The notes under the pieces: generated by a model
Seen by the model: the letters and a program-made list of their open reading frames with translations, nothing else
The model's database searches: none
What the model was told of the DNA's origin: nothing
Position numbers and translations under genes: made by a program
Assembly (NCBI RefSeq): GCF_056712565.1
Contig: NZ_CM160072.1
Length of the DNA stretch: 64,000 nt
Direction: 5' to 3' (one strand)
Part shown: piece after piece, positions 1-64,000 of the stretch
Layout of the letters: every line of letters begins with the position of its first letter
How positions within the stretch are numbered: position 1 is the stretch's first letter

Positions 1-1247
1 ATTGGCATCCAGGCAGCAATACCACTGGGATCGTTAGTGTGGATCACCCAGGAAATGATTGCAGAACCAACCAGTGGCGCGATCCCTCCGGCAATAACGG
101 CAGAAACTTCCCTTGCCAGTGCGACGCCAATATAACGATGGCGAGCACCAAAGAGTTCAGGCAGAAAAGCACCTTGTGCACCAAACATACCCCAGGCTCC
201 AATCCCTAAGGCCAGAGAAAGAGAGACAATAGTGACAGGAACATTACCGTGGCTGAAAGACCACCACACCGGAAAGGTAATCAACAACTGAAAAATCGCC
301 AGACTACGATAGACAAGAACCCTGCCGAAGCGATCGGTCAGCCAACCGGCAATAGGCACCATAATTGCACCGACTACTACCGCAGACATCAGGCATAGCG
401 TACCAACTGATTTGTCCAGCCCAACCACACCAACGATATAACTGATCGCTAAAGCCTGATAAATCGACGAGCCGCCGTTTTCTGCCAGACGTAAGCCAAT
501 CCCGACGAAGACATTACGGCGTGATGTTTTCAGCAAATTTCGTAAGGGTGATTCTGTAACTTGTTGACGAGCTTCGAGTTTTGCGAATGATGGCGATTCT
601 TTAAGATGCAGTCGAATATAAATAGCCACCGCGATAATCACCACGCTGGAGAGGAAGGGCAAGCGCCACCACCAGGTTTCGGCAAGATTTGTCACATTAT
701 GCAGCAGGATGAAGTAAACGGCAGATGCCATAAACGTACCAATCTGGATTCCGAGGAACGGCAGCGCGGCGTAATAACCCCGTTTGCCGTCAGGAGCATA
801 TTCGGTCATCAGTACGGCGGCTCCCGCCTGTTCAGCCCCAGCACCAAGCCCTTGCAGCAGGCGTAATGCAATAAGCATAATTGGCGCCCAGATTCCCGCT
901 GTTTCGTAAGTGGGTAATACCCCGATCAACGTGCTGGCGATTCCCATTAACAACACCGTTGCTAACAGGACGAACTTACGGCCCAAACGATCACCTAATG
1001 AGCCGAAGATAATTCCGCCTACAGGTCTGACGGCAAATCCGAGAAAGTAGGTGCCAAAACTGGCGATCAGCGCCATTCCCGGTTCCTGATTAGGAAAAAA
1101 GAGTGGACCAAAAATAATGGCGGATGCCAGGCTGTAAAGTGCGAAATCGTAGTATTCCAGTGCGCTGCCGAGAGAGCAGGTCCACGCCGCGCGACGCAGA
1201 TCTGCCGATGAAACATTCGCTTTCTCTGCTGGTTGTGAAGGTTGCAT
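1..1247 (-). CDS. MFS transporter, metabolite:H+ symporter (MHS; KgtP/ProP/ShiA-like) family; N-terminus at 1247, C-terminus beyond window start (partial)
   Basis: Own translation of the reverse strand from ATG (complement of 1245-1247) gives MQPSQPAEKANVSSADLRRAAW...; AAGGAG Shine-Dalgarno 6 nt upstream; MHS-type motifs EYYDFALY, RPVGGIIFGSLGDRLGRK and WLTDRFGR. Not in the ORF track because it runs off the window. Confidence 0.8.
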   Translation of the reverse strand, partial: MQPSQPAEKANVSSADLRRAAWTCSLGSALEYYDFALYSLASAIIFGPLFFPNQEPGMALIASFGTYFLGFAVRPVGGIIFGSLGDRLGRKFVLLATVLLMGIASTLIGVLPTYETAGIWAPIMLIALRLLQGLGAGAEQAGAAVLMTEYAPDGKRGYYAALPFLGIQIGTFMASAVYFILLHNVTNLAETWWWRLPFLSSVVIIAVAIYIRLHLKESPSFAKLEARQQVTESPLRNLLKTSRRNVFVGIGLRLAENGGSSIYQALAISYIVGVVGLDKSVGTLCLMSAVVVGAIMVPIAGWLTDRFGRVLVYRSLAIFQLLITFPVWWSFSHGNVPVTIVSLSLALGIGAWGMFGAQGAFLPELFGARHRYIGVALAREVSAVIAGGIAPLVGSAIISWVIHTNDPSGIAAWMP

Positions 1248-1337
1248 GATGTGTCTCCTTTCAGACGGATAAAAGAAATCCGCCTAAAATCAATGGGATT
1301 CTTGCGTTATTATTAAAATCCAAAATGAAATGCTAAG

Positions 1338-2117
1338 TTATCGAGCACTAAAGTGCGGTTGACGCTTCTCAGTAAATGCCTGACTGCCTTCATGAGCATC
1401 TTCAGTCGTGGCGGAAAAAGCGCCAGCCAGTGCTTCAAGCGTCGAGGCCACAGCAATACCTTCTCCGGCATCAATAACCTGCTTGGCGATCTGCACTGCA
1501 ACGGGAGCACGCTGGGCGATACGTTGTGCCAGTTGCAGTCCGGCGTCGTGTAACGCCTCCCTGGCGACAACGCGATTCACCAGCCCGCAGGACAGTGCCC
1601 GCTGTGCATCCAGTGGTTCACCGGTAAATACCAGTTCTTTCACCAGTGAGCGCCCAAGCAGTGCCGTCAGCCGCTGCGTTCCTGACCAGCCAGGCACTGT
1701 CGCCAGCCCGGTTTCTGGTAGTGCCATTTGTGCTTCGGCGCTACAAATACGGATATCGGTGGTAGCAGCCAGTTCCAGACCACCGCCATAAGCCAGGCCG
1801 TGCAACAGGGCGATTACGGGCTGTGGCAGTTGTGCCAGAGCATCAAATGCCTGATGACCGCGGCGGATCCAGTTGCGCCACATATCGAGTGCAGAAAGAG
1901 AGGTCCAGCGATGAATATCCGCGCCGACACAAAACGCTTTTTCACTGGCACTGGTCAGCAGTACTACGCGGATCTCCGAATCAGTTTCCAACGTGTGGCA
2001 ATGCGCCAGCAGTTGTTCGAGCATCTCTGGGGTTAATGCGTTGAGTTTTGCCGGGCGATTAATCACCAAAGTGGCAATGAAACCGTTGCGCTGGAGGTCA
2101 ATGGTGCCGTTATTCAT
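1338..2117 (-). CDS. enoyl-CoA hydratase/isomerase (crotonase superfamily)
   Basis: 259-aa ORF; crotonase-type motifs with both catalytic Glu positions (YGGGLELAATTD and ALPETGL); start overlaps the stop of the upstream CoA-transferase gene by 8 nt. Confidence 0.8.
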   Translation of the reverse strand: MNNGTIDLQRNGFIATLVINRPAKLNALTPEMLEQLLAHCHTLETDSEIRVVLLTSASEKAFCVGADIHRWTSLSALDMWRNWIRRGHQAFDALAQLPQPVIALLHGLAYGGGLELAATTDIRICSAEAQMALPETGLATVPGWSGTQRLTALLGRSLVKELVFTGEPLDAQRALSCGLVNRVVAREALHDAGLQLAQRIAQRAPVAVQIAKQVIDAGEGIAVASTLEALAGAFSATTEDAHEGSQAFTEKRQPHFSAR

Positions 2118-3681
2118 GGTGACGTCCTTGTTGAAAATAGTGGGGATTCATTAGTTTGAGATCGTCTGCCAGACGGAGTGGGGCATTGCTTTGGGCGAGA
2201 ATGTCGCGTTCAGGATCAATACCTGGGGCAATTTCCGTGACCAGTAGTCCGTCTGGGGTTAATTCCAGCACGCAGCGTTCAGTGATGTACTGCACTTGTT
2301 GCCCGAGTCTTATTGCGCGTTTGCCGGAGAACGTCACGTGGGCGACGTCCTGTACCAGTTTTTTGGCTTTGCCTTCTTTAATGATACGCAGCTGACCCTC
2401 TTCCAGTTGCAGTTGGGCACCGGCATTGAAAAAGCCAGAGAAAATAATGCGCTTCGCATGTGAGGTGATATCAATAAATCCACCGCATCCGGCAGTGACA
2501 TGTGGACGAGCGGGGAGATGTGAGACGTTCACTGAGCCATCTGCGCCGATTTGTAAAAACGACATCAGAGTGAGATCAAAGCCACCGCCCTGGAAATAGG
2601 TGAACTGCTGGGGAGAGGGCAAAAATGCTTCTGCATTAGAGGCACAACCGAACTGAAATTCCAGCAGTGGAACTCCGCCAATCGCGCCCTGTTCCAGCAG
2701 CCAGGTGACGTCACCGTGGCGACCTTGTTCCAGTAAAATGCGTGGTACGTTGGCAGAAATACCAAAGCCAATATTTACCGCATCTCCACTTTGTAGTTCT
2801 TGCGCGACTCGCTGGGCAATAACTCGCGCCGGGCCATGTTCCATATAACGAAAGGCTGATAGCGGACGACTGATTTCGCCGGAAATGGCAGGTTCATATT
2901 GCGTTTGTGTCGTTTGTGTTTGTTCCGGCGCAATCACGATGTAATCCACCAGTACACCCGGAATACGCACCTCTTTTGGTTTCAGACTTCCGGCGGCAAC
3001 CTGTCGTTTTACTTGCGCAATTATGATGCCACCATTATTGCGAACGGCAGTAGCCTGTTCCAGTGGCCCCAGATAAGCCCCTTCATGTTCATAAGTCAGG
3101 TTGCCGCGTTCATCGGCAGTGGTAGCGCGAATGATCGCCACCTGCGGCACGATACTGGGGAAAAACAGCCAGTCGTCGTTAGCAAATCGAACACGTTCAA
3201 CCAGAGATTGTTGCGCCGCTTTTTCATTCATTGCACCGCCCTGCAACAGGGGATCCACATAGGTATCCATGCCTGTTTGTGTCAGCACGCCAGGACGATG
3301 AGCCGCCGCTTCCCGGTGCATATCAAATAAGATCCCGGAAGGCAGATTCCAGGCGGGGATCGCGTTGTCATTGATCATTTGCCAGATTAACGGAGGCGCC
3401 ATTGATGATGGACCGGAGGGGTAGGAGCCAGCGATCACTTTTGCCAGTAAGCCCGGTTGCGCCAGATGATCGATGCCTTTTACGCCATACATATCACCAG
3501 CGGCGATAGGGTGGATGGAGGTGATGTTTTGCGGATGTCCGGCACGTTGAAAGCGTTCACCTATTGCTGCCAGCACCGCATCCGGACACCCCATTCCACT
3601 GGAGGAGGAGACGGTGACAACTGCGCCATCAACAATCAAATCTGCAGCTTCCGGTGCAGTGATCGTGCGTACAGAGCACAT
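2110..3681 (-). CDS. family I acyl-CoA:acetate CoA-transferase, fused alpha/beta (YdiF/Pct-like)
   Basis: 523-aa ORF; blocks AAAHRPGVLTQTGMDTYVDP, IRATTADERGNL and RIPGVLVDYIV align with E. coli YdiF as I recall it; E-x-G catalytic motif LLEQGAIGG; AAGGA SD before the ATG. Confidence 0.8.
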   Translation of the reverse strand: MCSVRTITAPEAADLIVDGAVVTVSSSSGMGCPDAVLAAIGERFQRAGHPQNITSIHPIAAGDMYGVKGIDHLAQPGLLAKVIAGSYPSGPSSMAPPLIWQMINDNAIPAWNLPSGILFDMHREAAAHRPGVLTQTGMDTYVDPLLQGGAMNEKAAQQSLVERVRFANDDWLFFPSIVPQVAIIRATTADERGNLTYEHEGAYLGPLEQATAVRNNGGIIIAQVKRQVAAGSLKPKEVRIPGVLVDYIVIAPEQTQTTQTQYEPAISGEISRPLSAFRYMEHGPARVIAQRVAQELQSGDAVNIGFGISANVPRILLEQGRHGDVTWLLEQGAIGGVPLLEFQFGCASNAEAFLPSPQQFTYFQGGGFDLTLMSFLQIGADGSVNVSHLPARPHVTAGCGGFIDITSHAKRIIFSGFFNAGAQLQLEEGQLRIIKEGKAKKLVQDVAHVTFSGKRAIRLGQQVQYITERCVLELTPDGLLVTEIAPGIDPERDILAQSNAPLRLADDLKLMNPHYFQQGRHHE

Positions 3682-3936
3682 AATAATTTCCTTGTTTCGA
3701 TATAAAAATAATTAAAAATATGCATTTAAAACAATATGATAATTTTCATAAATTAATTGGAACGATCTAATTTATGCGTAATTTGTACGATTAGGGTGTA
3801 AAAAACACAACAAGGGAAGTGCGAATCTGTGATCGAAACGACGATCTCCTGCGATCCCTTGCGTTAACGGATCGCATGAGTAAAAGGAGATTATGATAAA
3901 GTAATTGCCTTGATCTTATGGGGGTTTGGAGCAGGC

Positions 3937-4971
3937 ATGGCGAAGTCGGATACAGGAAGAAAGCGGGTAACATTAACCGATGTTGCGCGTGCGGCTGGCG
4001 TTTCGAAATCGACCGTATCGCTGGTTCTCAACGACAGTTCACTTATCAAAAAAGAGACTCAACAAAAAGTCCAGCAAGCCATTGAACAATTAGGCTATGT
4101 CTATAACCGTTTTGCTGCCAATCTGCGTTCGCAAAAATCGCTAACTATCGGCGTAGTCATTGACGATTTGATAAATCCTTTCTTCGCTGAATTTACTATG
4201 GGTCTTGAGATGACGCTGGCGGAGCACGGTTTTATCACCGTGATGTCCAATACCTCCCAGCGTAGTGACCGGCAAAAACAGGTGCTTGATACCTTGCTGG
4301 AACACCACGTCGCGGGCATTGTCCTCTGTCCAGTGAACAGTACCTCAGAAGCCGATTTACAGCGTTATGCCAACAGTTCCACACCCTTATTAATCACGAT
4401 GCGCCCTCTGGATTGGCAACAATTGCCCGTCGATTACGTTGGCGTGGACAGCCACGCAGGTGTACGGGAAGCGACGGAATATCTCATTCAACAAGGGCAC
4501 AGAGATATCGTGTTTATTGGTGGTCTTACGCACCATATGCGTTATCAGGGATACCTTGAGGCGATGAATCACCATGGTTTACAGCCGTGGAGTACTGATG
4601 CTTTTTCGCTGCGTGCTGAACCGACTCAGGCCAACGGCTACCAGTTGATGCAACAGCTGTTGGATATGCCTTCGCCACCCACAGCGGTGATTTGTTATAA
4701 CGATTTAATGGCTTTTGGCGCGGAGTCGGCACTAGGCGAAAGAGGATTATTTGCCGGGGAAGATATTTCGTTGATTGGTAATGATGGCGTGGCGGCTTGT
4801 GCTTACAGTAACCCGCCGTTAACCACAATTGCGGTAGAACCATTGGCTCTGGGGAAACAGGCGGCGCAGCAAATTTTACGGCGTATTGCGCAACCAGACG
4901 CACCGCTCAGCCATTACATCTATCGCCCGACCCTGCAAATTCGCGCTTCCACCGGAAAGCGGGGGCGTTAA
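3937..4971 (+). CDS. LacI/GalR-family transcriptional regulator, divergent from the CoA-transferase operon
   Basis: ORF-track ORF 3910-4971 trimmed to ATG 3937 (GGAG SD 5 nt upstream); N-terminal HTH VTLTDVARAAGVSKSTVSLVLN; periplasmic-binding-like effector domain. Confidence 0.8.
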   Translation: MAKSDTGRKRVTLTDVARAAGVSKSTVSLVLNDSSLIKKETQQKVQQAIEQLGYVYNRFAANLRSQKSLTIGVVIDDLINPFFAEFTMGLEMTLAEHGFITVMSNTSQRSDRQKQVLDTLLEHHVAGIVLCPVNSTSEADLQRYANSSTPLLITMRPLDWQQLPVDYVGVDSHAGVREATEYLIQQGHRDIVFIGGLTHHMRYQGYLEAMNHHGLQPWSTDAFSLRAEPTQANGYQLMQQLLDMPSPPTAVICYNDLMAFGAESALGERGLFAGEDISLIGNDGVAACAYSNPPLTTIAVEPLALGKQAAQQILRRIAQPDAPLSHYIYRPTLQIRASTGKRGR

Positions 4972-4977
4972 ATGCTG

Positions 4978-5000
4978 TAGCGAGAAACTGTTTCTCGCTA
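4978..5000. promoter_or_regulatory. perfect 23-bp palindrome TAGCGAGAAAC-T-GTTTCTCGCTA between the LacI-type gene stop and dnaB start; operator or terminator stem, function unknown
   Basis: Read directly: 11-bp arms pair perfectly around a single central T; lies 7 nt after the regulator stop and 44 nt before the dnaB ATG. Confidence 0.5.
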
Positions 5001-5043
5001 TACTCTCTTGTCCCCCATTCAACAGCAGGTAACACCATTCGTT

Positions 5044-6459
5044 ATGGCAGGCAATAGACCTTTCAACAAACAACAGACTGATAACCGCGAACGCGATCCA
5101 CAAGTTGCCGGGCTGAAAGTGCCTCCGCACTCGATCGAAGCGGAGCAGTCGGTGTTGGGCGGTTTAATGCTGGATAACGAACGCTGGGATGATGTAGCTG
5201 AGCGTGTGGTGGCAGATGATTTTTACACCCGCCCACACCGTCATATCTTTACTGAAATGGCGCGTTTGCAGGAAAGCGGTAGTCCTATCGATCTGATTAC
5301 CCTTGCGGAATCGCTGGAACGCCAGGGGCAACTCGATAGCGTCGGTGGTTTTGCTTATCTGGCAGAGCTGTCAAAAAATACGCCAAGTGCGGCGAACATC
5401 AGTGCATATGCGGATATCGTGCGCGAACGTGCCGTTGTTCGTGAGATGATCTCCGTTGCTAACGAGATTGCCGAAGCTGGTTTTGATCCACAAGGGCGTA
5501 CCAGTGAAGATCTGCTCGACCTTGCTGAATCCCGCGTCTTTAAAATTGCCGAAAGTCGTGCAAACAAAGACGAAGGGCCGAAGAACATCGCCGATGTGCT
5601 CGACGCAACCGTGGCGCGTATTGAGCAGTTGTTTCAGCAGCCACACGATGGCGTTACCGGGGTAAATACCGGTTATGACGATCTCAACAAAAAAACCGCT
5701 GGCTTGCAGCCGTCGGATTTGATCATCGTTGCCGCGCGTCCGTCGATGGGTAAAACGACATTTGCGATGAACCTCGTCGAAAACGCGGCGATGTTGCAGG
5801 ATAAACCGGTGCTTATCTTTTCGCTGGAGATGCCATCAGAACAGATTATGATGCGTTCTCTGGCGTCGCTGTCGCGCGTTGACCAGACTAAAATCCGTAC
5901 CGGGCAGCTCGATGATGAAGACTGGGCACGCATTTCCGGCACCATGGGTATTTTGCTCGAAAAACGCAATATCTATATCGATGATTCCTCCGGCTTGACG
6001 CCAACGGAAGTGCGTTCCCGCGCACGCCGTATTGCCCGTGAACACGGCGGCATCGGGCTTATCATGATCGACTACCTGCAACTGATGCGCGTACCGGCGC
6101 TTTCCGATAACCGTACGCTGGAAATTGCAGAAATCTCCCGCTCGCTGAAAGCACTGGCGAAAGAACTGAACGTGCCGGTGGTGGCGCTGTCCCAGTTGAA
6201 CCGTTCTCTGGAACAACGTGCCGACAAACGCCCGGTCAACTCCGACCTGCGTGAATCTGGCTCTATCGAGCAGGATGCGGACTTGATCATGTTTATCTAT
6301 CGTGATGAGGTGTATCACGAAAACAGTGATTTAAAAGGCATCGCGGAAATTATTATCGGTAAACAACGTAACGGCCCAATCGGGACGGTACGCCTGACCT
6401 TTAACGGTCAATGGTCGCGCTTCGACAACTATGCGGGGCCGCAGTACGACGACGAATAA
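5044..6459 (+). CDS. dnaB: replicative DNA helicase DnaB
   Basis: 471 aa from ATG 5044 (MAGNRPFNKQQ...); Walker A PSMGKTTFA; ORF-track ORF 5008-6459 has a 12-codon upstream extension that I reject. Confidence 0.95.
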   Translation: MAGNRPFNKQQTDNRERDPQVAGLKVPPHSIEAEQSVLGGLMLDNERWDDVAERVVADDFYTRPHRHIFTEMARLQESGSPIDLITLAESLERQGQLDSVGGFAYLAELSKNTPSAANISAYADIVRERAVVREMISVANEIAEAGFDPQGRTSEDLLDLAESRVFKIAESRANKDEGPKNIADVLDATVARIEQLFQQPHDGVTGVNTGYDDLNKKTAGLQPSDLIIVAARPSMGKTTFAMNLVENAAMLQDKPVLIFSLEMPSEQIMMRSLASLSRVDQTKIRTGQLDDEDWARISGTMGILLEKRNIYIDDSSGLTPTEVRSRARRIAREHGGIGLIMIDYLQLMRVPALSDNRTLEIAEISRSLKALAKELNVPVVALSQLNRSLEQRADKRPVNSDLRESGSIEQDADLIMFIYRDEVYHENSDLKGIAEIIIGKQRNGPIGTVRLTFNGQWSRFDNYAGPQYDDE

Positions 6460-6511
6460 TAATTATTTTATGAATTAGGTAATTAAAGCAAACACTTATC
6501 AAGGAACACTA

Positions 6512-7591
6512 ATGCAAGCGGCAACTGTTGTGATTAACCGCCGCGCTCTGCGACACAACCTGCAACGTCTTCGTGAACTGGCGCCTGCCAGTAAAATGGT
6601 TGCGGTGGTGAAAGCGAACGCTTATGGTCACGGTCTTCTTGAGACCGCGCGAACGCTCCCCGATGCTGACGCCTTTGGCGTAGCCCGTCTCGAAGAAGCT
6701 CTGCGACTGCGTGCGGGGGGAATCACCAAACCTGTACTTTTACTCGAAGGCTTTTTTGATGCCAGAGATCTACCGACGATTTCTGCGCAACATTTTCATA
6801 CCGCCGTGCATAACGAAGAACAGCTGGCTGCGCTGGAAGAGGCTAGCCTGGACGAGCCGGTTACCGTCTGGATGAAACTCGATACCGGTATGCACCGTCT
6901 GGGCGTAAGGCCGGAACAGGCTGAGGCGTTTTATCATCGTCTGACCCAGTGCAAAAACGTTCGTCAGCCGGTGAATATCGTCAGCCATTTTGCGCGCGCG
7001 GATGAACCAAAATGCGGCGCAACCGAGAAGCAACTCGCTATCTTTAATACCTTTTGCGAAGGCAAACCTGGTCAACGTTCCATTGCCGCGTCGGGTGGCA
7101 TTTTACTCTGGCCACAGTCGCATTTTGACTGGGTGCGCCCGGGCATCATTCTTTACGGCGTATCTCCGCTGGAAGATCGCTCCACCGGTGCCGATTTTGG
7201 CTGTCAGCCAGTGATGTCGCTAACCTCCAGCCTGATTGCCGTGCGTGAGCATAAAGCCGGAGAGCCTGTCGGTTATGGTGGAACCTGGGTAAGCGAACGT
7301 GATACTCGTCTTGGCGTAGTCGCGATGGGCTATGGCGATGGTTATCCGCGCGCCGCGCCGTCCGGTACGCCAGTGCTGGTGAACGGTCGCGAAGTGCCGA
7401 TTGTCGGGCGCGTGGCGATGGATATGATCTGCGTAGACTTAGGTCCACAGGCGCAGGATAAAGCCGGGGACCCGGTCATTTTATGGGGCGAAGGTTTGCC
7501 CGTAGAACGTATCGCTGAAATGACGAAAGTAAGTGCTTACGAACTTATCACGCGCCTGACCTCAAGAGTCGCGATGAAATACGTGGATTAA
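6512..7591 (+). CDS. alr: alanine racemase, biosynthetic
   Basis: 359 aa; PLP-lysine motif [10 protein letters not shown]; conserved position after dnaB. Confidence 0.95.
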
Positions 7592-7613
7592 TATTCGTCT
7601 CCAGGGAGGGACA

Positions 7614-8171
7614 ATGTCTTATTCAGAAATCGCCGCGTGTCTGGCATACGCGGTTTCCGTCTGGCTGGCTGCCAGAAACAATGTGCATACATGGTGGATC
7701 GGCATAATTGGCAGCATATTGTACGGCTGGGTTTTTTGGTCTGTGCAACTCTATGCCGACGTTACGCTCCAGTTATTCTTCATCGCGACCAGCATCACTG
7801 GCTGGATCCACTGGCTGAAAGGTCAGGGTGGCGACATCTTGCCGGTGCGCCGAACGCAAGCCAGTCACTTTTTCCTTTTGTTGCTCTGTGCTGTCGTCGT
7901 GGCAGGCGGTTACGGCTTTTTACTCCACACCTTTACCAATGCCTGGGCACCCTGGCTGGATTCGTTGATTTTGACCTTTAGCGTTCTGGCACAATTCATG
8001 TTGATGGGAAGACGTATCGAAAACTGGTTCGTCTGGTTAGCGGTGAATACCCTGGCAGTGCCACTGTATATGACGCGCGGTTTAAACCTGACCGCTGGCT
8101 TATATTTCCTGTTCTGGATTAACGCCTGGCATGGTTTGTATCAATGGCGCAAAGAGTTGCAAACATCATGA
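7614..8171 (+). CDS. PnuC-family nicotinamide riboside transporter homolog (compact, 185 aa)
   Basis: Blocks VQLYADVTLQLFFIATSITGWIHW and RRIENWFVWLAVNTLAVPLY align with E. coli PnuC (IQLYASLLLQVFFFAANIYGWYAW; RKYVENWLLWVIINVISVV) as I recall it; GGGAGGG SD; begins 22 nt after the alr stop. Confidence 0.75.
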   Translation: MSYSEIAACLAYAVSVWLAARNNVHTWWIGIIGSILYGWVFWSVQLYADVTLQLFFIATSITGWIHWLKGQGGDILPVRRTQASHFFLLLLCAVVVAGGYGFLLHTFTNAWAPWLDSLILTFSVLAQFMLMGRRIENWFVWLAVNTLAVPLYMTRGLNLTAGLYFLFWINAWHGLYQWRKELQTS

Positions 8172-9166
8172 AGCCTTTTGCAACGGGCCTGGTGGTTGGT
8201 AAATTCGCGCCTTTGCATTGTGGTCATGAAAAGTTGATCAATACCGCACTGGCGCAATGTGAAGAACTGTTCATCATCAGTTATTCCGTGCCGGAAATGC
8301 CTGACTGTGAACCTGAAAAGCGCCTGACGTGGCTGCAAGTGCGCTTCCCGCAAGCGACGATTTTGGTACTGACGCCAGAGCTTGTTGCGCGTTATAACTT
8401 ACCTGCCATACCGCATAACGATGCCGACATCCACCGTCATTATGTGGCGACGCTGTGCCTGCAGATATTACGCTGTCGTCCACATGCTGTATTTACTGCA
8501 GAAGACTATGGCGATGGCTTTGCTAACGTGCTGGCGCGGCGTTTTGCCCAACCCGTTGAACACGTTCGAATGGCGCGCCCAGTTGGCGATGAAGCGCCTT
8601 CGGGAACGCTTATTCGTTCCGATGTTCACCGCTATCGCTACATGTTGGCGAATGATGTTTATTACAGTTTCGTTCGCCGTATCTGTCTGCTTGGTGGCGA
8701 ATCTACCGGTAAAAGCACGCTTTCAAAAGCGCTGGCGGATGGGCTTGATACGGTGTATGTCGCTGAATTTGGCCGCGACTATTGGGAAGAAAAAAACGGA
8801 ATCTTAACCGCGGATGATTTGTTGCATATCGCCTGCGAACAGGTACGCCGGGAACAACAAGCAGAAGCTAATCACTATCTTATATGTGACACGTCGCCAC
8901 TCACGACCTTGTTCTATGCCCTTGATCAATATGGTCATGCTCCGCAAGAACTTCATCAACTGGCGGAGCGGGAATACTCTCTGGTGGTGCTTTGCGGCGC
9001 AGAATTTCCCTTCGTGCAGGATGGCACCCGGCAAGGAGAGGTATTTCGCGCACGGCAACAGGTGTGGTATGAACAGGAATTATCGCGCAGGAATATTCCT
9101 TATCTTTCTGTTTCGGGTTCGCTGCAAGAGCGACTGGGGCAAATTCTACATCGCCTTCCCGACTGA
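8168..9166 (+). CDS. NadR-like bifunctional NMN adenylyltransferase / ribosylnicotinamide kinase lacking the N-terminal HTH domain
   Basis: ORF-track ORF 8144-9166 trimmed to ATG 8168, which overlaps the upstream TGA (ATGA coupling); nucleotidyltransferase motif GKFAPLHCGH; Walker A GGESTGKST; same domain order as NadR without the DNA-binding domain. Confidence 0.75.
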   Translation: MKPFATGLVVGKFAPLHCGHEKLINTALAQCEELFIISYSVPEMPDCEPEKRLTWLQVRFPQATILVLTPELVARYNLPAIPHNDADIHRHYVATLCLQILRCRPHAVFTAEDYGDGFANVLARRFAQPVEHVRMARPVGDEAPSGTLIRSDVHRYRYMLANDVYYSFVRRICLLGGESTGKSTLSKALADGLDTVYVAEFGRDYWEEKNGILTADDLLHIACEQVRREQQAEANHYLICDTSPLTTLFYALDQYGHAPQELHQLAEREYSLVVLCGAEFPFVQDGTRQGEVFRARQQVWYEQELSRRNIPYLSVSGSLQERLGQILHRLPD

Positions 9167-9247
9167 CTTTGAACATCCACTCGATCTTCGTCTACTTCCG
9201 GTTTATTGTGTTTTAACCACCTGCCCGTAAACCTGGAGAACCATCGC

Positions 9248-10441
9248 GTGTTTCAAAAAGTTGACGCCTACGCTGGCGACCCGATTCTTACGCTTATGGA
9301 GCGTTTTAAAGAAGACCCTCGCAGCGACAAAGTGAATTTAAGTATCGGTCTGTACTACAACGAAGACGGAATTATTCCACAACTGAAAGCCGTAGCGGAT
9401 GCGGAAGCGCGCCTGAATGCGCAGCCTCATGGTGCTTCGCTTTATTTACCGATGGAAGGGCTTAACAGCTATCGCCATGCCATTGCGCCGCTGCTGTTTG
9501 GTGCGGACCATCCGGTACTGCAACAACAGCGCGTAGCAACCATTCAAACCCTTGGCGGCTCAGGGGCATTGAAAGTGGGTGCAGATTTCCTGAAACGCTA
9601 CTTCCCGGAATCAGGCGTCTGGGTCAGCGATCCTACCTGGGAAAACCACGTAGCAATATTCGCCGGGGCTGGATTCGAAGTAAGTACTTACCCCTGGTAT
9701 GACGAAGCGACTAACGGCGTGCGCTTTAATGACCTGTTGGCGACGCTGAAAACATTACCTGCCCGCAGTATTGTGTTGCTGCATCCATGTTGCCACAACC
9801 CAACGGGTGCCGATCTCACTAATGACCAGTGGGATTCCGTGATTGAAATTCTCAAAGCCCGCGAGCTTATTCCATTCCTCGATATTGCCTATCAAGGATT
9901 TGGTGCCGGTATGGAAGAGGATGCCTACGCCATTCGCGCCATTGCCAGCGCTGGATTACCCGCTCTGGTGAGCAATTCGTTCTCGAAAATTTTCTCCCTT
10001 TACGGCGAGCGCGTCGGCGGACTTTCTGTTCTGTGTGAAGATGCCGAAGCCGCAGGCCGCGTACTGGGGCAATTGAAAGCAACCGTTCGCCGCAACTACT
10101 CCAGCCCGCCGAATTTTGGTGCGCAGGTGGTGGCTGCGGTGCTGAATGACGAGGCATTGAAAGCCAGCTGGCTGGCGGAAGTAGAAGAGATGCGTACTCG
10201 CATTCTGGCAATGCGTCAGGAACTGGTGAAGGTATTGAGCACAGAGATGCCAGAGCGCAATTTCGATTATCTGCTTAATCAGCGCGGCATGTTCAGTTAT
10301 ACCGGTTTAAGAACCGCTCAGGTTGACCGACTACGTGAAGAATTTGGTGTCTATCTCATCGCCAGCGGTCGCATGTGTGTCGCCGGGCTTAACGCGCAAA
10401 ATGTGCATCGCGTGGCAAAGGCGTTTGCTGCGGTGATGTGA
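9248..10441 (+). CDS. tyrB: aromatic amino acid aminotransferase TyrB
   Basis: 397 aa from GTG 9248 ([14 protein letters not shown]...), matching the K-12 length; PLP-lysine context [16 protein letters not shown]. Confidence 0.9.
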
Positions 10442-10449
10442 TTTTAATC

Positions 10450-10473
10450 AACAGGCGGATCTCTCCGCCTGTT
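10450..10473 (+). terminator. stem-loop after tyrB (10-bp stem, 4-nt loop, no clear U-tract)
   Basis: AACAGGCGGA-TCTC-TCCGCCTGTT read directly 9 nt after the tyrB stop. Confidence 0.4.
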
Positions 10474-10571
10474 CCTGACTCCAGCCATCCCCTACTATTC
10501 TGTCCCTTTTTTCGCCCACTTTTACATCATCTCTTTTCTATAAGTTTTTGAAAATTAGTGTTTTTAACTGT

Positions 10572-10587
10572 TGGTACGGATTGTGCA
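10572..10587 (+). promoter_or_regulatory. candidate sigma-54 (-24/-12) promoter for the 2-oxoglutarate dehydrogenase operon
   Basis: TGGTACGGATTGTGCA: GG and GC separated by 10 nt, two mismatches to TGGCACG-N4-TTGC; 36 nt upstream of the E1 ATG; an NtrC-family activator gene is in the same island. Confidence 0.55.
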
Positions 10588-10622
10588 GTAATGCGGCTGT
10601 CTATGACCATCAGGAGAAAAAC

Positions 10623-13367
10623 ATGGAGAACATGACCTCGCCCGGCACGCTGCTTAGTGGAGATAACGCGACCTGGCTTGAAGAGTACTACCAGACCTGG
10701 TTGCGTACGCCGGAACAACTCCCGGAAGACTGGCGGCGTTTTTTTCTTTCACCTGAACTGACTGTCCAAAGCGTATCCGGTGATAACAACGTCAGCGGTG
10801 CGACGTTAAAAAAACAGGCTGCGGTAATACAACTGATCAATGCCTGGCGCACGCAGGGGCATCTGCGCGCAAAGCTTGATCCACTTGGTTTGAATCCCCC
10901 AGCTGACGTTCCCTCCCTCCAGCCTGGTTTTTGGGGATTAAGCGAAGAAGACTTGTTGCAGGAGTTTAGCGTCACCTTTGGCGCACACACCACGCAAATG
11001 CCACTTAAGCAACTGCTTAACCTGCTGGAGCAAGCCTGGGCCGGTAGCCAGGCTTATGAACTTGCTCATCTGGAAAATCGTGAAGAAATCAACTGGTTGT
11101 TATCACGGATTGAGAGCAGCAATGCGCCACAAGCTGATGCCCAAACCTGCATTGCCCGTTTTGAAAAACTGATGGCGGCAGAGACGTTAGAGCGTTATCT
11201 GCATACCCGTTATGTTGGGCAGAAACGGTTTTCTCTGGAAGGGGGCGAAAGTGCAATCCCGGCGCTCGATACGCTGACAAAACGCCTGCGTGCGCAAGGT
11301 GTGGAGGAAATGGTCATTGGCATGGCGCACCGGGGAAGACTTAATGTTCTGGTTAATCTGTTGAATAAAGACCCGGCACAGCTTTTTGCTGAGTTTGAAG
11401 GCAAGCAGACGATCGGCAGTGGTTCAGGCGATGTGAAATACCACATGGGGTATTCCAGCAATCTGGAAACACCTGCCGGTTCGCTGCATGTGGCGCTGGC
11501 GTATAACCCCTCACATCTGGAGATCGTGAATCCGGTGGTGCTGGGCCAGGTGCGAGCCAGGCAGGAACGCCGTGGTGAGGATGGTCAGGCAAAAGTGGTG
11601 GGCGTACTTATTCATGGGGATTCCGCGTTGGGCGGCCTCGGCGTCAACCAAACCACGTTTAACTTATCGCAGACTCAGGGCTACGGCACTGGCGGTACGC
11701 TACATCTGGTGATTAACAATCAGATTGGCTTCACCACTTCCCGCTTGCAGGATATGCGTTCTTCACGGTACTGCACCGATATTGCCAAAATGGTAGCGGC
11801 CCCAATTATCCACGTTAATGGCGATGACGTTGACGCTGTTTGCCAGGTAATGGAACTGGCGTGCGAATGGCGAGACACCTTCCGGCGCGACATCATCATC
11901 GATATTTGCTGCTTCCGTAAGCACGGACACAACGAAAGCGATGAGCCACGTCTTACCCAGCCACAAATGTATCAGGCAGTGGATGCTCACCCTGGTACGC
12001 TCGCCCGTTATGGTGAATCTCTTGCCCGCCGCGGCCTGTTAACTCAGGCGCAACAAGATGAGATGACGGCACGCTATCGCGACTGGCTGGATAGCTGCCA
12101 GAAACGTGAACCGCAGCCTCTCAAACCTGCAATTCACTCTTTTAGCGCTAACTGGTATGGGTTGACCAACCCTCACTGGAGCGCCCCGGTATCTACGGCA
12201 TTGCCTCGGCAAAAGCTGGCAGCGTATGGTGAAATCATTTCTACACTGCCACCCGATGTGGTCGCACATCCTACCATTAAACGGCAACTGGCGTTACGCC
12301 AGGATATGGCCGCAGGTACTCAGCCAATAGACTGGGGAATGGCTGAAATGCTGGCCTATGCATCGCTTGTGGATGCGGGTGTTGGTGTGCGTCTTTCTGG
12401 TGAAGACTCAGGGCGTGGCACGTTCAGTCATCGCCATGCAGTGGTACATCATCAAACTGAAGCCCGTCGTTATCTGCCGTTACAGCATATCCGCGCTGGT
12501 CAGGCATCTTTCGATGTTTATGATTCGGTGCTTAATGAAGAAGCGCTCTTAGCCTTTGAATATGGCTATTCAACGTCTGCGCCTCAGCAACTGGTTATTT
12601 GGGAAGCGCAGTTTGGTGACTTTGCCAACGGCGCTCAGGTTGCTATTGACCAGTTTATCTCGTCTGGCGAAACCAAGTGGGATCGCTATAGCGGTTTAAC
12701 CATTCTTCTGCCGCATGGCTATGACGGACAAGGGCCGGAGCACTCTTCTGCGCGTCCTGAGCGCTGGCTGCAACTGTGCGCAGAAAACAACATGCAGGTG
12801 GTGATGCCCAGTGAGTCAGCACAAATGTTCCATTTGCTGCGCGGTCAGGCATTACGCCCAATGCGCAAACCGTTAGTGATAATGATGAGTAAGCGTTTAC
12901 TTCGGTTTAAAGGCGCTATGAGCGAGCTTTCTGAATTCACTGATGGCGCTTATAAACCGGTAGTCACCGATCCGCAATTGCATCAGTCCCAGAAAGTTAA
13001 GCGCGTTATTTTGTGTAGCGGCCAGGTCTATTACGACGTACTGGAAGCCCGTAAGCAGCGTGAGTGTGAAGATGAGGTAGCGATTGTTCGCCTGGAGCAA
13101 CTCTACCCGTTCCCGGTCGCAGAACTGAATGATGTTCTGGCGAGTTGGCCGAACTGCTGCGAATGGATTTGGTTGCAGGAAGAGCCAGAAAACCAGGGCG
13201 CGTGGCGGCAGATTCGTCATGAGCTGGCGGCACTGAAAATTAACACTCCTTACTGGCAGTATGCAGGCCGCCCGGCAGTGGCAGCTCCGGCGACAGGGTA
13301 TGGGCGTGTACATAAACAACAAATCGACGAATTTCTTGCTGCTGCGTTTGCAGATATTCAGCCATGA
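10623..13367 (+). CDS. 2-oxoglutarate dehydrogenase E1 component paralog (SucA-like)
   Basis: ORF-track ORF 10548-13367 (TTG) trimmed to ATG 10623 with AGGAGA SD; ThDP region HGDSALGGLGVNQTTFNLSQTQGYGTGGTLHLVINNQIGFTTS parallels SucA. Confidence 0.9.
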   Translation: MENMTSPGTLLSGDNATWLEEYYQTWLRTPEQLPEDWRRFFLSPELTVQSVSGDNNVSGATLKKQAAVIQLINAWRTQGHLRAKLDPLGLNPPADVPSLQPGFWGLSEEDLLQEFSVTFGAHTTQMPLKQLLNLLEQAWAGSQAYELAHLENREEINWLLSRIESSNAPQADAQTCIARFEKLMAAETLERYLHTRYVGQKRFSLEGGESAIPALDTLTKRLRAQGVEEMVIGMAHRGRLNVLVNLLNKDPAQLFAEFEGKQTIGSGSGDVKYHMGYSSNLETPAGSLHVALAYNPSHLEIVNPVVLGQVRARQERRGEDGQAKVVGVLIHGDSALGGLGVNQTTFNLSQTQGYGTGGTLHLVINNQIGFTTSRLQDMRSSRYCTDIAKMVAAPIIHVNGDDVDAVCQVMELACEWRDTFRRDIIIDICCFRKHGHNESDEPRLTQPQMYQAVDAHPGTLARYGESLARRGLLTQAQQDEMTARYRDWLDSCQKREPQPLKPAIHSFSANWYGLTNPHWSAPVSTALPRQKLAAYGEIISTLPPDVVAHPTIKRQLALRQDMAAGTQPIDWGMAEMLAYASLVDAGVGVRLSGEDSGRGTFSHRHAVVHHQTEARRYLPLQHIRAGQASFDVYDSVLNEEALLAFEYGYSTSAPQQLVIWEAQFGDFANGAQVAIDQFISSGETKWDRYSGLTILLPHGYDGQGPEHSSARPERWLQLCAENNMQVVMPSESAQMFHLLRGQALRPMRKPLVIMMSKRLLRFKGAMSELSEFTDGAYKPVVTDPQLHQSQKVKRVILCSGQVYYDVLEARKQRECEDEVAIVRLEQLYPFPVAELNDVLASWPNCCEWIWLQEEPENQGAWRQIRHELAALKINTPYWQYAGRPAVAAPATGYGRVHKQQIDEFLAAAFADIQP

Positions 13368-13399
13368 AAGGCGCACAAAAATAATAAGGAGAACATTTT

Positions 13400-14554
13400 A
13401 TGATCGAAATTACTGTCCCTGTATTACCGGAATCTGTCACGGAAGGCACGCTGACAACCTGGTGTAAACAAGAAGGCGAGCACGTAAAACGCGATGATGT
13501 GATTGCCGAGCTGGAAACCGATAAAGTCATTCTGGAAATACCGGCCCCGCACGATGGCGTGTTAAGCAATATTATCGTCAGCGAAGGTAGCACGGTCACG
13601 TCCGCGCAACTGTTGGCGCATCTTAAGCCGCAAGCTGTCATAGAAGAAACCGTCACACCAGTCACCGAAACCCTGGCGATGCCTTCCGCACGGCTGGAGG
13701 CACAGCGTAGTGGTGTTGAACTTGCTGACGTTGCGGGGAGCGGGAGAAATGGACGTATCCTGAAAGAGGATGTACAGCGCGTTACTCCTGCACCAGTCAT
13801 TCAGCCTGAACGGGTGGCGGAGATCGCGCCAGCTAAACCCTTGACACCGGGTGCTCGTCAGGAACGTCGTGAGCCGATGTCGCGCTTACGTCAGCGAATT
13901 GCTGAGCGTCTGCTGGCTTCCCAACAAAATAACGCCATTCTTACCACATTCAACGAAGTAAACATGCAGAGCGTGATGGATTTACGCACCCGCTGGAAAG
14001 ATCGTTTTGCCGAGAAGCACGGCGTGAAGCTGGGCTTTATGTCCTTCTTTGTTAAGGCCGTTACCCGGGCGCTGGAGCGCTTCCCTGTAGTGAATGCCAG
14101 CGTTGATGGCAACGAGATTATCTGGCGTGATTATTGCGATATCGGCATTGCAGTGAGCAGCAACCGCGGCCTGGTAGTGCCTGTGTTACGCAATGCGCAA
14201 TCACTCTCTTTGGTGGAAATTGAACGGCAAATTGCCGAATACGCCACACAGGCACGCAATGGCAAATTGCCGCTGGAGGCGTTACAGGGCGGCACGTTCT
14301 CTATCACCAACGGCGGTACTTTTGGTTCGATGATGTCAACGCCAATCATTAACCCGCCGCAGTCGGCCATTCTTGGGATGCATGCCATCACGCCGCGCCC
14401 GGTCGCAGAAAACGGCCAGGTTGTTATTCGTCCCATGATGTACCTTGCTCTCAGCTATGACCATCGCATTATCGATGGTCAGGAAGCCGTGCAGACATTG
14501 GTGGCAATACGTGAGCTACTGGAATCACCGGAACAACTGTTGCTGGATCTTTAA
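13400..14554 (+). CDS. dihydrolipoyllysine-residue succinyltransferase E2 paralog (SucB-like)
   Basis: 384 aa; lipoyl-lysine motif [14 protein letters not shown]; catalytic [11 protein letters not shown]; AAGGAGA SD. Confidence 0.9.
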
Positions 14555-14565
14555 GGAGGGCGCCG

Positions 14566-15984
14566 ATGAGTACAATTTTTGATGTGGCAGTTATGGGGGG
14601 TGGGCCAGGTGGTTACGTAGCGGCACTGCGGGCTGCGCAGAATGGGCTTTCCGTAGTATGTATTGATGATGGTGTTAATGCACAGGGCGAACCTTCGCCG
14701 GGCGGTACGTGTCTCAATGTCGGCTGTATTCCGTCAAAATCGTTGCTGCAATCTTCCGAGCTGTACGCGCAAGTACAGCATGAGGCAAGCATTCATGGCG
14801 TTAACGTTGAAGGCGTATCTTTCAATGCTGCCGCGATGATTCAACGTAAAGATGCCATAGTAAGCCGCCTGACAATGGGCATCAGCTTGCTGTTTAAGAA
14901 AAATAAAGTGAAGCACTTGTGCGGCCTCGCAACGTTAGAACGTGCTCAGGATGAGATTTGGCAATTACGCGTAAACGATCAACACATTCACGCCCGTAAT
15001 GTAGTGATTGCAACAGGTTCTCAGCCGCGTCAGCTGCCTGGCGTTACCATTGATAATCAACAGATCCTCGACAATCGTGGCGCCCTGGCATTGAGCGAAG
15101 TGCCGCCGCGTCTCGGTGTGATCGGCGCTGGCGTGATTGGCCTTGAACTGGGGTCTGTGTGGAATCGGGTCGGTTCAGATGTCACGCTGCTGGAGATGGC
15201 GCCAACGTTCTTGCCTGCACTGGAAGCTCGCCTGTCGAACGAAGTCCGTAAAGCAATGATTGCCAGTGGGATGAAAATGCAACTGGCAGTAGAGATTGAG
15301 GCTATTGAACAACGGGATGACGGTGTGCATGTGCGCTGGCGGCAGGGTGAGAAGCGAGAAGAAAGCCGCTTCGATAAATTAATTCTTGCCATTGGACGTG
15401 TACCGCGACTTTCTGGTGTCGATCTCGTGCAACTCGGTCTTGAAGCCGATAACCGTGGCGGTATTGCCGTCGATAACTTATGCCGTACCGGGAAAGCCGG
15501 GCTGTGGGCAATTGGTGATGTCGTGCGAGGGCCGATGCTGGCGCATAAAGCGATGGCTGAAGGTGTGGTGGTTGCGGATCAAATTGCCGGACTGGCGGTA
15601 GAGCCGATTAATTTTGCGCTGATCCCTTCGGTGATTTACACCCAACCGGAAGTTGCGTGGGTAGGGGAAAACGAGGCCTCACTGAAAGCCGCTGGCAGAG
15701 TCTTTAACAAAGGAAATTCTCTGTTTGCCGGTAACGGTCGCGCCTTAGCATTAGGCCAGGAAGGTGGGCGTTGCACGTTATACAGCGATAAACACACTGA
15801 CCGCGTACTTGGCGGAGCGATTGTTGGCCCGCAGGCATCGGAGCTGATCAATGAAATTGCGCTGGCGATGACTTTTAGCGCCTCTGGCGAGGATATTGCC
15901 TGTGCGATCCATGCGCATCCGACCTTAAGCGAAGTCATCCACGAAGCAGCAATGGCCTTGAATAATAAAGCATTACACGGATAA
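14566..15984 (+). CDS. dihydrolipoyl dehydrogenase E3 paralog (Lpd-like)
   Basis: 472 aa; FAD fold GGGPGGYVAALRAAQ; redox-active disulfide CLNVGCIPSK. Confidence 0.9.
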   Translation: MSTIFDVAVMGGGPGGYVAALRAAQNGLSVVCIDDGVNAQGEPSPGGTCLNVGCIPSKSLLQSSELYAQVQHEASIHGVNVEGVSFNAAAMIQRKDAIVSRLTMGISLLFKKNKVKHLCGLATLERAQDEIWQLRVNDQHIHARNVVIATGSQPRQLPGVTIDNQQILDNRGALALSEVPPRLGVIGAGVIGLELGSVWNRVGSDVTLLEMAPTFLPALEARLSNEVRKAMIASGMKMQLAVEIEAIEQRDDGVHVRWRQGEKREESRFDKLILAIGRVPRLSGVDLVQLGLEADNRGGIAVDNLCRTGKAGLWAIGDVVRGPMLAHKAMAEGVVVADQIAGLAVEPINFALIPSVIYTQPEVAWVGENEASLKAAGRVFNKGNSLFAGNGRALALGQEGGRCTLYSDKHTDRVLGGAIVGPQASELINEIALAMTFSASGEDIACAIHAHPTLSEVIHEAAMALNNKALHG

Positions 15985-16005
15985 CACATACCACTGAGGG
16001 AATAT

Positions 16006-17175
16006 ATGAATTTACATGAGTATCAGGCCAAATCGTTACTGGCTGGCATGGGGATGCCGTGTCCAAAAGAGATAGCCATCCAACAGATTTCGCAACTGGC
16101 AGATGCCTGGCAACATATTGCTTGCCCGAGTAAAGGCGCGGTACTTAAAGCGCAGGTACATGCTGGTGGGCGCGGTAAAGCTGGCGGCGTAAAAGTGCTT
16201 AAGCAGCTGCCGGAAGCACAGGCTTTTGTACAGCAAATGTTGGGATCGCAACTGGTGACTTATCAGACCGGGCCAGAAGGGCAGTATGTCAGCAGTATTT
16301 TGCTGTGCGAAAACATCTATCCGGTACGCCAGGAACTCTATTTTGGCATGGTGGTGGATCGTGAAAGCCAGCGGGTCACGTTTATTGTCAGCCCGGAAGG
16401 TGGTGTGGAAATTGAAAAAGTCGCCCATGAGACACCGGAGAAAATCAGCAGTGTCAGCATTGATCCACTGACAGGCGTGCAGCCTTGCCATATCCGCGAA
16501 ATGTTTGCTGTTCTGCAACTGGAACACGGGCTATTTGCTACCTTTAGTCGCCTGGTTAATCAGGCGTGGAAAGCCTTTAACGAACTGGATTTCGCCCTGC
16601 TGGAAATTAACCCTCTGGTGTTGCGGGAAACGGGCGAATTTATGTGTGCAGACGCGAAAGTATCGCTGGATGATAACGCGCTGTATCGTCACCCGGAACT
16701 CCAGGTGCTACGTGATGAAACCCAGGAAGATCCACGCGAAAGCCAGGCAGCGAAGCTTGATCTTAATTATGTCTCGCTGGACGGAAATATCGGCTGCATG
16801 GTCAATGGTGCAGGGCTGGCTATGGCAACCATGGACATCATCAAGCTATACGGTGAACAACCCGCAAACTTCCTGGATGTTGGCGGTGGCGCAACCCAGG
16901 AGCGCGTCAGTGAAGCCTTTCGGCTGATTGTTTCCGACAGCAAAGTGAAAGCCATTCTGGTTAATATTTTTGGTGGGATTGTCCGTTGCGACATGATCGC
17001 CAGAGCCATTATTCATGCTCTGAATGAGGCCCGTATCACCCTGCCTGTCGTGGTGCGTCTCTCCGGTAATAACGCTGCCGAAGGGCAGCGGTTACTGGCA
17101 GAAAGTGGCCTGACGGTGGAAGCCGTCAATTCTCTGGATGATGCCGCTAAACGCATCATTGCGTTACTGAATTAA
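16006..17175 (+). CDS. succinyl-CoA synthetase beta subunit paralog (SucC-like)
   Basis: 389 aa; N-terminus MNLHEYQAKSLLAGMGMP typical of the ATP-grasp SucC family. Confidence 0.9.
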   Translation: MNLHEYQAKSLLAGMGMPCPKEIAIQQISQLADAWQHIACPSKGAVLKAQVHAGGRGKAGGVKVLKQLPEAQAFVQQMLGSQLVTYQTGPEGQYVSSILLCENIYPVRQELYFGMVVDRESQRVTFIVSPEGGVEIEKVAHETPEKISSVSIDPLTGVQPCHIREMFAVLQLEHGLFATFSRLVNQAWKAFNELDFALLEINPLVLRETGEFMCADAKVSLDDNALYRHPELQVLRDETQEDPRESQAAKLDLNYVSLDGNIGCMVNGAGLAMATMDIIKLYGEQPANFLDVGGGATQERVSEAFRLIVSDSKVKAILVNIFGGIVRCDMIARAIIHALNEARITLPVVVRLSGNNAAEGQRLLAESGLTVEAVNSLDDAAKRIIALLN

Positions 17176-17187
17176 CAGGAGGTTAAG

Positions 17188-18060
17188 ATGAGCGTTTTGA
17201 TCAACAAACACACGCGGGTACTGGTGCAGGGCATTACCGGCAAAAACGGCACATTTCATACAGAGCAGGCTATTGCGTATGGCACGCAGATTGTGGGTGG
17301 AGTGACGCCAGGTAAGGGCGGGCAACGGCATCTGGATCGCCCGGTTTTTGATTCAATGAAAGAAGCGATGCGACAAACTGAGGCTGATGCCAGCGTGATT
17401 TATGTGCCTGCACCGTTTGTGCTGGATTCTGTTGTTGAGGCTATTGAAGCTGGCGTCAAATTGGTTGTGGTGATCACTGAAGGTGTACCGACACTGGATA
17501 TGGTGAAAGTTCGTCGGCTGCTTGACTGCCACCCGGATGTGCGGCTGATTGGGCCAAACTGCCCAGGAGTTATCACGCCGGGCGAGTGCAAAATCGGGAT
17601 TATGCCTGGTGAAATCCACCGCCCAGGGCGTATTGGGATTGTTTCCCGCTCCGGTACATTAACCTACGAAGCTGTAGCGCAAACCACGGCGCTGGGACTT
17701 GGGCAATCCACCTGTATTGGTATTGGCGGCGATCCGGTTCCGGGGACTAACTTTATTGATGCGCTGCGTTTATTCGAAAATGATCCGCAAACAGACGCGG
17801 TAATTATGATCGGTGAAATTGGTGGTAATGCGGAAGAACGGGCTGCGGAATTTATTCGTCATGAAATGAATAAACCGGTCGTAGGTTATATTGCCGGTGT
17901 TACTGCACCAAAAGGAAAACGCATGGGGCACGCCGGAGCCATTATTTCTGGCGGTAGCGGCAGTGCAGAGGATAAATTCCGTGCGTTCGATAAAGCAGGC
18001 ATGGCATGGACAAGAAACCCGGCGTTGCTTGGCGAAACGTTATGGAATGTTATTAAGTAA
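17188..18060 (+). CDS. succinyl-CoA synthetase alpha subunit paralog (SucD-like)
   Basis: 290 aa; CoA-binding N-terminus [14 protein letters not shown]; phosphohistidine region [17 protein letters not shown]. Confidence 0.9.
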
Positions 18061-18078
18061 TCCATAAATGAATATCAA

Positions 18079-18102
18079 GGGAGCATATCGCTCCCTTTTT
18101 TT
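18079..18102 (+). terminator. rho-independent terminator ending the dehydrogenase/synthetase operon
   Basis: GGGAGC-ATATC-GCTCCC followed by an 8-T run, 19 nt after the sucD-like stop. Confidence 0.65.
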
Positions 18103-18215
18103 ATCTGTGTGGTAAGGGAATCATCTTTTAATAACTGTGCGGAAAACCGCGCATAAAATAAAAAGGATAAATAGCTAACTCATTAAATAACAAAGCGTTA
18201 TTAAAAAATTAAAGA

Positions 18216-18231
18216 TGGCATAGCTCCTGCA
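18216..18231 (+). promoter_or_regulatory. candidate sigma-54 (-24/-12) promoter for the transporter / Ldh_2 operon
   Basis: TGGCATAGCTCCTGCA: GG-N10-GC, close to consensus; about 40 nt upstream of ATG 18272. Confidence 0.6.
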
Positions 18232-18271
18232 ATAGCCAGGCAGGTTTTTTATTTTTCACAATGAGGTGAAT

Positions 18272-19771
18272 ATGTCATCAATATCCCATGGCGCACCACA
18301 AAAGCGTCGAATTATCCCTAATCCCGGCCTGTGGTTGGCGATCATTGCCGGAATTATTATTACCCTTCTGCCACTGGGCGATACCTTGCCCGTCGCCGGA
18401 CAAAATATGATCGCCATTCTGGTGTTTGCCATTATTGTCTGGATCAGCGAAGCGATGGATTACACCGCCAGTGCAATTGTTATTTCCGCACTGATTATCT
18501 TTATGGTTGGTTTTGCCCCGGATATGAATCACCCGGACACGATCCTTGGCACCGCGAAAGCGCTGAAAATGACTCTGTCGGGTTTTTCTAATTCTGCTCT
18601 GGCGCTGGTGGCAGCAGCAATGTTTATCGCGGCGGCAATGACCATTACCGGGCTGGATAAACGCATTGCGCTGTTTACTATGTCGAAAATAGGTGCCAGC
18701 AGCCGCAGCATTATTATCGGTGCCATTGTGGTGACCATCGTCCTGAGCCTGGTTGTACCCAGTGCCACTGCCCGTACGGCTTGCGTGGTGCCGATTATGA
18801 TGGGGGTCATTGCGGCATTTAAGGTGGATAAACATTCACGTTTAGCGGCGTCAATGATGATTGTTATCGCCCAGGCGACCAGTATCTGGAACGTTGGTAT
18901 TCAAACTTCGGCGGCGCAAAACCTGCTTTCTATCGGTTTTATCAATAAAACTTTCGGCGCCGGGCATTCTGTCAGCTGGCTTGACTGGCTGTTAGCGGGC
19001 GCGCCCTGGAGCCTCACCATGTCGGTGATCCTCTATTTCCTCGCACGTAAATTGTTGCCGCCAGAAACGGAAGCTGTTGAAGGGGGGAGCGAGGCCATTA
19101 AAAAAGCACTCGCAGAGTTAGGGCCAACCACCGGTAAAGAAAAACGCTTGATCGGTATTTCGCTATTGTTACTGCTCTTTTGGTCTACTGGCGGAAAATT
19201 ACACAGTATTGATACCACCTCTGTCACCCTTGCCGGACTGGCGATTATGTTGCTGCCAGGCATCGGTGTAATGAGCTGGAAAGAGGTCGAAAAACGTGTG
19301 CAGTGGGGCACGTTGCTGATGTTTGGTATTGGTATCAGCCTGGGGTCCACGCTGCTTGATACGCAGGCAGCTTCATGGATGGCGAACTATGTGGTGAAAG
19401 GTTTTGGTCTTGATGGCTTGCCATCATTAGCCATCTTCGCGATTCTCGCCGCTTTCTTGATAATTATTCACCTGGGGTTTGCCAGTGCCACTGCGCTAAC
19501 TGCCGCATTGCTGCCCATCCTGATTAGCCTGTTAAGCAGTCTGCCGCCAGAACTCGGCGTTAACCCGGTCGGCATGACCATTCTGCTCGCCTTCAGTGTC
19601 AGTTTTGGCTTCATCCTGCCGATTAACGCGCCACAAAATATGGTGTGTATGGGTACGGATACCTTCACGCCACGCCAGTTTACCCGTGTGGGACTGTACC
19701 TGACGGTAATCGGCTACCTGTTGTTGCTACTGTTTGCCGCCACCTGGTGGAAAATTTTAGGTCTAATGTGA
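18272..19771 (+). CDS. anion permease (DASS/CitT-like ion-transporter superfamily), probable 2-oxoglutarate/dicarboxylate uptake
   Basis: ORF-track ORF 18266-19771 (GTG) trimmed to ATG 18272; polytopic hydrophobic 499-aa protein; island context. Confidence 0.75.
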   Translation: MSSISHGAPQKRRIIPNPGLWLAIIAGIIITLLPLGDTLPVAGQNMIAILVFAIIVWISEAMDYTASAIVISALIIFMVGFAPDMNHPDTILGTAKALKMTLSGFSNSALALVAAAMFIAAAMTITGLDKRIALFTMSKIGASSRSIIIGAIVVTIVLSLVVPSATARTACVVPIMMGVIAAFKVDKHSRLAASMMIVIAQATSIWNVGIQTSAAQNLLSIGFINKTFGAGHSVSWLDWLLAGAPWSLTMSVILYFLARKLLPPETEAVEGGSEAIKKALAELGPTTGKEKRLIGISLLLLLFWSTGGKLHSIDTTSVTLAGLAIMLLPGIGVMSWKEVEKRVQWGTLLMFGIGISLGSTLLDTQAASWMANYVVKGFGLDGLPSLAIFAILAAFLIIIHLGFASATALTAALLPILISLLSSLPPELGVNPVGMTILLAFSVSFGFILPINAPQNMVCMGTDTFTPRQFTRVGLYLTVIGYLLLLLFAATWWKILGLM

Positions 19772-19782
19772 GGAAACCAACG

Positions 19783-20856
19783 ATGTCATTACAAATTGCT
19801 GTTGAAAAAGTGCGTTGGTTAGCTGCCGGGCTGCTGGAACTTAATGGCTGTGATGCCGATATCGCTCAGGATGTGGCGGAACATATGATTGAAGCGGAAC
19901 GTTATGGCTTTGCCAGCCACGGCGTCACGCTGCTACCGAAATATCTGGAAAATATCGCTCGTGGCGATGTAACCGCGAATGCCCGCCCGGAATGCTTAAC
20001 AAGTGAAGGTAATTTACAACGTTTTCATGCCCACAATGGCTTTGGTCAACACGCCGGAAAAGTGGCGGTAAATGCTGCCATCGAACAAGCAAAACACCGC
20101 GGTTTTTGCCTGTTAACGTTGTGCCATGCGCATCATTTAGGGCGTATGGGGCATTACGGGCAAATGGTTGCTGATCAAGGCCTGGCGATGCTGGCCATGA
20201 GTAACGTCACCGGGCGTCCGGCACTGGTCGCCCCGTGGGGCGGTGCGGAACCGCGTATGACCACTAACCCTTTCTGCTTTGCCTGGCCGTTCAGTGATGG
20301 GCGTCCGCCGATTCTGGTTGATTTTGCCACCAGTAGCATGGCGCTAAATAAAGCACGGGTAATGTCGTCCACCGGGAAGCAGGCCGCGCCGGGACAATTG
20401 ATCGATGCACAGGGGAATCCAAGCAATGATCCTGGGGTGTTATTCAGCAATCCTCCAGGGGCGTTACTGCCATTTGGTGAGCATAAAGGATTTGGCCTGG
20501 CACTGATGATTGAAATGATGGCGGGGATCTTATCTGGTGGTGACACGATCGCCGAAGATCATCAGACGGATGGATCTGCGCATAATCATCTTTTTGCGTT
20601 GATTATCGATCCTGATCAATTCACCGATCTGGCAGGGGAGAAAGGGCAGTTCTTTGCGGATTATCTGTTAGCTACGCAGCCTCAACCTGGCGGCAATCCG
20701 GTGATTTACCCCGGTATGCCAGAAGCTGCCAACCGGGAACGCAATGCGAAGATGATTACGATCCCGGTATCATTCTGGTCCTGGATAGTTGAACATTACG
20801 CCCGCAAAGGTATCGATTTGGGGTTACATCCTCAGGAATCAGCATTAGCTGGATGA
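19783..20856 (+). CDS. Ldh_2-family (malate/L-lactate dehydrogenase 2 type) 2-hydroxyacid/2-oxoacid oxidoreductase
   Basis: ORF-track ORF 19645-20856 trimmed to ATG 19783 (GAGGAAA SD; the upstream extension would overlap the transporter gene); 357 aa. Confidence 0.7.
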   Translation: MSLQIAVEKVRWLAAGLLELNGCDADIAQDVAEHMIEAERYGFASHGVTLLPKYLENIARGDVTANARPECLTSEGNLQRFHAHNGFGQHAGKVAVNAAIEQAKHRGFCLLTLCHAHHLGRMGHYGQMVADQGLAMLAMSNVTGRPALVAPWGGAEPRMTTNPFCFAWPFSDGRPPILVDFATSSMALNKARVMSSTGKQAAPGQLIDAQGNPSNDPGVLFSNPPGALLPFGEHKGFGLALMIEMMAGILSGGDTIAEDHQTDGSAHNHLFALIIDPDQFTDLAGEKGQFFADYLLATQPQPGGNPVIYPGMPEAANRERNAKMITIPVSFWSWIVEHYARKGIDLGLHPQESALAG

Positions 20857-22203
20857 TTCTGGTCGATAAACTTGCGGTTGAATCTGATGTTTGTTGAGTT
20901 TGTCATATAAAGTCTTGCGCGGCAGCTGTAATAGCCGCGCTGTCAAACTGACTTGGCCTTCCGTTTGTCGCAGCATATCTTCGATTAACTTTTTCTCGAA
21001 AGCATCAATGCAGGCGGTAAGGCCACTCTCTTCTTGCTGAGTCATTGGCACTGGCTGGTGGTGGGTCAGTAAACCGAGAACAAAACGCTCTGCATTGTGT
21101 TTAAGTTCACGTACATTGCCAGGCCAACTTTGTGATTGCAACCAGGCCAGTAACATGGGAGAAATATCAGGCAGAGGACGATTATATTTTTGTGCCGCCT
21201 GACTGGCGAACCAGTAAAACAGTTCAGGGATATCTTCTCGTCGCTGGCGTAGAGGTGGAATATTCAAGCTAACCACATTCAGACGATAATAGAGATCGAG
21301 ACGAAACAGATGTTCTTCGCTGCGACGCAGTAAATCTTCCTTGGTCGCTGCAATAACACGGCAATTCACCGGAATTAATTGATTGGCACCTAATCGTTCA
21401 ATGGTTCTTTCCTGCAATACACGTAGCAGTTTTACCTGCATTCCTGATGGCATTCCCTCTATTTCATCGAGAAATAACGTACCACCATTTGCATGTTCAA
21501 TTTTTCCAATACGCTTTTTAACCGCACCGGTAAATGCGCCCGCCTCATGACCAAATATTTCGCTTTCAAACAACGTTTCTGGTAAGCCTGCACAGTTTAA
21601 GGCAACAAACTGCCCCTGACGGCGGGTACTCCAGTGATGCAGCATTCTGGCGACGACTTCTTTACCACAACCTGTTTCACCATAAATAAGGACATCGGCA
21701 CCGGTATCTGCGACATTAAGGATCATTTTACGCAGTTGTTGCATCTGCGGACTACGACCAATCAGCACCGGGCCATTTTCCTGTTGCAGATTCGCCAGTA
21801 ATTGCTGATTTTCTAAAACCAATCGCCGTTTTTCTACCGCTCTGGCAATAATACTCAATAATTTATCTGAGCTACTTGGTTTCTCAATGAAATCGAATGC
21901 ACCATTACGCATGGCATCCACCGCCATTTCCACGTCACCGTGTCCGGTAATTAAAATAACCGGAATTTTGCTATCCATTTCGTTGATGTAACTGAGGAGC
22001 TCTAGTCCTGATATTCCAGGTAACCTGACATCGGTCAGTATAATAATGTTGGCTTGACTTTGAATAAGGGGAATACTGTGTTCTGCATCGCAACAGGAAA
22101 TAACACGATAACCAGCCAGCGTGAGCGTTTGTTCACAGGCAAAACGTACATCGTCACTATCCTCAATATAAACTATAGTAATTTCACTGGATTTATTATT
22201 CAT
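20845..22203 (-). CDS. kguR: sigma-54-dependent response regulator (NtrC family); matches KguR of the alpha-ketoglutarate utilization island
   Basis: 452 aa; receiver domain (IILTDVRLPG); AAA+ Walker A GETGCGKE; GAFTGA motif; C-terminal HTH. Gene name recalled from the UPEC literature, not verified here. Confidence 0.85.
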   Translation of the reverse strand: MNNKSSEITIVYIEDSDDVRFACEQTLTLAGYRVISCCDAEHSIPLIQSQANIIILTDVRLPGISGLELLSYINEMDSKIPVILITGHGDVEMAVDAMRNGAFDFIEKPSSSDKLLSIIARAVEKRRLVLENQQLLANLQQENGPVLIGRSPQMQQLRKMILNVADTGADVLIYGETGCGKEVVARMLHHWSTRRQGQFVALNCAGLPETLFESEIFGHEAGAFTGAVKKRIGKIEHANGGTLFLDEIEGMPSGMQVKLLRVLQERTIERLGANQLIPVNCRVIAATKEDLLRRSEEHLFRLDLYYRLNVVSLNIPPLRQRREDIPELFYWFASQAAQKYNRPLPDISPMLLAWLQSQSWPGNVRELKHNAERFVLGLLTHHQPVPMTQQEESGLTACIDAFEKKLIEDMLRQTEGQVSLTARLLQLPRKTLYDKLNKHQIQPQVYRPESSS

Positions 22204-24016
22204 GTTCTTCTCCCCATTCAGGCCAGGTTAATGTCATTACTGCGCCGCCTTCAGGATGATTACTGGCGTGGAGTGCGCCGTTCGAATTTCGGACAATTTC
22301 GCTGACTATTGCCAGTCCCAACCCCATTCCTCTACGTTTAGTGGTAAAAAATGGTTCAAATATGCGATCGACAACTTCAGGTGCAAAACCGCCACCGCTG
22401 TCTTTAATGGTAATAATAACTTTGTTATTTGCCTGGCGAATGGCGATATCCAGTCGTTTGTAAGAGCTACCTTCCATAGAATCTAAGGCGTTGCTAATTA
22501 AATTACTGAATATCTGTTCAAGACCGAGCTCATCGCAATTGACAAATAACGGCATGGATGGGGCTTTTATTCGTCGCTCAATGTTATTTTTCTCCATGCT
22601 GTGATTAAGTAACGCCACGGCGCTATACATCACTTTGATGACATCGGCAGAACCTTTAGGTACGCGATGGCGCGAGGCAAATGCTTTAAGTTCGGAAATG
22701 AGCTGCGTCATCCGCTCAATCACTGAAATAATGTGTTTCAGATTCTGTTCAACCTGCGGATACATCTCTTTTTTTAGCATAGTACGCGCGTTATCAGTAA
22801 GTGCGTGAATGGCGGCTAACGGTTGATTTTGTTCATGGGCAATTTCGGTTGCCATCTGTCCAAGCGCCGCCAGTTTGCTGGACTCTGCCAGTTCACTACG
22901 CGTAATTTGTAATACTTGTTCAGCCTGACTGCGCTCTTTTATCTCCTGTATTAATTTTTGATTGATCAATTCCAGGGCAGATGTACGCTCTTTAACCTGT
23001 TTTTCTAATGTTTCATTCGCCAGTGTTAATAATTGTTGTGCATGAGATCGCATTCTCCAGTATTTAATAAATAACAAAAACAGCAGGTAAATAATTAGTG
23101 TAATGACTAACGAAATAGCCCATGACCAGTACAGGTTATCTAAGGGGACCATAATTGTCATTTTCCAGTTAAATTCTGGAATGGCTATTTGTTGCGTATA
23201 ATATTGCGGGAATAAACAGAGTTGTTCTTTTTTATCTTTCAGGAAAGTAAAATTGCTCACGGTATAACAGGGATAATAATCCGCCGGTAAAAGATTGTCG
23301 AGACTATATTGACGGGTAGATTGTAGTTTTTGTTTTGCCTGAACAGGTAACGGTTGCAGTGTTCGCATTCGCCATGGCGATTTTGAACTTAAAAATATAA
23401 TCCCATGTTCATCATTCACGATAATATTTTCAGGACCTTCGGCCCATGCTTTTTCAATTTCATTAAGACTTATTTTTACTACTACAACACCGACAATTTT
23501 TCCTTTATCTTTTATACTTGTAGAGAGGAAGAATCCCGGTGTATTTGTAGTGCTACCAATACCGTAAAAGCGTCCATTTAAGCCAGACATGGCGTGTTTA
23601 TAATAGGGGCGATAGCTATAATTTTGCCCTACATAGCTGCCGGGGTCCTGCCAGTTGCTAGAAGCGATGGCCTTACCTTGGGTATCCAGAATAAATATTG
23701 CTGCGGTTTTGAGTTGAGTATTGAAATGTGCAATTCGTTGATTGAGTTCGCTGGACGTCATATCGTCAGGCGTAATTACCGCCTGACGGATGATATGGTC
23801 TGTTGAGAGCATATAGGGTAAAACATAAAATTGCTCGATGGTGGAATATAATGTGGACTTATACATTTCAAGCCGCATTTTATCGGTACCGGACAAGGTA
23901 TTAAAACGCAAGTGCAAAAAAGCGATTGAAACCGCGAGCATGATAAGAAAAAGTGAAATGCTTGTAATGTGAAATCGCCATTTGTTCTTAAATATATAAT
24001 TCCACGATATTTTCAT
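22196..24016 (-). CDS. kguS: sensor histidine kinase (DctB-like, periplasmic sensing domain); matches KguS
   Basis: 606 aa; two TM segments flanking a roughly 270-aa periplasmic domain; H-box ATEIAHEQNQPLAAI; ATPase G-box DSGGGF; stop overlaps the kguR start by 8 nt. Confidence 0.85.
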   Translation of the reverse strand: MKISWNYIFKNKWRFHITSISLFLIMLAVSIAFLHLRFNTLSGTDKMRLEMYKSTLYSTIEQFYVLPYMLSTDHIIRQAVITPDDMTSSELNQRIAHFNTQLKTAAIFILDTQGKAIASSNWQDPGSYVGQNYSYRPYYKHAMSGLNGRFYGIGSTTNTPGFFLSTSIKDKGKIVGVVVVKISLNEIEKAWAEGPENIIVNDEHGIIFLSSKSPWRMRTLQPLPVQAKQKLQSTRQYSLDNLLPADYYPCYTVSNFTFLKDKKEQLCLFPQYYTQQIAIPEFNWKMTIMVPLDNLYWSWAISLVITLIIYLLFLLFIKYWRMRSHAQQLLTLANETLEKQVKERTSALELINQKLIQEIKERSQAEQVLQITRSELAESSKLAALGQMATEIAHEQNQPLAAIHALTDNARTMLKKEMYPQVEQNLKHIISVIERMTQLISELKAFASRHRVPKGSADVIKVMYSAVALLNHSMEKNNIERRIKAPSMPLFVNCDELGLEQIFSNLISNALDSMEGSSYKRLDIAIRQANNKVIITIKDSGGGFAPEVVDRIFEPFFTTKRRGMGLGLAIVSEIVRNSNGALHASNHPEGGAVMTLTWPEWGEEHE

Positions 24017-24196
24017 TCATCATCCATTGAATGCATTTATATTTATCATCAGTATATTCCCTGAACAATGTTTGCGAGAACCAAAAGAGTGCCATTGTGT
24101 GAATGTGTAAGCAGAATAACCGTGGCAATGTGTGGTTTATCGCACAGGTATTCCAAATGTGATCATGCTCTTTTTATGTGACAAATCCGCAGATAA

Positions 24197-25006
<810 letters not shown>

Positions 25007-25116
25007 CAGAGCGGGAGAGCGTAATACTCTCCCGAATGCTGTTTTTTTAATCACACCTTTATCCTTTCGCTGTCTTGCTGCAAACTGATTAAGAGAGTTT
25101 TATCAAGGAGCAGCAC

Positions 25117-25533
25117 ATGTGGTATCAAAAGACGCTCACGCTTAGCGCCAAATCTCGTGGGTTTCATCTGGTAACGGATGAAATTCTGAATCAGCTGGCT
25201 GATATGCCGCGCGTTAACATCGGTTTACTGCATCTGTTGCTGCAACATACCTCCGCCTCTCTGACACTTAATGAGAACTGCGATCCCACCGTACGCCACG
25301 ACATGGAGCGTTTTTTCCTCCGCGCCGTTCCCGATAACGGAAATTATGAGCATGACTATGAGGGAGCAGACGATATGCCTTCTCATATCAAATCCTCAAT
25401 GCTGGGAACATCGCTTGTATTGCCGGTGCATAAAGGGCGTATTCAGACCGGCACCTGGCAAGGCATCTGGCTGGGGGAACATCGCATCCACGGCGGATCG
25501 CGTCGCATCATCGCGACACTACAAGGGGAGTGA
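25117..25533 (+). CDS. yjbQ: YjbQ family protein (UPF0047)
   Basis: 138 aa; conserved position and length. Confidence 0.85.
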
Positions 25534-25536
25534 AAA

Positions 25537-25893
25537 ATGACCATTTCGGAGTTGCTACAATATTGCATGGCAAAACCAGGCGCAGAACAGAGCGTGCATA
25601 ACGACTGGAAAGCGACGCAGATCAAAGTGGAAGATGTGCTGTTTGCGATGGTGAAAGAAGTAGAAAATCGCCCAGCTGTTTCGCTGAAAACCAGCCCGGA
25701 GCTGGCGGAGCTGCTACGTCAGCAGCACAGCGATGTGCGTCCAAGCCGCCATCTGAATAAAGCGCACTGGAGCACCGTGTATCTCGACGGTTCGCTGCCG
25801 GATTCGCAAATCTATTATCTGGTGGATGCGTCTTATCAGCAGGCGGTGAATTTGCTGCCGGAAGAAAAACGTAAATTGCTGGTGCAACTCTGA
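25537..25893 (+). CDS. yjbR: YjbR family protein
   Basis: 118 aa; starts 4 nt after the yjbQ stop. Confidence 0.85.
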   Translation: MTISELLQYCMAKPGAEQSVHNDWKATQIKVEDVLFAMVKEVENRPAVSLKTSPELAELLRQQHSDVRPSRHLNKAHWSTVYLDGSLPDSQIYYLVDASYQQAVNLLPEEKRKLLVQL

Positions 25894-25899
25894 AAGAAG

Positions 25900-25922
25900 A
25901 AGGCCGCTCTGAAAGCGGCCTT
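25900..25922. terminator. bidirectional stem-loop between convergent yjbR and uvrA
   Basis: AAGGCCGCT-CTGAA-AGCGGCCTT, 9-bp stem, read directly. Confidence 0.6.
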
Positions 25923-25927
25923 AACGA

Positions 25928-28750
25928 TTACAGCATCGGCTTGAGGAAGCGCGCCGTATGCGAAGCTTCGCACTCTGCGACGGTTTCTGGCGTACCGGAG
26001 ACGAGGATTTCGCCGCCCCCACTGCCGCCTTCCGGTCCCAGGTCGACAATCCAGTCAGCGGTTTTGATCACGTCGAGATTGTGCTCAATTACCACAATGG
26101 TATTGCCCTGATCGCGCAGTTTATGCAGTACGTCGAGCAGTTGCTGAATATCGGCGAAGTGCAGACCGGTGGTCGGCTCGTCGAGAATATACAGCGTCTG
26201 CCCGGTGCCGCGTTTTGACAGCTCACGCGCCAGCTTCACGCGCTGGGCTTCACCACCAGAAAGTGTGGTTGCGGACTGCCCGAGGCGAATGTACGTCAGG
26301 CCAACGTCCATCAACGTTTGCAGCTTACGCGCCAGAGCTGGCACCGCATCAAAGAACTCACGCGCCTCTTCGATGGTCATATCCAGCACTTCGTGGATGG
26401 TTTTGCCTTTGTACTTAATCTCCAGCGTTTCACGGTTATAGCGTTTGCCTTTGCACTGGTCGCACGGTACGTAAATGTCCGGCAGGAAGTGCATCTCCAC
26501 TTTGATCACGCCGTCGCCCTGACAGGCCTCGCAGCGTCCGCCACGGACGTTAAAGCTGAAACGTCCTGGCGTATAGCCGCGCGCACGGGATTCCGGTACG
26601 CCCGCAAACAGTTCGCGCACAGGTGTAAACACGCCGGTATAGGTCGCCGGGTTAGAACGCGGAGTACGACCAATTGGGCTTTGGTCGATATCGATCACTT
26701 TATCGAAATGCTCCAGTCCCTGAATATCGCGATACGGTGCCGGTTCGGCGATGGTCGCACCATTCAACTGGCGTTGGGCAATCGGGAACAGTGTGTCGTT
26801 AATCAGCGTCGATTTACCGGAACCTGAAACCCCTGTGATGCAGGTAAACAGACCTACCGGCAGCGTCAGCGTCACGTCTTTCAGGTTGTTGCCGCGTGCG
26901 CCCGTCAGTTTCAGCACTTTTTCTGGATTGGCGGGTACGCGTTTCTTCGGCACCTCAATCTTGCGTTTACCGCTCATGTACTGCCCGGTCAACGACTCAG
27001 GCACCGCCATAATCGCTTCCAGTGGACCTTCCGCGACCACTTCACCGCCGTGAACACCCGCACCCGGACCGATATCGATCACATGATCAGCGGCGCGAAT
27101 CGCGTCTTCGTCGTGCTCCACCACAATCACGGTATTACCGAGATCGCGCAGATGGATAAGCGTACCCAACAGGCGCTCGTTATCGCGCTGGTGCAGGCCG
27201 ATAGACGGCTCATCCAGCACGTACATCACGCCAACCAGGCCTGCACCAATCTGGCTCGCCAGACGAATACGCTGGGCTTCACCGCCGGAAAGTGTCTCTG
27301 CTGAGCGGGAAAGTGTCAGGTAATTCAGGCCGACGTTAACGAGGAATTTCAGACGATCGCCGATCTCTTTAAGGATTTTTTCTGCAATCTTCGCCCGCTG
27401 ACCTGCGAGTTTGAGATTGTTGAAGAATTCCATCGCATGACCGATGCTCATGTCGGAGATGGCGGGCAGCGGCGTATTCTCGACATACACGTGGCGTGCT
27501 TCCCGACGCAGACGGGTTCCTTCGCAGCTGGCGCACGGACGATTGCTGATAAACTTGGCTAATTCTTCACGTACCGCGCTGGATTCCGTCTCTTTATAAC
27601 GGCGCTCCATATTGTGCAGCACGCCTTCGAACGGATGACGACGAATGGAGGTATCGCCACGATCGTTCATGTATTTGAATTCAATGTTTTCTTTGCCAGA
27701 ACCGTACAACACCACTTTATGCACGTTCGCGCTCAGGCTGCCCCACGGCGCTTCGACGTCGAACTTATAGTGATCTGCCAGCGATTTCAGCATCTGGAAA
27801 TAATAGAAGTTGCGGCGATCCCAGCCACGGATCGCACCGCCAGCCAGCGACAATTCCGGATTCTGGATCACGCGGTCAGGATCGAAATATTGCTGTACGC
27901 CAAGACCGTCACAGGTCGGGCAGGCTCCCGCCGGGTTGTTAAATGAAAACAGGCGAGGTTCCAGCTCGCGCATACTGTAACCGCAAATCGGGCAGGCAAA
28001 GTTGGCGGAGAACAGCAGCTCTTCCGCTTTCGGGTCGTCCATATCCGCCACTACCGCGGTACCACCGGAAAGCTCCAGCGCGGTTTCAAACGACTCGGCA
28101 AGACGTTGGGTAAGATCGTCACGCACTTTGAAGCGATCAACCACCACTTCAATGGTATGTTTCTTTTGCAGTTCCAGTTTCGGCGGATCGGAAAGATCGC
28201 AGACTTCGCCATCAATACGAGCACGGATGTAACCCTGGCTTGCCAGGTTCTCCAGCGTTTTGGTGTGTTCGCCTTTGCGCTCTTTAATGATTGGCGCGAG
28301 CAGCATCAGACGCTTGCCTTCCGGCTGGGACAACACGTTATCCACCATCTGACTGACGGTTTGCGCCGCCAGCGGTACATCGTGGTCCGGGCAGCGCGGC
28401 TCACCAACGCGAGCGTACAGCAGACGCAAATAGTCGTGGATTTCGGTGATTGTCCCCACCGTAGAGCGCGGGTTATGAGACGTCGATTTCTGCTCAATTG
28501 AGATGGCAGGAGAAAGCCCTTCAATATGGTCGACGTCCGGCTTCTCCATCAGTGACAGAAACTGCCGCGCGTAGGCGGAAAGGGATTCAACGTAACGGCG
28601 CTGCCCTTCGGCATATAAGGTGTCGAAAGCGAGCGAGGATTTGCCAGAACCCGAAAGCCCGGTCACGACAATAAGCTTGTCGCGGGGGATAACGAGGTTG
28701 ATGTTTTTGAGATTATGGGTGCGGGCGCCCCGAACTTCGATCTTATCCAT
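25928..28750 (-). CDS. uvrA: excinuclease ABC subunit A
   Basis: 940 aa; [19 protein letters not shown]...; two ABC ATPase modules (GLSGSGKSS and GVSGSGKST). Confidence 0.97.
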
Positions 28751-28833
28751 TCACCTTTCCCGGATTAAACGCTTTTTTGCCCGGTGGCATGGTGCTACCG
28801 GCGATCACAAACGGTTAATTATGACACAAATTA

Positions 28834-28853
28834 ACCTGAATGAATATACAGTA
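28834..28853. promoter_or_regulatory. LexA (SOS) box in the divergent uvrA/ssb promoter region
   Basis: Bottom strand reads TACTGTATATTCATTCAGGT (CTGT-N8-ACAG core), 84 nt upstream of the uvrA start. Confidence 0.8.
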
Positions 28854-29003
28854 TTGGAATGCATTACCCGGAGTGTTGTGTAACAATGTCTGGCCAGGTT
28901 TGTTTCCCGGAACCGAGGTCACAACATAGTAAAAGCGCTATTGGTAATGGTACAATCGCGCGTTTACACTTATTCAGAACGATTTTTTTCAGGAGACACG
29001 AAC

Positions 29004-29540
29004 ATGGCCAGCAGAGGCGTAAACAAGGTTATTCTCGTTGGTAATCTGGGTCAGGACCCGGAAGTACGCTACATGCCAAATGGTGGCGCTGTTGCCAACA
29101 TTACGCTGGCTACTTCCGAATCCTGGCGTGATAAAGCGACCGGCGAGATGAAAGAGCAGACTGAATGGCACCGCGTTGTGCTGTTCGGCAAACTGGCAGA
29201 AGTGGCCAGCGAATATCTGCGTAAAGGTTCTCAGGTTTATATCGAAGGCCAGCTGCGTACCCGCAAATGGACCGATCAATCCGGTCAGGATCGCTATACC
29301 ACAGAAGTCGTGGTGAACGTTGGCGGCACCATGCAGATGCTGGGTGGTCGTCAGGGTGGTGGCGCTCCTGCAGGTGGCAATATCGGTGGTGGTCAGCCGC
29401 AGGGCGGTTGGGGTCAGCCTCAGCAGCCGCAGGGTGGCAATCAGTTCAGCGGCGGCGCGCAGTCTCGCCCGCAGCAGTCCGCTCCGGCAGCGCCGTCTAA
29501 CGAGCCGCCGATGGACTTTGATGACGATATTCCGTTCTGA
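29004..29540 (+). CDS. ssb: single-stranded DNA-binding protein
   Basis: ORF-track ORF 28941-29540 trimmed to ATG 29004 ([28 protein letters not shown]...); 178 aa; Gly/Gln-rich tail ending DDDIPF. Confidence 0.97.
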
Positions 29541-29609
29541 TTTGTCTTTAAAACAATAGGGTATATTGTTTTAAGGTGGATGATTAAAGCATCTGCCAGC
29601 CATAAAAAA

Positions 29610-29632
29610 GAAGCCTCCGTTATGGAGGCTTC
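29610..29632. terminator. bidirectional terminator between convergent ssb and yjcB
   Basis: GAAGCCTCC-GTTAT-GGAGGCTTC preceded by an A-run (a U-run on the minus strand). Confidence 0.6.
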
Positions 29633-29638
29633 TACATA

Positions 29639-29920
29639 TCAAGTCAAAATCATTGGCCATTGTGGCGGTGTCTGATTCATCTCTTCTATCATCACCGACT
29701 CGATGTTGTGCCAGATGGCGGTGATATCCGCCATTGTGATGCCAAGCAACCCCATTGCGAACCAGCAGGCGGAAACTACGCCCAGACCGCTGCTGATCAC
29801 TGCAAGCCCGACATAATCAGCCCGACGAAAACGGATGTTGAGCGTGCTAGCCAGAAACATCATTACGGCACTAAGAAGTTGCCAGCGAAGAAGAACCACG
29901 CCAGTGGTGAGGGTAGCCAT
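29639..29920 (-). CDS. yjcB: small inner-membrane protein YjcB
   Basis: ORF-track ORF 29639-30019 trimmed to ATG at 29920 (MATLTTGVVLLRWQLL...); 93 aa as in K-12. Confidence 0.7.
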   Translation of the reverse strand: MATLTTGVVLLRWQLLSAVMMFLASTLNIRFRRADYVGLAVISSGLGVVSACWFAMGLLGITMADITAIWHNIESVMIEEMNQTPPQWPMILT

Positions 29921-30348
29921 CAAACAATTCCTCGGAAAAGAGCTGATGCCCTGGACAGCGCGGCGTTGTTCACGGGAGGCGTGATACACTCTGGCTATCG
30001 CGGGGCTTGCAGAACACAAAAATGAAACACTCTGTTTGTTTCATGAATTTTGTGAACTATATCACAATTGGTTGTTTGTTAGCCAGATTAGGCCGTGACT
30101 TTTATTGCCGTACAGATTATGTGTTTTTTCAGCGGCATTAAGGGTATATCTTCCCGCCGCCTCTGCATTCCTGAAGGTGATTAATTTTTAAGATCAATGA
30201 ATTATCGTCATCCTGGTGACGATTAAAAAGGTCTCAATTTTATATCAGGCAAAAGTGCTATTTATACCGTAAGATTTATCTAAAGACGTCGGTAGCCAGG
30301 GTTTCACCTTGCAATAACCGGGTATAAACAGGCAGGGAATTGATAGCA

Positions 30349-31935
30349 ATGAGTCATCGTGCACGACACCAATTACTGGCGTTTCCGGGCATTATCTTTT
30401 TAGTTCTCTTTCCCATCATTCTGTCGCTATGGATTGCCTTCTTTTGGGCAAAATCAGAAGTGAATAATCAGCTCCGAACCTTTGCTCAGCTGGCGTTGGA
30501 TAAATCTGAGCTGGTCATTCGTCAGGCAGATTTAGTGAGCGATGCAGCTGAACGCTATCAGGGGCAAGTTTGCACTCCAGCCCATCAAAAGCGAATGTTG
30601 AATATTATTCGTGGCTATCTTTATATTAATGAATTGATTTATGCTCGTGATAACCATTTTTTATGCTCATCGCTGATAGCGTCTGTAAATGGCTATACGA
30701 TTGCACCGGCCGATTATAAGCGCGAACCTAACGTTTCTATCTATTATTACCGTGATACGCCTTTTTTCTCTGGCTATAAAATGACCTACATGCAGCGGGG
30801 AAATTATGTGGCGGTTATCAACCCTCTCTTCTGGAGTGAAGTGATGTCTGATGATCCGACATTGCAATGGGGAGTGTATGATACGGTGACGAAAACCTTT
30901 TTCTCGTTAAGCAACGAGGCCTCGGCAGCAACGTTTTCTCCGCTGATTCATTTGAATGATTTAACCGTACAACGAAATGGCTATTTATATGCGACAGTTT
31001 ATTCGACAAAACGCCCAATTGCAGCCATTGTTGCGACTTCATATCAACGTCTTATAACTCATTTTTATAATCATCTTATTTTTGCGTTGCCCGCCGGTAT
31101 TTTGGGGAGTCTTGTTCTGCTATTACTCTGGCTACGTATTCGACAAAACTATTTGTCTCCCAAACGCAAATTGCAACGCGCCCTCGAAAAACATCAACTT
31201 TGCCTTTATTACCAGCCAATAATCGATATCAAAACAGAAAAATGTATCGGCGCTGAAGCGTTGTTACGTTGGCCTGGTGAGCAGGGGCAAGTAATGAATC
31301 CGGCAGAGTTTATTCCGCTGGCAGAAAAGGAGGGGATGATCGAACAGGTAACTGATTATGTTATTGATAATGTCTTCCGTGATTTGGGCGCGTATCTGGC
31401 AACACATACCGATCGCTATGTTTCTATTAACCTGTCAGCCTCCGATTTTCATACCTCACGGTTGATAGCGCGAACCAATCAGAAAACAGAGCAACATGCG
31501 GTGCGTCCGCAGCAAATTAAATTTGAAGTGACTGAACATGCATTTCTTGATGTCGACAAAATGACGCCGATTATTCTGGCTTTCCGCAAGGCCGGTTACG
31601 AAGTGGCAATTGATGATTTTGGTATTGGCTACTCTAACTTGCATAACCTTAAATCATTGAATGTCGATATTTTGAAAATCGATAAATCGTTTGTTGAGAC
31701 GCTGACCACCCACAAAACCAGTCATTTGATTGCGGAACACATCATCGAGCTGGCGCACAGCCTGGGGTTAAAAACGATCGCTGAAGGTGTCGAAACTGAG
31801 GCGCAGGTTAACTGGCTGCGCAAACGCGGCGTGCGCTATTGCCAGGGATGGTTCTTCGCGAAGGCGATGCCGCCGCAGGTGTTTATGCAATGGATGGAGC
31901 AATTACCCGCGCGGGAGTTAACGCGCGGGCAATAA
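30349..31935 (+). CDS. pdeC: cyclic-di-GMP phosphodiesterase PdeC (CSS-motif sensor plus EAL domain)
   Basis: ORF-track ORF 30340-31935 (TTG) trimmed to ATG 30349; 528 aa; EAL domain motifs EALLRW and DDFGIGYS. Confidence 0.9.
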
Positions 31936-31937
31936 AA

Positions 31938-32261
31938 CTACAGGCGGTGGCGATAATCGCTGGGAGTGCGATCAAACTGCCGACGGAAAACGCGGGAGAA
32001 GGTCTGCTGAGAGACATAACCCAGGTCCATTGCGATATCAAAAATCGGACGCTCGGTGGTGCGCAACTCAACGGCGGCCAGTAACAGACGGCGCTGGCGA
32101 ATGTAATCGCCAAGCGTCTGATGCGTCACCGTGCGGAACATCCGTTGCAAGTACCACTTTGAATAGCCAGATTTTTTTGCGACGACATCAATGTTAAGCG
32201 GCTGGTCAATATGCTCGTCAATCCATGCGATAAGATCCTGAATAATTTTCTGATGGGACAT
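31938..32261 (-). CDS. soxS: superoxide-response AraC-family activator SoxS
   Basis: 107 aa; MSHQKIIQDLIAWIDEHIDQPL... Confidence 0.95.
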   Translation of the reverse strand: MSHQKIIQDLIAWIDEHIDQPLNIDVVAKKSGYSKWYLQRMFRTVTHQTLGDYIRQRRLLLAAVELRTTERPIFDIAMDLGYVSQQTFSRVFRRQFDRTPSDYRHRL

Positions 32262-32317
32262 AAATCTGCCTCTTTTCAGTGTTCAGTTCGTTAATTCATC
32301 TGTTGGGGAGTATAATT

Positions 32318-32335
32318 CCTCAAGTTAACTTGAGG
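32318..32335. promoter_or_regulatory. SoxR-binding palindrome in the soxS promoter
   Basis: Perfect 18-bp palindrome CCTCAAGTTAACTTGAGG between divergent soxS and soxR. Confidence 0.85.
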
Positions 32336-32346
32336 TAAAGCGATTT

Positions 32347-32811
32347 ATGGAAAAGAAATTACCCCGCATTAAAGCGCTGCTAACCCCCGGCGAAGTGGCG
32401 AAACGCAGCGGTGTGGCGGTATCGGCGCTGCATTTCTATGAAAGCAAAGGGTTGATTACCAGTATCCGTAATAGCGGCAATCAGCGGCGATATAAACGTG
32501 ATGTGTTGCGATATGTCGCAATTATCAAAATTGCTCAGCGTATTGGCATTCCGCTCGCAACCATTCGTGAAGCGTTTGGCGTGTTGCCAGAAGGGCATAC
32601 GTTAAGTGCGAAAGAGTGGAAACAGCTTTCGTCCCAATGGCGAGAAGAGTTGGATCGGCGCATTCATACCTTAGTGGCGCTGCGTGACGAACTGGATGGA
32701 TGTATTGGTTGTGGCTGCCTTTCGCGCAGTGATTGCCCGTTGCGTAACCCGGGCGACCGATTAGGAGAAGAAGGTACCGGCGCACGCTTACTGGAAGATG
32801 AACAAAACTAA
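32347..32811 (+). CDS. soxR: redox-sensing MerR-family regulator SoxR
   Basis: 154 aa; [24 protein letters not shown]; [2Fe-2S] cysteine cluster [12 protein letters not shown]. Confidence 0.95.
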
Positions 32812-32840
32812 AGCGCCACAAGGGCGCTTTAGTTTGTTTT
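32810..32840 (+). terminator. soxR terminator stem-loop
   Basis: AAAGCGCC-ACAAG-GGCGCTTT followed by AGTTTGTTTT. Confidence 0.55.
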
Positions 32841-32955
32841 CCGGTCTTTGTCTTTCTCTCTATCCCGCTGGTACACAGGAGGGTTTCCCCCGACGTCAAC
32901 ACACCTCATTCGAGCACGTGGTGGAGGTTCCGGTTGGTGTTGATGCTTTAATTGT
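32815..32955 (-). ncRNA. ryjA: possible RyjA small RNA (position by synteny only)
   Basis: In K-12 a roughly 140-nt sRNA lies convergent to soxR just downstream of it; boundaries here are approximate and not supported by any motif I can read. Confidence 0.25.
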
Positions 32956-33357
32956 ATGTTACCGGCGTTTCTTCGCCAGTGTAAAAGTACACTTTTTAGC
33001 CGCAATATTTTTGTCATCTCAGACGATTTTTTATCGCAATCCTGAACGGTATACGGCTCGATAACGCTGCAATCTTGCGCATCGACGATAACGTTTGCGC
33101 ATCAATTGCCTGGTTTTTCATCGTCAAGACAATAAAAGAGAAAAAAGCAGCAAACTTCGGTTGAAAAAGCCGCTATGATCGCCGGATAATCGTTTGCTTT
33201 TTTTACCACCCGTTTTGTATGCGCGGAGCTAAACGTTTGCTTTTTTTGCGACGCAGCAAATTGTCGCAAACCTGGAGCAGGAAGATAACGTTTCGCTGGC
33301 AGGGGATTGTCCGCCACGCATCTTGACGAAAATTAAACTCTCAGGGGATGTTTTCTT

Positions 33358-34707
33358 ATGTCTACGCCATCAGCGCGTACCGGCGGTTCACTCGACGCCT
33401 GGTTTAAAATTTCACAACGTGGAAGCACTGTCCGTCAGGAAGTGGTTGCCGGGTTAACAACGTTTCTGGCGATGGTCTACTCGGTTATCGTCGTTCCAGG
33501 CATGCTGGGTAAAGCGGGCTTCCCGCCTGCGGCAGTTTTCGTTGCAACCTGTCTGGTTGCCGGACTCGGTTCTATCGTGATGGGTCTGTGGGCTAATCTG
33601 CCGTTGGCGATTGGTTGCGCCATCTCTCTGACGGCGTTTACCGCATTCAGTCTGGTGCTGGGGCAACATATTAGCGTACCTGTCGCGCTGGGTGCCGTGT
33701 TCCTGATGGGTGTGCTGTTTACGGTAATTTCTGCCACGGGTATCCGTAGCTGGATTTTGCGCAACTTGCCGCACGGTGTGGCGCACGGCACGGGGATTGG
33801 TATCGGTCTGTTCCTGCTGCTGATTGCTGCTAATGGTGTCGGTCTGGTGATTAAAAACCCACTTGATGGTCTGCCCGTCGCGCTGGGGGATTTCACGACC
33901 TTTCCGGTGATGATGTCGTTGGTGGGGCTGGCAGTGATTATCGGCCTGGAAAAACTGAAAGTCCCTGGTGGCATTCTGCTGACCATTATCGGTATCTCAA
34001 TTGTCGGTTTGATCTTCGATCCTAACGTCCATTTCTCCGGCGTTTTCGCCATGCCTTCATTGAGCGATGAAAACGGCAATTCACTGATTGGCAGCCTGGA
34101 CATTATGGGTGCGCTGAATCCTGTAGTCCTGCCAAGTGTTCTGGCACTGGTGATGACGGCAGTATTTGATGCCACCGGAACTATCCGTGCCGTCGCCGGT
34201 CAGGCGAACCTGCTGGATAAAGATGGGCAGATCATCGACGGCGGGAAAGCACTGACCACCGACTCCATGAGCAGCGTTTTTTCTGGCCTCGTGGGTGCAG
34301 CTCCGGCAGCGGTATACATCGAGTCTGCGGCGGGTACGGCGGCGGGCGGTAAAACCGGTTTGACGGCTATCACCGTTGGCGTGCTGTTCCTGCTGATTCT
34401 GTTCCTCTCTCCGCTCTCTTACCTCGTTCCGGGGTACGCAACGGCTCCGGCGCTGATGTACGTTGGCCTGCTGATGCTGAGCAACGTGGCGAAAATCGAC
34501 TTTGCTGATTTTGTTGATGCGATGGCGGGTCTGGTTACGGCGGTATTCATCGTGCTGACCTGTAACATCGTAACAGGCATCATGATTGGCTTCGCGACTC
34601 TGGTGATTGGTCGTCTGGTTTCCGGCGAATGGCGCAAGTTGAACATCGGTACGGTCGTTATTGCCGTGGCGCTGGTGACCTTCTATGCGGGTGGCTGGGC
34701 TATCTAA
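33358..34707 (+). CDS. ghxP: guanine/hypoxanthine permease (NCS2 family)
   Basis: 449 aa; conserved position after soxR. Confidence 0.9.
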
Positions 34708-34725
34708 TCTTACATAGGATTCTGA

Positions 34726-34758
34726 AAACGGGTGGCAATGGCTGCCCGTTTTTATTTT
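34726..34758 (+). terminator. rho-independent terminator after ghxP
   Basis: AAACGGG-(12-nt loop)-CCCGTTT followed by TTTATTTT. Confidence 0.6.
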
Positions 34759-34857
34759 CTCCGCACATTGTGTGAGCTTTTGCGATATTCTGAAAAAATG
34801 AGAATTCAGGCATAACGCCTTTCTCAGATCATAAAAAACATCGCAAACAGGGAACGC

Positions 34858-36507
34858 ATGGAAATCTTCTTCACCATACTGATAATGACCCTCGTGGTCT
34901 CGCTGTCCGGGGTGGTCACTCGTGTCATGCCCTTTCAGATCCCGCTTCCGCTTATGCAAATCGCCATCGGTGCGCTACTGGCGTGGCCGACGTTTGGTTT
35001 GCATGTGGAGTTTGATCCTGAACTCTTTTTAGTCTTGTTTATCCCGCCGTTGCTGTTCGCTGATGGCTGGAAAACGCCGACCCGTGAATTTCTCGAACAT
35101 GGGCGAGAGATTTTCGGCCTCGCGCTGGCGCTGGTGGTGGTCACCGTGGTCGGCATTGGCTTCCTTATTTACTGGGTGGTGCCGGGCATTCCGCTGATCC
35201 CCGCCTTTGCGCTGGCTGCGGTGCTTTCTCCGACCGATGCTGTAGCGCTCTCCGGGATTGTTGGCGAGGGGCGCATCCCGAAAAAAATCATGGGCATTTT
35301 GCAGGGCGAAGCGTTGATGAATGACGCCTCCGGCCTGGTGTCGTTGAAGTTTGCCGTGGCAGTGGCGATGGGGACAATGATCTTCACCGTCGGCGGTGCG
35401 ACGGTCGAATTTATGAAAGTGGCAATAGGCGGTATTCTCGCCGGTTTTGTGGTGAGCTGGCTGTATGGTCGCTCGCTGCGATTCCTCAGCCGCTGGGGCG
35501 GTGATGAACCCGCGACGCAGATCGTTCTGCTGTTCTTGCTGCCATTCGCTTCTTATCTGATTGCGGAACATATTGGCGTTTCCGGCATCCTCGCTGCGGT
35601 TGCCGCCGGGATGACCATCACCCGCTCCGGTGTGATGCGCCGTGCGCCGCTGGCAATGCGCCTGCGCGCAAACAGCACCTGGGCGATGCTGGAATTTGTC
35701 TTTAACGGCATGGTGTTCCTGCTGTTAGGTCTGCAGTTGCCGGGGATTCTGGAGACGTCGCTGATGGCGGCAGAAATCGACCCTAACGTCGAAATCTGGA
35801 TGCTGTTTACCGATATTATTCTGATATATGCGGCGCTGATGCTGGTCCGTTTCGGCTGGCTGTGGACGATGAAAAAGTTCAGCAACCGCTTCCTGAAGAA
35901 GAAGCCGATGGAGTTTGGTTCGTGGACTACACGAGAAATCCTGATCGCGTCTTTCGCCGGGGTGCGTGGGGCGATCACTCTGGCCGGTGTGCTCTCTATC
36001 CCGCTTCTCTTGCCGGATGGTAACGTCTTCCCTGCGCGCTATGAGTTGGTGTTCCTGGCGGCTGGCGTCATTCTCTTCTCATTGTTTGTCGGCGTGGTGA
36101 TGTTGCCTATTCTGCTACAACACATAGAAGTCGCGGACCATTCGCAACAATTGAAAGAGGAACGTATTGCACGAGCGGCAACGGCAGAAGTGGCGATTGT
36201 GGCGATCCAGAAAATGGAGGAGCGTCTGGCGGCGGATACCGAAGAGAATATCGATAACCAGCTGCTCACAGAGGTTAGTTCTCGCGTCATTGGTAACCTG
36301 CGTCGTCGCGCCGATGGACGTAATGATGTAGAAAGTTCAATCCTGGAAGAGAACCTGGAGCGTCGCTTCCGTCTGGCGGCATTGCGTTCTGAACGTGCTG
36401 AACTGTACCACCTGCGCGCCACGCGGGAGATCAGTAACGAAACGCTGCAAAAATTACTGCACGATCTCGATTTGCTTGAAGCGTTGCTGATTGAGGAAAA
36501 TCAGTAA
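34858..36507 (+). CDS. yjcE: Na+/H+ exchanger family protein (CPA1)
   Basis: 549 aa polytopic membrane protein; conserved position. Confidence 0.9.
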   Translation: MEIFFTILIMTLVVSLSGVVTRVMPFQIPLPLMQIAIGALLAWPTFGLHVEFDPELFLVLFIPPLLFADGWKTPTREFLEHGREIFGLALALVVVTVVGIGFLIYWVVPGIPLIPAFALAAVLSPTDAVALSGIVGEGRIPKKIMGILQGEALMNDASGLVSLKFAVAVAMGTMIFTVGGATVEFMKVAIGGILAGFVVSWLYGRSLRFLSRWGGDEPATQIVLLFLLPFASYLIAEHIGVSGILAAVAAGMTITRSGVMRRAPLAMRLRANSTWAMLEFVFNGMVFLLLGLQLPGILETSLMAAEIDPNVEIWMLFTDIILIYAALMLVRFGWLWTMKKFSNRFLKKKPMEFGSWTTREILIASFAGVRGAITLAGVLSIPLLLPDGNVFPARYELVFLAAGVILFSLFVGVVMLPILLQHIEVADHSQQLKEERIARAATAEVAIVAIQKMEERLAADTEENIDNQLLTEVSSRVIGNLRRRADGRNDVESSILEENLERRFRLAALRSERAELYHLRATREISNETLQKLLHDLDLLEALLIEENQ

Positions 36508-36514
36508 TCTGCAT

Positions 36515-36538
36515 GGTTGGCGGGCGAGCCCGCCAACC
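36515..36538. terminator. bidirectional stem-loop between yjcE and the convergent LysR-type gene
   Basis: GGTTGGCGGG-CGAG-CCCGCCAACC, perfect 10-bp stem. Confidence 0.55.
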
Positions 36539-36542
36539 CGAC

Positions 36543-37427
36543 TTACTCTGGCGTTAACCAGTATCCTTCACAACAGCTCAGCCACGCGTGGGCAGAGTGG
36601 GAAAGGTAAACGCCCTCACGCCAAATCATTCCTAATTTCCAGCTTAGTTCGCTTTCCAGCGGTAGCCATTTTAAGGTGTTTTTATCTAATCGCTGGCAAA
36701 TGGGTTCCGGCAATATGGCTATTCCGACACCGGCCTGAACCATCGCGGCGAGAAAATCCCATTGCCCGCTGCGAACTGCAATTCTCGGCTTAACGCCATG
36801 TTCATCGAATAACTTCATCAATTGCTTACTTAAGGCAAAATCTTCGTTATAGATAAGTAGAGGATGTTCCGCCAATGTCTCCGGTGAGACGGCATCACAT
36901 TCAAGCCATTTACCTGAATGTGGCGTCAGTACACATAGTGGATGACTAAACAGCGATAACGTTGTCAGGCCGCTTTCTTCTACTGGCAGGGCTGTCAGTG
37001 CCATATCCAGTTCACCGTTCATCACCGCTTGTTGTACCGTCAGACCACCAAACTCCGAAATTTTCAATTCTACGCCGGGGTAACGCTGGCGAAAAAGGCC
37101 AATCGGCCCGGCCATCAACATCCCAACCATCGGCGGGATTCCCAGCCGCAAAACGCCGGTTTTAAGCTGATTGATATCGCTAAGCTCAGCTTCCAGTTGC
37201 CGAAACTCAGCCAGTAAAGCCAGCCCGCGCTCAAATACGACGCGACCAGTATCAGTGAGAAGCAGCCGACGACCATCGCGGATCAACAATATACAGTTCA
37301 GCTCATCTTCGAGATTCTTCAGCATCTTGCTGATAGTTGGTTGGGTGACAAACAACTTCTCCGCTGCGCGGGTGAAGCTTTGCTGGCGCACGACTTCGAC
37401 AAAATAACGCAGCGTTCTGATATCCAT
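36543..37427 (-). CDS. LysR-type transcriptional regulator, divergent from the LrgA/LrgB-like pair
   Basis: 294 aa; N-terminal wHTH IRTLRYFVEVVRQQSFTRAAEKLFVTQPTISKMLKNLE; LTTR co-inducer domain. Confidence 0.85.
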   Translation of the reverse strand: MDIRTLRYFVEVVRQQSFTRAAEKLFVTQPTISKMLKNLEDELNCILLIRDGRRLLLTDTGRVVFERGLALLAEFRQLEAELSDINQLKTGVLRLGIPPMVGMLMAGPIGLFRQRYPGVELKISEFGGLTVQQAVMNGELDMALTALPVEESGLTTLSLFSHPLCVLTPHSGKWLECDAVSPETLAEHPLLIYNEDFALSKQLMKLFDEHGVKPRIAVRSGQWDFLAAMVQAGVGIAILPEPICQRLDKNTLKWLPLESELSWKLGMIWREGVYLSHSAHAWLSCCEGYWLTPE

Positions 37428-37530
37428 AACTATTCCCTTTGACTATACCTGCAATGATTTTAATTCATTTCAGTCAGGGGCGAGCGCTCTCTATACTTAC
37501 CATTCTGTTTTATTTTCAGGATATCCTCTC

Positions 37531-37941
37531 ATGCCCGTGGCGCTTCGCCGCATTACCCCTGCCGTAGTGCAATCTATCCAGGTATTTTTTCAGGTTGTGC
37601 TGTATGCAGGTTTATTTATTTTTGCGCAGTATCTCGTCTCCTGGCTGCATTTGCCGCTGCCTGCCAACCTGGTGGGGATGATCCTGATGCTGGCGCTGAT
37701 TGTTTGTCGCATTCTTCCTCTGCAATGGGTTCGAGCCGGGGCGCGTTGGCTATTGGCCGAAATGTTGCTGTTTTTTGTCCCTGCCGTGGTGGCTGTGGTG
37801 AACTATGCACAACTATTACTGGTGGATGGCTGGCGTATTTTTGCTGTGATCGCGCTGAGTACGGTGATGGTGCTGGGCACGACTGCCTGGGTAGTGGAAA
37901 AAGTCTATCGCTATGAAATGCGCAGGTTAAACCGTGGCTAA
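37531..37941 (+). CDS. CidA/LrgA-family small membrane protein (YohJ-like)
   Basis: 136 aa; four predicted TM helices; paired with the downstream LrgB-family gene. Confidence 0.8.
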   Translation: MPVALRRITPAVVQSIQVFFQVVLYAGLFIFAQYLVSWLHLPLPANLVGMILMLALIVCRILPLQWVRAGARWLLAEMLLFFVPAVVAVVNYAQLLLVDGWRIFAVIALSTVMVLGTTAWVVEKVYRYEMRRLNRG

Positions 37942-38623
37942 TTTTCAGCTAAGTATGCTCTGTCTGGCAATTACGCTAGTTATCTATTTTCTTAACAAAC
38001 GCCTTTATCGCCGCTTTCGTAAATTGCCATTGATGCCTCTGGTGCTGACGCCTACGCTACTGGTTATGCTGCTGGTTTTTGGCAATATTTCCTGGCAAAA
38101 CTATATTGGCGAAGCGCACGGGTTACTATGGCTATTAGGTCCGGCCACCATCGCCTTTGCGGTACCAGTGTATGACAATCGGGCGATCATTAAGCGTCAC
38201 TGGATGTCGTTGACGGCAGGCGTACTGACGGCAACGGTGGTGGCAGTGACCAGCTCAGTGTGGCTGGCGCGATTGTTTACCCTGCCAGATGAGATCCAGC
38301 GTAGCCTGGCGGTGCGTTCGGTCACTACGCCATTTGCTTTGGCAGCGAGCCAGTCGCTCGGCGGACAGCCTGATCTGGTGGCGCTGTTTGTGGTGGTCAC
38401 CGGTGTGTTTGGCATGGCGATTGGCGACGTGTTGTTTTTACGTCTCTCTATTCGCGAAGGGATGGCGAAAGGTGCTGGATTCGGCGCGGCATCTCATGGT
38501 GCCGGGACTGCGCGGTCATATGAACTGGGTCAACAAGAAGGCGTAGTTGCAAGCCTGGTCATGATGCTTTCAGGTGTATTGATGGTATTGGTTTCGCCGC
38601 TGGTGGCCAGGATGATGTTCTGA
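37934..38623 (+). CDS. CidB/LrgB-family membrane protein (YohK-like)
   Basis: 229 aa from GTG 37934 (alternative ATG at 37955); aligns with E. coli YohK as I recall it (GTASHALGTARCAELDYQEG vs GAASHGAGTARSYELGQQEG); overlaps the LrgA-like stop by 8 nt. Confidence 0.8.
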   Translation: MANFQLSMLCLAITLVIYFLNKRLYRRFRKLPLMPLVLTPTLLVMLLVFGNISWQNYIGEAHGLLWLLGPATIAFAVPVYDNRAIIKRHWMSLTAGVLTATVVAVTSSVWLARLFTLPDEIQRSLAVRSVTTPFALAASQSLGGQPDLVALFVVVTGVFGMAIGDVLFLRLSIREGMAKGAGFGAASHGAGTARSYELGQQEGVVASLVMMLSGVLMVLVSPLVARMMF

Positions 38624-38661
38624 AGAAATTCCCCGATCAAGCGACCGGGGAAGGGGAGAGA

Positions 38662-40622
<1,961 letters not shown>

Positions 40623-40699
40623 CACAGATTCTCCAGAGGTAATGTAGGGATTGTTTTAATTCCCGCTCCCTTATGGGAGAAGGTTAACGCTTGGGTAAC

Positions 40700-40905
40700 C
40701 CTTGCCGAATGTAGGCCGGATAAGGCGTTATACGCCGCATCCGGCAATCAATGCCTGATGCGACGCTGTCGCGTCTTATCAGGCCTACAGCCGTTGCCGA
40801 ATGTAGGCCGGATAAGGCGTTCACGCCGCATCCGGCAACCAGCGCCTGATGCGCCGCTGTCGCGTCTTATCAGGCCTACAAACCGTTACCGACTCGCATC
40901 CGGCA
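40700..40905. repeat. REP/BIME cluster: two tandem roughly 90-bp units of palindromic REP sequences between yjcH and acs
   Basis: Two near-identical units each containing GCCGGATAAGGCGTT...ACGCCGCATCCGGCA and TGCGACGCTGTCGCGTCTTATCAGGCCTAC palindromic cores. Confidence 0.85.
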
Positions 40906-40913
40906 ATTGTGGG

Positions 40914-42872
40914 TTACGATGGCATCGCGATGGCCTGCTTCTCTTCAAGCAGCTTCTCGACTACGCCAGGATCGGCAAGCGTCGAGGTATCGCCCAGGTT
41001 GCTGGTATCGCCCGCCGCAATTTTGCGCAGAATACGGCGCATAATTTTGCCGGAGCGGGTTTTAGGCAGGGAGTCGGTCCAGTGCAGCACGTCTGGCGTC
41101 GCCAGCGGGCCAATCTCTTTACGCACCCAGTTGCGGACTTCTGCGTACAGTTCTGGTGACGGTTCCTCCCCGTGATTAAGCGTGACGTAGGCGTAGATCG
41201 CCTGACCTTTAATATTGTGCGGAATACCGACCACAGCGGCTTCGGCAATTTTCGGATGCGCCACCAGCGCCGACTCAATCTCTGCCGTCCCCAGGCGGTG
41301 ACCGGAGACGTTCAGCACGTCGTCCACGCGCCCGGTGATCCAGTAATAGCCATCTTCATCGCGACGCGCGCCGTCGCCGCTGAAATACATATTTTTGAAG
41401 GTGGAGAAGTAGGTCTGCTCAAAACGTTCGTGATCGCCAAACAGAGTACGCGCCTGACCCGGCCAGGAGTCGGTGATCACCAGACTGCCTTCGGTGGCCC
41501 CCTCCAGCGGGTTACCTTCGTTATCGACCAGCGCTGGTTGCACGCCGAAGAACGGACGTGTTGCCGAACCGGCTTTCAGCTCGGTAGCGCCAGGCAGTGG
41601 CGTGATCATGAAACCGCCAGTTTCGGTCTGCCACCAGGTGTCGACCACCGGGCATTTCTCATTGCCGATCTTCTTCCAGTACCACTCCCACGCTTCCGGG
41701 TTAATTGGCTCGCCCACGGAACCGAGAATGCGCAGCGACGAACGGTCGGTGCCTTCGATCGCTTTATCGCCTTCCGCCATCAGCGCGCGAATCGCCGTGG
41801 GCGCGGTATAGAGAATATTGACCTGATGCTTGTCCACCACCTGCGCCATACGGGCAGGCGTCGGCCAGTTCGGTACGCCTTCAAACATCAGCGTGGTCGC
41901 GCCGCAGGCCAGCGGGCCATACAGCAAATAACTGTGTCCGGTAACCCAGCCCACATCGGCGGTGCACCAGTAGATGTCGCCCGGATGATAATCAAAGACA
42001 TATTTAAAGGTCAGCGCCGCGTACACCAGATAACCGCCGGTAGTGTGCAGCACGCCTTTTGGCTTACCGGTAGAACCGGAGGTATAGAGAATAAACAGCG
42101 GATCTTCGGCGTTCATCTCTTCCGCCTGGTGCTGATCGCTGGCTTGCTCAACCAGGTCGTGCCACCACAGGTCGCGCCCTTCCTGCCAGTCAATTTTTCC
42201 GCCAGTACGCTTCAGTACCACCACATGCTCTACGCTGGTGACGTTCGGGTTTTTCAGCGCGTCATCAACGTTTTTCTTCAGCGGAATACTACGCCCGGCA
42301 CGCACACCTTCGTCGGAAGTGATCACCAGTCGTGAACTGGAGTCGATAATGCGTCCGGCAACGGCTTCCGGCGAGAAGCCGCCGAAAATCACCGAATGTA
42401 CCGCGCCAATGCGGGCGCAGGCCAGCATCGCGACCGCGGCTTCCGGTACCATCGGCATATAAATCGCAACTACGTCACCTTTTTTAATGCCCAGTTCGAG
42501 CAGGGTATTGGCGAAGCGGCAGACGTCGCGGTGCAGCTCTTTATAGCTAATATGTTTGCTCTGGCTGGCGTCGTCGCCTTCCCAGATGATGGCGGTACGA
42601 TCGCCGTTTTCTTGCAGATGGCGGTCAAGGCAGTTTGCCGCCAGATTCAGCGTGCCGTCCTCGTACCATTTAATGGACACATTACCGGGGGCAAAGGAGG
42701 TGTTTTTCACCTTCTGGTACGGTGTGATCCAGTCGAGAATTTTTCCCTGTTCGCCCCAGAAGGTATCTGGTGCGTTAATAGATTGTTGATACATCGCCTC
42801 GTACTGCTGAGGGTTTATCAGGCAACGGTCTGCGATGTTGGCAGGAATGGTGTGTTTGTGAATTTGACTCAT
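40914..42872 (-). CDS. acs: acetyl-CoA synthetase
   Basis: 652 aa; [25 protein letters not shown]...; AMP-binding motif [11 protein letters not shown]. Confidence 0.97.
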
Positions 42873-43123
42873 GCTTTTGTTCTCCTTGTAAGATGTTAAT
42901 AATATGTGGCATAAGCGTTAAATGTAGGGGTATTGGCAGTTTTGTTTAGTATTTGGGCGACAGATCACGCAAAAGTAGAATTGTGCAAATAAACGGCAGG
43001 GTAATTTTTGAAGGTCAGCAACAAAAGTTGATTAATTCTTTGAGGAACATGCAGTTATGCATGCTGTTGAAAAAGAGGAAGATACTGACTAACTCTAAAG
43101 TGGTATTTTACATGCACTTACAA

Positions 43124-43137
43124 TTGATTAAAGACAA
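43124..43137 (+). promoter_or_regulatory. candidate FNR site in the nrfA promoter
   Basis: TTGATTAAAGACAA versus consensus TTGAT-N4-ATCAA (two mismatches in the second half-site); about 130 nt upstream of the nrfA ATG. Confidence 0.4.
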
Positions 43138-43257
43138 CATTCATAGTGTGGTTATTTGTTACACATAGGGACGAGCAATGTCATGACAGTGTAGGTGCGG
43201 TTACTGTCGTGAAAAACAATAAAAACCGCCATTGCAACAATGGCGCAATTCGGATGA

Positions 43258-44700
<1,443 letters not shown>

Positions 44701-44744
44701 CCCCGTTCCGCCTCGCAAGGGGCGGAAAACACAATGGAGTGAAT

Positions 44745-45311
44745 ATGAGCGTATTACGTTCGTTATTAACTGCCGGGGTGCTGGCGTCGGGCCTGTTGTG
44801 GAGCCTGAACGGAATTACCGCTACCCCTGCGGCGCAGGCATCTGGTGATCGCTACGAAGTTACCCAGCAGCGTAACCCGGATGCCGCCTGTCTGGACTGT
44901 CATAAGCCAGATACCGAAGGTATGCATGGCAAACATGCTTCCGTTATCAACCCGAATAACAAACTGCCGGTCACCTGCACCAACTGCCACGGTCAGCCAT
45001 CACCGCAACACCGCGAAGGGGTGAAAGATGTGATGCGCTTTAACGAGCCGATGTACAAGGTTGGAGAGCAGAACAGCGTCTGTATGTCCTGCCATCTGCC
45101 GGAACAGTTGCAAAAAGCGTTCTGGCCGCACGATGTCCACGTAACCAAAGTGGCGTGCGCCAGCTGCCATTCCCTGCATCCACAGCAAGATACGATGCAG
45201 ACGTTAAGTGACAAAGGACGGATTAAGATTTGCGTCGATTGCCACAGCGATCAACGCACCAATCCGAACTTTAACCCGGCGTCTGTTCCGTTGCTTAAGG
45301 AGCAGCCATGA
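44745..45311 (+). CDS. nrfB: pentahaem cytochrome c NrfB
   Basis: ORF-track ORF 44739-45311 (GTG) trimmed to ATG 44745 ([12 protein letters not shown]...); 188 aa; five CxxCH motifs. Confidence 0.95.
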
Positions 45312-45979
45312 CCTGGTCACGTCGCCAGTTTCTCACCGGCGTCGGTGTGCTGGCCGCCGTCAGCGGCACCGCAGGACGCGTGGTGGCGAAAACGTTGAAT
45401 ATCAATGGTGTGCGTTACGGCATGGTGCATGACGAGTCGTTATGCATCGGCTGTACCGCCTGTATGGATGCTTGTCGGGAAGTGAACAAGGTGCCGGAAG
45501 GCGTCTCGCGCCTGACGATTATTCGTAGCGAGCCGCAGGGCGAATTTCCTGATGTGAAATATCGCTTCTTCCGTAAGTCTTGCCAGCACTGCGATCATGC
45601 GCCGTGCGTTGATGTCTGCCCGACCGGTGCGTCTTTTCGCGACGCTGCCAGTGGGATTGTCGATGTTAATCCGGATCTCTGCGTCGGTTGTCAGTACTGC
45701 ATCGCCGCCTGTCCGTACCGCGTGCGCTTTATCCATCCGGTCACGAAGACGGCGGACAAATGCGATTTCTGCCGTAAGACCCATTTGCAGGCCGGTAAGC
45801 TGCCCGCGTGCGTTGAGGCTTGCCCGACGAAGGCGCTGACGTTTGGCAATCTGGACGATCCCAGCAGTGAGATTTCGCAACTGCTGCGCCAGAAGCCCAC
45901 TTACCGCTACAAGCTGGCGCTGGGAACCAAACCGAAGCTGTACCGCGTACCGTTTAAATACGGGGAGGTGAGCCAATGA
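45308..45979 (+). CDS. nrfC: 4Fe-4S ferredoxin-type subunit NrfC
   Basis: 223 aa; Tat signal RRQFLTG; multiple CxxCxxCxxxCP clusters; ATGA overlap with nrfB. Confidence 0.95.
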
Positions 45980-46932
45980 CGCAGACTTCCGCATTTCATT
46001 TTGAATCGCTGGTGTGGGACTGGCCGATTGCCATCTACCTGTTTTTGATTGGTATTTCTGCCGGTCTGGTGACGCTGGCCGTACTGTTACGTCGTGTCTA
46101 CCCGCAGGCGGGCGGTGCAGACAGTACGTTGCTGCGCACCACGCTGATTGTCGGGCCTGGCGCGGTGATCCTCGGTCTGTTGATCCTCGTCTTCCACCTG
46201 ACAAGACCGTGGACCTTCTGGAAGCTGATGTTCCACTACAGTTTTACCTCGGTGATGTCGATGGGGGTGATGCTGTTTCAGCTTTACATGGTGGTGCTGG
46301 TGCTGTGGCTGGCGAAAATCTTTGAACATGATTTGCTTGCCCTGCAACAACGCTGGTTGCCGAAGCTGGGGATCGTGCAAAAGGTCTTGAGCCTGCTGAC
46401 GCCCGTTCATCGCGGACTGGAAACATTGATGCTGGTGCTGGCGGTGTTGTTGGGGGCTTATACCGGCTTTCTGCTGTCGGCGCTGAAATCGTATCCGTTC
46501 CTCAATAACCCGATCCTGCCGGTGCTGTTCCTCTTCTCCGGCATCTCGTCCGGTGCGGCGGTGGCGCTGATCGCCATGGCGATACGCCAACGCAGTAACC
46601 CGCATTCCACGGAAGCGCACTTTGTACACCGTATGGAAATCCCCGTGGTATGGGGTGAAATCTTCCTGCTGGTGGCGTTTTTTGTCGGTCTGGCGCTGGG
46701 CGATGACGGTAAAGTGCGTGCGCTGGTGGCGGCATTGGGCGGCGGTTTCTGGACATGGTGGTTCTGGCTTGGTGTCGCCGGGCTGGGGCTGATTGTGCCA
46801 ATGTTGCTCAAACCGTGGGTCAATCGCAGTTCCGGCATTCCTGCCGTGCTGGCTGCGTGTGGGGCCAGCCTGGTCGGCGTGTTGATGCTGCGCTTTTTCA
46901 TTCTCTACGCCGGGCAGTTGACGGTGGCGTAA
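45976..46932 (+). CDS. nrfD: membrane quinol dehydrogenase subunit NrfD
   Basis: 318 aa polytopic protein; ATGA overlap with nrfC. Confidence 0.95.
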   Translation: MTQTSAFHFESLVWDWPIAIYLFLIGISAGLVTLAVLLRRVYPQAGGADSTLLRTTLIVGPGAVILGLLILVFHLTRPWTFWKLMFHYSFTSVMSMGVMLFQLYMVVLVLWLAKIFEHDLLALQQRWLPKLGIVQKVLSLLTPVHRGLETLMLVLAVLLGAYTGFLLSALKSYPFLNNPILPVLFLFSGISSGAAVALIAMAIRQRSNPHSTEAHFVHRMEIPVVWGEIFLLVAFFVGLALGDDGKVRALVAALGGGFWTWWFWLGVAGLGLIVPMLLKPWVNRSSGIPAVLAACGASLVGVLMLRFFILYAGQLTVA

Positions 46933-47011
46933 GCCAGAACAGAGGTGGTTTCTGGACGTATTCCTTCCTGAAGTCGGTTTTCTGGCGTTGTTGTTAAGTC
47001 TCGGGGTCAAC

Positions 47012-48670
47012 GTGTTGACCCCGTTGACGGCCTTCGCGGGAGTGCGGTTGCGCTGGCCTGCCATGATGCGACTCACTTGCATCGGCATTCTGGCGCAGTT
47101 CGCGCTCCTGCTGCTCGCCTTTGGCGTACTGACGTATTGTTTTCTCATCAGCGATTTCTCGGTCATTTATGTCGCCCAACATAGCTATAGCCTGCTGTCG
47201 TGGGAACTCAAACTGGCGGCGGTGTGGGGCGGTCATGAAGGTTCGCTGCTGCTTTGGGTGCTGCTGCTTTCCGCCTGGAGCGTGCTGTTTGCCTGGCATT
47301 ATCGACAGCAAACCGATCCGCTATTTCCGCTCACGTTAACGGTTTTATCGCTGATACTTGCCGCACTGCTGCTGTTTGTTGTCGGATGGTCCGATCCTTT
47401 TGTGAGGATATTTCCGCCCGCAATAGAAGGGCGCGATCTCAATCCGATGCTGCAACATCCCGGTCTTATCTTTCATCCACCGCTGCTTTATCTCGGCTAC
47501 GGCGGTTTGATGGTGGCGGCGAGCGTGGCGCTGGCGAGTTTACTGCGCGGCGAGTTTGGTGGTACCTGCGCCCGAATTTGCTGGCGTTGGGCACTACCTG
47601 GCTGGAGCGCATTAACAGCGGGGATCATCCTCGGTTCCTGGTGGGCCTATTGCGAACTGGGCTGGGGCGGCTGGTGGTTCTGGGATCCGGTGGAAAACGC
47701 GTCGTTATTACCCTGGCTTTCTGCCACAGCGCTGCTGCACAGTTTATCCCTGACACGCCAGCGGGGGATTTTCCGCCACTGGTCGCTGTTGCTGGCGATA
47801 GTAACTCTGATGCTGTCGCTGCTGGGCACCTTAATTGTCCGTTCTGGCATTCTGGTTTCGGTTCATGCGTTCGCGCTGGATAACGTCCGCGCCGTGCCGT
47901 TGTTCAGCCTGTTTGCACTGATTAGCCTTGCGTCTCTGGCTCTGTATGGCTGGCGAGCGCGGGACGGTGGCCCGGCGGTGCGTTTTTCGGGGTTATCGCG
48001 GGAAATGTTAATCCTCGCTACGCTGTTGCTGTTTTGCGCAGTGCTACTGATCGTGCTGGTGGGAACGCTTTATCCGATGATTTACGGCCTGCTGGGCTGG
48101 GGACGCCTCTCCGTTGGCGCGCCGTATTTTAACCGCGCGACGTTACCGTTTGCTCTGTTGATGCTGGTGGTGATTGTGCTGGCGACGTTTGTCTCTGGCA
48201 AACGTGCTCAGCTTCCGGCGCTGCTGGCGCATGCGGGCGTGCTGTTATTTGCCGCGGGGATCGTGGTTTCCAGCGTCAGCCGTCAGGAGATCAGCCTGAA
48301 TTTACAGCCGGGTCAGCAGGTGACGCTGGCAGGATACACCTTCCGTTTTGAGCGCCTCGATCTGCAAGCCAAAGGCAATTACACCAGTGAAAAAGCGATA
48401 GTGGCACTGTTTGACCATCAGCAACGCATTGGTGAATTAACGCCGGAGCGGCGTTTTTACGAAGCACGTCGTCAGCAAATGATGGAACCGTCAATTCGCT
48501 GGAATGGCATCCATGACTGGTATGCGGTCATGGGCGAGAAAACCGGAGCGGATCGTTACGCTTTTCGTTTGTATGTACAAAGCGGTGTGCGCTGGATCTG
48601 GGGGGGAGGATTGTTGATGATTGCGGGCGCATTGTTAAGCGGATGGCGGGGAAGGAAGCGCGATGAATAA
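47012..48670 (+). CDS. nrfE: cytochrome c-type biogenesis protein NrfE (haem lyase, CcmF-like)
   Basis: ORF-track ORF 46988-48670 (TTG) trimmed to GTG 47012 to give the K-12 length of 552 aa (GGGG SD 6 nt upstream); start is uncertain. Confidence 0.85.
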   Translation: MLTPLTAFAGVRLRWPAMMRLTCIGILAQFALLLLAFGVLTYCFLISDFSVIYVAQHSYSLLSWELKLAAVWGGHEGSLLLWVLLLSAWSVLFAWHYRQQTDPLFPLTLTVLSLILAALLLFVVGWSDPFVRIFPPAIEGRDLNPMLQHPGLIFHPPLLYLGYGGLMVAASVALASLLRGEFGGTCARICWRWALPGWSALTAGIILGSWWAYCELGWGGWWFWDPVENASLLPWLSATALLHSLSLTRQRGIFRHWSLLLAIVTLMLSLLGTLIVRSGILVSVHAFALDNVRAVPLFSLFALISLASLALYGWRARDGGPAVRFSGLSREMLILATLLLFCAVLLIVLVGTLYPMIYGLLGWGRLSVGAPYFNRATLPFALLMLVVIVLATFVSGKRAQLPALLAHAGVLLFAAGIVVSSVSRQEISLNLQPGQQVTLAGYTFRFERLDLQAKGNYTSEKAIVALFDHQQRIGELTPERRFYEARRQQMMEPSIRWNGIHDWYAVMGEKTGADRYAFRLYVQSGVRWIWGGGLLMIAGALLSGWRGRKRDE

Positions 48671-49046
48671 AGGGCTTCTCACGCTACTGCTGTTATTTAC
48701 CTGTTTTGCGCGCGCTCAGGTTGTAGACACCTGGCAATTCGCCAATCCGCAACAACAGCAACAGGCGTTAAATATTGCCAGCCAGTTACGTTGTCCGCAG
48801 TGCCAGAATCAGAACTTACTGGAATCCAATGCGCCGGTGGCAGTCAGTATGCGCCATCAGGTTTACACCATGGTGGAAGAGGGGAAAAGTGAAGTCGAAA
48901 TCATTGACTGGATGACCGAACGCTACGGAGATTTTGTTCGCTATAACCCACCGTTAACGGGTCAGACGCTGGTGTTGTGGGCGCTGCCAGTAGTGTTGTT
49001 ACTGCTGATGGCACTGATCCTCTGGCGAGTGAGGGCGAAGCGATGA
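48663..49046 (+). CDS. nrfF: thiol:disulfide oxidoreductase-like haem lyase subunit NrfF (CcmH-like)
   Basis: 127 aa; LRCPQCQNQ motif; 8-nt overlap with nrfE. Confidence 0.95.
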
Positions 49047-49639
49047 AACAGCCCCAAATACCGGTGAAAATGCTGACAACACTCACGATTTTGATGGTAT
49101 TTCTCTGTGTCGGCAGTTATCTGTTAAGTCCAAAATGGCAGGCTGTACGTACGGAGTATCAGCGTCAGCGCGATCCGCTGCATCAGTTTGCCAGCCAGCA
49201 AACCCCGGAAGCGCAGCTTCAGGCATTGCAGGATAAAATCCGTGCTAATCCACAAAACAGCGAACAGTGGGCGTTACTGGGCGAGTATTATCTGTGGCAA
49301 AACGATTACAGCAATTCGCTGCTGGCGTACCGTCAGGCGTTGCAACTACGTGGTGAGAACGCTGAACTGTATGCGGCGCTGGCGACGGTGCTGTATTACC
49401 AGGCCAGCCAACATATGACCGTCCAGACTCGCGCAATGATCGACAGAGCCCTCGCGCTGGACTCTAACGAAATCACCGCTCTGATGCTGCTGGCTTCCGA
49501 TGCGTTTATGCAGGCGAACTACGCGCAAGCCATCGAACTATGGCAAAAAGTGATGGATCTCAACTCACCCCGGATCAACCGGACACAGCTGGTCGAGTCG
49601 ATTAATATGGCGAAATTGTTGCAGCGGAGATCAGATTAA
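49043..49639 (+). CDS. nrfG: TPR-repeat haem lyase accessory protein NrfG
   Basis: ORF-track ORF 48977-49639 trimmed to ATG 49043 ([13 protein letters not shown]...); 198 aa; ATGA overlap with nrfF. Confidence 0.9.
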
Positions 49640-49981
49640 TCATCTGGTGATGAAGATTATGTTATTGAGCTGCATAAAAAATAATCGAATGAACATATAA
49701 TCAAAAATAATCACCAATCAGTATTATTGCAGATTAAATAAATAAAAATCCTTCTATAACAAATGGTTATTCATTAATCCTGCCATAAACTCGCGTTATT
49801 ATGCATTAATGCAGCGAAAAGCTCTGTTGTTAAAGGGTTGCGCAACATACCGCGCAAATGATACTGATCATAAGCGTTAAAAAAATCTACAAACCAACGC
49901 AACACAATTCATGCCCTGGCAGTATGTCACGTTCTCGCGTTTCTGAACGGGGAACGGCGCTCCATTGAGGAAGTTATTCTG

Positions 49982-51295
49982 ATGAAAAATATAAAATTCA
50001 GCCTGGCCTGGCAGATTCTGTTTGCTATGGTGCTGGGCATTCTCCTGGGAAGCTACCTGCACCACCATAGCGACAGCCGCGACTGGCTGGTCGTCAATTT
50101 GCTCTCTCCGGCGGGTGATATCTTCATCCATCTGATCAAAATGATTGTTGTGCCGATTGTGATCTCCACACTGGTGGTGGGTATCGCGGGTGTTGGTGAT
50201 GCCAAACAGCTCGGGCGTATTGGTGCGAAAACCATTATCTACTTCGAGGTGATCACCACCGTCGCCATCATTTTGGGGATCACTCTGGCGAACGTCTTCC
50301 AGCCCGGTGCCGGGGTGGATATGTCGCAGCTGGCGACCGTCGATATCTCGAAATATCAGAGCACTACGGAAGCGGTACAAAGCAGTTCCCACGGCATTAT
50401 GGGCACGATTTTGTCGCTGGTGCCGACGAACATCGTGGCGTCGATGGCGAAAGGCGAAATGCTGCCGATCATCTTCTTCTCGGTGCTGTTTGGTCTGGGG
50501 CTTTCATCCCTGCCCGCGACGCATCGTGAACCGCTGGTGACAGTTTTCCGCTCCATCTCTGAAACCATGTTTAAAGTGACTCACATGGTGATGCGTTATG
50601 CGCCGGTGGGTGTGTTTGCGCTGATTGCGGTGACGGTGGCTAACTTTGGTTTCTCGTCTCTGTGGCCACTGGCGAAACTGGTGCTGCTGGTGCATTTCGC
50701 CATTCTGTTCTTCGCGCTGGTAGTGCTGGGAATTGTGGCGCGCCTGTGCGGGTTAAGCGTCTGGATCCTGATTCGTATTCTGAAAGATGAGCTGATTCTG
50801 GCGTACTCCACTGCCAGCTCTGAAAGCGTGCTGCCGCGAATTATTGAGAAGATGGAAGCCTACGGAGCACCGGCGTCGATCACCAGTTTCGTGGTGCCGA
50901 CCGGTTACTCTTTTAACCTTGATGGTTCGACGCTGTATCAAAGTATTGCCGCTATTTTCATCGCTCAGCTGTATGGCATTGACCTGTCCATCTGGCAGGA
51001 AATCATTCTGGTGCTGACGCTGATGGTGACCTCGAAAGGGATTGCTGGCGTGCCGGGCGTGTCGTTTGTGGTGTTGCTGGCAACGCTGGGCAGCGTAGGG
51101 ATCCCGCTGGAAGGTCTGGCGTTTATTGCCGGTGTTGACCGTATCCTCGACATGGCGCGTACTGCGCTGAACGTGGTGGGTAATGCGCTGGCGGTGCTGG
51201 TGATTGCCAAATGGGAACACAAATTTGACCGTAAGAAAGCGCTGGCTTATGAGCGTGAAGTACTGGGCAAATTTGATAAAACTGCGGATCAGTAA
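49982..51295 (+). CDS. gltP: glutamate/aspartate:proton symporter
   Basis: 437 aa; MKNIKFSLAWQILFAMVLGILLG...; preceded by a roughly 340-bp AT-rich regulatory region. Confidence 0.95.
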   Translation: MKNIKFSLAWQILFAMVLGILLGSYLHHHSDSRDWLVVNLLSPAGDIFIHLIKMIVVPIVISTLVVGIAGVGDAKQLGRIGAKTIIYFEVITTVAIILGITLANVFQPGAGVDMSQLATVDISKYQSTTEAVQSSSHGIMGTILSLVPTNIVASMAKGEMLPIIFFSVLFGLGLSSLPATHREPLVTVFRSISETMFKVTHMVMRYAPVGVFALIAVTVANFGFSSLWPLAKLVLLVHFAILFFALVVLGIVARLCGLSVWILIRILKDELILAYSTASSESVLPRIIEKMEAYGAPASITSFVVPTGYSFNLDGSTLYQSIAAIFIAQLYGIDLSIWQEIILVLTLMVTSKGIAGVPGVSFVVLLATLGSVGIPLEGLAFIAGVDRILDMARTALNVVGNALAVLVIAKWEHKFDRKKALAYEREVLGKFDKTADQ

Positions 51296-51369
51296 TTGAA
51301 GATTGCCGGGGGGATATCCACCCGGCAATGTGTGGATGCCTGACTGAGTAATAGCCTGATGTAGCGTGA

Positions 51370-51441
51370 TTTTTGTAGGTCGGATAAGGCGTTTACGCCG
51401 CATCCGACATCAATGCCTGATGCGACGTTTGCTGCGCCTAC
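51370..51441. repeat. REP element(s) between gltP and yjcO
   Basis: GTAGGTCGGATAAGGCGTTTACGCCGCATCCGACATCAATGCCTGATGCGACG, same REP family as at 40700-40905. Confidence 0.75.
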
Positions 51442-51442
51442 C

Positions 51443-52132
51443 TTAACCGTTAGTTAATTTTTCAAACTCTTCACAACCGGTATCAAATCCTTCCATACAG
51501 CTCAGATTCAACCAGTGCAGCGCCTTTTGTTTATTCTTCTCGATAAAACCCTCTTCACCGTTTAAGAACATCATTCCCGCCCAGTATTCGGAATAACCGG
51601 TTCGGGAAATCGCGGAGCTACGCTTGAAATACCAGGTTGCTTTGTCATCGTCGGCCTTAATGCCCACGCCGTTGGCGTAAATCAAACCAAGCAGCATTTG
51701 GGCATCGACGGCAGAGTCGTTCTCCAGATCTTCCGAGGCGTTTTCTAACAGCGAAATCGCCTTTGGATAATCCGGTTTACCCGCTTGCGTATTTACCAGA
51801 ATATGCGCCAGCGTTACTTCACCTTCTTTACTGCCCGCTTGCGCTGCTTTCTCGGCAAGCACTTTTGCTTGTGGATAGTCCAGACTGACCGGATTGGTGA
51901 TTTTGATCTGCGCCAACAGCGCACAGGCATCGGCATCACCGCTGTCGGCGGCTTTCTGTGCCCAATATTCGGCTTTGCTCAAATCGCCGGAGCTAAACCA
52001 GCTGTCGGCAAGAAAATATTGTGCGCGTCGGTCTCCGGCCTCTGCTGCCTTTAAATACTGGCTGCCAGGCTCGGAGTCGTTCGCGTGGGCAAAGAATGTC
52101 AAAAACAACATCAAAGTGATAATTTTTTTCAT
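51443..52132 (-). CDS. yjcO: Sel1-repeat lipoprotein YjcO
   Basis: ORF-track ORF 51443-52186 trimmed to ATG at 52132 (MKKIITLMLFLTFFAHA signal); 229 aa. Confidence 0.85.
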   Translation of the reverse strand: MKKIITLMLFLTFFAHANDSEPGSQYLKAAEAGDRRAQYFLADSWFSSGDLSKAEYWAQKAADSGDADACALLAQIKITNPVSLDYPQAKVLAEKAAQAGSKEGEVTLAHILVNTQAGKPDYPKAISLLENASEDLENDSAVDAQMLLGLIYANGVGIKADDDKATWYFKRSSAISRTGYSEYWAGMMFLNGEEGFIEKNKQKALHWLNLSCMEGFDTGCEEFEKLTNG

Positions 52133-52242
52133 TTTGATAATGAAGTTTGGTAGGGGAGAGACAGTATAAAGTGTTCGGGTGGACAAAAAAACAACTGTAA
52201 AAAGACCTGAAAGCAGAATGAATTAATGCAATGTCAGGTTTT

Positions 52243-52947
52243 TTAATCCATCCGATGTTCCCCCTTTTCCATGGCGTCGCGATCAAAAAATCGCTGAATT
52301 TTTCCCTCGGACATCAATGCCGCTCGATCAGACATATGCGCGATGACATCGGCATCGTGACTGACCAGCAGATATGTCATTTGGTGTTCCAGCTTAAGTT
52401 GATTCAACAAATTAAGGATTTCCGCTTGTACCGACATATCCAACGCCGAGGTGGGTTCATCCAGCAGAAGAAGTTGTGGTCGTAACAACAGGGCGCGAGC
52501 AATAACCACACGTTGCCGTTGACCACCGGAAAGCTGGTGTGGGTAGCGACGAGCGGCGTCGAAAGGCAAGCCAACCTGTTCCAGTGCAGTCTGGACGCGT
52601 TTTTCTATTTCTCTTTCGCCACGAATTTTGAGTGGTTCAGCCAGCGTTCGCCACAGAGTATGATTGGGATGCAACGAGGCATAGGGATCCTGAAACACCA
52701 TTTGCACATTGCGGCGGAGATCGCCTTGAAAACGCATTCCTGGTTTGATGGTGTGCCCAAACAGTGACACCTGACCGTGCCAGTCGCGCTGTAATCCAGC
52801 AATTACGCGCAAAATCGTGGATTTTCCGCAGCTTGATTCGCCAATTAAACTAAATGTCTCTCCGGCATTAACCGAAAAACTGGCGGCAGAAACTGCGGTT
52901 TTCTCAGCAAAAGTCACCTGTAAGTGATTAATTTCAACAATCGTCAT
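52243..52947 (-). CDS. ABC transporter ATP-binding protein (short, NikE-type)
   Basis: 234 aa; Walker A GESSCGKST; signature LSGGQRQR; Walker B LLLLDEPTSALD; no C-terminal oligopeptide-transporter extension. Confidence 0.85.
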   Translation of the reverse strand: MTIVEINHLQVTFAEKTAVSAASFSVNAGETFSLIGESSCGKSTILRVIAGLQRDWHGQVSLFGHTIKPGMRFQGDLRRNVQMVFQDPYASLHPNHTLWRTLAEPLKIRGEREIEKRVQTALEQVGLPFDAARRYPHQLSGGQRQRVVIARALLLRPQLLLLDEPTSALDMSVQAEILNLLNQLKLEHQMTYLLVSHDADVIAHMSDRAALMSEGKIQRFFDRDAMEKGEHRMD

Positions 52948-53770
52948 GGTATTTCTCCGGCGTCATTGCCGTCCTGTCCAGCGTCGGCAGCATCTGCCCG
53001 TAAGTTTGTGCATTTGGGCGGCAAGTCCACAGTGTGCGCGTGTAAGGATGCGTTGCTGTAGGTAGCGCAGCAGCGTGCATTTCATCCACCTTATTTCCCT
53101 GATACATCACCAGCACCCGATGGCAAAATTGGGCAACTAATGGCAGGTCGTGACTGATCAGCAACATTGCCATCTGACGTTGTTCACACTGGGTAACCAG
53201 CAGTTCCAGAATCTGATTACGCAGGCGCACATCCAGTGCTGATGTTGGCTCATCGGCAATCAATACCCGGGGATCGTTGATGAGCGCAATTGCAATCATC
53301 ACTCGCTGCCCCATGCCGCCAGAAAGTTCACGAGGATAGCTTTGCAGTACTCGCGTATTGAGGCCGACAGCCTGAATTGCGGTGTTTATTTTCTCTTCTT
53401 TCTCGCGGCGGTTCAGACGTTGATGGAGCGTAAGCGCCTCTTCCAGTTGCGCTTTTACTGTCTTTACTGGATTAAGCGCGTAACGCGGATCTTGCAATAC
53501 CATCGCGATATCGTTACCGCGCAACTGTTGCCATCCACGCGCGTTAAGGGTGAGTGCATCACGCCCCAGAATGTTAAGTGTGTCCGCGGTTACTACACCC
53601 GGTTTACGCACCAGCCCCATCAGGGCGCGGGCGGTCATGGACTTACCTGAACCCGACTCACCGACCAGCGCCAGACGTTCATTGCCTAATGTAAAACTGA
53701 CATTGTTGACGACCCGGGACTCCGGATAATCGACGCAGAGATTGTTGATACTAAGACGTGAGTCAGTCAT
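52934..53770 (-). CDS. ABC transporter ATP-binding protein (short, NikD-type)
   Basis: ORF-track ORF 52934-53830 (TTG) trimmed to ATG at 53770 (MTDSRLSINNLCVDY...); Walker A GESGSGKS; signature LSGGMGQR. Confidence 0.8.
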   Translation of the reverse strand: MTDSRLSINNLCVDYPESRVVNNVSFTLGNERLALVGESGSGKSMTARALMGLVRKPGVVTADTLNILGRDALTLNARGWQQLRGNDIAMVLQDPRYALNPVKTVKAQLEEALTLHQRLNRREKEEKINTAIQAVGLNTRVLQSYPRELSGGMGQRVMIAIALINDPRVLIADEPTSALDVRLRNQILELLVTQCEQRQMAMLLISHDLPLVAQFCHRVLVMYQGNKVDEMHAAALPTATHPYTRTLWTCRPNAQTYGQMLPTLDRTAMTPEKYHDDC

Positions 53771-54596
53771 GTTGAGGCTCCAGAACATCGCGCAAGCCAT
53801 CACCCAGCAGATTAAAGGCCAGACTGGCAATTAAGATAATTGCGCCGGGAGCGGCGGCAATCCACCATTGATCAAAAATGACCTGCATACCGTCGGCGAT
53901 CATGGCTCCCCATTCCGCCATTGGCGGGCGAGCACCAAGCCCAAGAAAACCCAGGCCAGCAGCCGCCAGAATGATACCCGCTAAATCCAGTGCCAGACGG
54001 ACAATGGCAGATGGCAGGCACAATGGTAAAATATGACCAGCCAGCAGACGCCTGCCGCGGATGCCCATCATTTCTGCGGCGGCAAGATAATCACTGTGTC
54101 GCAGACGTTGGATCTCACTCCGTGCCTGACGCGCATAAGCAGGCCAGGTGGTTAATGCCAGGGCCAGTGCGCCGTTAACCAGCCCCGGCCCCAGCATGGC
54201 AACAAAAGCAAAAGCCAGAATTAAACGCGGCATTGACATTACTACGTCAGTAAAACGCATCAGCACGCGTTCCAGCCAGCCGCCGTAGTACCCGGCTAAA
54301 ATGCCAATCAGCAGACCGACCGGGAGTGTAATGATTGTCACCAATGCCACCAGCCCCAGTGCCGGGCGGCTGCCGTAGATTAAACGTGAAAGTAGGTCTC
54401 GTCCGTAACTGTCAGTGCCGAGCCAGTGCTGACGACTCGGTGCTTGTAACCGCGCCGCCGCATCCTGCCAGTTAGGATCGTGAGGTGCCAGCCACGGCGC
54501 GAAGAGCGCAATTAGCATTAATAACAGGATAATTATCAACCCGCAAAACGCGGCGGGTGAATGGCGTAAACGGCGTAAAAAGAGAAACATCGGCAT
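53763..54596 (-). CDS. ABC transporter permease (NikC/DppC-type)
   Basis: 277 aa; six predicted TM helices; BPD-transporter region around AFAFVAMLGPGLVNGALALALT. Confidence 0.85.
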   Translation of the reverse strand: MPMFLFLRRLRHSPAAFCGLIIILLLMLIALFAPWLAPHDPNWQDAAARLQAPSRQHWLGTDSYGRDLLSRLIYGSRPALGLVALVTIITLPVGLLIGILAGYYGGWLERVLMRFTDVVMSMPRLILAFAFVAMLGPGLVNGALALALTTWPAYARQARSEIQRLRHSDYLAAAEMMGIRGRRLLAGHILPLCLPSAIVRLALDLAGIILAAAGLGFLGLGARPPMAEWGAMIADGMQVIFDQWWIAAAPGAIILIASLAFNLLGDGLRDVLEPQHD

Positions 54597-55645
54597 CAGC
54601 GTAACCTCGGATCGGTCAGCCGGACCAGCAGGTCGGTTAAGTTATTTATCAACACAAAGCAGACGCCAATCAGCAGCGTTCCTCCCATGATTGCTGTGGT
54701 ATCACCCGCGAAGAGCGCTGTAGTGAGGTAGCGCCCAATACCTGGCCATGAAAAGACGGTTTCTGTCAGTACCGCGCCTTCCAGCATTGATGTATAGGCG
54801 AGGGCGATAACGGTGAGCAAGGTGCCGCGAATGTTGGGTAAAACATGACGTAGCAAAATTGTCATCTCGCTGGCCCCTTTGGCGCGCGCCAGCAGAATAT
54901 ATTCTTTATTCATTTCGCCAAGACAGGCGGAACGAGTCAGGCGCGTAATACTGGCGAGCGAGAAGTACGCCAGTAATAAAACCGGAAGTATCAAATGGTT
55001 GATTGCATTGGTAAATGCCTCGCGATCGCCAGAAAGCCACGTATCAATCAGCGCAAATCCGCTGCGGGGTTCTATGGTGAATTGATAAATATCATCCAGC
55101 CTGCCCGGCCCGGCACTCCATTGCAGTCTGGCGTAGAACAGCGCCAGCATCAGCAGACCAAGCCAAAAAACAGGGACGGAATTTCCCAGTAGAGTTAATG
55201 TTCGCACGGTGAAATCCAGCGGAGAACCGACATAACGGGCGCAAAGTACACCCGCAATGACGCCGACAACAGCACCGACAATAAGCGCCAACGTTGCCAG
55301 TTCAATGGTCGCCGGGAATACTGATAGCAAGTCCTGGAGTACCGGTTGCCCGGTGGAGCTGGCGATGCCCAGATCGCCGTGTGCCAGATTCATCAGGTAA
55401 TGCCAGAACTGGACGGCTAACGGCTGATCCAATCCTAACTGGTGGCGTACCTGATCATAGGTGGACTGGCTGGCGTGATCGCCAACGATTTGTAGTACGC
55501 GATCGACCGGTGAGAGAGCCGAAAGCGCAAAGGTAATCAGCAGCAGGCCGAGTAGCGTCAGAGCAACGGTAAACAGCCCTTGCAACAGCGCGAGCAGAGG
55601 GCGCTTGCCTCGCCATCTCGCGCGAGTGGAAAAAACGACAGACAT
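54596..55645 (-). CDS. ABC transporter permease (NikB/DppB-type)
   Basis: ORF-track ORF 54596-55738 trimmed to ATG at 55645 (MSVVFSTRARWRGKRPLLALL...) because the intergenic stem-loop occupies the extension; start is uncertain. Confidence 0.75.
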   Translation of the reverse strand: MSVVFSTRARWRGKRPLLALLQGLFTVALTLLGLLLITFALSALSPVDRVLQIVGDHASQSTYDQVRHQLGLDQPLAVQFWHYLMNLAHGDLGIASSTGQPVLQDLLSVFPATIELATLALIVGAVVGVIAGVLCARYVGSPLDFTVRTLTLLGNSVPVFWLGLLMLALFYARLQWSAGPGRLDDIYQFTIEPRSGFALIDTWLSGDREAFTNAINHLILPVLLLAYFSLASITRLTRSACLGEMNKEYILLARAKGASEMTILLRHVLPNIRGTLLTVIALAYTSMLEGAVLTETVFSWPGIGRYLTTALFAGDTTAIMGGTLLIGVCFVLINNLTDLLVRLTDPRLR

Positions 55646-55691
55646 GATCTTTCCATACAGTGATAAATCAGCGGCTGGCCTGCAATACAGG

Positions 55692-55725
55692 CCAGCCCTG
55701 GTACCGCGCCCGGTAACAGGGCTGG
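55692..55725 (-). other. intra-operon stem-loop between the binding-protein gene and the first permease gene
   Basis: CCAGCCCTG-(16 nt)-CAGGGCTGG, 9-bp stem, read directly. Confidence 0.5.
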
Positions 55726-55744
55726 ACGCGAGTTGCATACAGGG

Positions 55745-57313
55745 TTATTTGGTTACCTGATCAAACCAGACCATATCGGCATTCAACCCTTGTTGATACC
55801 CCTGCACATTATCACGCATGACAATTTGCGTTTTGCCTTGATCAATAAAGACATACGGGGAACTACGTTGTAGTTCTTGTTGCATTTTCTTATACAAATC
55901 AAGACGTTTAGTGCTATCAGGTTCAGCGATGGCCGCCAGCGTTTCTTTGTTCAGTTCCGGGATTTTCCAGCCGTTTAACCCGGCAACGGTGCTGGATTTG
56001 CCATCGTTATAGGCGAAAGAGCTGGCGTTGGAATGTGCGTCAAAATAATCAGGCAACCACATACGAATGGCCCCCTGATGCTGGTGGGCGCGAACGCGAG
56101 AGTAGACCTGACTCCCTGCGGCTGGCAGCAAATCAACTTTTACACCGCCCTGAGCAAAGCTGGCCTGAATTGACTGCGCGATGGTAATAAATGGCGGTTT
56201 ATTTTCGACATCAAGCGTGAAGTGCGGGTCTTTGATTCCGGCTTTAGCGAGGATCTCTTTTGCTTTGGCTGGATTAAAGGTAAACGGTGTTTCTTCCAGT
56301 GCTCCAGGAAAGCCCACGGGCAGGAAACTTTGATGGGTAAAATATTGTCCTTTTAAGAGATTTTTGGTGATGCCGTCGTAATCGACCAACCAGCGAGCGG
56401 CCTCCCAGAACGCAGGATTACTCATCAGCGGGTTATCCTTGTTACCGGTATTGAAGGCCAGGTAGTTCTGTTCGGCGGAGGCAATGCTCATCACTTTTAC
56501 GCCAGGTTTACCCTGTAATGCATCGATTTGATCGGCTCCCAGATCACGAGCCATATCAGCATCACCTTGTTGGATCAGCAGGCGACGCGTTGCCGGATCG
56601 GGAACATTTTTGATGATGACGTTTTTCAGTTTCGGGGCGCCGGTTGGTGAGCTGGCGTTGGCTTCCATCACGATGGCCTGATGCGGTTGGTAAGTACGCA
56701 TTTTAAACGCGCCGCTGCCAGCGGAATGCATCTTCAGCCATTCATTACCAAAGTCGTTATTTTTGGCGTTTGGCGCAACCAGCTTCTCGTCAACAATTGA
56801 GGCGATTGGTGTGGAGAGAATATTCAGTGCCAGCGCCGGGCTGACGTCGGCACTCCATTGCACCTGGACGGTATGGTCATCGATTTTCTTCAACTGGCTG
56901 GCGATATTTTCCGGCTGCCATCCCAGCACATTGAGAATAAACGCACCGGATTTATTCAGTGTGACAGCCCGGACATAAGAGTAAATCACATCTTCCGGGC
57001 GTACCGGATTACCAGAGGCAAATTTCGCATCGCTTTTCAGTTTTATGGTTAGCGTTTTGGCTGCGGGGTCAGCCTGCCAACTTTCCGCCAGAATCGGAGT
57101 GATTTTCGTCGGATCATTACGGTCCGGTTGTACTACGCGTTGATACAGACTTGGTACAGTCTGAATACTTGAGAGTTCATTAGCTTCTGCCGGGTCCAGA
57201 CTCACAATATCATCCAGTCCCTGGGCTACAACCAACGTATTAGGCGGTGTAGCGGCAACGGTTGTGGCGGAAATTGTGCTTAAAACCAGTAAAGGTAATA
57301 GTTTTTTAATCAT
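55745..57313 (-). CDS. ABC transporter periplasmic substrate-binding protein, family 5 (NikA/DppA/OppA-like)
   Basis: 522 aa; signal peptide MIKKLLPLLVLSTISATTVAA; size typical of cluster C SBPs. Confidence 0.85.
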   Translation of the reverse strand: MIKKLLPLLVLSTISATTVAATPPNTLVVAQGLDDIVSLDPAEANELSSIQTVPSLYQRVVQPDRNDPTKITPILAESWQADPAAKTLTIKLKSDAKFASGNPVRPEDVIYSYVRAVTLNKSGAFILNVLGWQPENIASQLKKIDDHTVQVQWSADVSPALALNILSTPIASIVDEKLVAPNAKNNDFGNEWLKMHSAGSGAFKMRTYQPHQAIVMEANASSPTGAPKLKNVIIKNVPDPATRRLLIQQGDADMARDLGADQIDALQGKPGVKVMSIASAEQNYLAFNTGNKDNPLMSNPAFWEAARWLVDYDGITKNLLKGQYFTHQSFLPVGFPGALEETPFTFNPAKAKEILAKAGIKDPHFTLDVENKPPFITIAQSIQASFAQGGVKVDLLPAAGSQVYSRVRAHQHQGAIRMWLPDYFDAHSNASSFAYNDGKSSTVAGLNGWKIPELNKETLAAIAEPDSTKRLDLYKKMQQELQRSSPYVFIDQGKTQIVMRDNVQGYQQGLNADMVWFDQVTK

Positions 57314-57601
57314 ATGCTTCCCAATCCCTGAAATTACTTTGAGGTTATTAATATGCTATCAGACGGGGTTTCGCTGCATTAATCGCGCCAGAATATCCCG
57401 TTAATAGAACGAGTTAAACGGTCGATGATTTCTCACCTTACCGAAATTTTGTTTATCAAATGTAAAGTATTATTACGTTAGGCCGCGATGAGAATTGAGT
57501 AAAGATAATTCTCATTTGCAATCGTGACTGGAATAGAAGAACAACCGAGAAGACGTCGCTAATAACCAGGATGGGCTGGTTTGACTGCGCAGGTATGTAT
57601 A

Positions 57602-57635
57602 AAAAAATCCGGAAACAGAGAGTCGTTTCCGGATT
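57602..57635 (-). terminator. rho-independent terminator of fdhF
   Basis: ATCCGGAAAC-(8 nt)-GTTTCCGGAT with a 7-A run on the plus strand (U-tract on the minus-strand transcript), 53 nt after the fdhF stop. Confidence 0.7.
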
Positions 57636-57687
57636 GATACAAAGGCGTTGGGTAATATCGCCGCTTTTAACGTGAGTTTACGCGGTA

Positions 57688-59835
57688 TTACGCCAGTGCC
57701 GCTTCGCGCAGGCGAGTTTTCAACTTGTTGTACTCGTCAATCACGTACTGCTCGGCGGCGCGCTGATCGGCGATCGGCTCGACGCGCACGGCGCAGTATT
57801 TGTATTCCGGCGTTTTCGTAATCGGGCTTAAGTTTTCGGTCACCAGCTCGTTACAGGCACCAATCCACCACTGGTAGGTCATGTAAATCGCCCCTTTGTT
57901 CGGACGATCGCTGACCTGCGCACGGGTGATAATTTTGCCTTTACGCGAGTGCACCCAAACCAATGCCTCATCTTCAATACCCAGACGTTTGGCGTCTTCG
58001 GTATTGATTTGTGCGTAGCCAGGTTCATCAGCCAGCGCCGCCAGTGCCGCACAGTTACCGGTCATCGAACGGCAAGAGTAGTGACCAACTTCACGCACCG
58101 TTGACAGTACCATCGGGTACTCGTCGGTGAGTTTGTCGATTGGCGCTACCCAGTCGCAGGTGAAGAACTGCGCCAGACCGTTCGGGGTATCAAACTTCTC
58201 TTTAAACAGATAAGAAGTCCCCTGATCGGCATCTGAAGTATCGCGGCAAGGCCACTGAATGAAGCCCAGTTCGCCCATTTTCTCGTAAGTCGCACCGTAG
58301 AAATCCGGGCACAGATGACGCAACTCGTCCCAGATCTCCTGGGTGTTGTTGTAGTGCATCGGATAACCCATACGAGTGGCAATTTCACTGATGATTTGCC
58401 AGTCCGTTTTCAGATCCCACTTCGGCTCAACCGCCTTGAAGAAACGCTGGAAGCCACGGTCAGCCGCAGTAAACACGCCTTCATGCTCGCCCCACGACGT
58501 TGACGGTAAAATGACATCCGCCGCCGACGCGGTTTTGGTCATAAAGATGTCCTGAACGATAACCAGTTCCAGATCTTCAAAGGCTTTACGTACTGCCGAC
58601 AGTTCCGCGTCAGTTTGCAGCGGATCTTCGCCCATAATGTACGCCGCTCTCACTTCACCATGCGCCACGCGGTGCGGCAGCTCGCTGATACGATAACCGG
58701 TATGAGCAGGCAGGCTTTCCACGCCCCAGGCTTTGGCAAATTTCTCGCGGTTAGCCGGATCTTTCACGTACTGATAGCCCGGATACGTATCCGGCAGCGC
58801 GCCCATATCGCAGGCACCCTGCACGTTGTTCTGACCACGAACCGGGTTTACACCCGCATGTGGCTTACCGAGGTTACCGGTCAGCATCGCGAGGCTGGTC
58901 AGAGAACGCACGGTTTCCACGCCCTGATAGAACTGGGTTACCCCCATGCCCCACAGGATGGCGGCGCTTTCCGCCTGGGCATACATCCGCGCCGCCTGAC
59001 GAATCTCACTGGCGCTGACGCCGGTGATATCTTCAACCGACTCCGGCGTGTAGCCTTCAACGATTTTACGATACTCTTCAAAGCCTTCTGTACGGGAAGC
59101 GACGAACGCTTTGTCGTACAGATTTTCTTCAATAATGACATGGCCCATCGCATTCAACAGCGCGATGTTCGAGCCGTTTTTCAATGCAATGTGCATGTCA
59201 GCAATGCGCGCGGTTTCAATTTTACGCGGATCGCAGACGATAATTTTCGCCCCGTTACGTTTAGCGTTAATTACGTGATTCGCCACGATTGGGTGGGAAT
59301 CCGCCGGGTTATACCCGAAAACGAACACTAAATCGGTATTATCAATTTCGTTAATAGCATTGCTCATTGCGCCATTACCGACCGATTGGTGCAGACCTGC
59401 AACCGATGGGCCGTGTCAGACACGAGCGCAGCAGTCAACGTTATTGGTACCAATAACGGCGCGCGCAAATTTTTGCATTACATAGTTGGTTTCGTTACCC
59501 GTACCGCGCGAGGAGCCGGTCGTCTGGATGGCATCCGGACCGTACTTCTCTTTGATGGCGCTCAGGCGCTCGGCAACGTAATTCAGTGCCTCATCCCAGG
59601 AAACAGGTTCGAGTTTGCCGCCACGCTGGCGACGGATCATGGGGGTTTTCAGGCGCGGGGTCAGGATCTGGGTATCGTTAATGAAGTCCCAGCCATAATA
59701 ACCCTTCAGACACAGGGTACCCTGGTTGGTTTTCCCCTGCGCTGCCTCCGCCCGGACGATTTTGCCGTTATCGACGACCAGGTTGATTTTGCAACCTGAT
59801 GCGCAATAGGGGCAAACCGTGACGACTTTTTTCAT
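57688..59835 (-). CDS. fdhF: formate dehydrogenase H (selenocysteine- and molybdopterin-containing), with in-frame UGA Sec codon at 59416-59418
   Basis: ORF-track ORFs 59416-59835 (139 aa, ...VDCCARV) and 57688-59367 are in the same frame, separated only by TGA; joined product is 715 aa reading ...CARV-U-HGPSV...; N-terminal 4Fe-4S motif CPYCASGC. Confidence 0.95.
59375..59418 (-). other. UGA(Sec140) codon and immediately downstream SECIS region of fdhF mRNA
   Basis: Position of the in-frame TGA read directly; SECIS extent (about 40 nt 3' of the UGA) is placed from knowledge of fdhF, not folded here. Confidence 0.7.
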
Positions 59836-59886
59836 CGGTCTCGCTCCAGTTAATCAAATCACGCATACGCGCTCTCGACTACAGTA

Positions 59887-59902
59887 TGCATCTTTTATGC
59901 CA
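59887..59902 (-). promoter_or_regulatory. sigma-54 promoter of fdhF (FhlA-dependent)
   Basis: Minus strand reads TGGCATAAAAGATGCA (GG-N10-GC), about 50 nt upstream of the fdhF ATG. Confidence 0.8.
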
Positions 59903-60001
59903 CATTTTATTTGGGGTCATTCCCTGATATTACGGGCACTATTTATTCAAAACTCTGACGAAAAACAGGCTGTCGTCAGTTTTGACGTGACGAAACGAAA
60001 T

Positions 60002-60025
60002 ACCGCGTGACAGCCATCACGCGGT
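60002..60025. terminator. stem-loop downstream of mdtP
   Basis: ACCGCGTGA-CAGCCA-TCACGCGGT, 9-bp stem, 8 nt after the mdtP stop. Confidence 0.45.
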
Positions 60026-60032
60026 AGACATT

Positions 60033-61499
60033 TTATTTTTTCTCGACGATGGGAGCCGCCTGATACCCGCCGCCCAGCGATTTCATCAACTGAATGCTTT
60101 GGATCACCCGGCGGCTGTCCAGCATCAGTAATGACATCTCTTCGGCAAGCACTGGCAACCGGGCTTCGGTGGCCTGTAAGCGGCTGGTTAAGCCGCGCTG
60201 ATAGGCGGCCTCGGCTGCGCGCTGGGTGAAGCGCGTTGCTTCTACGCGTTCAGCCTGCATCTCTCGCTCGTCGTTGAGCGTTTGCAGACGTGTGCCGTTG
60301 ACGGCAACGTCACGCACCGCGTTCAGTACTGACTGGTTGTAACGTTCAATCATCATGTTGCTGGCGGCGCGAGTGCCTTCGAGATTGGCATTCAACCGTC
60401 CACCGTCAAACAGCGGCAATTTCAGACCCGGGATGAAGTTGAACTGGCGACTGGTTTTTTTGAATAAGGTATCCAGGTGGATGGAGTCCAGACCGAAAAA
60501 CGCTTTGATATCAAAGCTCGGGTAGAACAGCGCCCGCGCGGAATCCACCTGATCTAATGACGCCTGAACATACCAGCGCATGGCTTGCAGATCCGGGCGT
60601 CTGGCGAGCAACTCATAAGAGAGCGTTGCCGGAATGCCGGTCTGTACTCGTGGTAATGCCACCGGTTTGATCTCCGGCATATCGCTGGCTCCCGCGCCAA
60701 TCAATGCACGCAGAGATTCTCGCGTTTCAGTGATTTGCCCTTTGACGGCAGCAATTTGTTTATCGACCGCCAGAATCTGTGCCCGCGCGCCGTGGAAAGG
60801 CACTTGCGCTTCCAGACCGTGCGCCACTTTACTCTGGTGCGCTTTCACCGCGTAATCAATCACATCGCGAGTTTGTTCTAACAGATCGAGCATCTGATAG
60901 CTGGCCTGCATACTGTAATAAAGCTGCGCTACGCCCGTGGTCAGCGATAGCTCTACTGCTGCGGTTTCTGCCAGCGCGGCATTATGCGCGCCAATGGCGG
61001 CAGCAACCGCTGAGCGATGCACACCCCACAAATCGAGATCCAGTCCGGCAAACAAACCGACTGTGGCTTCCGTATAGTACGGCCCGTCCATACCCAGTGC
61101 TGGCGCATCCATCGCATAAGGGCTTAAAAAGCCGTTCGCCGAGACGCGTTGGCGGTTGAGCATCCCTAACGCTGCGACCTGTAATTGTGAACCGGCATCT
61201 AACAAATCGGCCTGGGACTGCGCTTTTTCTTCCCGCAGTTTCGCTTCGGCGAGGGTGTGTGAACCACTTAGCGTCCGTTGGATCAGCGCATCCAGCTGCG
61301 GGTCATTGAGTTGTTTCCACCACTGCGCCTGCGGCCAGCCGGAGCTGGCAAGATGAATATCATCGGCCAGTTTGATTTGTTCCGGTTTGAGCTGTTGATG
61401 AGGCGCAGAATCCTTACGTACCAGGGCACAGCCGGAAATCAGCGTCGTGCTGCCGAGAATGCTGCACAACAGCAGACGTGAAAGTTGACGATTGATCAT
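60033..61499 (-). CDS. mdtP: outer-membrane efflux lipoprotein (NodT family)
   Basis: 488 aa; lipobox LISGC; conserved position. Confidence 0.9.
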   Translation of the reverse strand: MINRQLSRLLLCSILGSTTLISGCALVRKDSAPHQQLKPEQIKLADDIHLASSGWPQAQWWKQLNDPQLDALIQRTLSGSHTLAEAKLREEKAQSQADLLDAGSQLQVAALGMLNRQRVSANGFLSPYAMDAPALGMDGPYYTEATVGLFAGLDLDLWGVHRSAVAAAIGAHNAALAETAAVELSLTTGVAQLYYSMQASYQMLDLLEQTRDVIDYAVKAHQSKVAHGLEAQVPFHGARAQILAVDKQIAAVKGQITETRESLRALIGAGASDMPEIKPVALPRVQTGIPATLSYELLARRPDLQAMRWYVQASLDQVDSARALFYPSFDIKAFFGLDSIHLDTLFKKTSRQFNFIPGLKLPLFDGGRLNANLEGTRAASNMMIERYNQSVLNAVRDVAVNGTRLQTLNDEREMQAERVEATRFTQRAAEAAYQRGLTSRLQATEARLPVLAEEMSLLMLDSRRVIQSIQLMKSLGGGYQAAPIVEKK

Positions 61500-63547
61500 T
61501 GCGTGGCTCCTTGTGCCTGTTCCGTGGCGGGCGTTAATGCCGGAGCTGTCCAGTCTGGCAAGCGGGCGAAAAGCTGGCAGACGTGTTGCTCCTGTTTTAA
61601 TAAGGTGGGCAGGATGGCCTGCGAGGCGGGTGTTTCTTCAAGCGTTATTTGAGGAGAACGGCTGAGTGCGGTTGCCAGACCGGCAGCGTATTTCTCCAGG
61701 GCGTCGGCAAACTGACCTGCTCTGTCCGGCTGTAGTGCGTTATCCAGCGCCTGCGCCGAGTTCCAGGTGGCATCCCAGGCGTGAAGAATATCGCGGCCCT
61801 GACGAATAACCGTTTGCGAACGTTCAATCAGTAATGCGCGTTCTTCGCTGTCCAGTTGACGCTCCAGCACCACGCGTTGGCACATCTCTTCACAGGCATT
61901 AAACGCCGCATGCAGACCTATGCGAATTTGCAGATAAGTGCGCAGAGCCGTGACTTCCTGCTGGCGTGGGATCCGCATTACTTTACTCAACATACCCAGC
62001 GCGCCAGCCAGTTTTTGCGGCAGCGTGCGCGCTTCGCTTTCAGGCCAGACAAAGGTGTAAATCACCGCGGACACCACGGTACCAATGATGATACCCAGAG
62101 CGCGATCGCGAATTTCCACCAGGTCGTACACCGGGCCAAAAACGTTTTCGAGCGTGGCGAGCGCGAAGGTGACCACCATCTGTGTGCCGATATAAGAAGA
62201 GCGTTCAGAGCTGGTGGCAATCCATGCGCCCAACAGGAAAATCGGTGCCAGCACAAACAGCAATTCGACAATATTGTCCAGCCAGGGCATGACCAGTAGC
62301 GTGAATAACAGTGCCAGAATCGCGCCGCAAAAGGCCCCACCAAAACGCAGCACCATCTTCTGGTACGACGAACCGACATTTGGATTAGCGACGATCACGC
62401 AGGTCAGCATACAGGTGTGAATGCCTTCCCAGTCCACGCCGCTGTAGAAGGTGTAACAGATCAAACAGGCGAGCAGCGTTTTTACCGCGTAGCGCATATA
62501 GTCTGGATTGGTAAAAGCATCGGCGACCATTGATGGCGGTTTGGCTGCGGGCGTTGGCGGCGTATTCGGGTCCATCTGACCAAGCTGTAACAGCGTCTGG
62601 CAGATATTCTCCAGGTTACATTCCCGTGCCGCCATCGCTTCACTTTCACTGATCCGCCAGTCGCTTTGCCAGCACTGACCTTCGGCAATGGTATGTTGCA
62701 GCTTGTTGATTTCTGAGACTAATTTTTGCCGAAATTCAATAATTGCCTGAGAATCAGCAAAAGAGGTGGGATCGTAGCGATTCAGCGTCGAGTAAATGTA
62801 GGTTACCGTTGCCACGCAGCTTTGCCACCATGCGCTCTGGGTTCGCCAGTTGGCATCATCCGCGAGGCAAAAGACATTGAGTTTTTGCAGCGCCAGCGCC
62901 TCTCTTTCAATCCGCGTTTCGGGTAGCGGTGCGAGGCTGTCCGTCAGGTGGCTAATGGCATCATCAAGCCGATCATTAAGCGCCTGATGCATCTGCGTAA
63001 TGGCACGACTGGGAAACCACAGCACGCCGATTAACGTCATCAGCAAGGTTGGATAGAGGCCAACAACGATACACCACAGCGTTAAGCGCACGACCACTTC
63101 CGGATAGTCGAGCATGGCGGGGAAGGTTTGCCCGTAAATAGCGACAATGGCGACGGCGAAAAAGACCAGTCCCAGCCGATGGGTGCGCATCAAAAACATG
63201 CAGCCCATCAGGATCGGCCCGGCGATGATCAATCGGATCAACGGTTCGCCATATGACCATTTGTAGATCAAAAACAGGCTGCCGATCTCCAGCACCGTGG
63301 CAACCACAAACAAGATCGCGACAAATTTGGTGTAAAACGCGTTCGACTGAATACCGTAAAACAGCACTGCCAGTGATAACGCCACAAAAGGGATCTCAAA
63401 AGTCATCGAGATCAGAATCACCAGCAGGCAGCCTACCCAGAGTTGCATAGTCTGTGGCACGCGCCCTGGTCGCCGCTCGCTTAACTCTTCATGAAAGAAC
63501 GCCAGCAGCCTGACCACCGGTAATGGCAGGGAGTTGAGCGCGCTCAT
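61496..63547 (-). CDS. mdtO: putative efflux pump membrane protein (FUSC/aromatic acid exporter family)
   Basis: 683 aa; ATGA overlaps with both mdtP and mdtN. Confidence 0.9.
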   Translation of the reverse strand: MSALNSLPLPVVRLLAFFHEELSERRPGRVPQTMQLWVGCLLVILISMTFEIPFVALSLAVLFYGIQSNAFYTKFVAILFVVATVLEIGSLFLIYKWSYGEPLIRLIIAGPILMGCMFLMRTHRLGLVFFAVAIVAIYGQTFPAMLDYPEVVVRLTLWCIVVGLYPTLLMTLIGVLWFPSRAITQMHQALNDRLDDAISHLTDSLAPLPETRIEREALALQKLNVFCLADDANWRTQSAWWQSCVATVTYIYSTLNRYDPTSFADSQAIIEFRQKLVSEINKLQHTIAEGQCWQSDWRISESEAMAARECNLENICQTLLQLGQMDPNTPPTPAAKPPSMVADAFTNPDYMRYAVKTLLACLICYTFYSGVDWEGIHTCMLTCVIVANPNVGSSYQKMVLRFGGAFCGAILALLFTLLVMPWLDNIVELLFVLAPIFLLGAWIATSSERSSYIGTQMVVTFALATLENVFGPVYDLVEIRDRALGIIIGTVVSAVIYTFVWPESEARTLPQKLAGALGMLSKVMRIPRQQEVTALRTYLQIRIGLHAAFNACEEMCQRVVLERQLDSEERALLIERSQTVIRQGRDILHAWDATWNSAQALDNALQPDRAGQFADALEKYAAGLATALSRSPQITLEETPASQAILPTLLKQEQHVCQLFARLPDWTAPALTPATEQAQGATQ

Positions 63548-64000
63548 TATTGTGGCTCAAGATTAGCGACTGCCGAAGCGCCGATGCGGAACATTTCCGG
63601 GTCAGGTTTATCAACCATGATTTTGACCGGAAAACGCTGGGCAACGCGGACCCAGTTAATAGACCGTGACACTTTCGGCAGGCCGCCCAGCACCAGGCCG
63701 CCGTCATCCGGTAGCACGCCGTAGCCAATCGAATCCACTTTACCCTCGAAGGTTTTGCCGCTGTCGCTCATCAGGCGAATGGTTGCGAGTGTACCCGAGC
63801 GAATATTTTTCAGATCAGTTTCGCGGAAGTTGGCAATCACGTACCAGTGACGAGTGTCGATTAGAGTGAAAATAGGGCGCATCGCAGATGCAAACTGCCC
63901 GACGGAGGTTTTGAGGGAAATGACCCGGCCATCAAACGGCGCGCGAACGGTCGCCATTTCCAGATGCAGTTTCGTCAACGCAATATCCGCTTCGACTGCC
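63547..64000 (-). CDS. mdtN: membrane fusion protein (HlyD family), C-terminal part only; N-terminus beyond window end
   Basis: Open reading frame continues to the window edge; ORF-track entry 63547-63978 begins at an internal Met. Confidence 0.85.
   Translation of the reverse strand, partial: AVEADIALTKLHLEMATVRAPFDGRVISLKTSVGQFASAMRPIFTLIDTRHWYVIANFRETDLKNIRSGTLATIRLMSDSGKTFEGKVDSIGYGVLPDDGGLVLGGLPKVSRSINWVRVAQRFPVKIMVDKPDPEMFRIGASAVANLEPQ

Follow-up and report, generated by a model that had tools for sequence, protein, structure and literature searches.

What does an Ldh_2-family oxidoreductase contribute to the cell when its gene lies directly behind that of a carrier for alpha-ketoglutarate (KG)? 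This question was raised by gene c5039 (19783..20856, + strand) in the window analysed here, a stretch of 64,000 nucleotides from contig NZ_CM160072.1 (RefSeq assembly GCF_056712565.1). The gene runs from an ATG at 19783 to a TGA at 20854-20856. Its translation (357 aa, no internal stops) is predicted from ORF, Pfam, NCBIfam, tree, residue and dN/dS evidence to be an NAD(P)H 2-oxoacid/2-hydroxyacid oxidoreductase of family Ldh_2, whose domain (PF02615) was found at full length and above its gathering score (E 4.5e-94, 315.7 bits vs a cutoff of 38.8, profile positions 2-330 of 333). The low dN/dS relative to the E. albertii ortholog (0.05; 0.04-0.06 overall) indicates a real gene under selection. 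A longer ORF of 403 aa from GTG 19645 was discarded since it runs into c5038 and both the homologs and the RefSeq call begin at 19783.

The window comes from an E. coli of ExPEC type, in which this gene corresponds to c5039 of strain CFT073. It occupies the same position between c5038 and kguR, in an island beside aphA and with a sigma-54 promoter and a KguR site, as in the KguS/KguR-controlled island c5032-c5039 (Cai et al. 2013, PMC3694859; PMC5318444; PMC8716947). The window DNA was 100% identical to ExPEC genomes including S88, UM146 and ATCC 11775, with equal gene order and no differences; in these genomes RefSeq calls c5039 as a 1074-nt CDS, 'Ldh family oxidoreductase'. The gene and operon c5038-c5039 were thus known and published before, and what is added here is a proposal for function, a phylogeny and a survey of the carrier-enzyme pairing. 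Plasmid carriage of the region was considered and dropped, as just two doubtful 'plasmid' records contain it.

The island opens with a KguR-type inverted repeat at the c5032 promoter, TGTGTG-N13-CGCGCA (10374..10398, + strand, pattern match), whose sequence form is that of the KguR site published in PMC3694859. The first operon follows on the + strand and encodes a c5032-type second 2-oxoglutarate dehydrogenase E1 (10548..13367, an ORF with a mechanically assigned start; RefSeq '2-oxoglutarate dehydrogenase E1 component'), an E2 dihydrolipoyl succinyltransferase (13400..14554; NF004309, 551 bits; Pfam 2-oxoacid_dh, Biotin_lipoyl and E3_binding), an E3 dihydrolipoyl dehydrogenase, which is the NADH-producing step (14566..15984; TIGR01350, 481.7 bits), and the beta (16006..17175; NF001913, 531.5 bits) and alpha (17188..18060; NF004230, 469.7 bits) subunits of a succinyl-CoA synthetase. 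The E1 gene was found in the same ~1045 E. coli genomes that carry c5039. An intrinsic terminator-like hairpin with a T-run (18077..18097, + strand, terminator scan) closes this operon, c5032-c5037, and fits the published two-operon structure (PMC3694859). Two genes lie on the - strand beyond c5039. The first, kguR (c5040, 20845..22203), codes for a sigma-54-dependent response regulator (Pfam Response_reg, Sigma54_activat and HTH_8; PMC3694859), and its 3' end converges with c5039 in a 12-nt overlap across the c5039 stop. The second, kguS (c5041, 22196..24016), codes for a dCache-type sensor histidine kinase for KG (Pfam dCache_1, HisKA and HATPase_c; PMC3694859). In mice, the island makes UPEC fitter in both bladder and kidney.

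Linkage between c5039 and the carrier gene c5038 (18272..19771, + strand) was tight. The carrier gene is separated from the c5039 ATG by 11 nt, and the GAGGA Shine-Dalgarno of c5039 overlaps the c5038 stop codon. The terminator scan found no + strand terminator-like site 3' of 19316 up to 21200, so that none occurs between the two genes and none after c5039 to 21200. Likewise, RT-PCR in CFT073 placed both genes on one transcript (PMC3694859). A KguR-type inverted repeat, TGTGCG-N8-CGCATA (18136..18155, + strand, pattern match), was found 5' of c5038; the site published near c5038 reads TGTGCG-N8-CGCACA, and KguR bound a c5038 promoter fragment in EMSA (PMC3694859). The sole sigma-54 -24/-12 match in the window, TGGCATAGCTCCTGCA (18216..18231, + strand, pattern match), also lies 5' of the carrier gene as the promoter of operon c5038-c5039, for which RpoN dependence and a transcription start at -30 were reported (PMC5318444). 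The operon is switched on by KG, requires KguS/KguR and sigma-54, and is induced by anaerobiosis via FNR and ArcA, with KG as the only inducer (PMC3694859, PMC5318444); 2-HO-glutarate, succinate, fumarate and glutamate did not induce it (PMC3694859). The c5039 transcript was among the strongest KguR-dependent ones.

Carrier C5038 was placed in the DASS family as a CitT-like dicarboxylate carrier (PF00939, E 1e-117; TIGR00785, 240.9 bits vs a cutoff of 198.6), with 27-31% identity to the antiporters CitT and TtdT and to YbhI. Genetic evidence made it an anaerobic KG importer; it also appeared to export succinate, on data not shown in that paper, and is suspected of exchanging KG for succinate (PMC5318444), which makes it a probable KG:succinate exchanger. 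These family models rule out KgtP, which is an MFS carrier (PMC5318444). An earlier note on this DNA had assigned c5039 to Ldh_2 and regarded it as co-transcribed with an alpha-ketoglutarate transporter gene: family and operon link were both borne out, as was KG transport, while the type of transporter has to be given as DASS/CitT-like. The earlier note did not identify the two genes as the operon c5038-c5039 already in the literature. A second c5038 allele, suggested by a band of 95-99% identity, was dropped because the band reflects ~1% divergence within c5038.

The association of carrier and enzyme extended well beyond E. coli. A DASS-Ldh_2 pair, on the same strand and 10-16 nt apart, occurred in 74 of the 80 sampled genomes, with carriers 57-99% identical, across Gamma- and Betaproteobacteria, one sister lineage and one 822-kb endosymbiont. 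In Vibrio the pair was intact while the remaining island was rearranged, and 65 Burkholderiales genomes kept it without Kgu genes or a dedicated KG dehydrogenase. The sigma-54 site was present at -57 to -61 of the carrier ATG in all nine gammaproteobacterial loci, vs none of the 65 from Burkholderiales. Since the pair is so conserved and C5038 moves KG, the function of the Ldh_2 enzyme is likely tied to the cargo of the carrier. This provides a testable function for a widespread pair that is now annotated just as 'DASS symporter' and 'Ldh family oxidoreductase'. A similar arrangement is known from the CitT citrate:succinate and TtdT tartrate:succinate modules, where a CitT-family carrier is likewise encoded together with enzymes converting its substrate anaerobically. 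Those enzymes are lyases or dehydratases, in contrast to the 2-oxoacid reductase predicted beside C5038, and an exchange of KG for 2-hydroxyglutarate would be hypothetical.

Within Ldh_2, C5039 grouped with the C. necator (Alcaligenes eutrophus) H16 enzyme Ldh H16_A0666 in a clade excluding HcxB, AllD and YiaK (99.5% bootstrap; NJ, 200 bootstraps), and it has an orthologous DASS carrier directly upstream, as is typical of this DASS-linked 'A. eutrophus Ldh' clade. Identities were 45% to H16_A0666, 34% to HcxB/YbiC, 28% to YiaK and 27% to AllD. The family-invariant cofactor and catalytic residues described for AllD (His44, His116, Thr156, Pro158, Asp174, Lys224 and Gly306; PMC3527362) were all kept in C5039 as H46, H118, T161, P163, D180, K235 and G311, and this set was invariant in 14/14 gamma-clade and 19/19 beta-clade sequences. 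Judged by these residues, C5039 would be a catalytically competent NAD(P)H 2-oxoacid reductase from the 'Alcaligenes eutrophus Ldh' branch. The Kgu-linked enzymes differed from those of Burkholderiales by 28 fixed positions, some of them at the active site, including K53 (N/T in Burkholderiales), H267 (T, at the position of AllD Arg259) and M312 (E). These three may be a weak sign of a shift to a more electropositive pocket in the Kgu-linked clade.

Several named identities were ruled out in the same way. The E. coli (S)-ureidoglycolate dehydrogenase AllD has the fold family and cofactor/catalytic residues in common with C5039, but its model scored far too low (TIGR03175, 131.5 vs a cutoff of 496.2), C5039 has L50, R145, P146, D259 and H267 where AllD has its substrate residues Arg48, Ser140, Asp141, Met251 and Arg259, and the context is one of KG instead of allantoin genes. 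The E. coli 2,3-diketo-L-gulonate reductase YiaK (DlgD) also belongs to Ldh_2 (PDB 1s20, E 1.7e-35) but is encoded within the sugar-acid operon yiaK-S with a TRAP transporter, and C5039 fell short of its model as well (PRK13260, 147.2 vs a cutoff of 316). The earlier note had named clustering with AllD- or YiaK-type enzymes as evidence against its proposal; scores, identities and tree all separate C5039 from both. The model of the L-sulfolactate dehydrogenases ComC/SlcC also scored below its threshold (NF040650, 140 bits vs a cutoff of 500). The closest solved structure was that of HcxB (YbiC), annotated as 'hydroxycarboxylate dehydrogenase B' (PDB 2g8y, E 1.5e-52), which has motifs SHG...P-x-Y and HH-x-GR in common with C5039 and provides its best NCBIfam model. 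Yet orthology to HcxB was rejected, given a sub-cutoff score (PRK10098, 280.1 bits vs 336), a separate clade and the absence of a DASS neighbour, both in K-12 and in an HcxB-like relative. HcxB reportedly reduces 2-oxoglutarate in vitro, a point in favour of KG as the substrate of C5039. Literature searches on HcxB biochemistry, on Ldh_2 and 2-hydroxyglutarate, on UPEC and 2-hydroxyglutarate and on the Kinetoplastibacterium Ldh gave nothing usable.

Taken together, we propose that C5039 reduces KG and so reoxidises NADH, as a counterweight to the KG dehydrogenase of the island, a tentative reading to which we give a probability of about 40%. With KG present under anaerobiosis, KguSR and sigma-54 activate operon c5038-c5039, from which C5039 is expressed. 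Imported KG yields succinate, CO2, ATP and NADH through the KG dehydrogenase and the succinyl-CoA synthetase of the island; C5039, as a redox valve of the Kgu pathway, would reduce a second KG to 2-hydroxyglutarate and thereby reoxidise the NADH. The product is expected to be L/(S)-2-hydroxyglutarate from family stereochemistry, and the CitT-like carrier would probably swap external KG for products. The KG dehydrogenase generates NADH, and the island encodes no NADH sink other than C5039; by pathway stoichiometry, KG would be the sole abundant oxidant reachable without extra oxidative steps. If C5039 is indeed the NADH sink of the pathway, this would explain how ATP is gained from KG without a respiratory acceptor and would predict bacterial 2-hydroxyglutarate at infection sites. 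The anaerobic growth tests of 2017 contained TMAO (PMC5318444), which weakens the case for an internal sink; the 2013 legend is silent on TMAO (PMC3694859).

Published metabolomics are consistent with a KG reductase. In a kguR mutant grown anaerobically with KG, alpha-hydroxyglutaric acid changed by a log2FC of -2.59 (P 5.8e-5, ~6-fold lower), the LC-MS label 'D-' implying no chiral assignment (PMC8716947 Table 2). Succinate fell less in the same comparison (log2FC -1.66; PMC8716947), and glutamate dropped equally (PMC8716947 Table 2). The authors of that study passed over the 2-hydroxyglutarate drop without comment (PMC8716947). The drop can also be explained by lost KG import and promiscuous host enzymes alone. 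E. coli already owns enzymes able to make 2-hydroxyglutarate, which is a further counterpoint. The earlier note had also mentioned a redox side reaction on KG, and this part of it gains indirect support from the 2-hydroxyglutarate drop, the conserved pairing and the fermentative relative considered next.

The nearest characterised enzyme is a lactate dehydrogenase, which makes pyruvate a live alternative substrate. C5039 might then be an L-lactate dehydrogenase (pyruvate reductase) serving as a general fermentative NADH sink, its adjacency to the carrier being inherited and not substrate-related; we consider this unlikely, although it is the best-placed of the alternatives. H16_A0666, the single characterised member of the clade, is listed as an NAD(P)H L-lactate dehydrogenase and reduces pyruvate, no dicarboxylate, which also speaks against a KG reductase. 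The C. necator ldh gene is up at low oxygen, and its deletion, which steers carbon away from lactate, was read as a block of pyruvate to lactate conversion at low oxygen, so that the only function documented among these orthologs is reductive and fermentative. The C. necator gene lies 13 nt 3' of an orthologous DASS carrier 63% identical to C5038, whereas KguSR, the second KG dehydrogenase and the sigma-54 promoter are all absent there. Against pyruvate as substrate, DASS carriers take di-/tricarboxylates and the pairing is conserved, the Kgu-linked enzymes carry the clade-specific substitutions described above, LdhA is already present in E. coli, and from KG alone pyruvate requires further NADH-yielding steps, which would make it a poor sink. 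The conserved pairing may even point to a dicarboxylate-linked role for the classic A. eutrophus 'lactate dehydrogenase'.

A catabolic direction, in which C5039 would oxidise L-2-hydroxyglutarate or L-malate, once taken up, to the corresponding 2-oxo acid and so broaden the diet of the island, appears improbable. Several Ldh_2 enzymes, e.g. AllD and ComC, are reversible, the gene is co-transcribed with that of an importer (PMC3694859), and the downstream KG dehydrogenase could draw an unfavourable oxidation forward. Yet neither 2-HO-glutarate nor succinate, fumarate or glutamate induces the operon, and growth on malate, fumarate and succinate is normal in mutants of the island (PMC3694859). 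Moreover, such an oxidation would add NADH just when the acceptor limits the cell, and 2-hydroxyglutarate was higher, not lower, when the operon was expressed (PMC8716947). The lack of induction and the extra NADH under anaerobiosis also disfavour 2-hydroxyglutarate as a physiological input, which the earlier note had envisaged.

There is similarly little chance that C5039 acts as an oxaloacetate reductase (type-2 malate dehydrogenase) feeding a reductive branch to succinate for export by C5038. The family is named after malate/lactate dehydrogenases, the succinate export mentioned above would suit this scheme, and CitT-type carriers are, by the title of Pos et al. 1998, related to a plastid 2-oxoglutarate/malate translocator. 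However, the E. coli Mdh is already active anaerobically, and oxaloacetate lies off the route from KG to succinate, as it needs reductive carboxylation and citrate lyase. For the A. eutrophus enzyme, oxaloacetate is known as an inhibitor and not as a good substrate.

A nucleotide-bound 2-hydroxy/2-oxo acid transhydrogenase (Veillonella malate-lactate type) or a DpkA-type imine reductase is very improbable: both activities occur in Ldh_2 and the DpkA structures 1wtj/2cwf match C5039 (E 1.8e-34), but no specific similarity is apparent, the MLTH clade (that of Vpar_1595) is reported as Veillonellales-restricted, DpkA is a more distant match than YbiC, and the cargo of the adjoining carrier is dicarboxylates rather than cyclic imino acids.

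Should C5039 prove to be a lactate or malate dehydrogenase of the usual kind, the finding would be routine. If it is a KG reductase, a wider hypothesis can be formulated, which we hold to be rather doubtful as a whole: the Kgu island would be a self-contained KG dismutation module (2 KG + ADP + Pi -> succinate + CO2 + 2-hydroxyglutarate + ATP) with C5039 as its dedicated KG reductase and C5038 exchanging KG for both products. L-2-Hydroxyglutarate inhibits KG-dependent dioxygenases of the host, and UPEC would then release it while growing on KG in renal tubule tissue poor in oxygen. The DASS-Ldh_2 pair itself would be an ancient portable redox valve ('oxo-dicarboxylate in, reduced form out') in Burkholderiales and endosymbiotic relatives as well. 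The ancestral role of this pair need not have involved KG dismutation, as no dedicated KG dehydrogenase accompanies it in the 65 Burkholderiales genomes.

Finally, a third KguR-type inverted repeat, TGTGTG-N6-CGCACA, was located between kguS and aphA (24129..24146, + strand, pattern match). It is consistent with autoregulation by KguR at the kguSR promoter, as described in PMC8716947.

The gene c5039 occupied 19783-20856 on the + strand as 357 uninterrupted codons ending in TGA, and its Pfam match to PF02615 (Ldh_2) spanned the whole protein (E 4.5e-94). Directly upstream lay c5038 (18272-19771, +), coding for a 499-aa carrier of the DASS type (PF00939, E 1e-117; TIGR00785 above cutoff). Its stop codon, overlapped by a GAGGA ribosome-binding site, was 11 nt from the c5039 ATG. 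Genes for a second 2-oxoglutarate dehydrogenase (E1, E2, E3) and succinyl-CoA synthetase preceded c5038; downstream of c5039, on the opposite strand, followed a sigma-54-dependent response regulator, a dCache histidine kinase and then aphA. This locus is the published UPEC island c5032-c5041 between tyrB and aphA (Kgu island), its regulators being KguR and KguS. RT-PCR evidence for a c5038-c5039 operon and KguR binding to the promoter were reported by Cai et al. 2013 (PMC3694859), and RpoN dependence together with FNR and ArcA control was shown in the 2017 follow-up (PMC5318444). The latter established C5038 as an anaerobic importer of alpha-ketoglutarate (KG) distinct from KgtP, and anaerobic growth on KG requires island enzymes (PMC3694859, PMC5318444). 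ORF, Pfam match and published operon thus confirmed the Ldh_2 gene co-transcribed with a transporter that the earlier note had described, which was already in the literature; its attribution of KG to this transporter also stood, the carrier type being corrected to CitT-like DASS, not KgtP. The locus is therefore real and previously described; added here are a narrower family placement, an ancient and widespread pairing with the carrier and an overlooked metabolomic signal.

A sequence scan placed a terminator 3' of the succinyl-CoA synthetase genes (18077-18097), followed by a KguR inverted repeat found by pattern match (18136-18155) and the sole sigma-54 -24/-12 match of the 64-kb window (18216-18231). 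At the other end, c5039 and kguR were convergent and overlapped by 12 nt (20845-20856), and no terminator-like site was found on the + strand 3' of c5039, scanned to 21200. Because of this arrangement, strong KG-induced c5038-c5039 transcription could run antisense into kguR-kguS, a possible negative feedback. Pectobacterium displayed the same type of overlap, whereas a gap of ~500 nt separated the two genes in Vibrio. Pattern matching also recovered a third KguR-type inverted repeat (TGTGTGGTTTATCGCACA, 24129-24146) in the kguS-aphA interval, consistent with the published kguSR autoregulation, and a fourth, weaker match on the - strand within aphA (24292-24309). GC content of the kguR-kguS region (21000-24500) was 0.38-0.47 versus 0.51-0.55 in the metabolic genes, which suggests different compositional histories for the regulatory and metabolic halves of the island.

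The 2.8-kb c5038-c5039 segment was 100% identical to ExPEC/APEC chromosomes such as ATCC 11775, S88, UM146 and IMT5155. Among 5426 complete E. coli genomes, 1045 carried it, each with a full-length Ldh_2 gene. The E1, kguSR and Ldh_2 genes each occurred in essentially the same set (1044-1050 genomes); the island is therefore inherited as a single unit. For c5039, dN/dS was 0.05 in comparison with E. albertii; Citrobacter and Klebsiella indica gave 0.04-0.06, at saturated dS. In E. coli strain E12 (NZ_CM143885.1), c5038 matched at two places, of which the best covered only 55% and bore the annotation 'SLC13 family permease'. This single genome thus probably has a broken transporter gene beside an intact c5039. 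The c5038-c5039-kguR segment was also recorded in two replicons labelled non-mobilizable plasmids, NZ_CP048308.1 (27 kb) and CP054241.1 (834 kb); both are most likely pieces of chromosome or replicons that were assigned wrongly.

C5039 scored below the curated NCBIfam cutoff of every named equivalog: 280.1 bits for YbiC-type PRK10098 (cutoff 336), 147.2 for YiaK PRK13260 (316), 140 for sulfolactate dehydrogenase NF040650 (500) and 131.5 for AllD TIGR03175 (496.2). Pairwise identities rose from AllD (27%), YiaK (28%) and HcxB/YbiC (34%) to the C. necator Ldh (45%) and the Bordetella (48%) and Paraburkholderia (51%) homologs. In a neighbour-joining tree (200 bootstraps), the latter three formed one clade with C5039 (99.5% support), within which the Kgu-linked gammaproteobacterial sequences made up a 99.5% subclade; HcxB-like proteins, HcxB, AllD and YiaK fell outside. 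Clustering with AllD or YiaK, raised in the earlier note, was thus not observed, and tree, scores and 27-28% identity rule out either assignment. Likewise, HcxB identity was rejected on tree exclusion, its 34% identity and its subthreshold score.

Aligned to AllD, C5039 kept all family-wide cofactor/catalytic positions defined by the AllD structural study (PMC3527362): H46, H118, T161, P163, D180, K235 and G311. In contrast, the AllD substrate residues Arg48, Ser140, Asp141, Met251 and Arg259 were replaced by L50, R145, P146, D259 and H267. Kgu-linked and Burkholderiales clades were fixed differently at 28 positions, including K53 (beside the AllD Tyr52 equivalent), H267 and M312, which replaces a Glu beside the cofactor glycine. 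These three may point, weakly, to a more electropositive pocket in Kgu-linked enzymes.

The pairing of carrier and dehydrogenase extended well beyond E. coli. With one genome per species and the best 80 of 150 confirmed loci retained, an orthologous DASS gene (57-99% identity) lay directly upstream on the same strand in 74 of these 80. Nine gammaproteobacterial loci (E. albertii, three Citrobacter, Klebsiella indica, Entomohabitans, Vibrio, a Vibrio-like MAG contig and Pectobacterium) added kguS, kguR, the second KG dehydrogenase and a sigma-54 promoter whose position was constant at -57 to -61; the 65 paired loci from Burkholderiales had none of these. In Vibrio, kguSR lay between the pair and the dehydrogenase genes, yet the pair's two members were still only 16 nt apart. 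The MAG contig ('Flavobacteriia bacterium HF-Dia32') is probably mis-binned Vibrio, since its gene order and query identities equalled those of Vibrio sp. Y2-5. The C. necator carrier gene, which had no precomputed Pfam label, was 13 nt upstream of ldh and its product 63% identical to C5038. Bordetella parapertussis and Ca. Kinetoplastibacterium galati carried the pair between argB and the rodA-mrdA-mreBCD cluster, and it also occurred in a sister lineage, there next to GapR; no DASS neighbour occurred beside an HcxB-like relative or K-12 hcxB, the two loci inspected. The six exceptions, namely Variovorax copies by pirin genes and a B. ansorpii locus with the carrier replaced, look like paralogs or secondary loss. 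Some Variovorax (e.g. Variovorax sp. N23) had a second Ldh_2 copy between pirin genes and dnaE; Bordetella ansorpii (locus L087, 7424-10000) kept the HAD...Ldh_2-rodA synteny with ~2.5 kb devoid of a DASS domain in the carrier's place. The 822-kb, heavily reduced genome of K. galati, a trypanosomatid endosymbiont, retained the pair between argB and rodA (locus L008, 4493-7050), and this retention implies an important role, possibly in a host exchange of dicarboxylates or reducing equivalents. Clustering of C5038 with Burkholderiales carriers was reported in 2017, the dehydrogenase linkage going unmentioned (PMC5318444). In our reading, carrier and dehydrogenase form an ancient unit of two genes, which some Gammaproteobacteria joined to a spare KG dehydrogenase, to succinyl-CoA synthetase and to a two-component system that senses KG.

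The closest characterised relative was the 349-aa C. necator 'L-lactate dehydrogenase', matching H16_A0666 Ldh. Its enzymology reportedly goes back to Steinbuchel and Schlegel 1983, and Jendrossek et al. 1993 are said to have described the gene as a novel type of LDH. For strain H16, H16_A0666 is the listed NAD(P)H L-LDH; according to a review, ldh is upregulated at 3% oxygen and its deletion raises PHB, interpreted as blocked pyruvate-to-lactate conversion. The sole documented role in the ortholog group is therefore that of a reductive NADH sink induced by oxygen limitation.

As is established for these enzyme families, KG dehydrogenase and succinyl-CoA synthetase together turn each KG into succinate and CO2, with a gain of ATP and one NADH. 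We tentatively propose, at a probability of roughly 40%, that C5039 is a KG reductase acting as redox valve. KG imported anaerobically by C5038 would be converted by the island enzymes, and the resulting NADH would need reoxidation when a respiratory acceptor is lacking. KG itself would be the only oxidant at hand without further oxidative steps, and a 2-oxoacid reductase expressed together with the importer could fill this role, with a predicted net reaction of 2 KG -> succinate + CO2 + 2-hydroxyglutarate + ATP. CitT and TtdT, antiporters that exchange their substrate for succinate, shared 27-31% identity with C5038. C5038 might also exchange KG for the reduced product; the 2017 authors suspected succinate export (data not shown there, PMC5318444). 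All anaerobic growth tests of 2017 included TMAO as electron acceptor (PMC5318444), which would mask any requirement for an internal sink of NADH; the legend to the 2013 growth data is silent on TMAO (PMC3694859). Existing mutants are c5038-c5039 double or c5038 single deletions (PMC3694859, PMC5318444), and published work naming c5039 contained neither a protein assay nor a c5039-only deletion.

Pyruvate reduction has the best precedent, in the C. necator enzyme, but accounts poorly for the conserved dicarboxylate carrier and for the missing low-cost path that would lead from KG to pyruvate. KG reduction fits independent published metabolomics of CFT073 grown anaerobically on glycerol + KG, where alpha-hydroxyglutaric acid was ~6-fold lower in a kguR mutant (log2FC -2.59, P 5.8e-5), a drop left undiscussed by the authors and larger than that of succinate (log2FC -1.66); the 'D-' label came from an achiral method (PMC8716947). 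This signal is non-specific, because the mutant also lacks the importer and glutamate falls equally. Since 2-hydroxyglutarate thus rises when the operon is on, and neither it nor malate induces the operon (PMC3694859), catabolic oxidation of either compound after import, the reduced input suggested in the earlier note, is disfavoured; island mutants, moreover, grow normally on C4 dicarboxylates (PMC3694859). An oxaloacetate reductase would be redundant with Mdh and its substrate off pathway. Transhydrogenases and imine reductases both occur in the Ldh_2 family, but nothing specific points to either.

Levels of 4-hydroxybutyric acid likewise fell in the kguR mutant (log2FC -1.84; PMC8716947 Table 2), a change again left undiscussed. 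It hints that anaerobic use of KG yields another reductive side product, by reduction of succinate semialdehyde.

Follow-up and report, generated by a model that had tools for sequence, protein, structure and literature searches.

The locus examined here raises the question of whether a junction at which an oxidoreductase gene and a response regulator gene meet tail to tail, sharing their last nucleotides, is a dedicated regulatory element or an ordinary by-product of a missing spacer. The junction lies in a window of 64,000 nucleotides, the whole stretch of DNA that was analysed (assembly GCF_056712565.1, contig NZ_CM160072.1), and belongs to the kgu island (c5032-c5041 of strain CFT073), which is located between tyrB and aphA. 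The island is strain-variable and is present in 1045 of 5426 complete E. coli genomes. A plasmid search for the island returned just two E. coli records, of 27 kb and 834 kb, both predicted to be non-mobilizable, and was uninformative; the 834-kb record resembles a chromosomal fragment. The first gene of the plus-strand operon is the orthologue of c5038 (18272..19771), annotated as a CDS in RefSeq and encoding a DASS-family alpha-ketoglutarate transporter (Pfam Na_sulph_symp, E 1e-117). It is followed by the orthologue of c5039 (19783..20856, plus strand), which encodes an Ldh_2-family oxidoreductase of 357 amino acids (PF02615, E 4.5e-94). On the minus strand, kguR (c5040; 20845..22203) encodes a sigma-54-dependent response regulator of 452 amino acids composed of a receiver, a sigma-54 AAA+ and an HTH_8 domain (Pfam Response_reg, Sigma54_activat at 1.1e-67, and HTH_8), and kguS (c5041; 22196..24016) encodes a dCache histidine kinase according to Pfam and RefSeq. 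kguS and kguR are co-oriented, share 8 bp and are co-transcribed (PMC8716947).

The function of KguR has been described previously (PMC3694859, PMC8716947), and the island was reported to be organised in two operons, c5032-5037 and c5038-5039 (PMC3694859). KguR activates the c5038-c5039 operon as well as kguSR, and its binding site follows the consensus TGTG(T/C)G-N5-15-C(G/A)C(G/A)CA, with an EMSA performed on the kguSR promoter (PMC8716947). Inverted repeats that resemble this site by eye are located upstream of c5038 (TGTGCG-N6-CGCGCA, 18136..18153, plus strand) and upstream of kguS (TGTGCG-N6-CACACA, 24129..24146, minus strand), and the latter would be consistent with the published positive autoregulation of kguSR. 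The c5038 promoter carries an RpoN -24/-12 motif (PMC5318444), and a sigma-54 -24/-12-like element, TGGCATAGCTCCTGC, is found upstream of c5038 at 18216..18230 on the plus strand; the GG-N10-GC pattern search gave 247 hits, which is far too permissive, and is informative for the 18216 site alone. In the wild type, kguS and c5039 are jointly induced, by about 2^8-fold, and in a kguR deletion mutant they drop together with a mean log2 fold change of -7.99 (PMC8716947). The supplementary tables of PMC8716947, which were searched for per-gene RNA-seq values of c5038-c5041, contain primer lists only. Directional RNA-seq libraries (NEBNext Ultra Directional kit; NMDC40014023-28) exist for the CFT073 wild type and the kguR deletion mutant after anaerobic growth on alpha-ketoglutarate, and Fig. 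S2 of Cai 2013 presents an RT-PCR across c5039 and c5040.

The Ldh_2 gene and kguR share 12 bp at 20845..20856 (TTAGCTGGATGA). Within them the codon boundaries of the two frames coincide, Ldh_2 being read as L-A-G-stop and KguR as S-S-S-stop. The Ldh_2 stop is the TGA at 20854-56 on the plus strand, and the kguR stop is a TAA, the complement of TTA at 20845-47, on the minus strand. Both gene identities and the overlap of the two stops had been proposed in a first-pass annotation, and both are borne out: the same 12 bp are found in the sequence, in the ORF listing and in the RefSeq annotation of NZ_CP033092.2 (E. coli ATCC 11775, from which the window derives), which is 100% identical and in whose corresponding locus (L001) Ldh_2 spans 9184..10257 on the plus strand and kguR 10246..11604 on the minus strand. 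The pair thus consists of opposite-strand coding sequences that share 3' nucleotides, and both members are genuine genes with Pfam domains, orthologues in more than six genera, and support from CFT073 genetics and EMSA. All residues encoded by the overlap lie beyond the Pfam domains. The Ldh_2 domain stops at residue 333 and leaves a tail of 24 residues, and HTH_8 of KguR ends at residue 438 and leaves a tail of 14. An annotation artefact, in which one of the stops would not be a true gene end, was considered since Ldh_2 is misleadingly shown with a GTG start at 19645 in the longest-ORF listing; nothing was found in its favour. This explanation is effectively refuted by the full-length domain matches of both proteins, the agreement of RefSeq and the conservation of the tails in close relatives; the stop codons are unambiguous, and both genes have an experimental role or documented expression in CFT073.

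No terminator close to the junction emerged from a consensus scan covering 19500-22500; the single weak terminator-like site in this region (21371..21359; shuffle mean 3.3) is distant from it. A G+C-rich stem-loop followed by a U-tract, the hallmark of an intrinsic terminator, is absent at the junction, where the tails after the two flanking inverted repeats are UGUCAAAC and UGGCAGCU. The canonical intrinsic terminator at 18077..18097 on the plus strand (AAGGGAGC-loop-GCTCCCTT, then TTTTTT), which follows the sucD-like gene c5037 2.8 kb upstream of the junction and separates the c5032-5037 operon from c5038-5039, served as a positive control. Because the scan detects this site (three sites in the scan containing it, compared to 0.4 expected), a junction terminator would have been detected as well; further positive controls were two orthologous loci of the Vibrio type, L008 and L013. 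Folding of 181 nt across the junction was no better than that of shuffled sequences (z of -0.18 and -0.58 for the two strands), and an Rfam search of 20400-21300 at a permissive threshold gave no match. A 4-bp CAGC/GCUG hairpin on the overlap was dropped, as it is not conserved in Citrobacter or Klebsiella.

In the absence of a terminator between the genes, which the first-pass annotation had rightly noted, both transcription units must terminate within the opposite gene. As the stop codons lie at the outer ends of the overlap, any mRNA that includes its own stop contains all 12 nt, so that 3' ends before the overlap are possible only for stop-less mRNAs, and the two full-length transcripts are complementary at their 3' ends. 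The further claim that each transcript enters the opposite gene is therefore true, but only trivially so, by virtue of the positions of the stop codons. Downstream of both stops, C-rich and G-poor stretches were found whose composition appears suited to Rho: in the plus-strand RNA beyond the Ldh_2 stop, C/G reaches 1.57 at +66..195, around the 90th percentile of the window, and in the minus-strand RNA beyond the kguR stop it is 1.7-2.4 at +260..390, with the 95th percentile of the window at 1.73.

Overlaps of this kind are common. In a background sample of three 50-kb pieces (150 kb) of the same genome, from which the Ldh_2/kguR pair was excluded, four of the 20 convergent pairs have overlaps, of 4-38 bp (torR/torT, 28 bp; yccS/sxy, 38 bp; cspH/appA, 13 bp; tusE/yccX, 4 bp), and the Ldh_2/kguR overlap is not above this background expectation. 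E. coli K-12 contains 75 convergent overlapping gene pairs (PMC4161906) and 165 convergent transcript overlaps (PMC12288877), and from its predicted 3' ends the pair studied here would be one among many such E. coli transcript overlaps. Like Ldh_2 and kguR, the overlapping pairs of E. coli are genuine opposite-strand genes with a short 3' overlap of tail codons outside the domains and with too little space for an intergenic terminator, and in torR/torT, too, a response regulator gene overlaps a gene of its own signalling system. The Ldh_2/kguR pair differs from the usual ones in that it lies on a strain-variable island and in that both units are driven by a regulator encoded by the pair itself; nothing essential differs. 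The accepted origin of convergent overlaps is 3' extension after stop-codon loss (PMC2716372, PMC4161906), and an origin of the Ldh_2/kguR overlap through a stop-codon shift or 3' extension matches this model.

The junction was compared in 16 orthologous loci, 14 of the Enterobacterales type and two of the Vibrio type; Ldh_2 homologues of at most 51% identity and two of about 65% (L010 and L019), which sit in other gene contexts, were left out. An overlap of 12 bp is found in seven loci, of 4 bp in three, and of 11 bp and 44 bp in one each, and two loci (Salmonella and a relative) have a 1-bp gap. Thus all 14 Enterobacterales-type loci lack a spacer, their junctions lying between the extremes of a 1-bp gap and 44 shared bp: what the Enterobacterales have in common is the missing spacer, and the overlap itself is not uniformly conserved. 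Among close relatives, both protein tails are kept in length and sequence (ALAG* and ES[ST]S*). In Escherichia, Citrobacter and K. indica, Ldh_2 ends one frame over from the lineage with the 4-bp TTAA overlap, and three additional codons result in the 12 bp. The two Vibrio-type loci, L008 of Vibrio sp. Y2-5 and the metagenomic contig L013, share with the window the gene order of DASS transporter, Ldh_2 and convergent kguR-kguS, at 61-70% protein identity. In contrast to the window, they possess spacers of 504 bp and 345 bp, respectively, each with a strong canonical terminator (stems of 14 bp and 11 bp plus a T-run) that sits 17-26 nt past the Ldh_2 stop. Since the two units are insulated from each other in these loci, a kgu-type system works without an overlap.

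Taken together, the junction is likely an ordinary tail-to-tail overlap that arose from the loss or absence of a spacer, and not a dedicated regulatory element. In the Enterobacterales, the Ldh_2 gene would have come to abut kguR directly, with the spacer lost or absent from the start, and the exact geometry would be set by small indels and stop-codon shifts in C-terminal tails that appear to be unconstrained. The final 60 codons of Ldh_2 show no loss of synonymous-site diversity, and the only dip in kguR falls in the block that holds a hairpin discussed below (0.42 compared to a gene mean of 0.55). Both transcription units would then end inside the opposite gene, most likely by Rho acting on the untranslated RNA past each stop, by head-on encounters of polymerases, or by both, and the 3' ends may be trimmed back to stable hairpins such as the one at 20917-20940. 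The 3' ends of the two mRNAs would be complementary over a minimum of 12 nt, more probably over some 100-400 nt, and the effect on two units that are co-induced by KguR would be mild damping at most. Two observations count against this explanation: the absence of a spacer in 14 of 14 loci may be due to selection favouring overlapping transcripts and not to common descent, and invariant codons in the hairpin hint at a selected nucleic-acid element near the junction.

This hairpin, the GC-rich inverted repeat GCGCGGC-N10-GCCGCGC at 20917..20940, lies in the HTH-coding part of kguR (codons A422 R423 ... P428 R429), 61-84 nt past the Ldh_2 stop. Its perfect 7-bp G/C stem has a dG of -14.5 to -15.4 kcal/mol, a stability reached by 0.4% of the 30-nt windows across the 64 kb; there is about one comparably stable site per 1.2 kb. 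Of 11 Enterobacterales kguR orthologues, 10 have a stem of -12 to -22 kcal/mol, and 84% of the cells in the alignment are paired in register compared to 14-59% when the partner is slid. All 11 of these orthologues carry the same 5'-arm codons, GCG CGG, and only 3 of 142 conserved four- or sixfold degenerate codons are invariant overall; the hypergeometric P value of this post hoc test moves from 1.5e-4 with nine sequences to 4.4e-3 with 11, after the Salmonella-type sequences were added. Covariation is weak, with 2 of 10 pairs changing on both sides. The hairpin is thus stable and largely conserved, and these features are suggestive of a candidate RNA polymerase pause site or 3'-end stabiliser for the c5038-c5039 transcript, yet such a function is not claimed as established. 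A second, imperfect inverted repeat with 14-nt arms (86% complementary) at 20732..20768 inside Ldh_2, 77-113 nt past the kguR stop on the minus-strand RNA, was rejected as an element: it has no U-tract, synonymous sites are not conserved and Ldh_2 has no invariant codons there, so this repeat is probably incidental.

Two functional readings compete with the by-product explanation. The overlap could be a convergent excludon or interference device, in line with the antisense or collision-type coupling suggested in the first-pass annotation. Strong transcription of c5038-c5039, driven by KguR and sigma-54, would run into the 3' end of kguR and limit kguSR expression, either because polymerases collide or because RNase III cleaves the duplex, and would thus brake the positive autoregulation of KguR. 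We consider this unlikely. The missing terminator and the necessarily complementary transcripts speak in its favour, as does the dependence of both promoters on KguR (PMC8716947), so that collisions would grow with induction. The spacer is present in none of the Enterobacterales-type loci, excludons in E. coli correlate chiefly with a small distance between the genes (PMC12288877), and collision-driven termination of convergent E. coli genes has been demonstrated (bioRxiv 10.1101/2022.10.23.513370). Convergent excludons (Sesto et al. 2013; ExcludonFinder, PMC12288877) resemble the window in their opposite-strand neighbours, 3'-overlapping transcripts and short or zero intergenic distance. However, they are defined by an observed transcript overlap, mutually exclusive expression and RNase III processing, whereas the Ldh_2/kguR overlap is known from sequence and its genes are co-induced. 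The joint activation of both units by KguR argues against mutual exclusion, and the published data reveal no reciprocal expression (PMC8716947). Moreover, 146 of the 165 convergent excludons of E. coli have overlapping predicted terminators (PMC12288877), and none is predicted at Ldh_2/kguR. Neither the length nor the frame of the overlap is conserved, as illustrated by the 1-bp gap of the Salmonella-type loci, and the Vibrio-type loci keep the gene set and insulate the genes. The overlap encodes tail residues only, the synonymous diversity of the Ldh_2 end is not lowered and the dip in kguR is confined to the hairpin block. Published work on the locus describes no such effect; the terms 'overlap' and 'antisense' have 0 occurrences in PMC3694859 and PMC8716947.

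The other reading assigns the function to the hairpin, which would be a selected terminator or 3'-end stabiliser within kguR that replaced the lost intergenic terminator, placed the 3' end of the c5038-c5039 mRNA about 85-95 nt past the stop and thereby limited antisense transcription into kguR. It is compatible with the ordinary-overlap explanation as well as with interference. This, too, seems doubtful. The stability and conservation of the stem, the invariance of two 5'-arm codons, GCG for Ala and the rare CGG for Arg, and a single compensatory change (C-G to A-U) in Vibrio Y2-5 support it, and hairpins without a U-tract are known to position collision-driven bidirectional termination (bioRxiv 10.1101/2022.10.23.513370). 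Here, the U-tract is likewise missing on both strands, which weighs against a terminator. The peptide A-R-Q...L-P-R forms an antisense palindrome with itself, and common codons (GCG, CAG, CTG, CCG, CGC) nearly yield the stem by themselves. In the Salmonella locus L018, the stem is broken (CCT, TTA) without compensation, and in the Vibrio-type loci the hairpin is retained about 450 nt downstream of a real terminator and is therefore not tied to the overlap. The number of covarying pairs is equalled in 69 of 500 shuffles, the chance of finding such a site within 100 nt of a stop is roughly 8%, and Rfam holds no match. A combination of both ideas is more improbable still: the spacer-free junction and the codon-constrained hairpin might together form an intragenic collision-type bidirectional terminator, at which polymerases pile up at 20917-20940 once KguR fires the sigma-54 promoter of c5038; truncation or destabilisation of the kguSR transcripts might then act as a governor on the positive autoregulation of KguR while uropathogenic E. 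coli uses alpha-ketoglutarate, which we regard as a long shot. Bidirectional terminators that act by collision between convergent genes of E. coli were reportedly described by Ju et al. in 2019 (see also bioRxiv 10.1101/2022.10.23.513370). Like the window, such sites involve a convergent pair that lacks the sequence of an intrinsic terminator and, close to the ends of the genes, a palindrome that may fold into a hairpin and could trap polymerases arriving from both directions. However, the described terminators lie between genes and have sharp overlapping 3' ends in SEnd-seq, whereas the only candidate hairpin of the window is known from sequence and lies about 60 nt inside the kguR coding sequence, where trapping would truncate the kguR mRNA.

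As an ordinary by-product, the Ldh_2/kguR overlap matters little in itself, being one more among the roughly 10-20% of E. coli convergent pairs that overlap; it has previously gone unremarked although the regulation of the locus has been studied. In practice, a lacZ fusion or deletion scar placed directly after kguR, as in PMC8716947, alters the last codons of c5039, and the reverse is also true; likewise, strand-blind counting of RNA-seq reads mixes the signals of Ldh_2 and kguR. The natural series of junctions, from the Vibrio spacer with its terminator over the 1-bp gap of Salmonella to overlaps of 4-44 bp, offers a comparison for judging whether convergent transcription that enters a regulator gene carries a cost that can be measured. 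Were the interference reading correct, the junction would provide a virulence-associated two-component system with a simple brake encoded in cis.

The Ldh_2 gene (c5039) and kguR are a convergent overlapping gene pair. Their 12-bp overlap at 20845-20856, TTAGCTGGATGA, begins with TTA (20845-20847), the complement of the kguR stop codon TAA, ends with the Ldh_2 stop codon TGA (20854-20856), and is given alike by the ORF listing and the RefSeq annotation. It only codes for the tails past the Pfam domains, which extend to residue 333 of 357 in Ldh_2 and, in the case of HTH_8, to residue 438 of 452 in KguR. Since each stop codon forms the far end of the overlap for its own gene, all 12 nucleotides are part of every complete mRNA of either unit. 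Sequence, ORF listing and RefSeq thus bear out the coordinates, gene names and description in the first-pass annotation. It had named 3' ends before the overlap as evidence against its interpretation; however, as the 12 nucleotides are present in every complete mRNA, only mRNAs without a stop codon could end there.

The genes belong to the alpha-ketoglutarate utilisation island (c5032-c5041 in UPEC CFT073), which is inserted next to aphA (PMC3694859). On the plus strand, a sucAB/lpd/sucCD-like operon is located upstream of a nearly symmetrical, canonical terminator at 18077-18097, which was found by the consensus scan between the sucD-like gene (c5037) and c5038 and agrees with the published two-operon structure. 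A KguR-site-like inverted repeat (18136-18153) and a sigma-54 -24/-12-like element (18216-18230) lie 3' of this terminator, followed by the KguR- and sigma-54-dependent operon of c5038, encoding a DASS transporter (18272-19771), and c5039, encoding the Ldh_2-family oxidoreductase (19783-20856), both assigned by Pfam and RefSeq. The minus strand carries kguR (20845-22203) and kguS (22196-24016), identified by ORF listing, Pfam and RefSeq, and a second KguR-site-like inverted repeat is found upstream of kguSR (24129-24146). kguS and kguR overlap in the same direction by 8 bp (22196-22203); short same-direction overlaps are the usual layout of translationally coupled two-component genes. The RefSeq annotation used was that of NZ_CP033092.2, which is 100% identical to the window over 19600-22300 and assigns the window to the chromosome of E. 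coli ATCC 11775. The longest ORFs start upstream of the annotated starts for Ldh_2 (GTG 19645 vs 19783) and aphA (ATG 24224 vs 24293); the Ldh_2 ORF from 19645, with a 127-bp overlap with the end of c5038, is almost certainly not used. Of 5426 complete E. coli genomes, 1045 carry the island junction (query 19600-22300), with at least 99% identity in 1042 of these 1045; in genome H15 (NZ_CP054232.1), only 68% of the query is matched, which suggests a disrupted kguR. The junction also occurs on two 'plasmid' records, one of 27 kb and one of 834 kb. Both are predicted to be non-mobilizable, and the larger looks like a chromosomal fragment.

The junction has no intrinsic terminator. A consensus scan of 19500-22500 revealed no site at the junction, as the first-pass annotation had stated; the sole site is weak and lies deep inside kguR, fewer than in shuffled sequence. 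The fold of 181 nt across the junction is not better than that of shuffles on either strand (z -0.18 and -0.58), and an Rfam search of the junction region gave no match. The scan does detect the terminator after the sucD-like gene and strong ones in Vibrio-type orthologous loci. Inverted repeats are present inside Ldh_2 (20732-20768) and inside kguR (20917-20940), neither of which is followed by a U-tract. We infer where both transcription units end: the RNA past each stop codon is untranslated and open to Rho, and its C-over-G composition is moderately favourable for Rho at +66 to +195 of the plus RNA and clearly favourable at +260 to +390 of the minus RNA. Head-on polymerase encounters, which have been demonstrated to cause termination in other convergent E. 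coli pairs (bioRxiv 10.1101/2022.10.23.513370), may add to this. The best estimate for the complementary 3' regions would be roughly 100-400 nt.

Neighbouring genes on opposite strands with overlapping transcripts can form an excludon, the defining trait of which is reciprocal expression. The Ldh_2/kguR pair shows the opposite: KguR binds and activates the c5038 promoter (PMC3694859) and positively autoregulates kguSR (PMC8716947), so that the convergent units are switched on together, and in published RNA-seq kguS and c5039 shift jointly by ~2^8-fold (PMC8716947). This co-induction is at most compatible with a damping of the weaker unit by the stronger one. Furthermore, synonymous-site diversity is not reduced over the last 60 codons of Ldh_2, and the only dip within kguR coincides with the 20-codon block containing a hairpin (0.42 vs a gene mean of 0.55). 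Based on co-induction and synonymous diversity, it is unlikely that the convergent overlap has a real interference function, as the antisense or collision-type coupling of the first-pass annotation would imply, although geometry, genes, absent terminator and the 12 nucleotides in each full-length mRNA stand; the overlap is probably a by-product without a dedicated role. Directional RNA-seq libraries (NMDC40014023-28) exist for this system (PMC8716947).

The hairpin inside kguR (GCGCGGC-N10-GCCGCGC, 20917-20940) is located 61-84 nt past the Ldh_2 stop codon in the HTH codons A422-R423 … P428-R429, and could act as a pause or 3'-stabilising element of the c5038-c5039 transcript. At -14.5 to -15.4 kcal/mol, it ranks among the most stable 0.4% of all 30-nt windows across the 64 kb. 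Of 11 Enterobacterales orthologues, 10 form a stem with an energy between -12 and -22 kcal/mol, and GCG and the rare CGG of the 5' arm are invariant in all 11, whereas invariant codons make up only 3 of the 142 conserved four- or sixfold codons of the gene (P = 0.004). However, this P value weakened from 1.5e-4 with 9 sequences to 0.004 with 11, because CCT and TTA in the 3' arm of Salmonella break the stem. Covariation is weak, common codons nearly give the stem for the peptide ARQ…LPR, an antisense palindrome, hairpins of equal stability occur about once per 1.2 kb, and the hairpin is also kept in Vibrio-type loci with their own terminator. Such a role is doubtful, and the hairpin is a candidate rather than an established part.

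The junction was compared with 15 other loci, in which an Ldh_2 orthologue of 61-97% identity faces a kguR orthologue. The 12-bp overlap is found in E. coli, E. albertii, three Citrobacter, Klebsiella indica and one metagenomic contig, a 4-bp overlap (TTAA) in Entomohabitans and two metagenomic contigs, an 11-bp overlap in Pectobacterium, and a 44-bp overlap with a lengthened KguR tail in Brenneria. In Salmonella enterica (L018) and a related contig (L020), a 1-bp gap is present (4072-4078 in both), where a few extra bases past the Ldh_2 TGA lead to an earlier KguR stop (447 aa). Vibrio sp. Y2-5 (L008) and a related metagenomic contig (L013) possess AT-rich spacers of 504 bp and 345 bp, respectively, and in each of them a canonical intrinsic terminator begins 17-26 nt beyond the stop codon of Ldh_2 (L008 5082-5112, L013 3085-3110). 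The KguR C-terminus (…FR-x-x-ES-x-x-stop) is of equal length in most lineages. Between 4-bp and 12-bp lineages, the Ldh_2 frame differs by 1 nt relative to kguR, which lengthens Ldh_2 by three codons (from 354 to 357 aa); the substitutions seen among the 12-bp lineages are TTA to CTA and GGA to GGT, both synonymous in Ldh_2, whereas in KguR they turn the TAA stop into TAG and replace one Ser by Thr. Judged from these sequences, the variation is what the standard model for such overlaps predicts, with stop codons shifting within unconstrained tails (PMC2716372, PMC4161906), and is not that of an element selected for its own sequence or length. The common trait of the Enterobacterales-type loci is the missing spacer, which is inseparable from simple common ancestry with these data. 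Ldh_2 homologues of ~65% identity that do not adjoin kguR occur in locus L019, after an RraA-like gene and 22 bp from a LysR regulator that runs convergently (4065-4088), and in an unrelated context in Enterobacter asburiae (L010).

The Ldh_2/kguR overlap is not unusual. In three 50-kb stretches of the same genome, 4 of 20 convergent pairs other than Ldh_2/kguR overlap, namely torR/torT (28 bp), cspH/appA (13 bp), tusE/yccX (4 bp) and yccS/sxy (38 bp), and several more have a gap of only 2-38 bp, e.g., soxS/pdeC with 2 bp. The closest analogue is torR/torT, where a response-regulator gene likewise overlaps a convergent partner from the signalling system it belongs to; this overlap lies at 13483-13510 of sample L022 (NZ_CP033092.2 3013483-3013510), in the same 50 kb as the other three. 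In the window, pdeC (+) and soxS (-) are separated at 31935-31938, and a very stable hairpin (31900-31935; -18.7 kcal/mol, 30-nt window) within the pdeC end may be another embedded terminator for a convergent neighbour. For K-12, 75 convergent overlapping pairs (PMC4161906) and, by RNA-seq, 165 convergent transcript overlaps ('excludons'), which are favoured by short intergenic distance (PMC12288877), have been described. The Ldh_2/kguR pair would work like a convergent excludon or a collision-type bidirectional terminator, but is assignable to neither, as published data speak against reciprocity and the position of the kguR hairpin is atypical, respectively. The two main locus papers do not mention the overlap ('overlap' does not occur in PMC3694859, nor 'antisense' in PMC8716947), which makes it an unremarked member of a well-known kind, and the natural series of junction types provides a clean comparison for experiment.

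Follow-up and report, generated by a model that had tools for sequence, protein, structure and literature searches.

In undamaged cells, the LexA dimer binds a 20-bp imperfect palindrome through its CTG and CAG cores, and after DNA damage the RecA filaments on single-stranded DNA stimulate the self-cleavage of LexA. Binding by LexA was reportedly described by Sancar et al. in 1982, and LexA ChIP-chip reportedly by Wade et al. in 2005. The SOS box between uvrA and ssb has been described as common to both genes in E. coli, Salmonella and other gamma-Proteobacteria (PMC9505508, PMC8072944, PMC3323433). For the E. coli K-12 box (Brandsma et al. 1983, 1985; Fernandez de Henestrosa et al. 2000, as cited in PMC9505508), the published heterology index is 6.98 (PMC9505508) or 6.2 (PMC11228462), and both values are mid-range. 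In Salmonella enterica, the two genes likewise form a divergent pair with one shared box, which has a heterology index of 6.99 and lies 80 bp from the uvrA start codon; moreover, nalidixic acid induced uvrA 11-fold and ssb 9.6-fold in this species (PMC8072944), and the latter value is far above the 1.5- to 2-fold reported for ssb in E. coli. Many species of the Vibrionaceae also carry a divergent uvrA-ssb pair with a single common LexA site, and members in which the pair is split have kept separate LexA sites for uvrA and for ssb (PMC3323433).

In this study, a stretch of 64,000 nucleotides (the window) was analysed, and the 20-bp site at the head of Table 1 is almost certainly the chromosomal LexA operator of the E. 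coli uvrA-ssb divergent control region. The window is E. coli chromosome, being collinear over the whole 64 kb with E. coli ATCC 11775 with 2 mismatches, and the 454 bp surrounding the box were found in 5425 of 5426 complete E. coli genomes. The 20-mer matches the published uvrA/ssb SOS box in every base (PMC9505508), and its 18-mer appears in Table 7 of PMC3009722; the only nearby difference from K-12 is a single SNP just outside the box, at 28833, where the window has A and the K-12-derived uvrA promoter sequence has G. The uvrA-ssb LexA box is thus already textbook biology. The cited literature implies that LexA binds the K-12 box, which has the same sequence (PMC9505508, PMC3323433), and LexA would be expected to occupy the site in the present strain as well, judging from this identity.

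A first-pass annotation, made from the letters of the DNA, had named the site as a LexA operator of the divergent genes uvrA and ssb. The site, its position and its identity were all upheld by the weight matrix, by conservation and by the published box, while the words "consensus" and simply "shared" have to be qualified as described below. The bottom-strand sequence that it gave is exact to the base, as the reverse complement of the top strand, and its 253-bp divergent gap was likewise borne out, since the 5' side of uvrA at 28750 and the ssb start codon at 29004 leave 28751-29003 between them. Its use of the box as a positive control for reading regulatory sites by eye was therefore valid, because a genuine site was read with its coordinates and its strand correct. 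The distance from the box to the start codon is 83 bp for uvrA and 150 bp for ssb, and the far edge of the box is 170 nt from ssb.

Table 1. Coordinates of the features of the uvrA-ssb control region and of RNA elements elsewhere in the window
Feature	Position	Strand	Description and basis
LexA operator (SOS box)	28834-28853	.	bottom strand, uvrA sense, TACTGTATATTCATTCAGGT; top strand ACCTGAATGAATATACAGTA
LexA box cores	28836-28838; 28849-28851		CTG; CAG
Degenerate half-site	28834-28843		uvrA side; ACCTGAATGA, 5/10 match
Perfect half-site	28844-28853		ssb side; TACTGTATAT, 10/10 match
uvrA	25928-28750	-	excinuclease ABC subunit A, 940 aa; ORF and RefSeq annotation of a 100% identical strain
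ssb	29004-29540	+	single-stranded DNA-binding protein, 178 aa; ORF, sequence and RefSeq annotation
ssb Shine-Dalgarno	28991-28995	+	AGGAG
Putative uvrA promoter	28818-28846	-	-35-like TATTCA 28846-28841, 17-bp spacer, extended -10 TGtCATAAT 28826-28818; relaxed scan
Putative distal LexA-controlled ssb promoter zone	28821-28860	+	two candidates, read by eye
Distal ssb candidate 1	28821-28826; 28845-28850	+	ATGACA, 18 bp, TATACA
Distal ssb candidate 2	28831-28836; 28855-28860	+	TTAACC (TTGACC in K-12), 18 bp, TGGAAT
Candidate middle ssb promoter	28879-28887	+	extended -10 TGtAACAAT; conserved in Escherichia and Citrobacter
Candidate proximal constitutive ssb promoter	28948-28956	+	extended -10 TGgTACAAT; predicted start near 28963
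sraL sRNA, next to soxR	32804-32944	-	Rfam
SECIS element inside fdhF	59369-59423	-	Rfam
Two tandem naRNA4/REP-type elements, yjcH-acs	40714-40876	+	Rfam

The core pattern of the operator was not a discriminating feature by itself. A pattern search found CTG-N10-CAG at 28836-28851 in the form CTGAATGAATATACAG, and the bare pattern occurs 31 times in the window as against 14.4 ± 3.9 times in shuffled sequences. Most of these copies are coding and have G/C-rich spacers, and the excess is probably due to the frequent CTG and CAG codons; the bare core is thus a poor detector of LexA boxes in E. coli. The first-pass annotation had given CTGT-N8-ACAG as its pattern, of which the CTGT half holds, but the box reads CTGT-N8-TCAG; moreover, a mismatch to such a core pattern, which it had taken as the one observation that could speak against the site, is a weak test because the core is so common in the window. 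By contrast with the other 30 copies, in which no more than 6 of the 10 spacer positions are A or T, the copy at 28836 alone has the A/T-rich, (TA)n-like 10-bp spacer of gammaproteobacterial LexA operators (9 of 10). These data indicate that the discriminating features of a LexA box are its spacer composition, its full matrix score and its intergenic location.

The weight-matrix scan that the first-pass annotation had proposed as a check was carried out with a symmetrised matrix built from 18 published LexA boxes (Table 4 of PMC3009722), among which the uvrA site is not included, so that the test was independent. The uvrA-ssb box scored 17.6 bits and ranked first among the approximately 64,000 positions of the window, 4.8 bits above the runner-up at 12.8 bits. 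An independent-base model gives this score a probability of 5e-7 per position, which corresponds to 0.033 expected matches per 64 kb and about 1e-4 per 253-bp region. The maxima of 500 dinucleotide-preserving shuffles of the whole window averaged 11.6 bits; 119 of the 500 reached 12.84 bits and 8 equalled or exceeded the score of the box. Three further matches were rejected as operators since their scores are at the level of the shuffles: 57272 (12.8 bits), inside the gene for an ABC-transporter substrate-binding protein; 36936 (12.8 bits), inside a LysR-family gene; and 43202 (11.8 bits), in the acs-nrfA intergenic region and without the CAG core.

To examine the conservation of the box, a single genome of each species was searched with the first 150 residues of UvrA; this yielded 80 loci, nearly all of them from Gammaproteobacteria and 78 of them usable. 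Of the 78 loci, 23 had a box of at least 12 bits in the 250 nt upstream of uvrA, as compared with none of 309 size-matched blocks of uvrA coding sequence (control maximum, 11.8 bits), and such boxes occurred in loci of Enterobacterales, Pasteurellaceae, Vibrio, Aeromonas, Psychromonas and Colwellia. In all 7 Enterobacterales and both Pasteurellaceae loci, ssb was directly divergent from uvrA, with gaps of 148-267 bp and boxes of 13.2-18.8 bits. Moreover, in an alignment of eight Enterobacterales sequences the box was the most conserved intergenic 20-mer, with an identity to the window of 0.93-0.96 as against 0.61 for the rest, and the CTG, the CAG and the central ATAT were invariant. Within E. 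coli, the box and 10 flanking bases were identical in 5396 of 5426 matching records of complete genomes.

It might be argued that the box, lying in an A/T-rich promoter region, resembles the LexA motif by chance and plays no part in regulation; the 31 copies of its core in the window and the 8 shuffles that match its score are in keeping with this view. The expectation for 64 kb, and still more that for the 253-bp region, speaks against this reading, as do the conservation of the 20-mer across genera, the difference between the uvrA-upstream regions and the coding controls, and the identity of the sequence to an experimentally studied operator. Chance resemblance is effectively refuted by the conservation and the literature, and we give it next to no credence.

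The presence of a box is not a necessary property of the gene pair. Eight other gammaproteobacterial loci with divergent uvrA and ssb (L014, L032, L040, L041, L049, L052, L061 and L065) had no box of the E. coli type, the best scores in their gaps being -7.7 to 6.6 bits, which shows that the divergent arrangement can exist without the operator. Where orthologous boxes were found in Vibrio, Aeromonas and Pasteurellaceae, the spacer differed and CTG-N10-CAG was kept. In four Vibrio loci (L008, L012, L013 and L015), a LexA box lies 65 nt upstream of uvrA with the pattern (T/A)ACTGTTTTTTT(A/G)TCCAGTA, for example TACTGTTTTTTTATCCAGTA; at 21-25 bits, these boxes are much stronger than the E. coli uvrA-ssb box. 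That of L012 is identical to the E. coli uvrB box of the training set, and the other three are one or two bases off. In these four loci ssb is not adjacent to uvrA, and in L008, the one examined, galU lies upstream instead. Four Pseudomonas loci (L021, L022, L025 and L027) share a conserved degenerate box, TAGTGTGCATCCATCCAGTA, of 12.5 bits with GTG for CTG, at a fixed distance of approximately 47-48 nt upstream of uvrA, and L023 has CAGTGTATATTCATCCAGTC; this element may represent either a LexA box in decay or a site at which a different factor binds.

The first-pass annotation had called the operator a consensus one, and this description did not hold. Compared with the ideal palindrome TACTGTATATATATACAGTA, the box has 5 mismatches, all of which fall in the uvrA-side half, where only half of the positions match. 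A search for TACTGTATATATATACAGTA with up to 3 mismatches accordingly gave no match in the window, and the matrix was needed to find the site. When placed among the 18 training boxes, which range from 13.7 to 29.0 bits, the box lies within the range but at its weak end, ranking third from the bottom and in the weak third of known boxes. It is thus a mid-affinity, half-degenerate operator rather than a consensus one. The boxes of umuDC, sbmC, recN and sulA resemble it in the CTG-N10-CAG core, in the A/T-rich spacer and probably also in repression by promoter occlusion; however, they score 25-29 bits and are near-perfect palindromes, whereas the uvrA-ssb box has one degenerate half. Being weaker than these boxes fits a higher basal expression and a weaker induction.

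A stringent scan of 28650-29100 for sigma-70 promoters and terminators gave nothing at threshold, and the candidates for the uvrA promoter and for the middle and proximal ssb promoters in Table 1 were obtained with a relaxed hexamer scan, so that the proposed hexamers are weak matches. In the putative uvrA promoter, with a predicted start near 28811, the candidate -35 hexamer TATTCA, itself a weak match, falls inside the LexA box, and the published SOS box likewise overlaps the uvrA -35 (PMC9505508). The ATTATGACA block of this promoter is strongly conserved in the intergenic alignment. On the ssb side, either of the two distal candidates would place the box over core promoter elements, and the proximal candidate sits in the second conserved intergenic block, TAATGnTACAATCGCGCG. 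The segment 28854-28865, beginning TTGGAATGCA, adjoins the box on the ssb side, and in Enterobacteriaceae the conservation extends past the 20-mer into it; it might serve the distal ssb promoter as its -10 or the uvrA promoter as an upstream element. No Rfam family was found in the uvrA-ssb intergenic region at an E-value of 1 or below, and there is accordingly no sign of a structured leader.

The SNP at 28833 turns the top-strand TTGACC of K-12 into TTAACC, which is the -35-like hexamer of one of the distal ssb candidates. The same position also varies among genera in the intergenic alignment, and this variability suggests that the SNP is neutral. A more elaborate proposal is that the asymmetry of the half-sites, together with the conserved flank 28854-28865, gives the divergent promoters different strengths of repression, and that the SNP, which is lineage-specific, makes the SOS response of ssb in the present B2-type strain even smaller than that in K-12; we regard this proposal as quite unlikely.

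The same overlap with promoter elements raises the question of whether the conserved block serves mainly as the core promoter or as the site of another regulator, such as ArcA, rather than of LexA. Figure 1 of PMC9505508 places an ArcA site between uvrA and ssb, the box overlaps the putative uvrA -35, and the conservation runs into the flanks at 28816-28829 and 28854-28865. However, the invariant columns are exactly the CTG and CAG of LexA and the central ATAT and do not correspond to a -35 consensus, and the boxes of Vibrio, Aeromonas and Pasteurellaceae have retained CTG-N10-CAG despite the change in their spacers. Furthermore, additional regulators would supplement the control by LexA and would not replace it. 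An explanation in which LexA is not the main ligand of the block is therefore very improbable, and the block is best read as a LexA operator.

With this operator, the divergent genes would be controlled as follows. The box would cover the -35 of the leftward uvrA promoter and overlap the core of one of the three rightward ssb promoters, the most distal one, so that bound LexA would block RNA polymerase at both. After the self-cleavage of LexA, the operator would empty, and the uvrA promoter and the distal ssb promoter would fire. Since the operator is a middling one, with one perfect and one degenerate half and a heterology index of about 7, appreciable basal expression and a modest induction, about 4-fold for uvrA, would be expected. 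The two LexA-independent proximal promoters would supply most of the ssb transcript, and because of their dominance the SOS response of ssb in E. coli would be small and seen only on strong induction.

These expectations may be compared with the published measurements. In RNA-seq data of 2024, uvrA was induced 3.9-fold by AZT and showed a 4.4-fold lexA dependence, while the values for ssb were 1.5-fold and 1.0-fold (PMC11228462); older fusions had given about 4-fold for uvrA (PMC9505508). It has been reported that ssb has three promoters, of which only the most distal is LexA-repressed, and that its basal transcript is equal in the wild type and in lexA3; an induction of ssb was absent in several older protein-level studies and in three array studies, whereas RT-qPCR revealed a lexA3-sensitive induction of ssb after UV and gamma rays, and ssb was overexpressed in a constitutive-SOS mutant (all in PMC9505508). 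The regulation of ssb through the uvrA-ssb box is therefore disputed.

In view of these data, the box may be functionally a uvrA operator only, its position relative to ssb following from the divergent arrangement and its control of ssb in E. coli being negligible beside the proximal promoters. The RNA-seq values, the equal basal transcript in lexA3 and the many negative earlier studies agree with such a role, and so do the greater distance of the box from the ssb start codon than from that of uvrA, the four Vibrio loci in which the uvrA box stands alone, with galU in place of ssb in the one examined, and the eight loci that keep the divergent pair without a box. On the other hand, the lexA3-sensitive induction detected by RT-qPCR, the overexpression in the constitutive-SOS mutant (PMC9505508) and the 9.6-fold induction of ssb in Salmonella (PMC8072944) are at odds with it. 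Moreover, the Vibrionaceae in which the pair is split have retained an independent LexA site at ssb (PMC3323433), which argues for selection on the control of ssb. A box acting on uvrA only is thus a possibility to be taken seriously, although we consider it the less probable one, and an operator that acts on both genes is preferred. The word "shared" of the first-pass annotation is correct in the structural sense; functionally, however, the box is biased towards uvrA, as shown by the RNA-seq values and by the fact that only one of the three ssb promoters is concerned. The presence of a LexA box is not equivalent to a strong SOS induction, and ssb is the classic case in which constitutive promoters mask the effect of the operator.

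The window also contains regions outside the uvrA-ssb locus that deserve mention. An accessory island at 10623-24016, between tyrB and aphA, encodes a second set of 2-oxoglutarate dehydrogenase E1, E2 and lpdA, together with sucC, sucD, a DASS anion symporter, an Ldh-family oxidoreductase and a sigma-54 regulator with a sensor kinase. The boxes of lexA itself are absent from the 64-kb window because lexA lies outside it, displaced by accessory DNA, and the island helps to explain this displacement. The segment of the island from the symporter to the regulator (18272-22203) was present in 1045 of 5426 complete E. coli genomes, and the island presumably resembles the KguS/KguR alpha-ketoglutarate utilisation island of uropathogenic strains. 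Upstream of dnaB, at 1-4971, are genes for an MFS transporter, an enoyl-CoA hydratase, an acyl-CoA:acetate/3-ketoacid CoA transferase and a LacI-family regulator, and a pnuC-like transporter and an AAA ATPase are encoded between alr and tyrB (7614-9166). Neither of these groups, around dnaB and alr, is known to belong to the K-12 gene order.

Follow-up and report, generated by a model that had tools for sequence, protein, structure and literature searches.

The perfect 18-bp palindrome CCTCAAGTTAACTTGAGG, located at 32318..32335 (strand-neutral) of the window (the whole stretch of DNA analysed, 64,000 bases), was identified as the SoxR binding site (SoxR box) of the Escherichia coli soxS promoter, with a probability of about 97%. 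This assignment was based on identity to E. coli K-12, on PMC4411124, where the same 18 bases are given verbatim as the SoxR box of E. coli, and on invariance across genera, and no evidence against it was found. The initial annotation had named a SoxR operator at this place and had called it expected; the operator reading was borne out by the K-12 identity, the published sequence, and two flanking genes that passed the SoxR and SoxS equivalog models (see below), and the site was indeed an ordinary textbook SoxR box. It was already known in every respect and added nothing new on SoxRS; it mattered as a positive control only, through the literature match, a promoter spacer of 19 bp, and a conserved block that the -10 and -35 hexamers delimit.

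The two arms of the palindrome (32318-32326 and 32327-32335) displayed 100% complementarity with 0 nt between them (9+9, repeat finder), and its centre GTTAAC formed an HpaI site. A pattern search of the window gave an 18/18 match to the E. coli SoxR box at 32318..32335, the chance expectation of this sequence with up to three mismatches being 0.01 per window. The box was placed in the 85-bp divergent intergenic region (32262..32346, strand-neutral) between the open reading frames of soxS (31938..32261, minus strand) and soxR (32347..32811, plus strand), and both the gapless symmetry and the length of the divergent region agreed with the earlier description.

The symmetry itself had to be set against chance. 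When the 64-kb window was shuffled 100 times by a first-order Markov model, 22 of the shuffled sequences contained a perfect gapless palindrome of at least 18 bp, and the real window carried a longer one of 20 bp (59439..59458) inside fdhF, both of which would be in keeping with a functionless chance occurrence. Because about one-fifth of the shuffled sequences reached 18 bp, perfect palindromy alone was weak evidence for a SoxR box within 64 kb, and the argument was rested on location and conservation, which decided the assignment. As to location, the probability of finding a palindrome of at least 18 bp inside one given 85-bp gap was about 3e-4 (our own arithmetic, taking their frequency as about 0.25 per 64 kb), which argued against chance. 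The description of the box as one of the cleanest operator signatures of the window held in part: the palindrome in fdhF was longer, but the SoxR box was the only long perfect palindrome of the window that was placed in a divergent promoter region.

The core promoter elements around the box were read by hand from the sequence. On the minus strand, the box was placed between (i) the soxS -35 hexamer TTTACC (32334..32339), assigned by consensus, spacing, and conservation and invariant in four genera plus 12 further enteric loci, and (ii) the soxS -10 hexamer TATACT (32309..32314), assigned by consensus and invariant across genera. The two hexamers were separated by the 19-bp spacer TCAAGTTAACTTGAGGAAT (32315..32333, minus strand), which exceeded the optimal 17 bp by 2 bases; the box filled 16 of these 19 bases and shared its outer 2 bases (CC/GG) with the -35 hexamer. 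The soxS promoter was missed at this position by a generic sigma-70 scan, because that scan admitted spacers of 16-18 nt only and the 19-bp spacer exceeded this limit. Such an over-long spacer is a hallmark of MerR-family promoters (PMC8113463, PMC4411124): according to PMC8113463, regulators of this family activate suboptimal promoters with spacers of 19-20 bp.

On the plus strand, a perfect TATAAT (32311..32316), interleaved with the soxS -10 hexamer and invariant across genera, was taken as the putative soxR -10 element; no convincing -35 hexamer was found upstream of it (TTCGTT or TCGTTA stood in that place). A soxR start about 7 nt past this TATAAT would fall inside the box, which would fit auto-repression of soxR. 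PMC4411124 states that soxR and soxS of E. coli share promoter sequence and that a single SoxR site auto-represses soxR. The term operator was refined as too narrow, since the box is an activator site within the 19-bp soxS spacer and also the auto-repression operator for soxR. One further candidate feature of the region, the 8-bp inverted repeat CATAAATC/GATTTATG (32259..32266 and 32342..32349) through which the two genes share the same start-codon context, was rejected as probably a coincidence, since its soxS copy was not retained in Klebsiella, Citrobacter, or Salmonella.

The sequence comparison was also applied to E. coli K-12 MG1655 (NC_000913.3). The comparison with the K-12 soxS promoter that had been proposed as a check gave 151/151 identical bases over 32230..32380, a segment including the box, the promoter hexamers, and both start codons. 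The window and the K-12 soxSp/soxRp region (b4062-b4063) thus shared the box, TTTACC, the 19-bp spacer, TATACT, the start codons, and SoxS, but they differed in the regulator, which carried G74R in the window (see below), and in the host, a B2-type strain. The gene order of K-12 at the locus, namely, soxS (b4062), soxR (b4063), the sRNA gene ryjA, and ghxP, matched that of the window. The entire window was the reverse complement of 4431534..4495533 of E. coli ATCC 11775 (NZ_CP033092.2), with 2 mismatches over 64,000 bases.

Both flanking genes were recognized as the expected partners of the box. SoxS, a 107-aa AraC/XylS-type activator controlled through the box, was identical to K-12 SoxS at 107/107 positions and passed the NCBIfam equivalog model NF007584 (228 bits versus a cut-off of 174). 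SoxR, the 154-aa MerR-family [2Fe-2S] redox sensor that binds the box and whose gene started 12 bp from it, was identical to K-12 SoxR at 153/154 positions, passed the NCBIfam equivalog model TIGR01950 (248 bits versus a cut-off of 117), and matched the protein of PDB entries 2ZHG/2ZHH over its full length; the cluster ligands Cys119, Cys122, Cys124, and Cys130 were all kept in a CX2CXCX5C [2Fe-2S] motif. The models for CueR, ZntR, and MerR matched SoxR weakly, with scores far below their cut-offs. At the distal end of soxR, the sRNA sraL/RyjA (Rfam RF01408, 153 bits; ryjA in K-12) was found in antisense orientation at 32804..32944 (minus strand), overlapping the last soxR codons, and a 13-pair hairpin at 32805..32835 spanned the soxR stop codon and resembled a shared bidirectional terminator.

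Within E. coli, a 131-bp query spanning the intergenic region found a match in 5420 complete genomes, and in 5418 of them the match was at least 99% identical. A 1-kb query around the site matched 5425 of 5426 complete genomes, with 95-99% identity in most of them, and the features annotated under the 1-kb match were soxR, soxS, and pdeC. One of the 5426 genomes, E138 (NZ_AP022351.1; locus L003, 3572..4358), harbored an IS1 element in the soxS promoter. This IS1 was flanked by the 9-bp target duplication TAATTCCTC, equivalent to window positions 32313..32321, and parted the soxS -10 hexamer from the SoxR box and the -35 hexamer, which stayed beside soxR; judged from this arrangement, the insertion is predicted to uncouple soxS from SoxR control.

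Conservation across genera was assessed on loci of Klebsiella pneumoniae, Citrobacter freundii, and Salmonella that had been chosen by their overall similarity (about 79-82% over 1 kb) and not by the box. Aligned with E. coli, these loci displayed an invariant 35-bp block GAGTATAATTCCTCAAGTTAACTTGAGGTAAAGCG (32308..32342, strand-neutral) that ran from the soxS -10 hexamer through the -35 hexamer plus 3 bp, and the soxS-soxR intergenic region varied among the four genera outside this block. Invariance of the box amid diverging flanks and in the 5418 E. coli genomes, together with its identity to a characterised site (PMC4411124), refuted the chance palindrome, which was left with an almost vanishing probability.

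The palindrome might instead act mainly at the RNA level, as a hairpin in the soxR leader that controls translation or stability of transcripts starting upstream. The plus-strand RNA of 32300..32365 indeed folded so that the box formed a 7-bp stem with a 4-nt loop, ending 11 nt before the soxR AUG, and older work is said to have mapped some soxR starts farther upstream, within soxS. The fold was no better than those of shuffled sequences, however (z = -0.62), 57 of 200 shuffles folding at least as well, and with a soxR start about 7 nt after TATAAT the palindrome would be transcribed only in part. Moreover, the limits of the conserved block were set by the soxS -10 and -35 hexamers, a pattern that points to constraint on DNA rather than on RNA. 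Compensatory changes, by which the pairing of the stem might be tested, were not available in the invariant box. A hairpin as the primary role was rejected on account of the fold being not above shuffled sequences, and we consider it very unlikely.

A wider search returned to the SoxR box in bacteria at large. The pattern CCTCAAGNNNNCTTGAGG was scanned in the genomes of 100,044 species and gave at least 121 matches in at least 120 loci; this pattern was biased to the half-sites by construction, for which reason the loci picked by overall similarity (see above) served as a second test of how well the box is conserved. Among the 121 matches listed, 15 had a TTAA centre, and 12 of these 15 were enteric, coming from Citrobacter, E. 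albertii, Enterobacter, Superficieibacter, Rosenbergiella, Pantoea, and Klebsiella sp. In 11 of the 12 enteric loci listed, soxR was located 12-13 bp from the box (in the remaining one the alignment began later), with soxS on the opposite side; the arrangement AGTATAATT-box-TAAAG was invariant in 12/12 of them, and the flanks varied. At least about 17 further non-enteric loci from Alpha- and Gammaproteobacteria and Actinobacteria had a different box centre and carried a SoxR homologue alone within 75 bp. Those loci agree with the statement in PMC4411124 that non-enteric bacteria are without soxS and that SoxR there controls its targets directly.

These loci also bear on a third possibility, that the site serves mainly another DNA-binding protein or is a recombination or cruciform element, with SoxR incidental to it. 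No support for any of these was found. A SoxR homologue stood within 75 bp of the box in about 29 among the 121 matches listed, from diverse phyla, and SoxR has been crystallised in complex with soxS promoter DNA (PDB 2ZHG), both of which argue against another protein as the main ligand. As for recombination, the IS1 of E138 made its own 9-bp duplication and did not use the palindrome. The probability left to this reading was negligible, and the site was retained as a SoxR box.

Two observations from these searches concerned boxes outside the usual chromosomal setting. First, the exact sequence CCTCAAGTTAACTTGAGG was also present in three non-enteric genomes among the matches listed (L009, L060, and L082; Halocynthiibacter sp. 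and Nonomuraea spp.), where tblastn detected no SoxR or SoxS homologue in the locus DNA around it; these three boxes could have arisen by chance or could belong to targets of the SoxR regulon that lie far from soxR. Second, plasmid pPJT1-452kb of Salmonella sp. (NZ_OM317741.1, L129), a 452-kb record typed as a conjugative IncHI2A plasmid, carried the complete soxS-soxR locus, with the box intact and an EAL-domain gene alongside. Most of the other soxRS matches labelled as plasmid were chromosome-sized or non-mobilizable records of 0.3-5 Mb and were likely mislabelled.

The analysis itself established the sequence and placement of the site, the layout of the promoter, what the two flanking genes are, the identity to K-12, and the conservation; binding, redox switching, DNA distortion, and auto-repression were taken from the literature on the identical K-12 sequence. 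As given in PMC4411124, reduced SoxR represses and oxidised SoxR activates, the dyad lying between the -35 and -10 hexamers. PMC8063818 reports that oxidised and reduced SoxR have similar affinity for soxS promoter DNA and that activation is achieved by the oxidised form only. According to PMC4551924 (citing Watanabe 2008), the DNA in the crystallised complex with oxidised SoxR is bent and twisted, which reorients the -10 and -35 elements and shortens the spacing between them.

On this basis, the following mechanism would apply to the window. A SoxR homodimer would occupy the dyad, each half-site taking one winged-helix domain and each subunit carrying one [2Fe-2S] cluster, and it would remain permanently bound with its clusters either reduced or oxidised. 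Basal soxS transcription would be low because the box sits in an over-long spacer, whose 19 bp would put TTTACC and TATACT out of phase for RNA polymerase. Exposure to redox-cycling drugs or superoxide stress would lead to one-electron oxidation of the clusters and hence to an altered shape of SoxR. Nitrosylation of the [2Fe-2S] clusters by NO is an alternative trigger of SoxR. The altered SoxR would bend and untwist the DNA, shortening the effective distance between the -35 and -10 hexamers, and soxS would then be transcribed, after which SoxS would activate its regulon. The same bound dimer would cover the start of the divergent soxR promoter (putative TATAAT at 32311..32316), and soxR would be repressed in both redox states.

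Two kinds of known systems were compared with this arrangement. The mfsA-soxR region of Stenotrophomonas maltophilia (PMC4411124) likewise has a dyad box within the 19-bp spacer of a gene divergent from soxR, and its single site likewise activates the target and represses soxR; it differs in the box, CCTCAACTGCAGTTGAGG, which matches at 14 of 18 positions, and in the target, which is an MFS efflux pump there and the intermediary activator SoxS here. Other MerR-family systems, namely, MerR/merT, CueR/copA, BmrR/bmr, and EcmrR, share a dimer bound to a dyad in a 19-20 bp spacer and act by DNA distortion rather than recruitment, as set out in PMC8113463 and PMC4551924, but they differ in operator and in signal, which is the binding of a metal or drug in those systems and the oxidation of a [2Fe-2S] cluster in SoxR.

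The only difference from K-12 found at the locus was SoxR G74R (codon 74, about 32566..32568); Thr38 was unchanged. G74R is listed among "efflux regulator mutations" in the literature, and in PMC4317672 it is present in a fully levofloxacin-susceptible isolate (MIC 0.016) as well as in resistant isolates, and this occurrence on both sides makes a neutral lineage marker the simplest explanation. The substitution was accordingly interpreted most simply as a lineage polymorphism. It is unlikely that G74R, with the operator unchanged, alters basal soxS expression or the threshold at which soxS is induced and thereby changes drug tolerance linked to efflux.

Several further features were noted elsewhere in the window. 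Its longest perfect palindrome, the 20-bp CGTTATTGGTACCAATAACG (59439..59458), covered codons 126-133 of fdhF (57688..59835, minus strand) and was located some 20 nt to the 5' side of the selenocysteine codon UGA-140 and its SECIS element (Rfam SECIS_2, 59369..59423). It was identical in K-12 and may be a chance product; palindromes of at least 20 bp were present in 6 of 100 shuffles.

Four gene blocks were recognized from the annotation of the matching genome: (i) pnuC plus an AAA ATPase gene between alr and tyrB (about 7614..9166); (ii) a region between aphA and tyrB (about 10623..24016) encoding a sensor kinase, a sigma-54 regulator, an Ldh-family oxidoreductase, and a DASS symporter together with a second sucDC-lpdA-odhB-2-oxoglutarate dehydrogenase E1 cluster; (iii) LrgA/LrgB plus a LysR regulator between actP and yjcE (about 36543..38623); and (iv) a five-gene ABC transporter between fdhF and yjcO (about 52243..57313). 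Blocks (i), (iii), and (iv) are presumably not in K-12; block (ii), which we likewise take to be absent from K-12, resembles the KguS/KguR island for alpha-ketoglutarate utilisation in uropathogenic E. coli. Finally, two Rfam naRNA4 (REP-derived nucleoid-associated RNA) matches were found at 40714..40785 and 40806..40876, between acs and yjcH.

What the first reader, a model, noticed from the sequence alone, without database searches (positions are those of the whole stretch)
36543..38623. LysR regulator divergent from an LrgA/LrgB (CidA/CidB-like) pair occupying the yjcE-actP gap
K-12 has the pentapeptide-repeat gene yjcF here as I recall it. This strain instead has a 294-aa LTTR transcribed divergently, across a 103-bp region, from a holin-like LrgA-family gene overlapping an LrgB-family gene. 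The arrangement parallels CidR-cidAB of Staphylococcus, and LrgAB-type proteins have also been implicated in pyruvate and glycolate transport. It sits next to the acetate genes actP and acs, so a role in small-organic-acid flux or overflow metabolism is plausible but unproven.
Basis: partly seen in the sequence, partly recalled or inferred. Interest (0 to 1): 0.55.

Follow-up and report, generated by a model that had tools for sequence, protein, structure and literature searches.

The report
CidR-like regulator with LrgAB transporter pair
Between yjcE and actP this E. coli carries a LysR-type regulator facing a two-gene LrgA/LrgB membrane-transporter operon. The unit is old and conserved across enterobacteria, most E. 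coli including K-12 have lost it, and it belongs to a known kind but has never been studied experimentally.

Summary
A 294-aa LysR-type regulator (36543-37427, minus strand) faces an LrgA-family gene (37531-37941) across 103 bp. An LrgB-family gene (37934-38623) overlaps the LrgA gene by 8 nt. K-12 has yjcF at this site, and the pair is not a moved yohJK (34-35% identity; yohJK is present in 5424 of 5426 complete genomes).

About 80 other enterobacterial species carry the same three genes directly after yjcE and usually next to actP-yjcH-acs. They include Salmonella, Citrobacter, Enterobacter, Klebsiella and Kluyvera. yjcF has no homologue outside E. coli.

Complete E. coli genomes show three alleles: the cassette (1037, including CFT073, LF82 and ATCC 11775), yjcF/espX5 (4118) and an empty gap (269).

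The regulator's best family match, by about 130 bits, is CidR, though below the equivalog cut-off. The same regulator-lrgAB module recurs in Pseudomonas and Psychrobacter. A T-N11-A dyad, ATGATTTTAATTCAT, is at least 95% conserved in the control region. The genes are under purifying selection (dN/dS 0.03-0.13). An LrgB model resembles carboxylate secondary transporters.

The most likely function is a metabolite-induced small-carboxylate transporter. The substrate is unknown. It is a new member of a known kind, of moderate-to-low interest.

The parts
36543..37427 (-). CidR-like LysR-type transcriptional regulator, 294 aa
   Evidence: ORF. Pfam HTH_1 at residues 3-62 and LysR_substrate at 87-286. 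The best NCBIfam hit is CidR NF047520: 286 bits over model positions 1-288 of 292, cut-off 415, next family 157 bits. Orthologues at 67-89% identity occupy the same position in about 80 species. dN/dS is 0.034-0.040.
37428..37530 (.). 103-bp divergent control region between the regulator and lrgA
   Evidence: Sequence. A footprint over 79 distinct orthologous intergenic sequences shows conserved blocks. The sigma-70 scan found no consensus promoter here, which fits an activator-dependent promoter.
37454..37468 (.). Predicted regulator-binding box ATGATTTTAATTCAT (T-N11-A, dyad ATGA-N7-TCAT)
   Evidence: At least 95% conserved at nearly every position across 79 sequences from about 80 species. 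A near-identical ATTATTTTAATTCAT lies in the control region of a module whose regulator is only 42% identical (L096). The only exact copy in the 64-kb window is this one, and looser matches occur at chance level. Binding by the regulator is inferred, not shown.
37492..37497 (+). Conserved -10-like hexamer TATACT for lrgA, within the conserved CTCTATACT block
   Evidence: At least 95% conserved. It lies 33 nt upstream of the lrgA ATG. Promoter function is inferred.
37531..37941 (+). LrgA/CidA-family small membrane protein, 136 aa, about 4 hydrophobic segments
   Evidence: Pfam LrgA 9e-26. The best NCBIfam hit is 'CidA/LrgA family holin-like' NF002460 at 80.7 bits (cut-off 112). The YohJ model scores 54 and the LrgA model 47. 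Hydropathy peaks are. dN/dS is 0.06-0.13.
37934..38623 (+). LrgB/CidB-family membrane protein, 229 aa, GTG start overlapping the lrgA stop by 8 nt (translational coupling)
36515..36538 (.). G+C-rich hairpin GGTTGGCGGGC-GA-GCCCGCCAACC between the convergent yjcE and regulator genes
   Evidence: Read directly from the sequence. It lies inside the segment that differs from K-12. A terminator role is inferred.
38629..38652 (-). Terminator-like hairpin downstream of actP, between the convergent lrgB and actP genes
   Evidence: Terminator scan. K-12 shares this hairpin downstream of actP, so it marks the right-hand limit of the variable segment.
36508..38627 (.). Variable segment (2120 bp) that distinguishes the cassette allele from the yjcF allele (1589 bp in K-12) and from the empty allele (about 80 bp)
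   Evidence: BLASTN boundaries.

Best explanation
The locus is a three-gene regulatory and transport module homologous to CidR-cidAB of Firmicutes and to the cidR-cidAB locus of Pseudomonas aeruginosa.

The proposed mechanism has three steps.
1. The LysR-type regulator binds the conserved ATGA-N7-TCAT box in the 103-bp divergent region.
2. On sensing a small metabolic acid, it activates the translationally coupled lrgA-lrgB operon. By analogy with CidR/YwbI the signal would be pyruvate or acetate.
3. LrgA and LrgB assemble into a two-subunit secondary transporter that moves a small monocarboxylate across the inner membrane. Pyruvate, acetate, glycolate/glycerate and 3-hydroxypropionate are the substrates known for the family.

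The module is the ancestral occupant of the yjcE-actP interval in Enterobacteriaceae. It is retained in one E. coli lineage that includes the B2 strains CFT073, LF82 and ATCC 11775. In most other E. coli it has been replaced by the E. coli-restricted gene yjcF/espX5 or deleted.

Shown here: gene identities, family assignments, conservation of position, purifying selection, the conserved operator-like box and a transporter-like LrgB fold.

Inferred: regulator binding, the inducer, the direction of transport and the substrate.
For: - ORFs and families are confirmed.
- The cassette is present in 1037 of 5426 complete E. coli genomes at 99% identity or more. yjcF is present in 4118 and the gap is empty in 269.
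- The order ghxP-yjcE-LTTR-lrgA-lrgB is kept in about 80 species of Enterobacteriaceae and some Erwiniaceae. actP-yjcH-acs follows directly in 41 of 77 loci.
- yjcF has only E. coli homologues and is absent from all non-E. coli loci examined.
- In NJ trees E. coli has the same nearest neighbours for the cassette and for the flanking genes.
- dN/dS is 0.03-0.13.
- The divergent LTTR-lrgAB module recurs in Pseudomonas, Psychrobacter and an unassigned contig. All of their regulators hit the CidR model best, by 50-130 bits.
- The T-N11-A box is at least 95% conserved and recurs in a module whose regulator is 42% identical.
- The LrgB model resembles carboxylate and ion secondary transporters.
- Literature:
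  - LrgAB imports pyruvate and both subunits are needed; CidAB affects acetate and acetoin excretion (PMC8805020).
  - YwbI mediates acetate induction of ywbHG in B. subtilis, and ywbI-ywbHG lie five genes from ywcBA, the yjcH-actP homologues (PMC4462622).
  - YohJK is a putative 3-hydroxypropionate exporter (PMC7642389).
Against: - No experiment on this clade was found in any enterobacterium.
- The regulator scores below the CidR equivalog cut-off (286 against 415). There is no cidC gene in the operon.
- The actP neighbourhood is not kept outside Enterobacterales. In 36 of 77 loci other genes lie between lrgB and actP. Adjacency therefore gives weak functional evidence.
- The conserved box would be centred near -43 relative to the start predicted from TATACT. 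LysR recognition sites usually lie near -65, so the promoter assignment is uncertain. No consensus sigma-70 promoter was detected.
- The cassette is dispensable in E. coli, being absent from 81% of complete genomes.
- The E. coli copy sits on a long branch. Its dS is 1.4-2.3, against 0.7-1.05 for the flanking genes.
- The fold match indicates a transporter but does not identify a substrate.
Confidence: 0.55

Rival explanations
1. Holin/antiholin-type control of cell death. Under this reading LrgA forms membrane lesions, LrgB modulates them, and the regulator switches on lysis and extracellular DNA release in biofilms. This is the role first proposed for Cid/Lrg in S. aureus and P. aeruginosa.
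For: S. aureus CidA and LrgA behave as holins in a lysis-cassette assay (PMC8805020). P. aeruginosa cidAB and lrgAB deletions alter cell death, lysis timing and biofilm dispersal (PMC2654510). NCBIfam names the best LrgA-side model 'holin-like'.
Confidence: 0.15
2. Exporter for detoxifying a toxic organic acid, functionally redundant with YohJK, rather than an importer tied to acetate or pyruvate scavenging.
For: YohJK, the paralogue present in nearly all E. coli, is a putative 3-hydroxypropionate exporter (PMC7642389; K-12 annotation). B. subtilis LrgAB can also export pyruvate. Redundancy with yohJK, present in 5424 of 5426 genomes, would explain why the cassette is repeatedly lost in E. coli.
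Against: Identity to YohJK is only 34-35%. The cassette has its own dedicated CidR-like regulator, whereas yohJK is controlled by YieP. Purifying selection across about 80 species that also carry yohJK-type genes argues against simple redundancy.
Confidence: 0.2
3. The cassette is a horizontally acquired islet in the B2-type lineage. On this view it was re-introduced at the homologous site from another enterobacterium and is not a retained ancestral locus.
For: No other Escherichia species appeared among the 80 best loci of the species-level scan. The E. coli copy has higher dS and dN than its flanking genes, a pattern not seen among Salmonella, Citrobacter and Enterobacter. GC3 is 0.52-0.58, against 0.62-0.67 in the flanks.
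Against: No donor is closer than 91% amino-acid or about 81% nucleotide identity. E. coli's nearest neighbours in the cassette tree are the same three taxa as in the flank tree. There are no mobility genes, tRNA or repeats at the junctions, and the boundaries coincide with gene ends and shared terminators. The GC3 is close to what I recall as the E. coli genome average, which argues against recent arrival.
Confidence: 0.1
4. A decaying remnant without function in E. coli.
For: It is absent from 81% of complete genomes. Occasional deletions and one probable frameshift were seen (L010, L094). The E. coli branch is long.
Against: 1034 of 1038 matching records are at least 99% identical with all three ORFs annotated as intact. 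dN/dS is 0.03-0.13. The operator-like box and the -10 element are intact and match the family consensus.
Confidence: 0.03

Closest known systems
Staphylococcus aureus CidR-cidABC
   Same: A LysR-type regulator lies next to a CidA/LrgA-family gene followed by a CidB/LrgB-family gene. The CidR HMM is by far the best match for the E. coli regulator, over its full length. CidR responds to overflow metabolism, and pyruvate and acetic acid have been proposed as cues (PMC9204165; PMC4462622).
   Different: The score is below the equivalog cut-off (286 against 415). There is no cidC (pyruvate:menaquinone oxidoreductase) gene in the operon. No alsSD regulon is known. The host is Gram-negative, and no link to murein hydrolase is evident.
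Bacillus subtilis YwbI-YwbHG
   Same: The three-gene organisation is the same. Acetate induction of ywbHG depends on YwbI. The locus lies five genes from ywcBA, the homologues of E. coli yjcH-actP (PMC4462622). This echoes the actP-yjcH-acs neighbourhood seen here.
   Different: It is from a different phylum. Its role was studied only through biofilm timing, and the substrate is undefined. I did not have the YwbI/YwbHG sequences, so identity was not measured.
Pseudomonas aeruginosa cidAB (PA3432-PA3431) with the upstream putative cidR
   Same: It is a gammaproteobacterial module with the regulator upstream of cidA-cidB (PMC2654510). A Pseudomonas module fetched here (L098) has the same divergent layout. 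Its LrgB is 43% identical and its regulator 37% identical to the window's proteins, and the regulator hits the CidR model best.
   Different: Identity is about 40%. The neighbouring genes are unrelated, with no actP or acs. It was studied only for cell death and biofilm dispersal. I did not confirm that L098 is the orthologue of PA3431.
E. coli YohJ-YohK
   Same: These are the LrgA/LrgB-family paralogues in the same genome, also translationally coupled. They are a putative small hydroxy-acid (3-hydroxypropionate) exporter (PMC7642389).
   Different: Identity is 34-35%. The locus is different (dusC-yohJK-cdd) and there is no adjacent LysR regulator. yohJK is nearly universal in E. coli (5424 of 5426 genomes), whereas the cassette is in 19%.
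LrgAB/PftAB pyruvate transporters of B. subtilis, S. mutans and S. aureus
   Same: They are two-subunit LrgA plus LrgB carboxylate transporters. Both subunits are required, and LrgB is proposed to give substrate specificity (PMC8805020; PMC6790026).
   Different: They are controlled by the LytSR/LytST two-component system, not by a LysR regulator. The LrgA and LrgB equivalog models score lower here (47 and 129 bits) than the CidA-type and generic models.
Plant PLGG1 (AtLrgB) plastidic glycolate/glycerate transporter
   Same: It contains an LrgB-family domain and transports two- and three-carbon hydroxy-acids (cited in PMC8805020).
   Different: It is a eukaryotic single-polypeptide protein with no bacterial-type regulation. 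It was not compared by sequence here.

Membership tests
LysR-type transcriptional regulators (LTTR) | N-terminal winged-helix HTH_1 domain plus C-terminal LysR_substrate effector-binding domain, about 300 aa | tested here: met
   Pfam HTH_1 at residues 3-62 (5e-22) and LysR_substrate at 87-286 (2e-44), in a 294-aa protein.
LysR-type transcriptional regulators (LTTR) | Divergent transcription from the target operon, with a T-N11-A dyad in the shared control region | tested here: met
   The intergenic region is 103 bp and divergent. ATGATTTTAATTCAT at 37454-37468 is at least 95% conserved over 79 sequences. Binding itself cannot be tested with these tools.
CidR equivalog (NCBIfam NF047520) | Score at or above the curated cut-off of 415 bits | tested here: not met
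   The score is 286.2 bits over model positions 1-288 of 292. It is the best hit by about 130 bits but below the cut-off. The orthologue in Salmonella (L004) and the lrgAB-linked regulators of L096, Pseudomonas (L098) and Psychrobacter (L099) behave the same way, scoring 216-282 bits.
CidR-cidABC system | Regulator adjacent to cidA (LrgA family) followed by cidB (LrgB family) | tested here: met
CidR-cidABC system | Third operon gene cidC (pyruvate oxidase / pyruvate:menaquinone oxidoreductase) | tested here: not met
   lrgB is followed after 38 nt by the convergent actP. There is no third gene.
CidR-cidABC system | Induction by overflow metabolites (acetate, pyruvate or low pH) through the regulator | not testable with these tools
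   This needs reporter fusions or RNA measurements. The only support is literature on Firmicute homologues.
LrgA/CidA family (Pfam PF03788) | Match to the family HMM; small protein with about four transmembrane segments | tested here: met
   PF03788 at 9e-26 over model positions 3-94 of 94. Hydropathy peaks cluster into four regions. All NCBIfam equivalog and subfamily models score below their cut-offs: 80.7 against 112, 54.3 against 124 and 47.2 against 136.
LrgB/CidB family (Pfam PF04172; TIGR00659) | Match to the family HMM | tested here: met
   PF04172 at 5.5e-68 over model positions 1-213 of 214. TIGR00659 scores 182 bits, below its equivalog cut-off of 249.7, so this is a distinct subfamily.
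YohJ/YohK orthologues | High identity to YohJK, score above the NF002494/NF007983 cut-offs, and the dusC-yohJK-cdd context | tested here: not met
   Identity is 34% and 35%. Scores are 54.3 against 124 and 138.3 against 267. The true yohJK lies elsewhere, as a single copy, in 5424 of 5426 genomes.
Horizontally acquired genomic island | Absent from the same site in related genera, flanked by mobility genes, tRNA or repeats, and of atypical composition | tested here: not met
   The cassette occupies the same site in about 80 species. There are no mobility genes and the junctions are clean, at gene ends. GC is 0.47-0.58, against 0.52-0.58 in the flanks. The long E. coli branch remains unexplained.
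Secondary (carboxylate) transporter | Fold similarity of the large subunit to solved secondary transporters | tested here: met

The most novel reading that the evidence does not exclude
The CidR-like regulator senses acetate or pyruvate, and LrgAB is a previously unrecognised enterobacterial transporter for an overflow metabolite that works together with the neighbouring actP-yjcH-acs acetate-scavenging genes. The same pairing of a cidR-cidAB module with yjcH-actP homologues occurs in B. subtilis. Retention of the module in B2-type extraintestinal and commensal E. coli, and its replacement by the effector-like yjcF/espX5 elsewhere, would then be a lineage-defining metabolic difference that K-12-centred work has missed.
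Probability: 0.2. Interest if true: 0.55.

Novelty: new member of a known kind. Interest (0 to 1): 0.33.

Why it matters
This transport module is conserved across the family, under purifying selection, and has its own regulator. It is missing from K-12 and from about 80% of complete E. coli genomes. That absence probably explains why I found no study of it.

It is present in model extraintestinal and commensal B2 strains (CFT073, LF82, the type strain ATCC 11775), in Salmonella and in most clinically important Enterobacteriaceae.

If it moves pyruvate, acetate or glycolate, it would add a missing piece to small-acid transport in these organisms. It would also give a clean three-allele natural experiment (cassette, yjcF/espX5, empty) for testing fitness effects.

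The LrgB fold result also bears on the old question of whether Cid/Lrg proteins are holins or transporters. It favours transporters. That is a property of the family, not of this locus.

Tried and rejected
1. Translocated yohJK: rejected. Identity is 34-35%, and yohJK is present as a single copy at its own locus in 5424 of 5426 genomes.
2. Strain-specific insertion or island: rejected in favour of ancestral retention. A long E. coli branch remains unexplained.
3. Literature on this cassette: none found. I tried these searches:
   - LrgA/LrgB with E. coli and LysR
   - guessed Salmonella locus tags STM4270-4272
   - LrgB with phylogroup B2
   - lrgAB with enterobacterial genera
   - LrgB with UPEC strain names
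   - guessed CFT073 tags c5057-c5062

   One search failed on a too-short term. Two CidR papers (PMC6832070, PMC5014633) are not held in the library. I therefore could not compare the published S. aureus CidR operator with the box found here.
4. Solved structures by sequence: none for LrgA or LrgB. The regulator matches only generic LTTRs, with BenM best at 1e-26.
5. Rfam: no RNA family in 36300-38800.
6. The consensus promoter scan found nothing in the control region.
7. Further copies of the box, for example near actP or acs: only chance-level matches with 3 mismatches.
8. CRP site: rejected. The half-site spacing is 7 nt, not 6, read directly from the sequence.
9. State of other Escherichia species: not resolved.
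Full report
**Observation**

- A 294-aa gene lies on the minus strand at 36543-37427.
- A 136-aa gene lies on the plus strand at 37531-37941.
- A 229-aa gene lies at 37934-38623. It starts at a GTG that overlaps the preceding stop codon by 8 nt.
- The divergent intergenic region is 37428-37530, 103 bp.

Pfam assigns HTH_1 plus LysR_substrate, LrgA and LrgB with E-values from 5e-22 down to 5.5e-68. Over this stretch the window is identical to E. coli ATCC 11775. There RefSeq annotates the genes as LysR family transcriptional regulator, CidA/LrgA family protein and LrgB family protein.

**Synteny within E. coli**

Homology between the window and K-12 stops at the yjcE stop codon. It resumes 5 nt after the lrgB stop, at a hairpin that both share downstream of actP.

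Among 5426 complete E. coli genomes there are three alleles, which together account for 5424 genomes:
- The cassette is in 1037 genomes. Of the 1038 matching records, 1034 are at least 99% identical. They include CFT073 and LF82.
- yjcF is in 4118 genomes, where RefSeq often names it espX5.
- An empty gap of about 80 bp is in 269 genomes, including E2348/69, IAI39 and CE10.

The empty allele carries a hairpin after yjcE that resembles the K-12 one. It is therefore related to the yjcF allele, not to the cassette allele.

The pair is not a displaced yohJK. Identity is 34-35%, and yohJK is present as a single copy at its own locus in 5424 of 5426 genomes.

**Synteny outside E. coli**

LrgB orthologues at 74-91% identity occur throughout Enterobacteriaceae and in some Erwiniaceae. 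I took a tblastn census of about 85 loci from about 80 species.
- The order ghxP-yjcE-LTTR(minus)-lrgA-lrgB is essentially invariant.
- actP-yjcH-acs follows within 31-170 nt in 41 of 77 loci. In the other 36 loci it follows after insertions of 0.7-4.7 kb.
- Identity of the cassette proteins falls in step with identity of the flanking proteins.
- In rough neighbour-joining trees, E. coli has the same three nearest neighbours for the cassette and for the flanks: C. amalonaticus, Salmonella and C. werkmanii.

yjcF shows the opposite pattern. It is absent from all the non-E. coli loci. Its only detectable homologues in 5.8 billion proteins are eight clusters, and every one that carries a name is named E. 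coli.

The cassette is therefore the ancestral occupant of this interval, and yjcF is the newcomer. This reverses the polarity implied by using K-12 as the reference.

**Selection and one unexplained feature**

dN/dS against Salmonella, Citrobacter, Enterobacter and Klebsiella is 0.03-0.13 for all three genes, so they are functional.

The E. coli copy lies on a long branch:
- dS is 1.4-2.3 for the regulator and lrgB, against 0.7-1.05 for the flanking genes.
- Among Salmonella, Citrobacter and Enterobacter the cassette and the flanks have similar dS.
- GC3 is 0.52-0.58, against 0.62-0.67 in the flanks.

This could reflect relaxed or accelerated evolution in a lineage where the cassette is dispensable. 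It could also reflect an old or introgressed allele. I could not decide between these, because the state of other Escherichia species was not determined.

**Relation to CidR-cidAB**

The regulator's best NCBIfam match is the CidR equivalog model. It scores 286 bits over the full length, against 157 for the next family, but below the cut-off of 415.

I fetched contexts for more distant LrgB relatives at 40-48% identity. They show the same divergent LTTR-lrgA-lrgB module in Pseudomonas, Psychrobacter and an unassigned contig, among otherwise unrelated neighbours. Those regulators are 30-42% identical to the E. coli one, and all hit CidR best, by 50-130 bits.

Two relatives lack the regulator: Aquabacterium (L100) and an enterobacterial contig (L095).

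This clade is a proteobacterial sister group, not a CidR equivalog, and it has no cidC gene.

**Control region**

A footprint over 79 distinct intergenic sequences shows three conserved elements:
- ATGA(T/G)TTTAATTCATTTC at 37454-37471
- CTATACT at 37491-37497
- ACTAT at 37442-37446

The first element contains a T-N11-A dyad (ATGA-N7-TCAT), the classic LysR recognition motif. A near-identical ATTATTTTAATTCAT, followed by ACTATG, occurs in the control region of the module whose regulator is 42% identical.

TATACT is a plausible -10 element for lrgA. The consensus scan found no full sigma-70 promoter, as expected for an activator-dependent promoter. If TATACT is the -10, the box is centred near -43, which is closer than the usual -65. 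The promoter assignment is therefore tentative.

No second copy of the box lies near actP or acs. No Rfam family matches the region.

**What the membrane proteins are**

- then Na+/H+ antiporters and bile-acid symporters

This favours a transporter over a mere antiholin.

It agrees with published work:
- LrgAB imports pyruvate in S. aureus, B. subtilis and S. mutans, with both subunits required. CidAB affects acetate and acetoin excretion. Plant PLGG1 carries glycolate and glycerate (PMC8805020).
- YohJK is a putative 3-hydroxypropionate exporter (PMC7642389).
- CidR and YwbI respond to overflow metabolism. YwbI mediates acetate induction of ywbHG, and pyruvate has been proposed as the CidR inducer (PMC4462622; PMC9204165).
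- B. subtilis ywbI-ywbHG lie five genes from ywcBA, the homologues of yjcH-actP. A link between this module and the acetate permease therefore appears in two phyla. It is absent in Pseudomonas and Psychrobacter.

**Most likely mechanism**

The CidR-like regulator binds the conserved dyad. In response to a small acid it activates the coupled lrgA-lrgB operon. The products form a two-subunit carboxylate transporter.

I put about 0.55 on this overall. I am near-certain about gene identity and ancestral position. For regulated carboxylate transport my confidence is roughly even. The substrate is unknown.

The rivals are:
- a holin/antiholin cell-death role (0.15, not exclusive; P. aeruginosa data in PMC2654510)
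- a detoxifying exporter redundant with YohJK (0.2, a variant of the same model)
- re-acquisition by horizontal transfer (0.1)
- a decaying remnant (0.03)

**Novelty and score**

The genes are already annotated by family, occur in a fifth of complete E. coli genomes, and occur in most Enterobacteriaceae. The kind of system is known from Firmicutes and P. aeruginosa. A specialist would not be surprised.

What is new is modest:
- The clade appears unstudied. Six literature searches found nothing.
- The locus has three alleles in E. coli, and K-12 carries the derived state.
- There is a well-defined candidate operator.

I rate it a new member of a known kind, with interest 0.33.

Noticed in passing
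window 36508-38627; loci L091-L093: A third, 'empty' allele of the yjcE-actP interval (about 80 bp) occurs in 269 complete E. coli genomes. They include E2348/69, IAI39 and CE10. It carries a hairpin after yjcE like the K-12 one and has a different yjcE 3' end, so it is related to the yjcF allele and not to the cassette allele.
   Followed up: partly
K-12 locus L002 5784-7076 (yjcF): RefSeq now names yjcF 'espX5, T3SS effector pentapeptide repeat protein' in many genomes. Its only homologues in the 5.8-billion-protein collection are eight clusters, and every one that carries a name is named E. coli. IS1 insertions in it (H31, H36), or in its place (L009), occur.
   Followed up: partly
L010 (E. 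coli FP4, NZ_CP072686.1) 4733-5242: A deletion running from within yjcE to within lrgB leaves a 169-aa chimeric ORF that RefSeq annotates as 'LrgB family protein'.
   Followed up: no
L094 (E. coli assembly GCA_052424215.1) 5494-6717: The cassette is at the usual site, but no lrgA gene was called and LrgB is extended to 238 aa. This is probably a frameshift or an assembly error in lrgA.
   Followed up: no
L005-L008, L013, L016, L018, L020 and others: the lrgB-actP junction: In other genera the lrgB-actP junction is an insertion hot spot. It is 31-170 nt in 41 loci but holds 0.7-4.7 kb of extra genes in 36 loci. The extra genes include a GFO_IDH_MocA oxidoreductase, a solute-binding protein and a glycoside hydrolase 38.
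   Followed up: partly
L095 (Logan SRR29828246 contig): A more distant enterobacterial contig (LrgB 60% identical) has soxS-soxR-yjcE-lrgA-lrgB-yfaZ-acs with no LysR regulator and no actP-yjcH. lrgAB there runs in the same direction as yjcE.
   Followed up: no
L011 (CALXDF010000205.1) and L012 (DXKH01000064.1): Contigs labelled 'uncultured Oscillospiraceae MAG' and 'Citrobacter sp. MAG' carry the E. coli cassette at 99-100% protein identity. This most likely reflects binning contamination.
   Followed up: no
window about 10500-24000: The window is collinear with CFT073 at about 99% identity. This stretch carries a second 2-oxoglutarate dehydrogenase (E1/E2/E3), sucCD, a DASS symporter, an Ldh-family oxidoreductase and a sigma-54-dependent regulator with its sensor kinase. 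From memory this is the UPEC KguS/KguR alpha-ketoglutarate utilisation island. I did not verify that here.
   Followed up: partly
window 36543-38623 compared with L004, L033, L040: The E. coli copy of the cassette has about 1.5-2 times the dS and dN of its flanking genes. This excess is not seen among Salmonella, Citrobacter and Enterobacter. Its GC3 is also lower than that of the flanks. The cause is unexplained.
   Followed up: partly
summary line: Two of the 1039 cassette matches lie on records classed as plasmids. I did not inspect them. They could be misassemblies or chromosome fragments.
   Followed up: no
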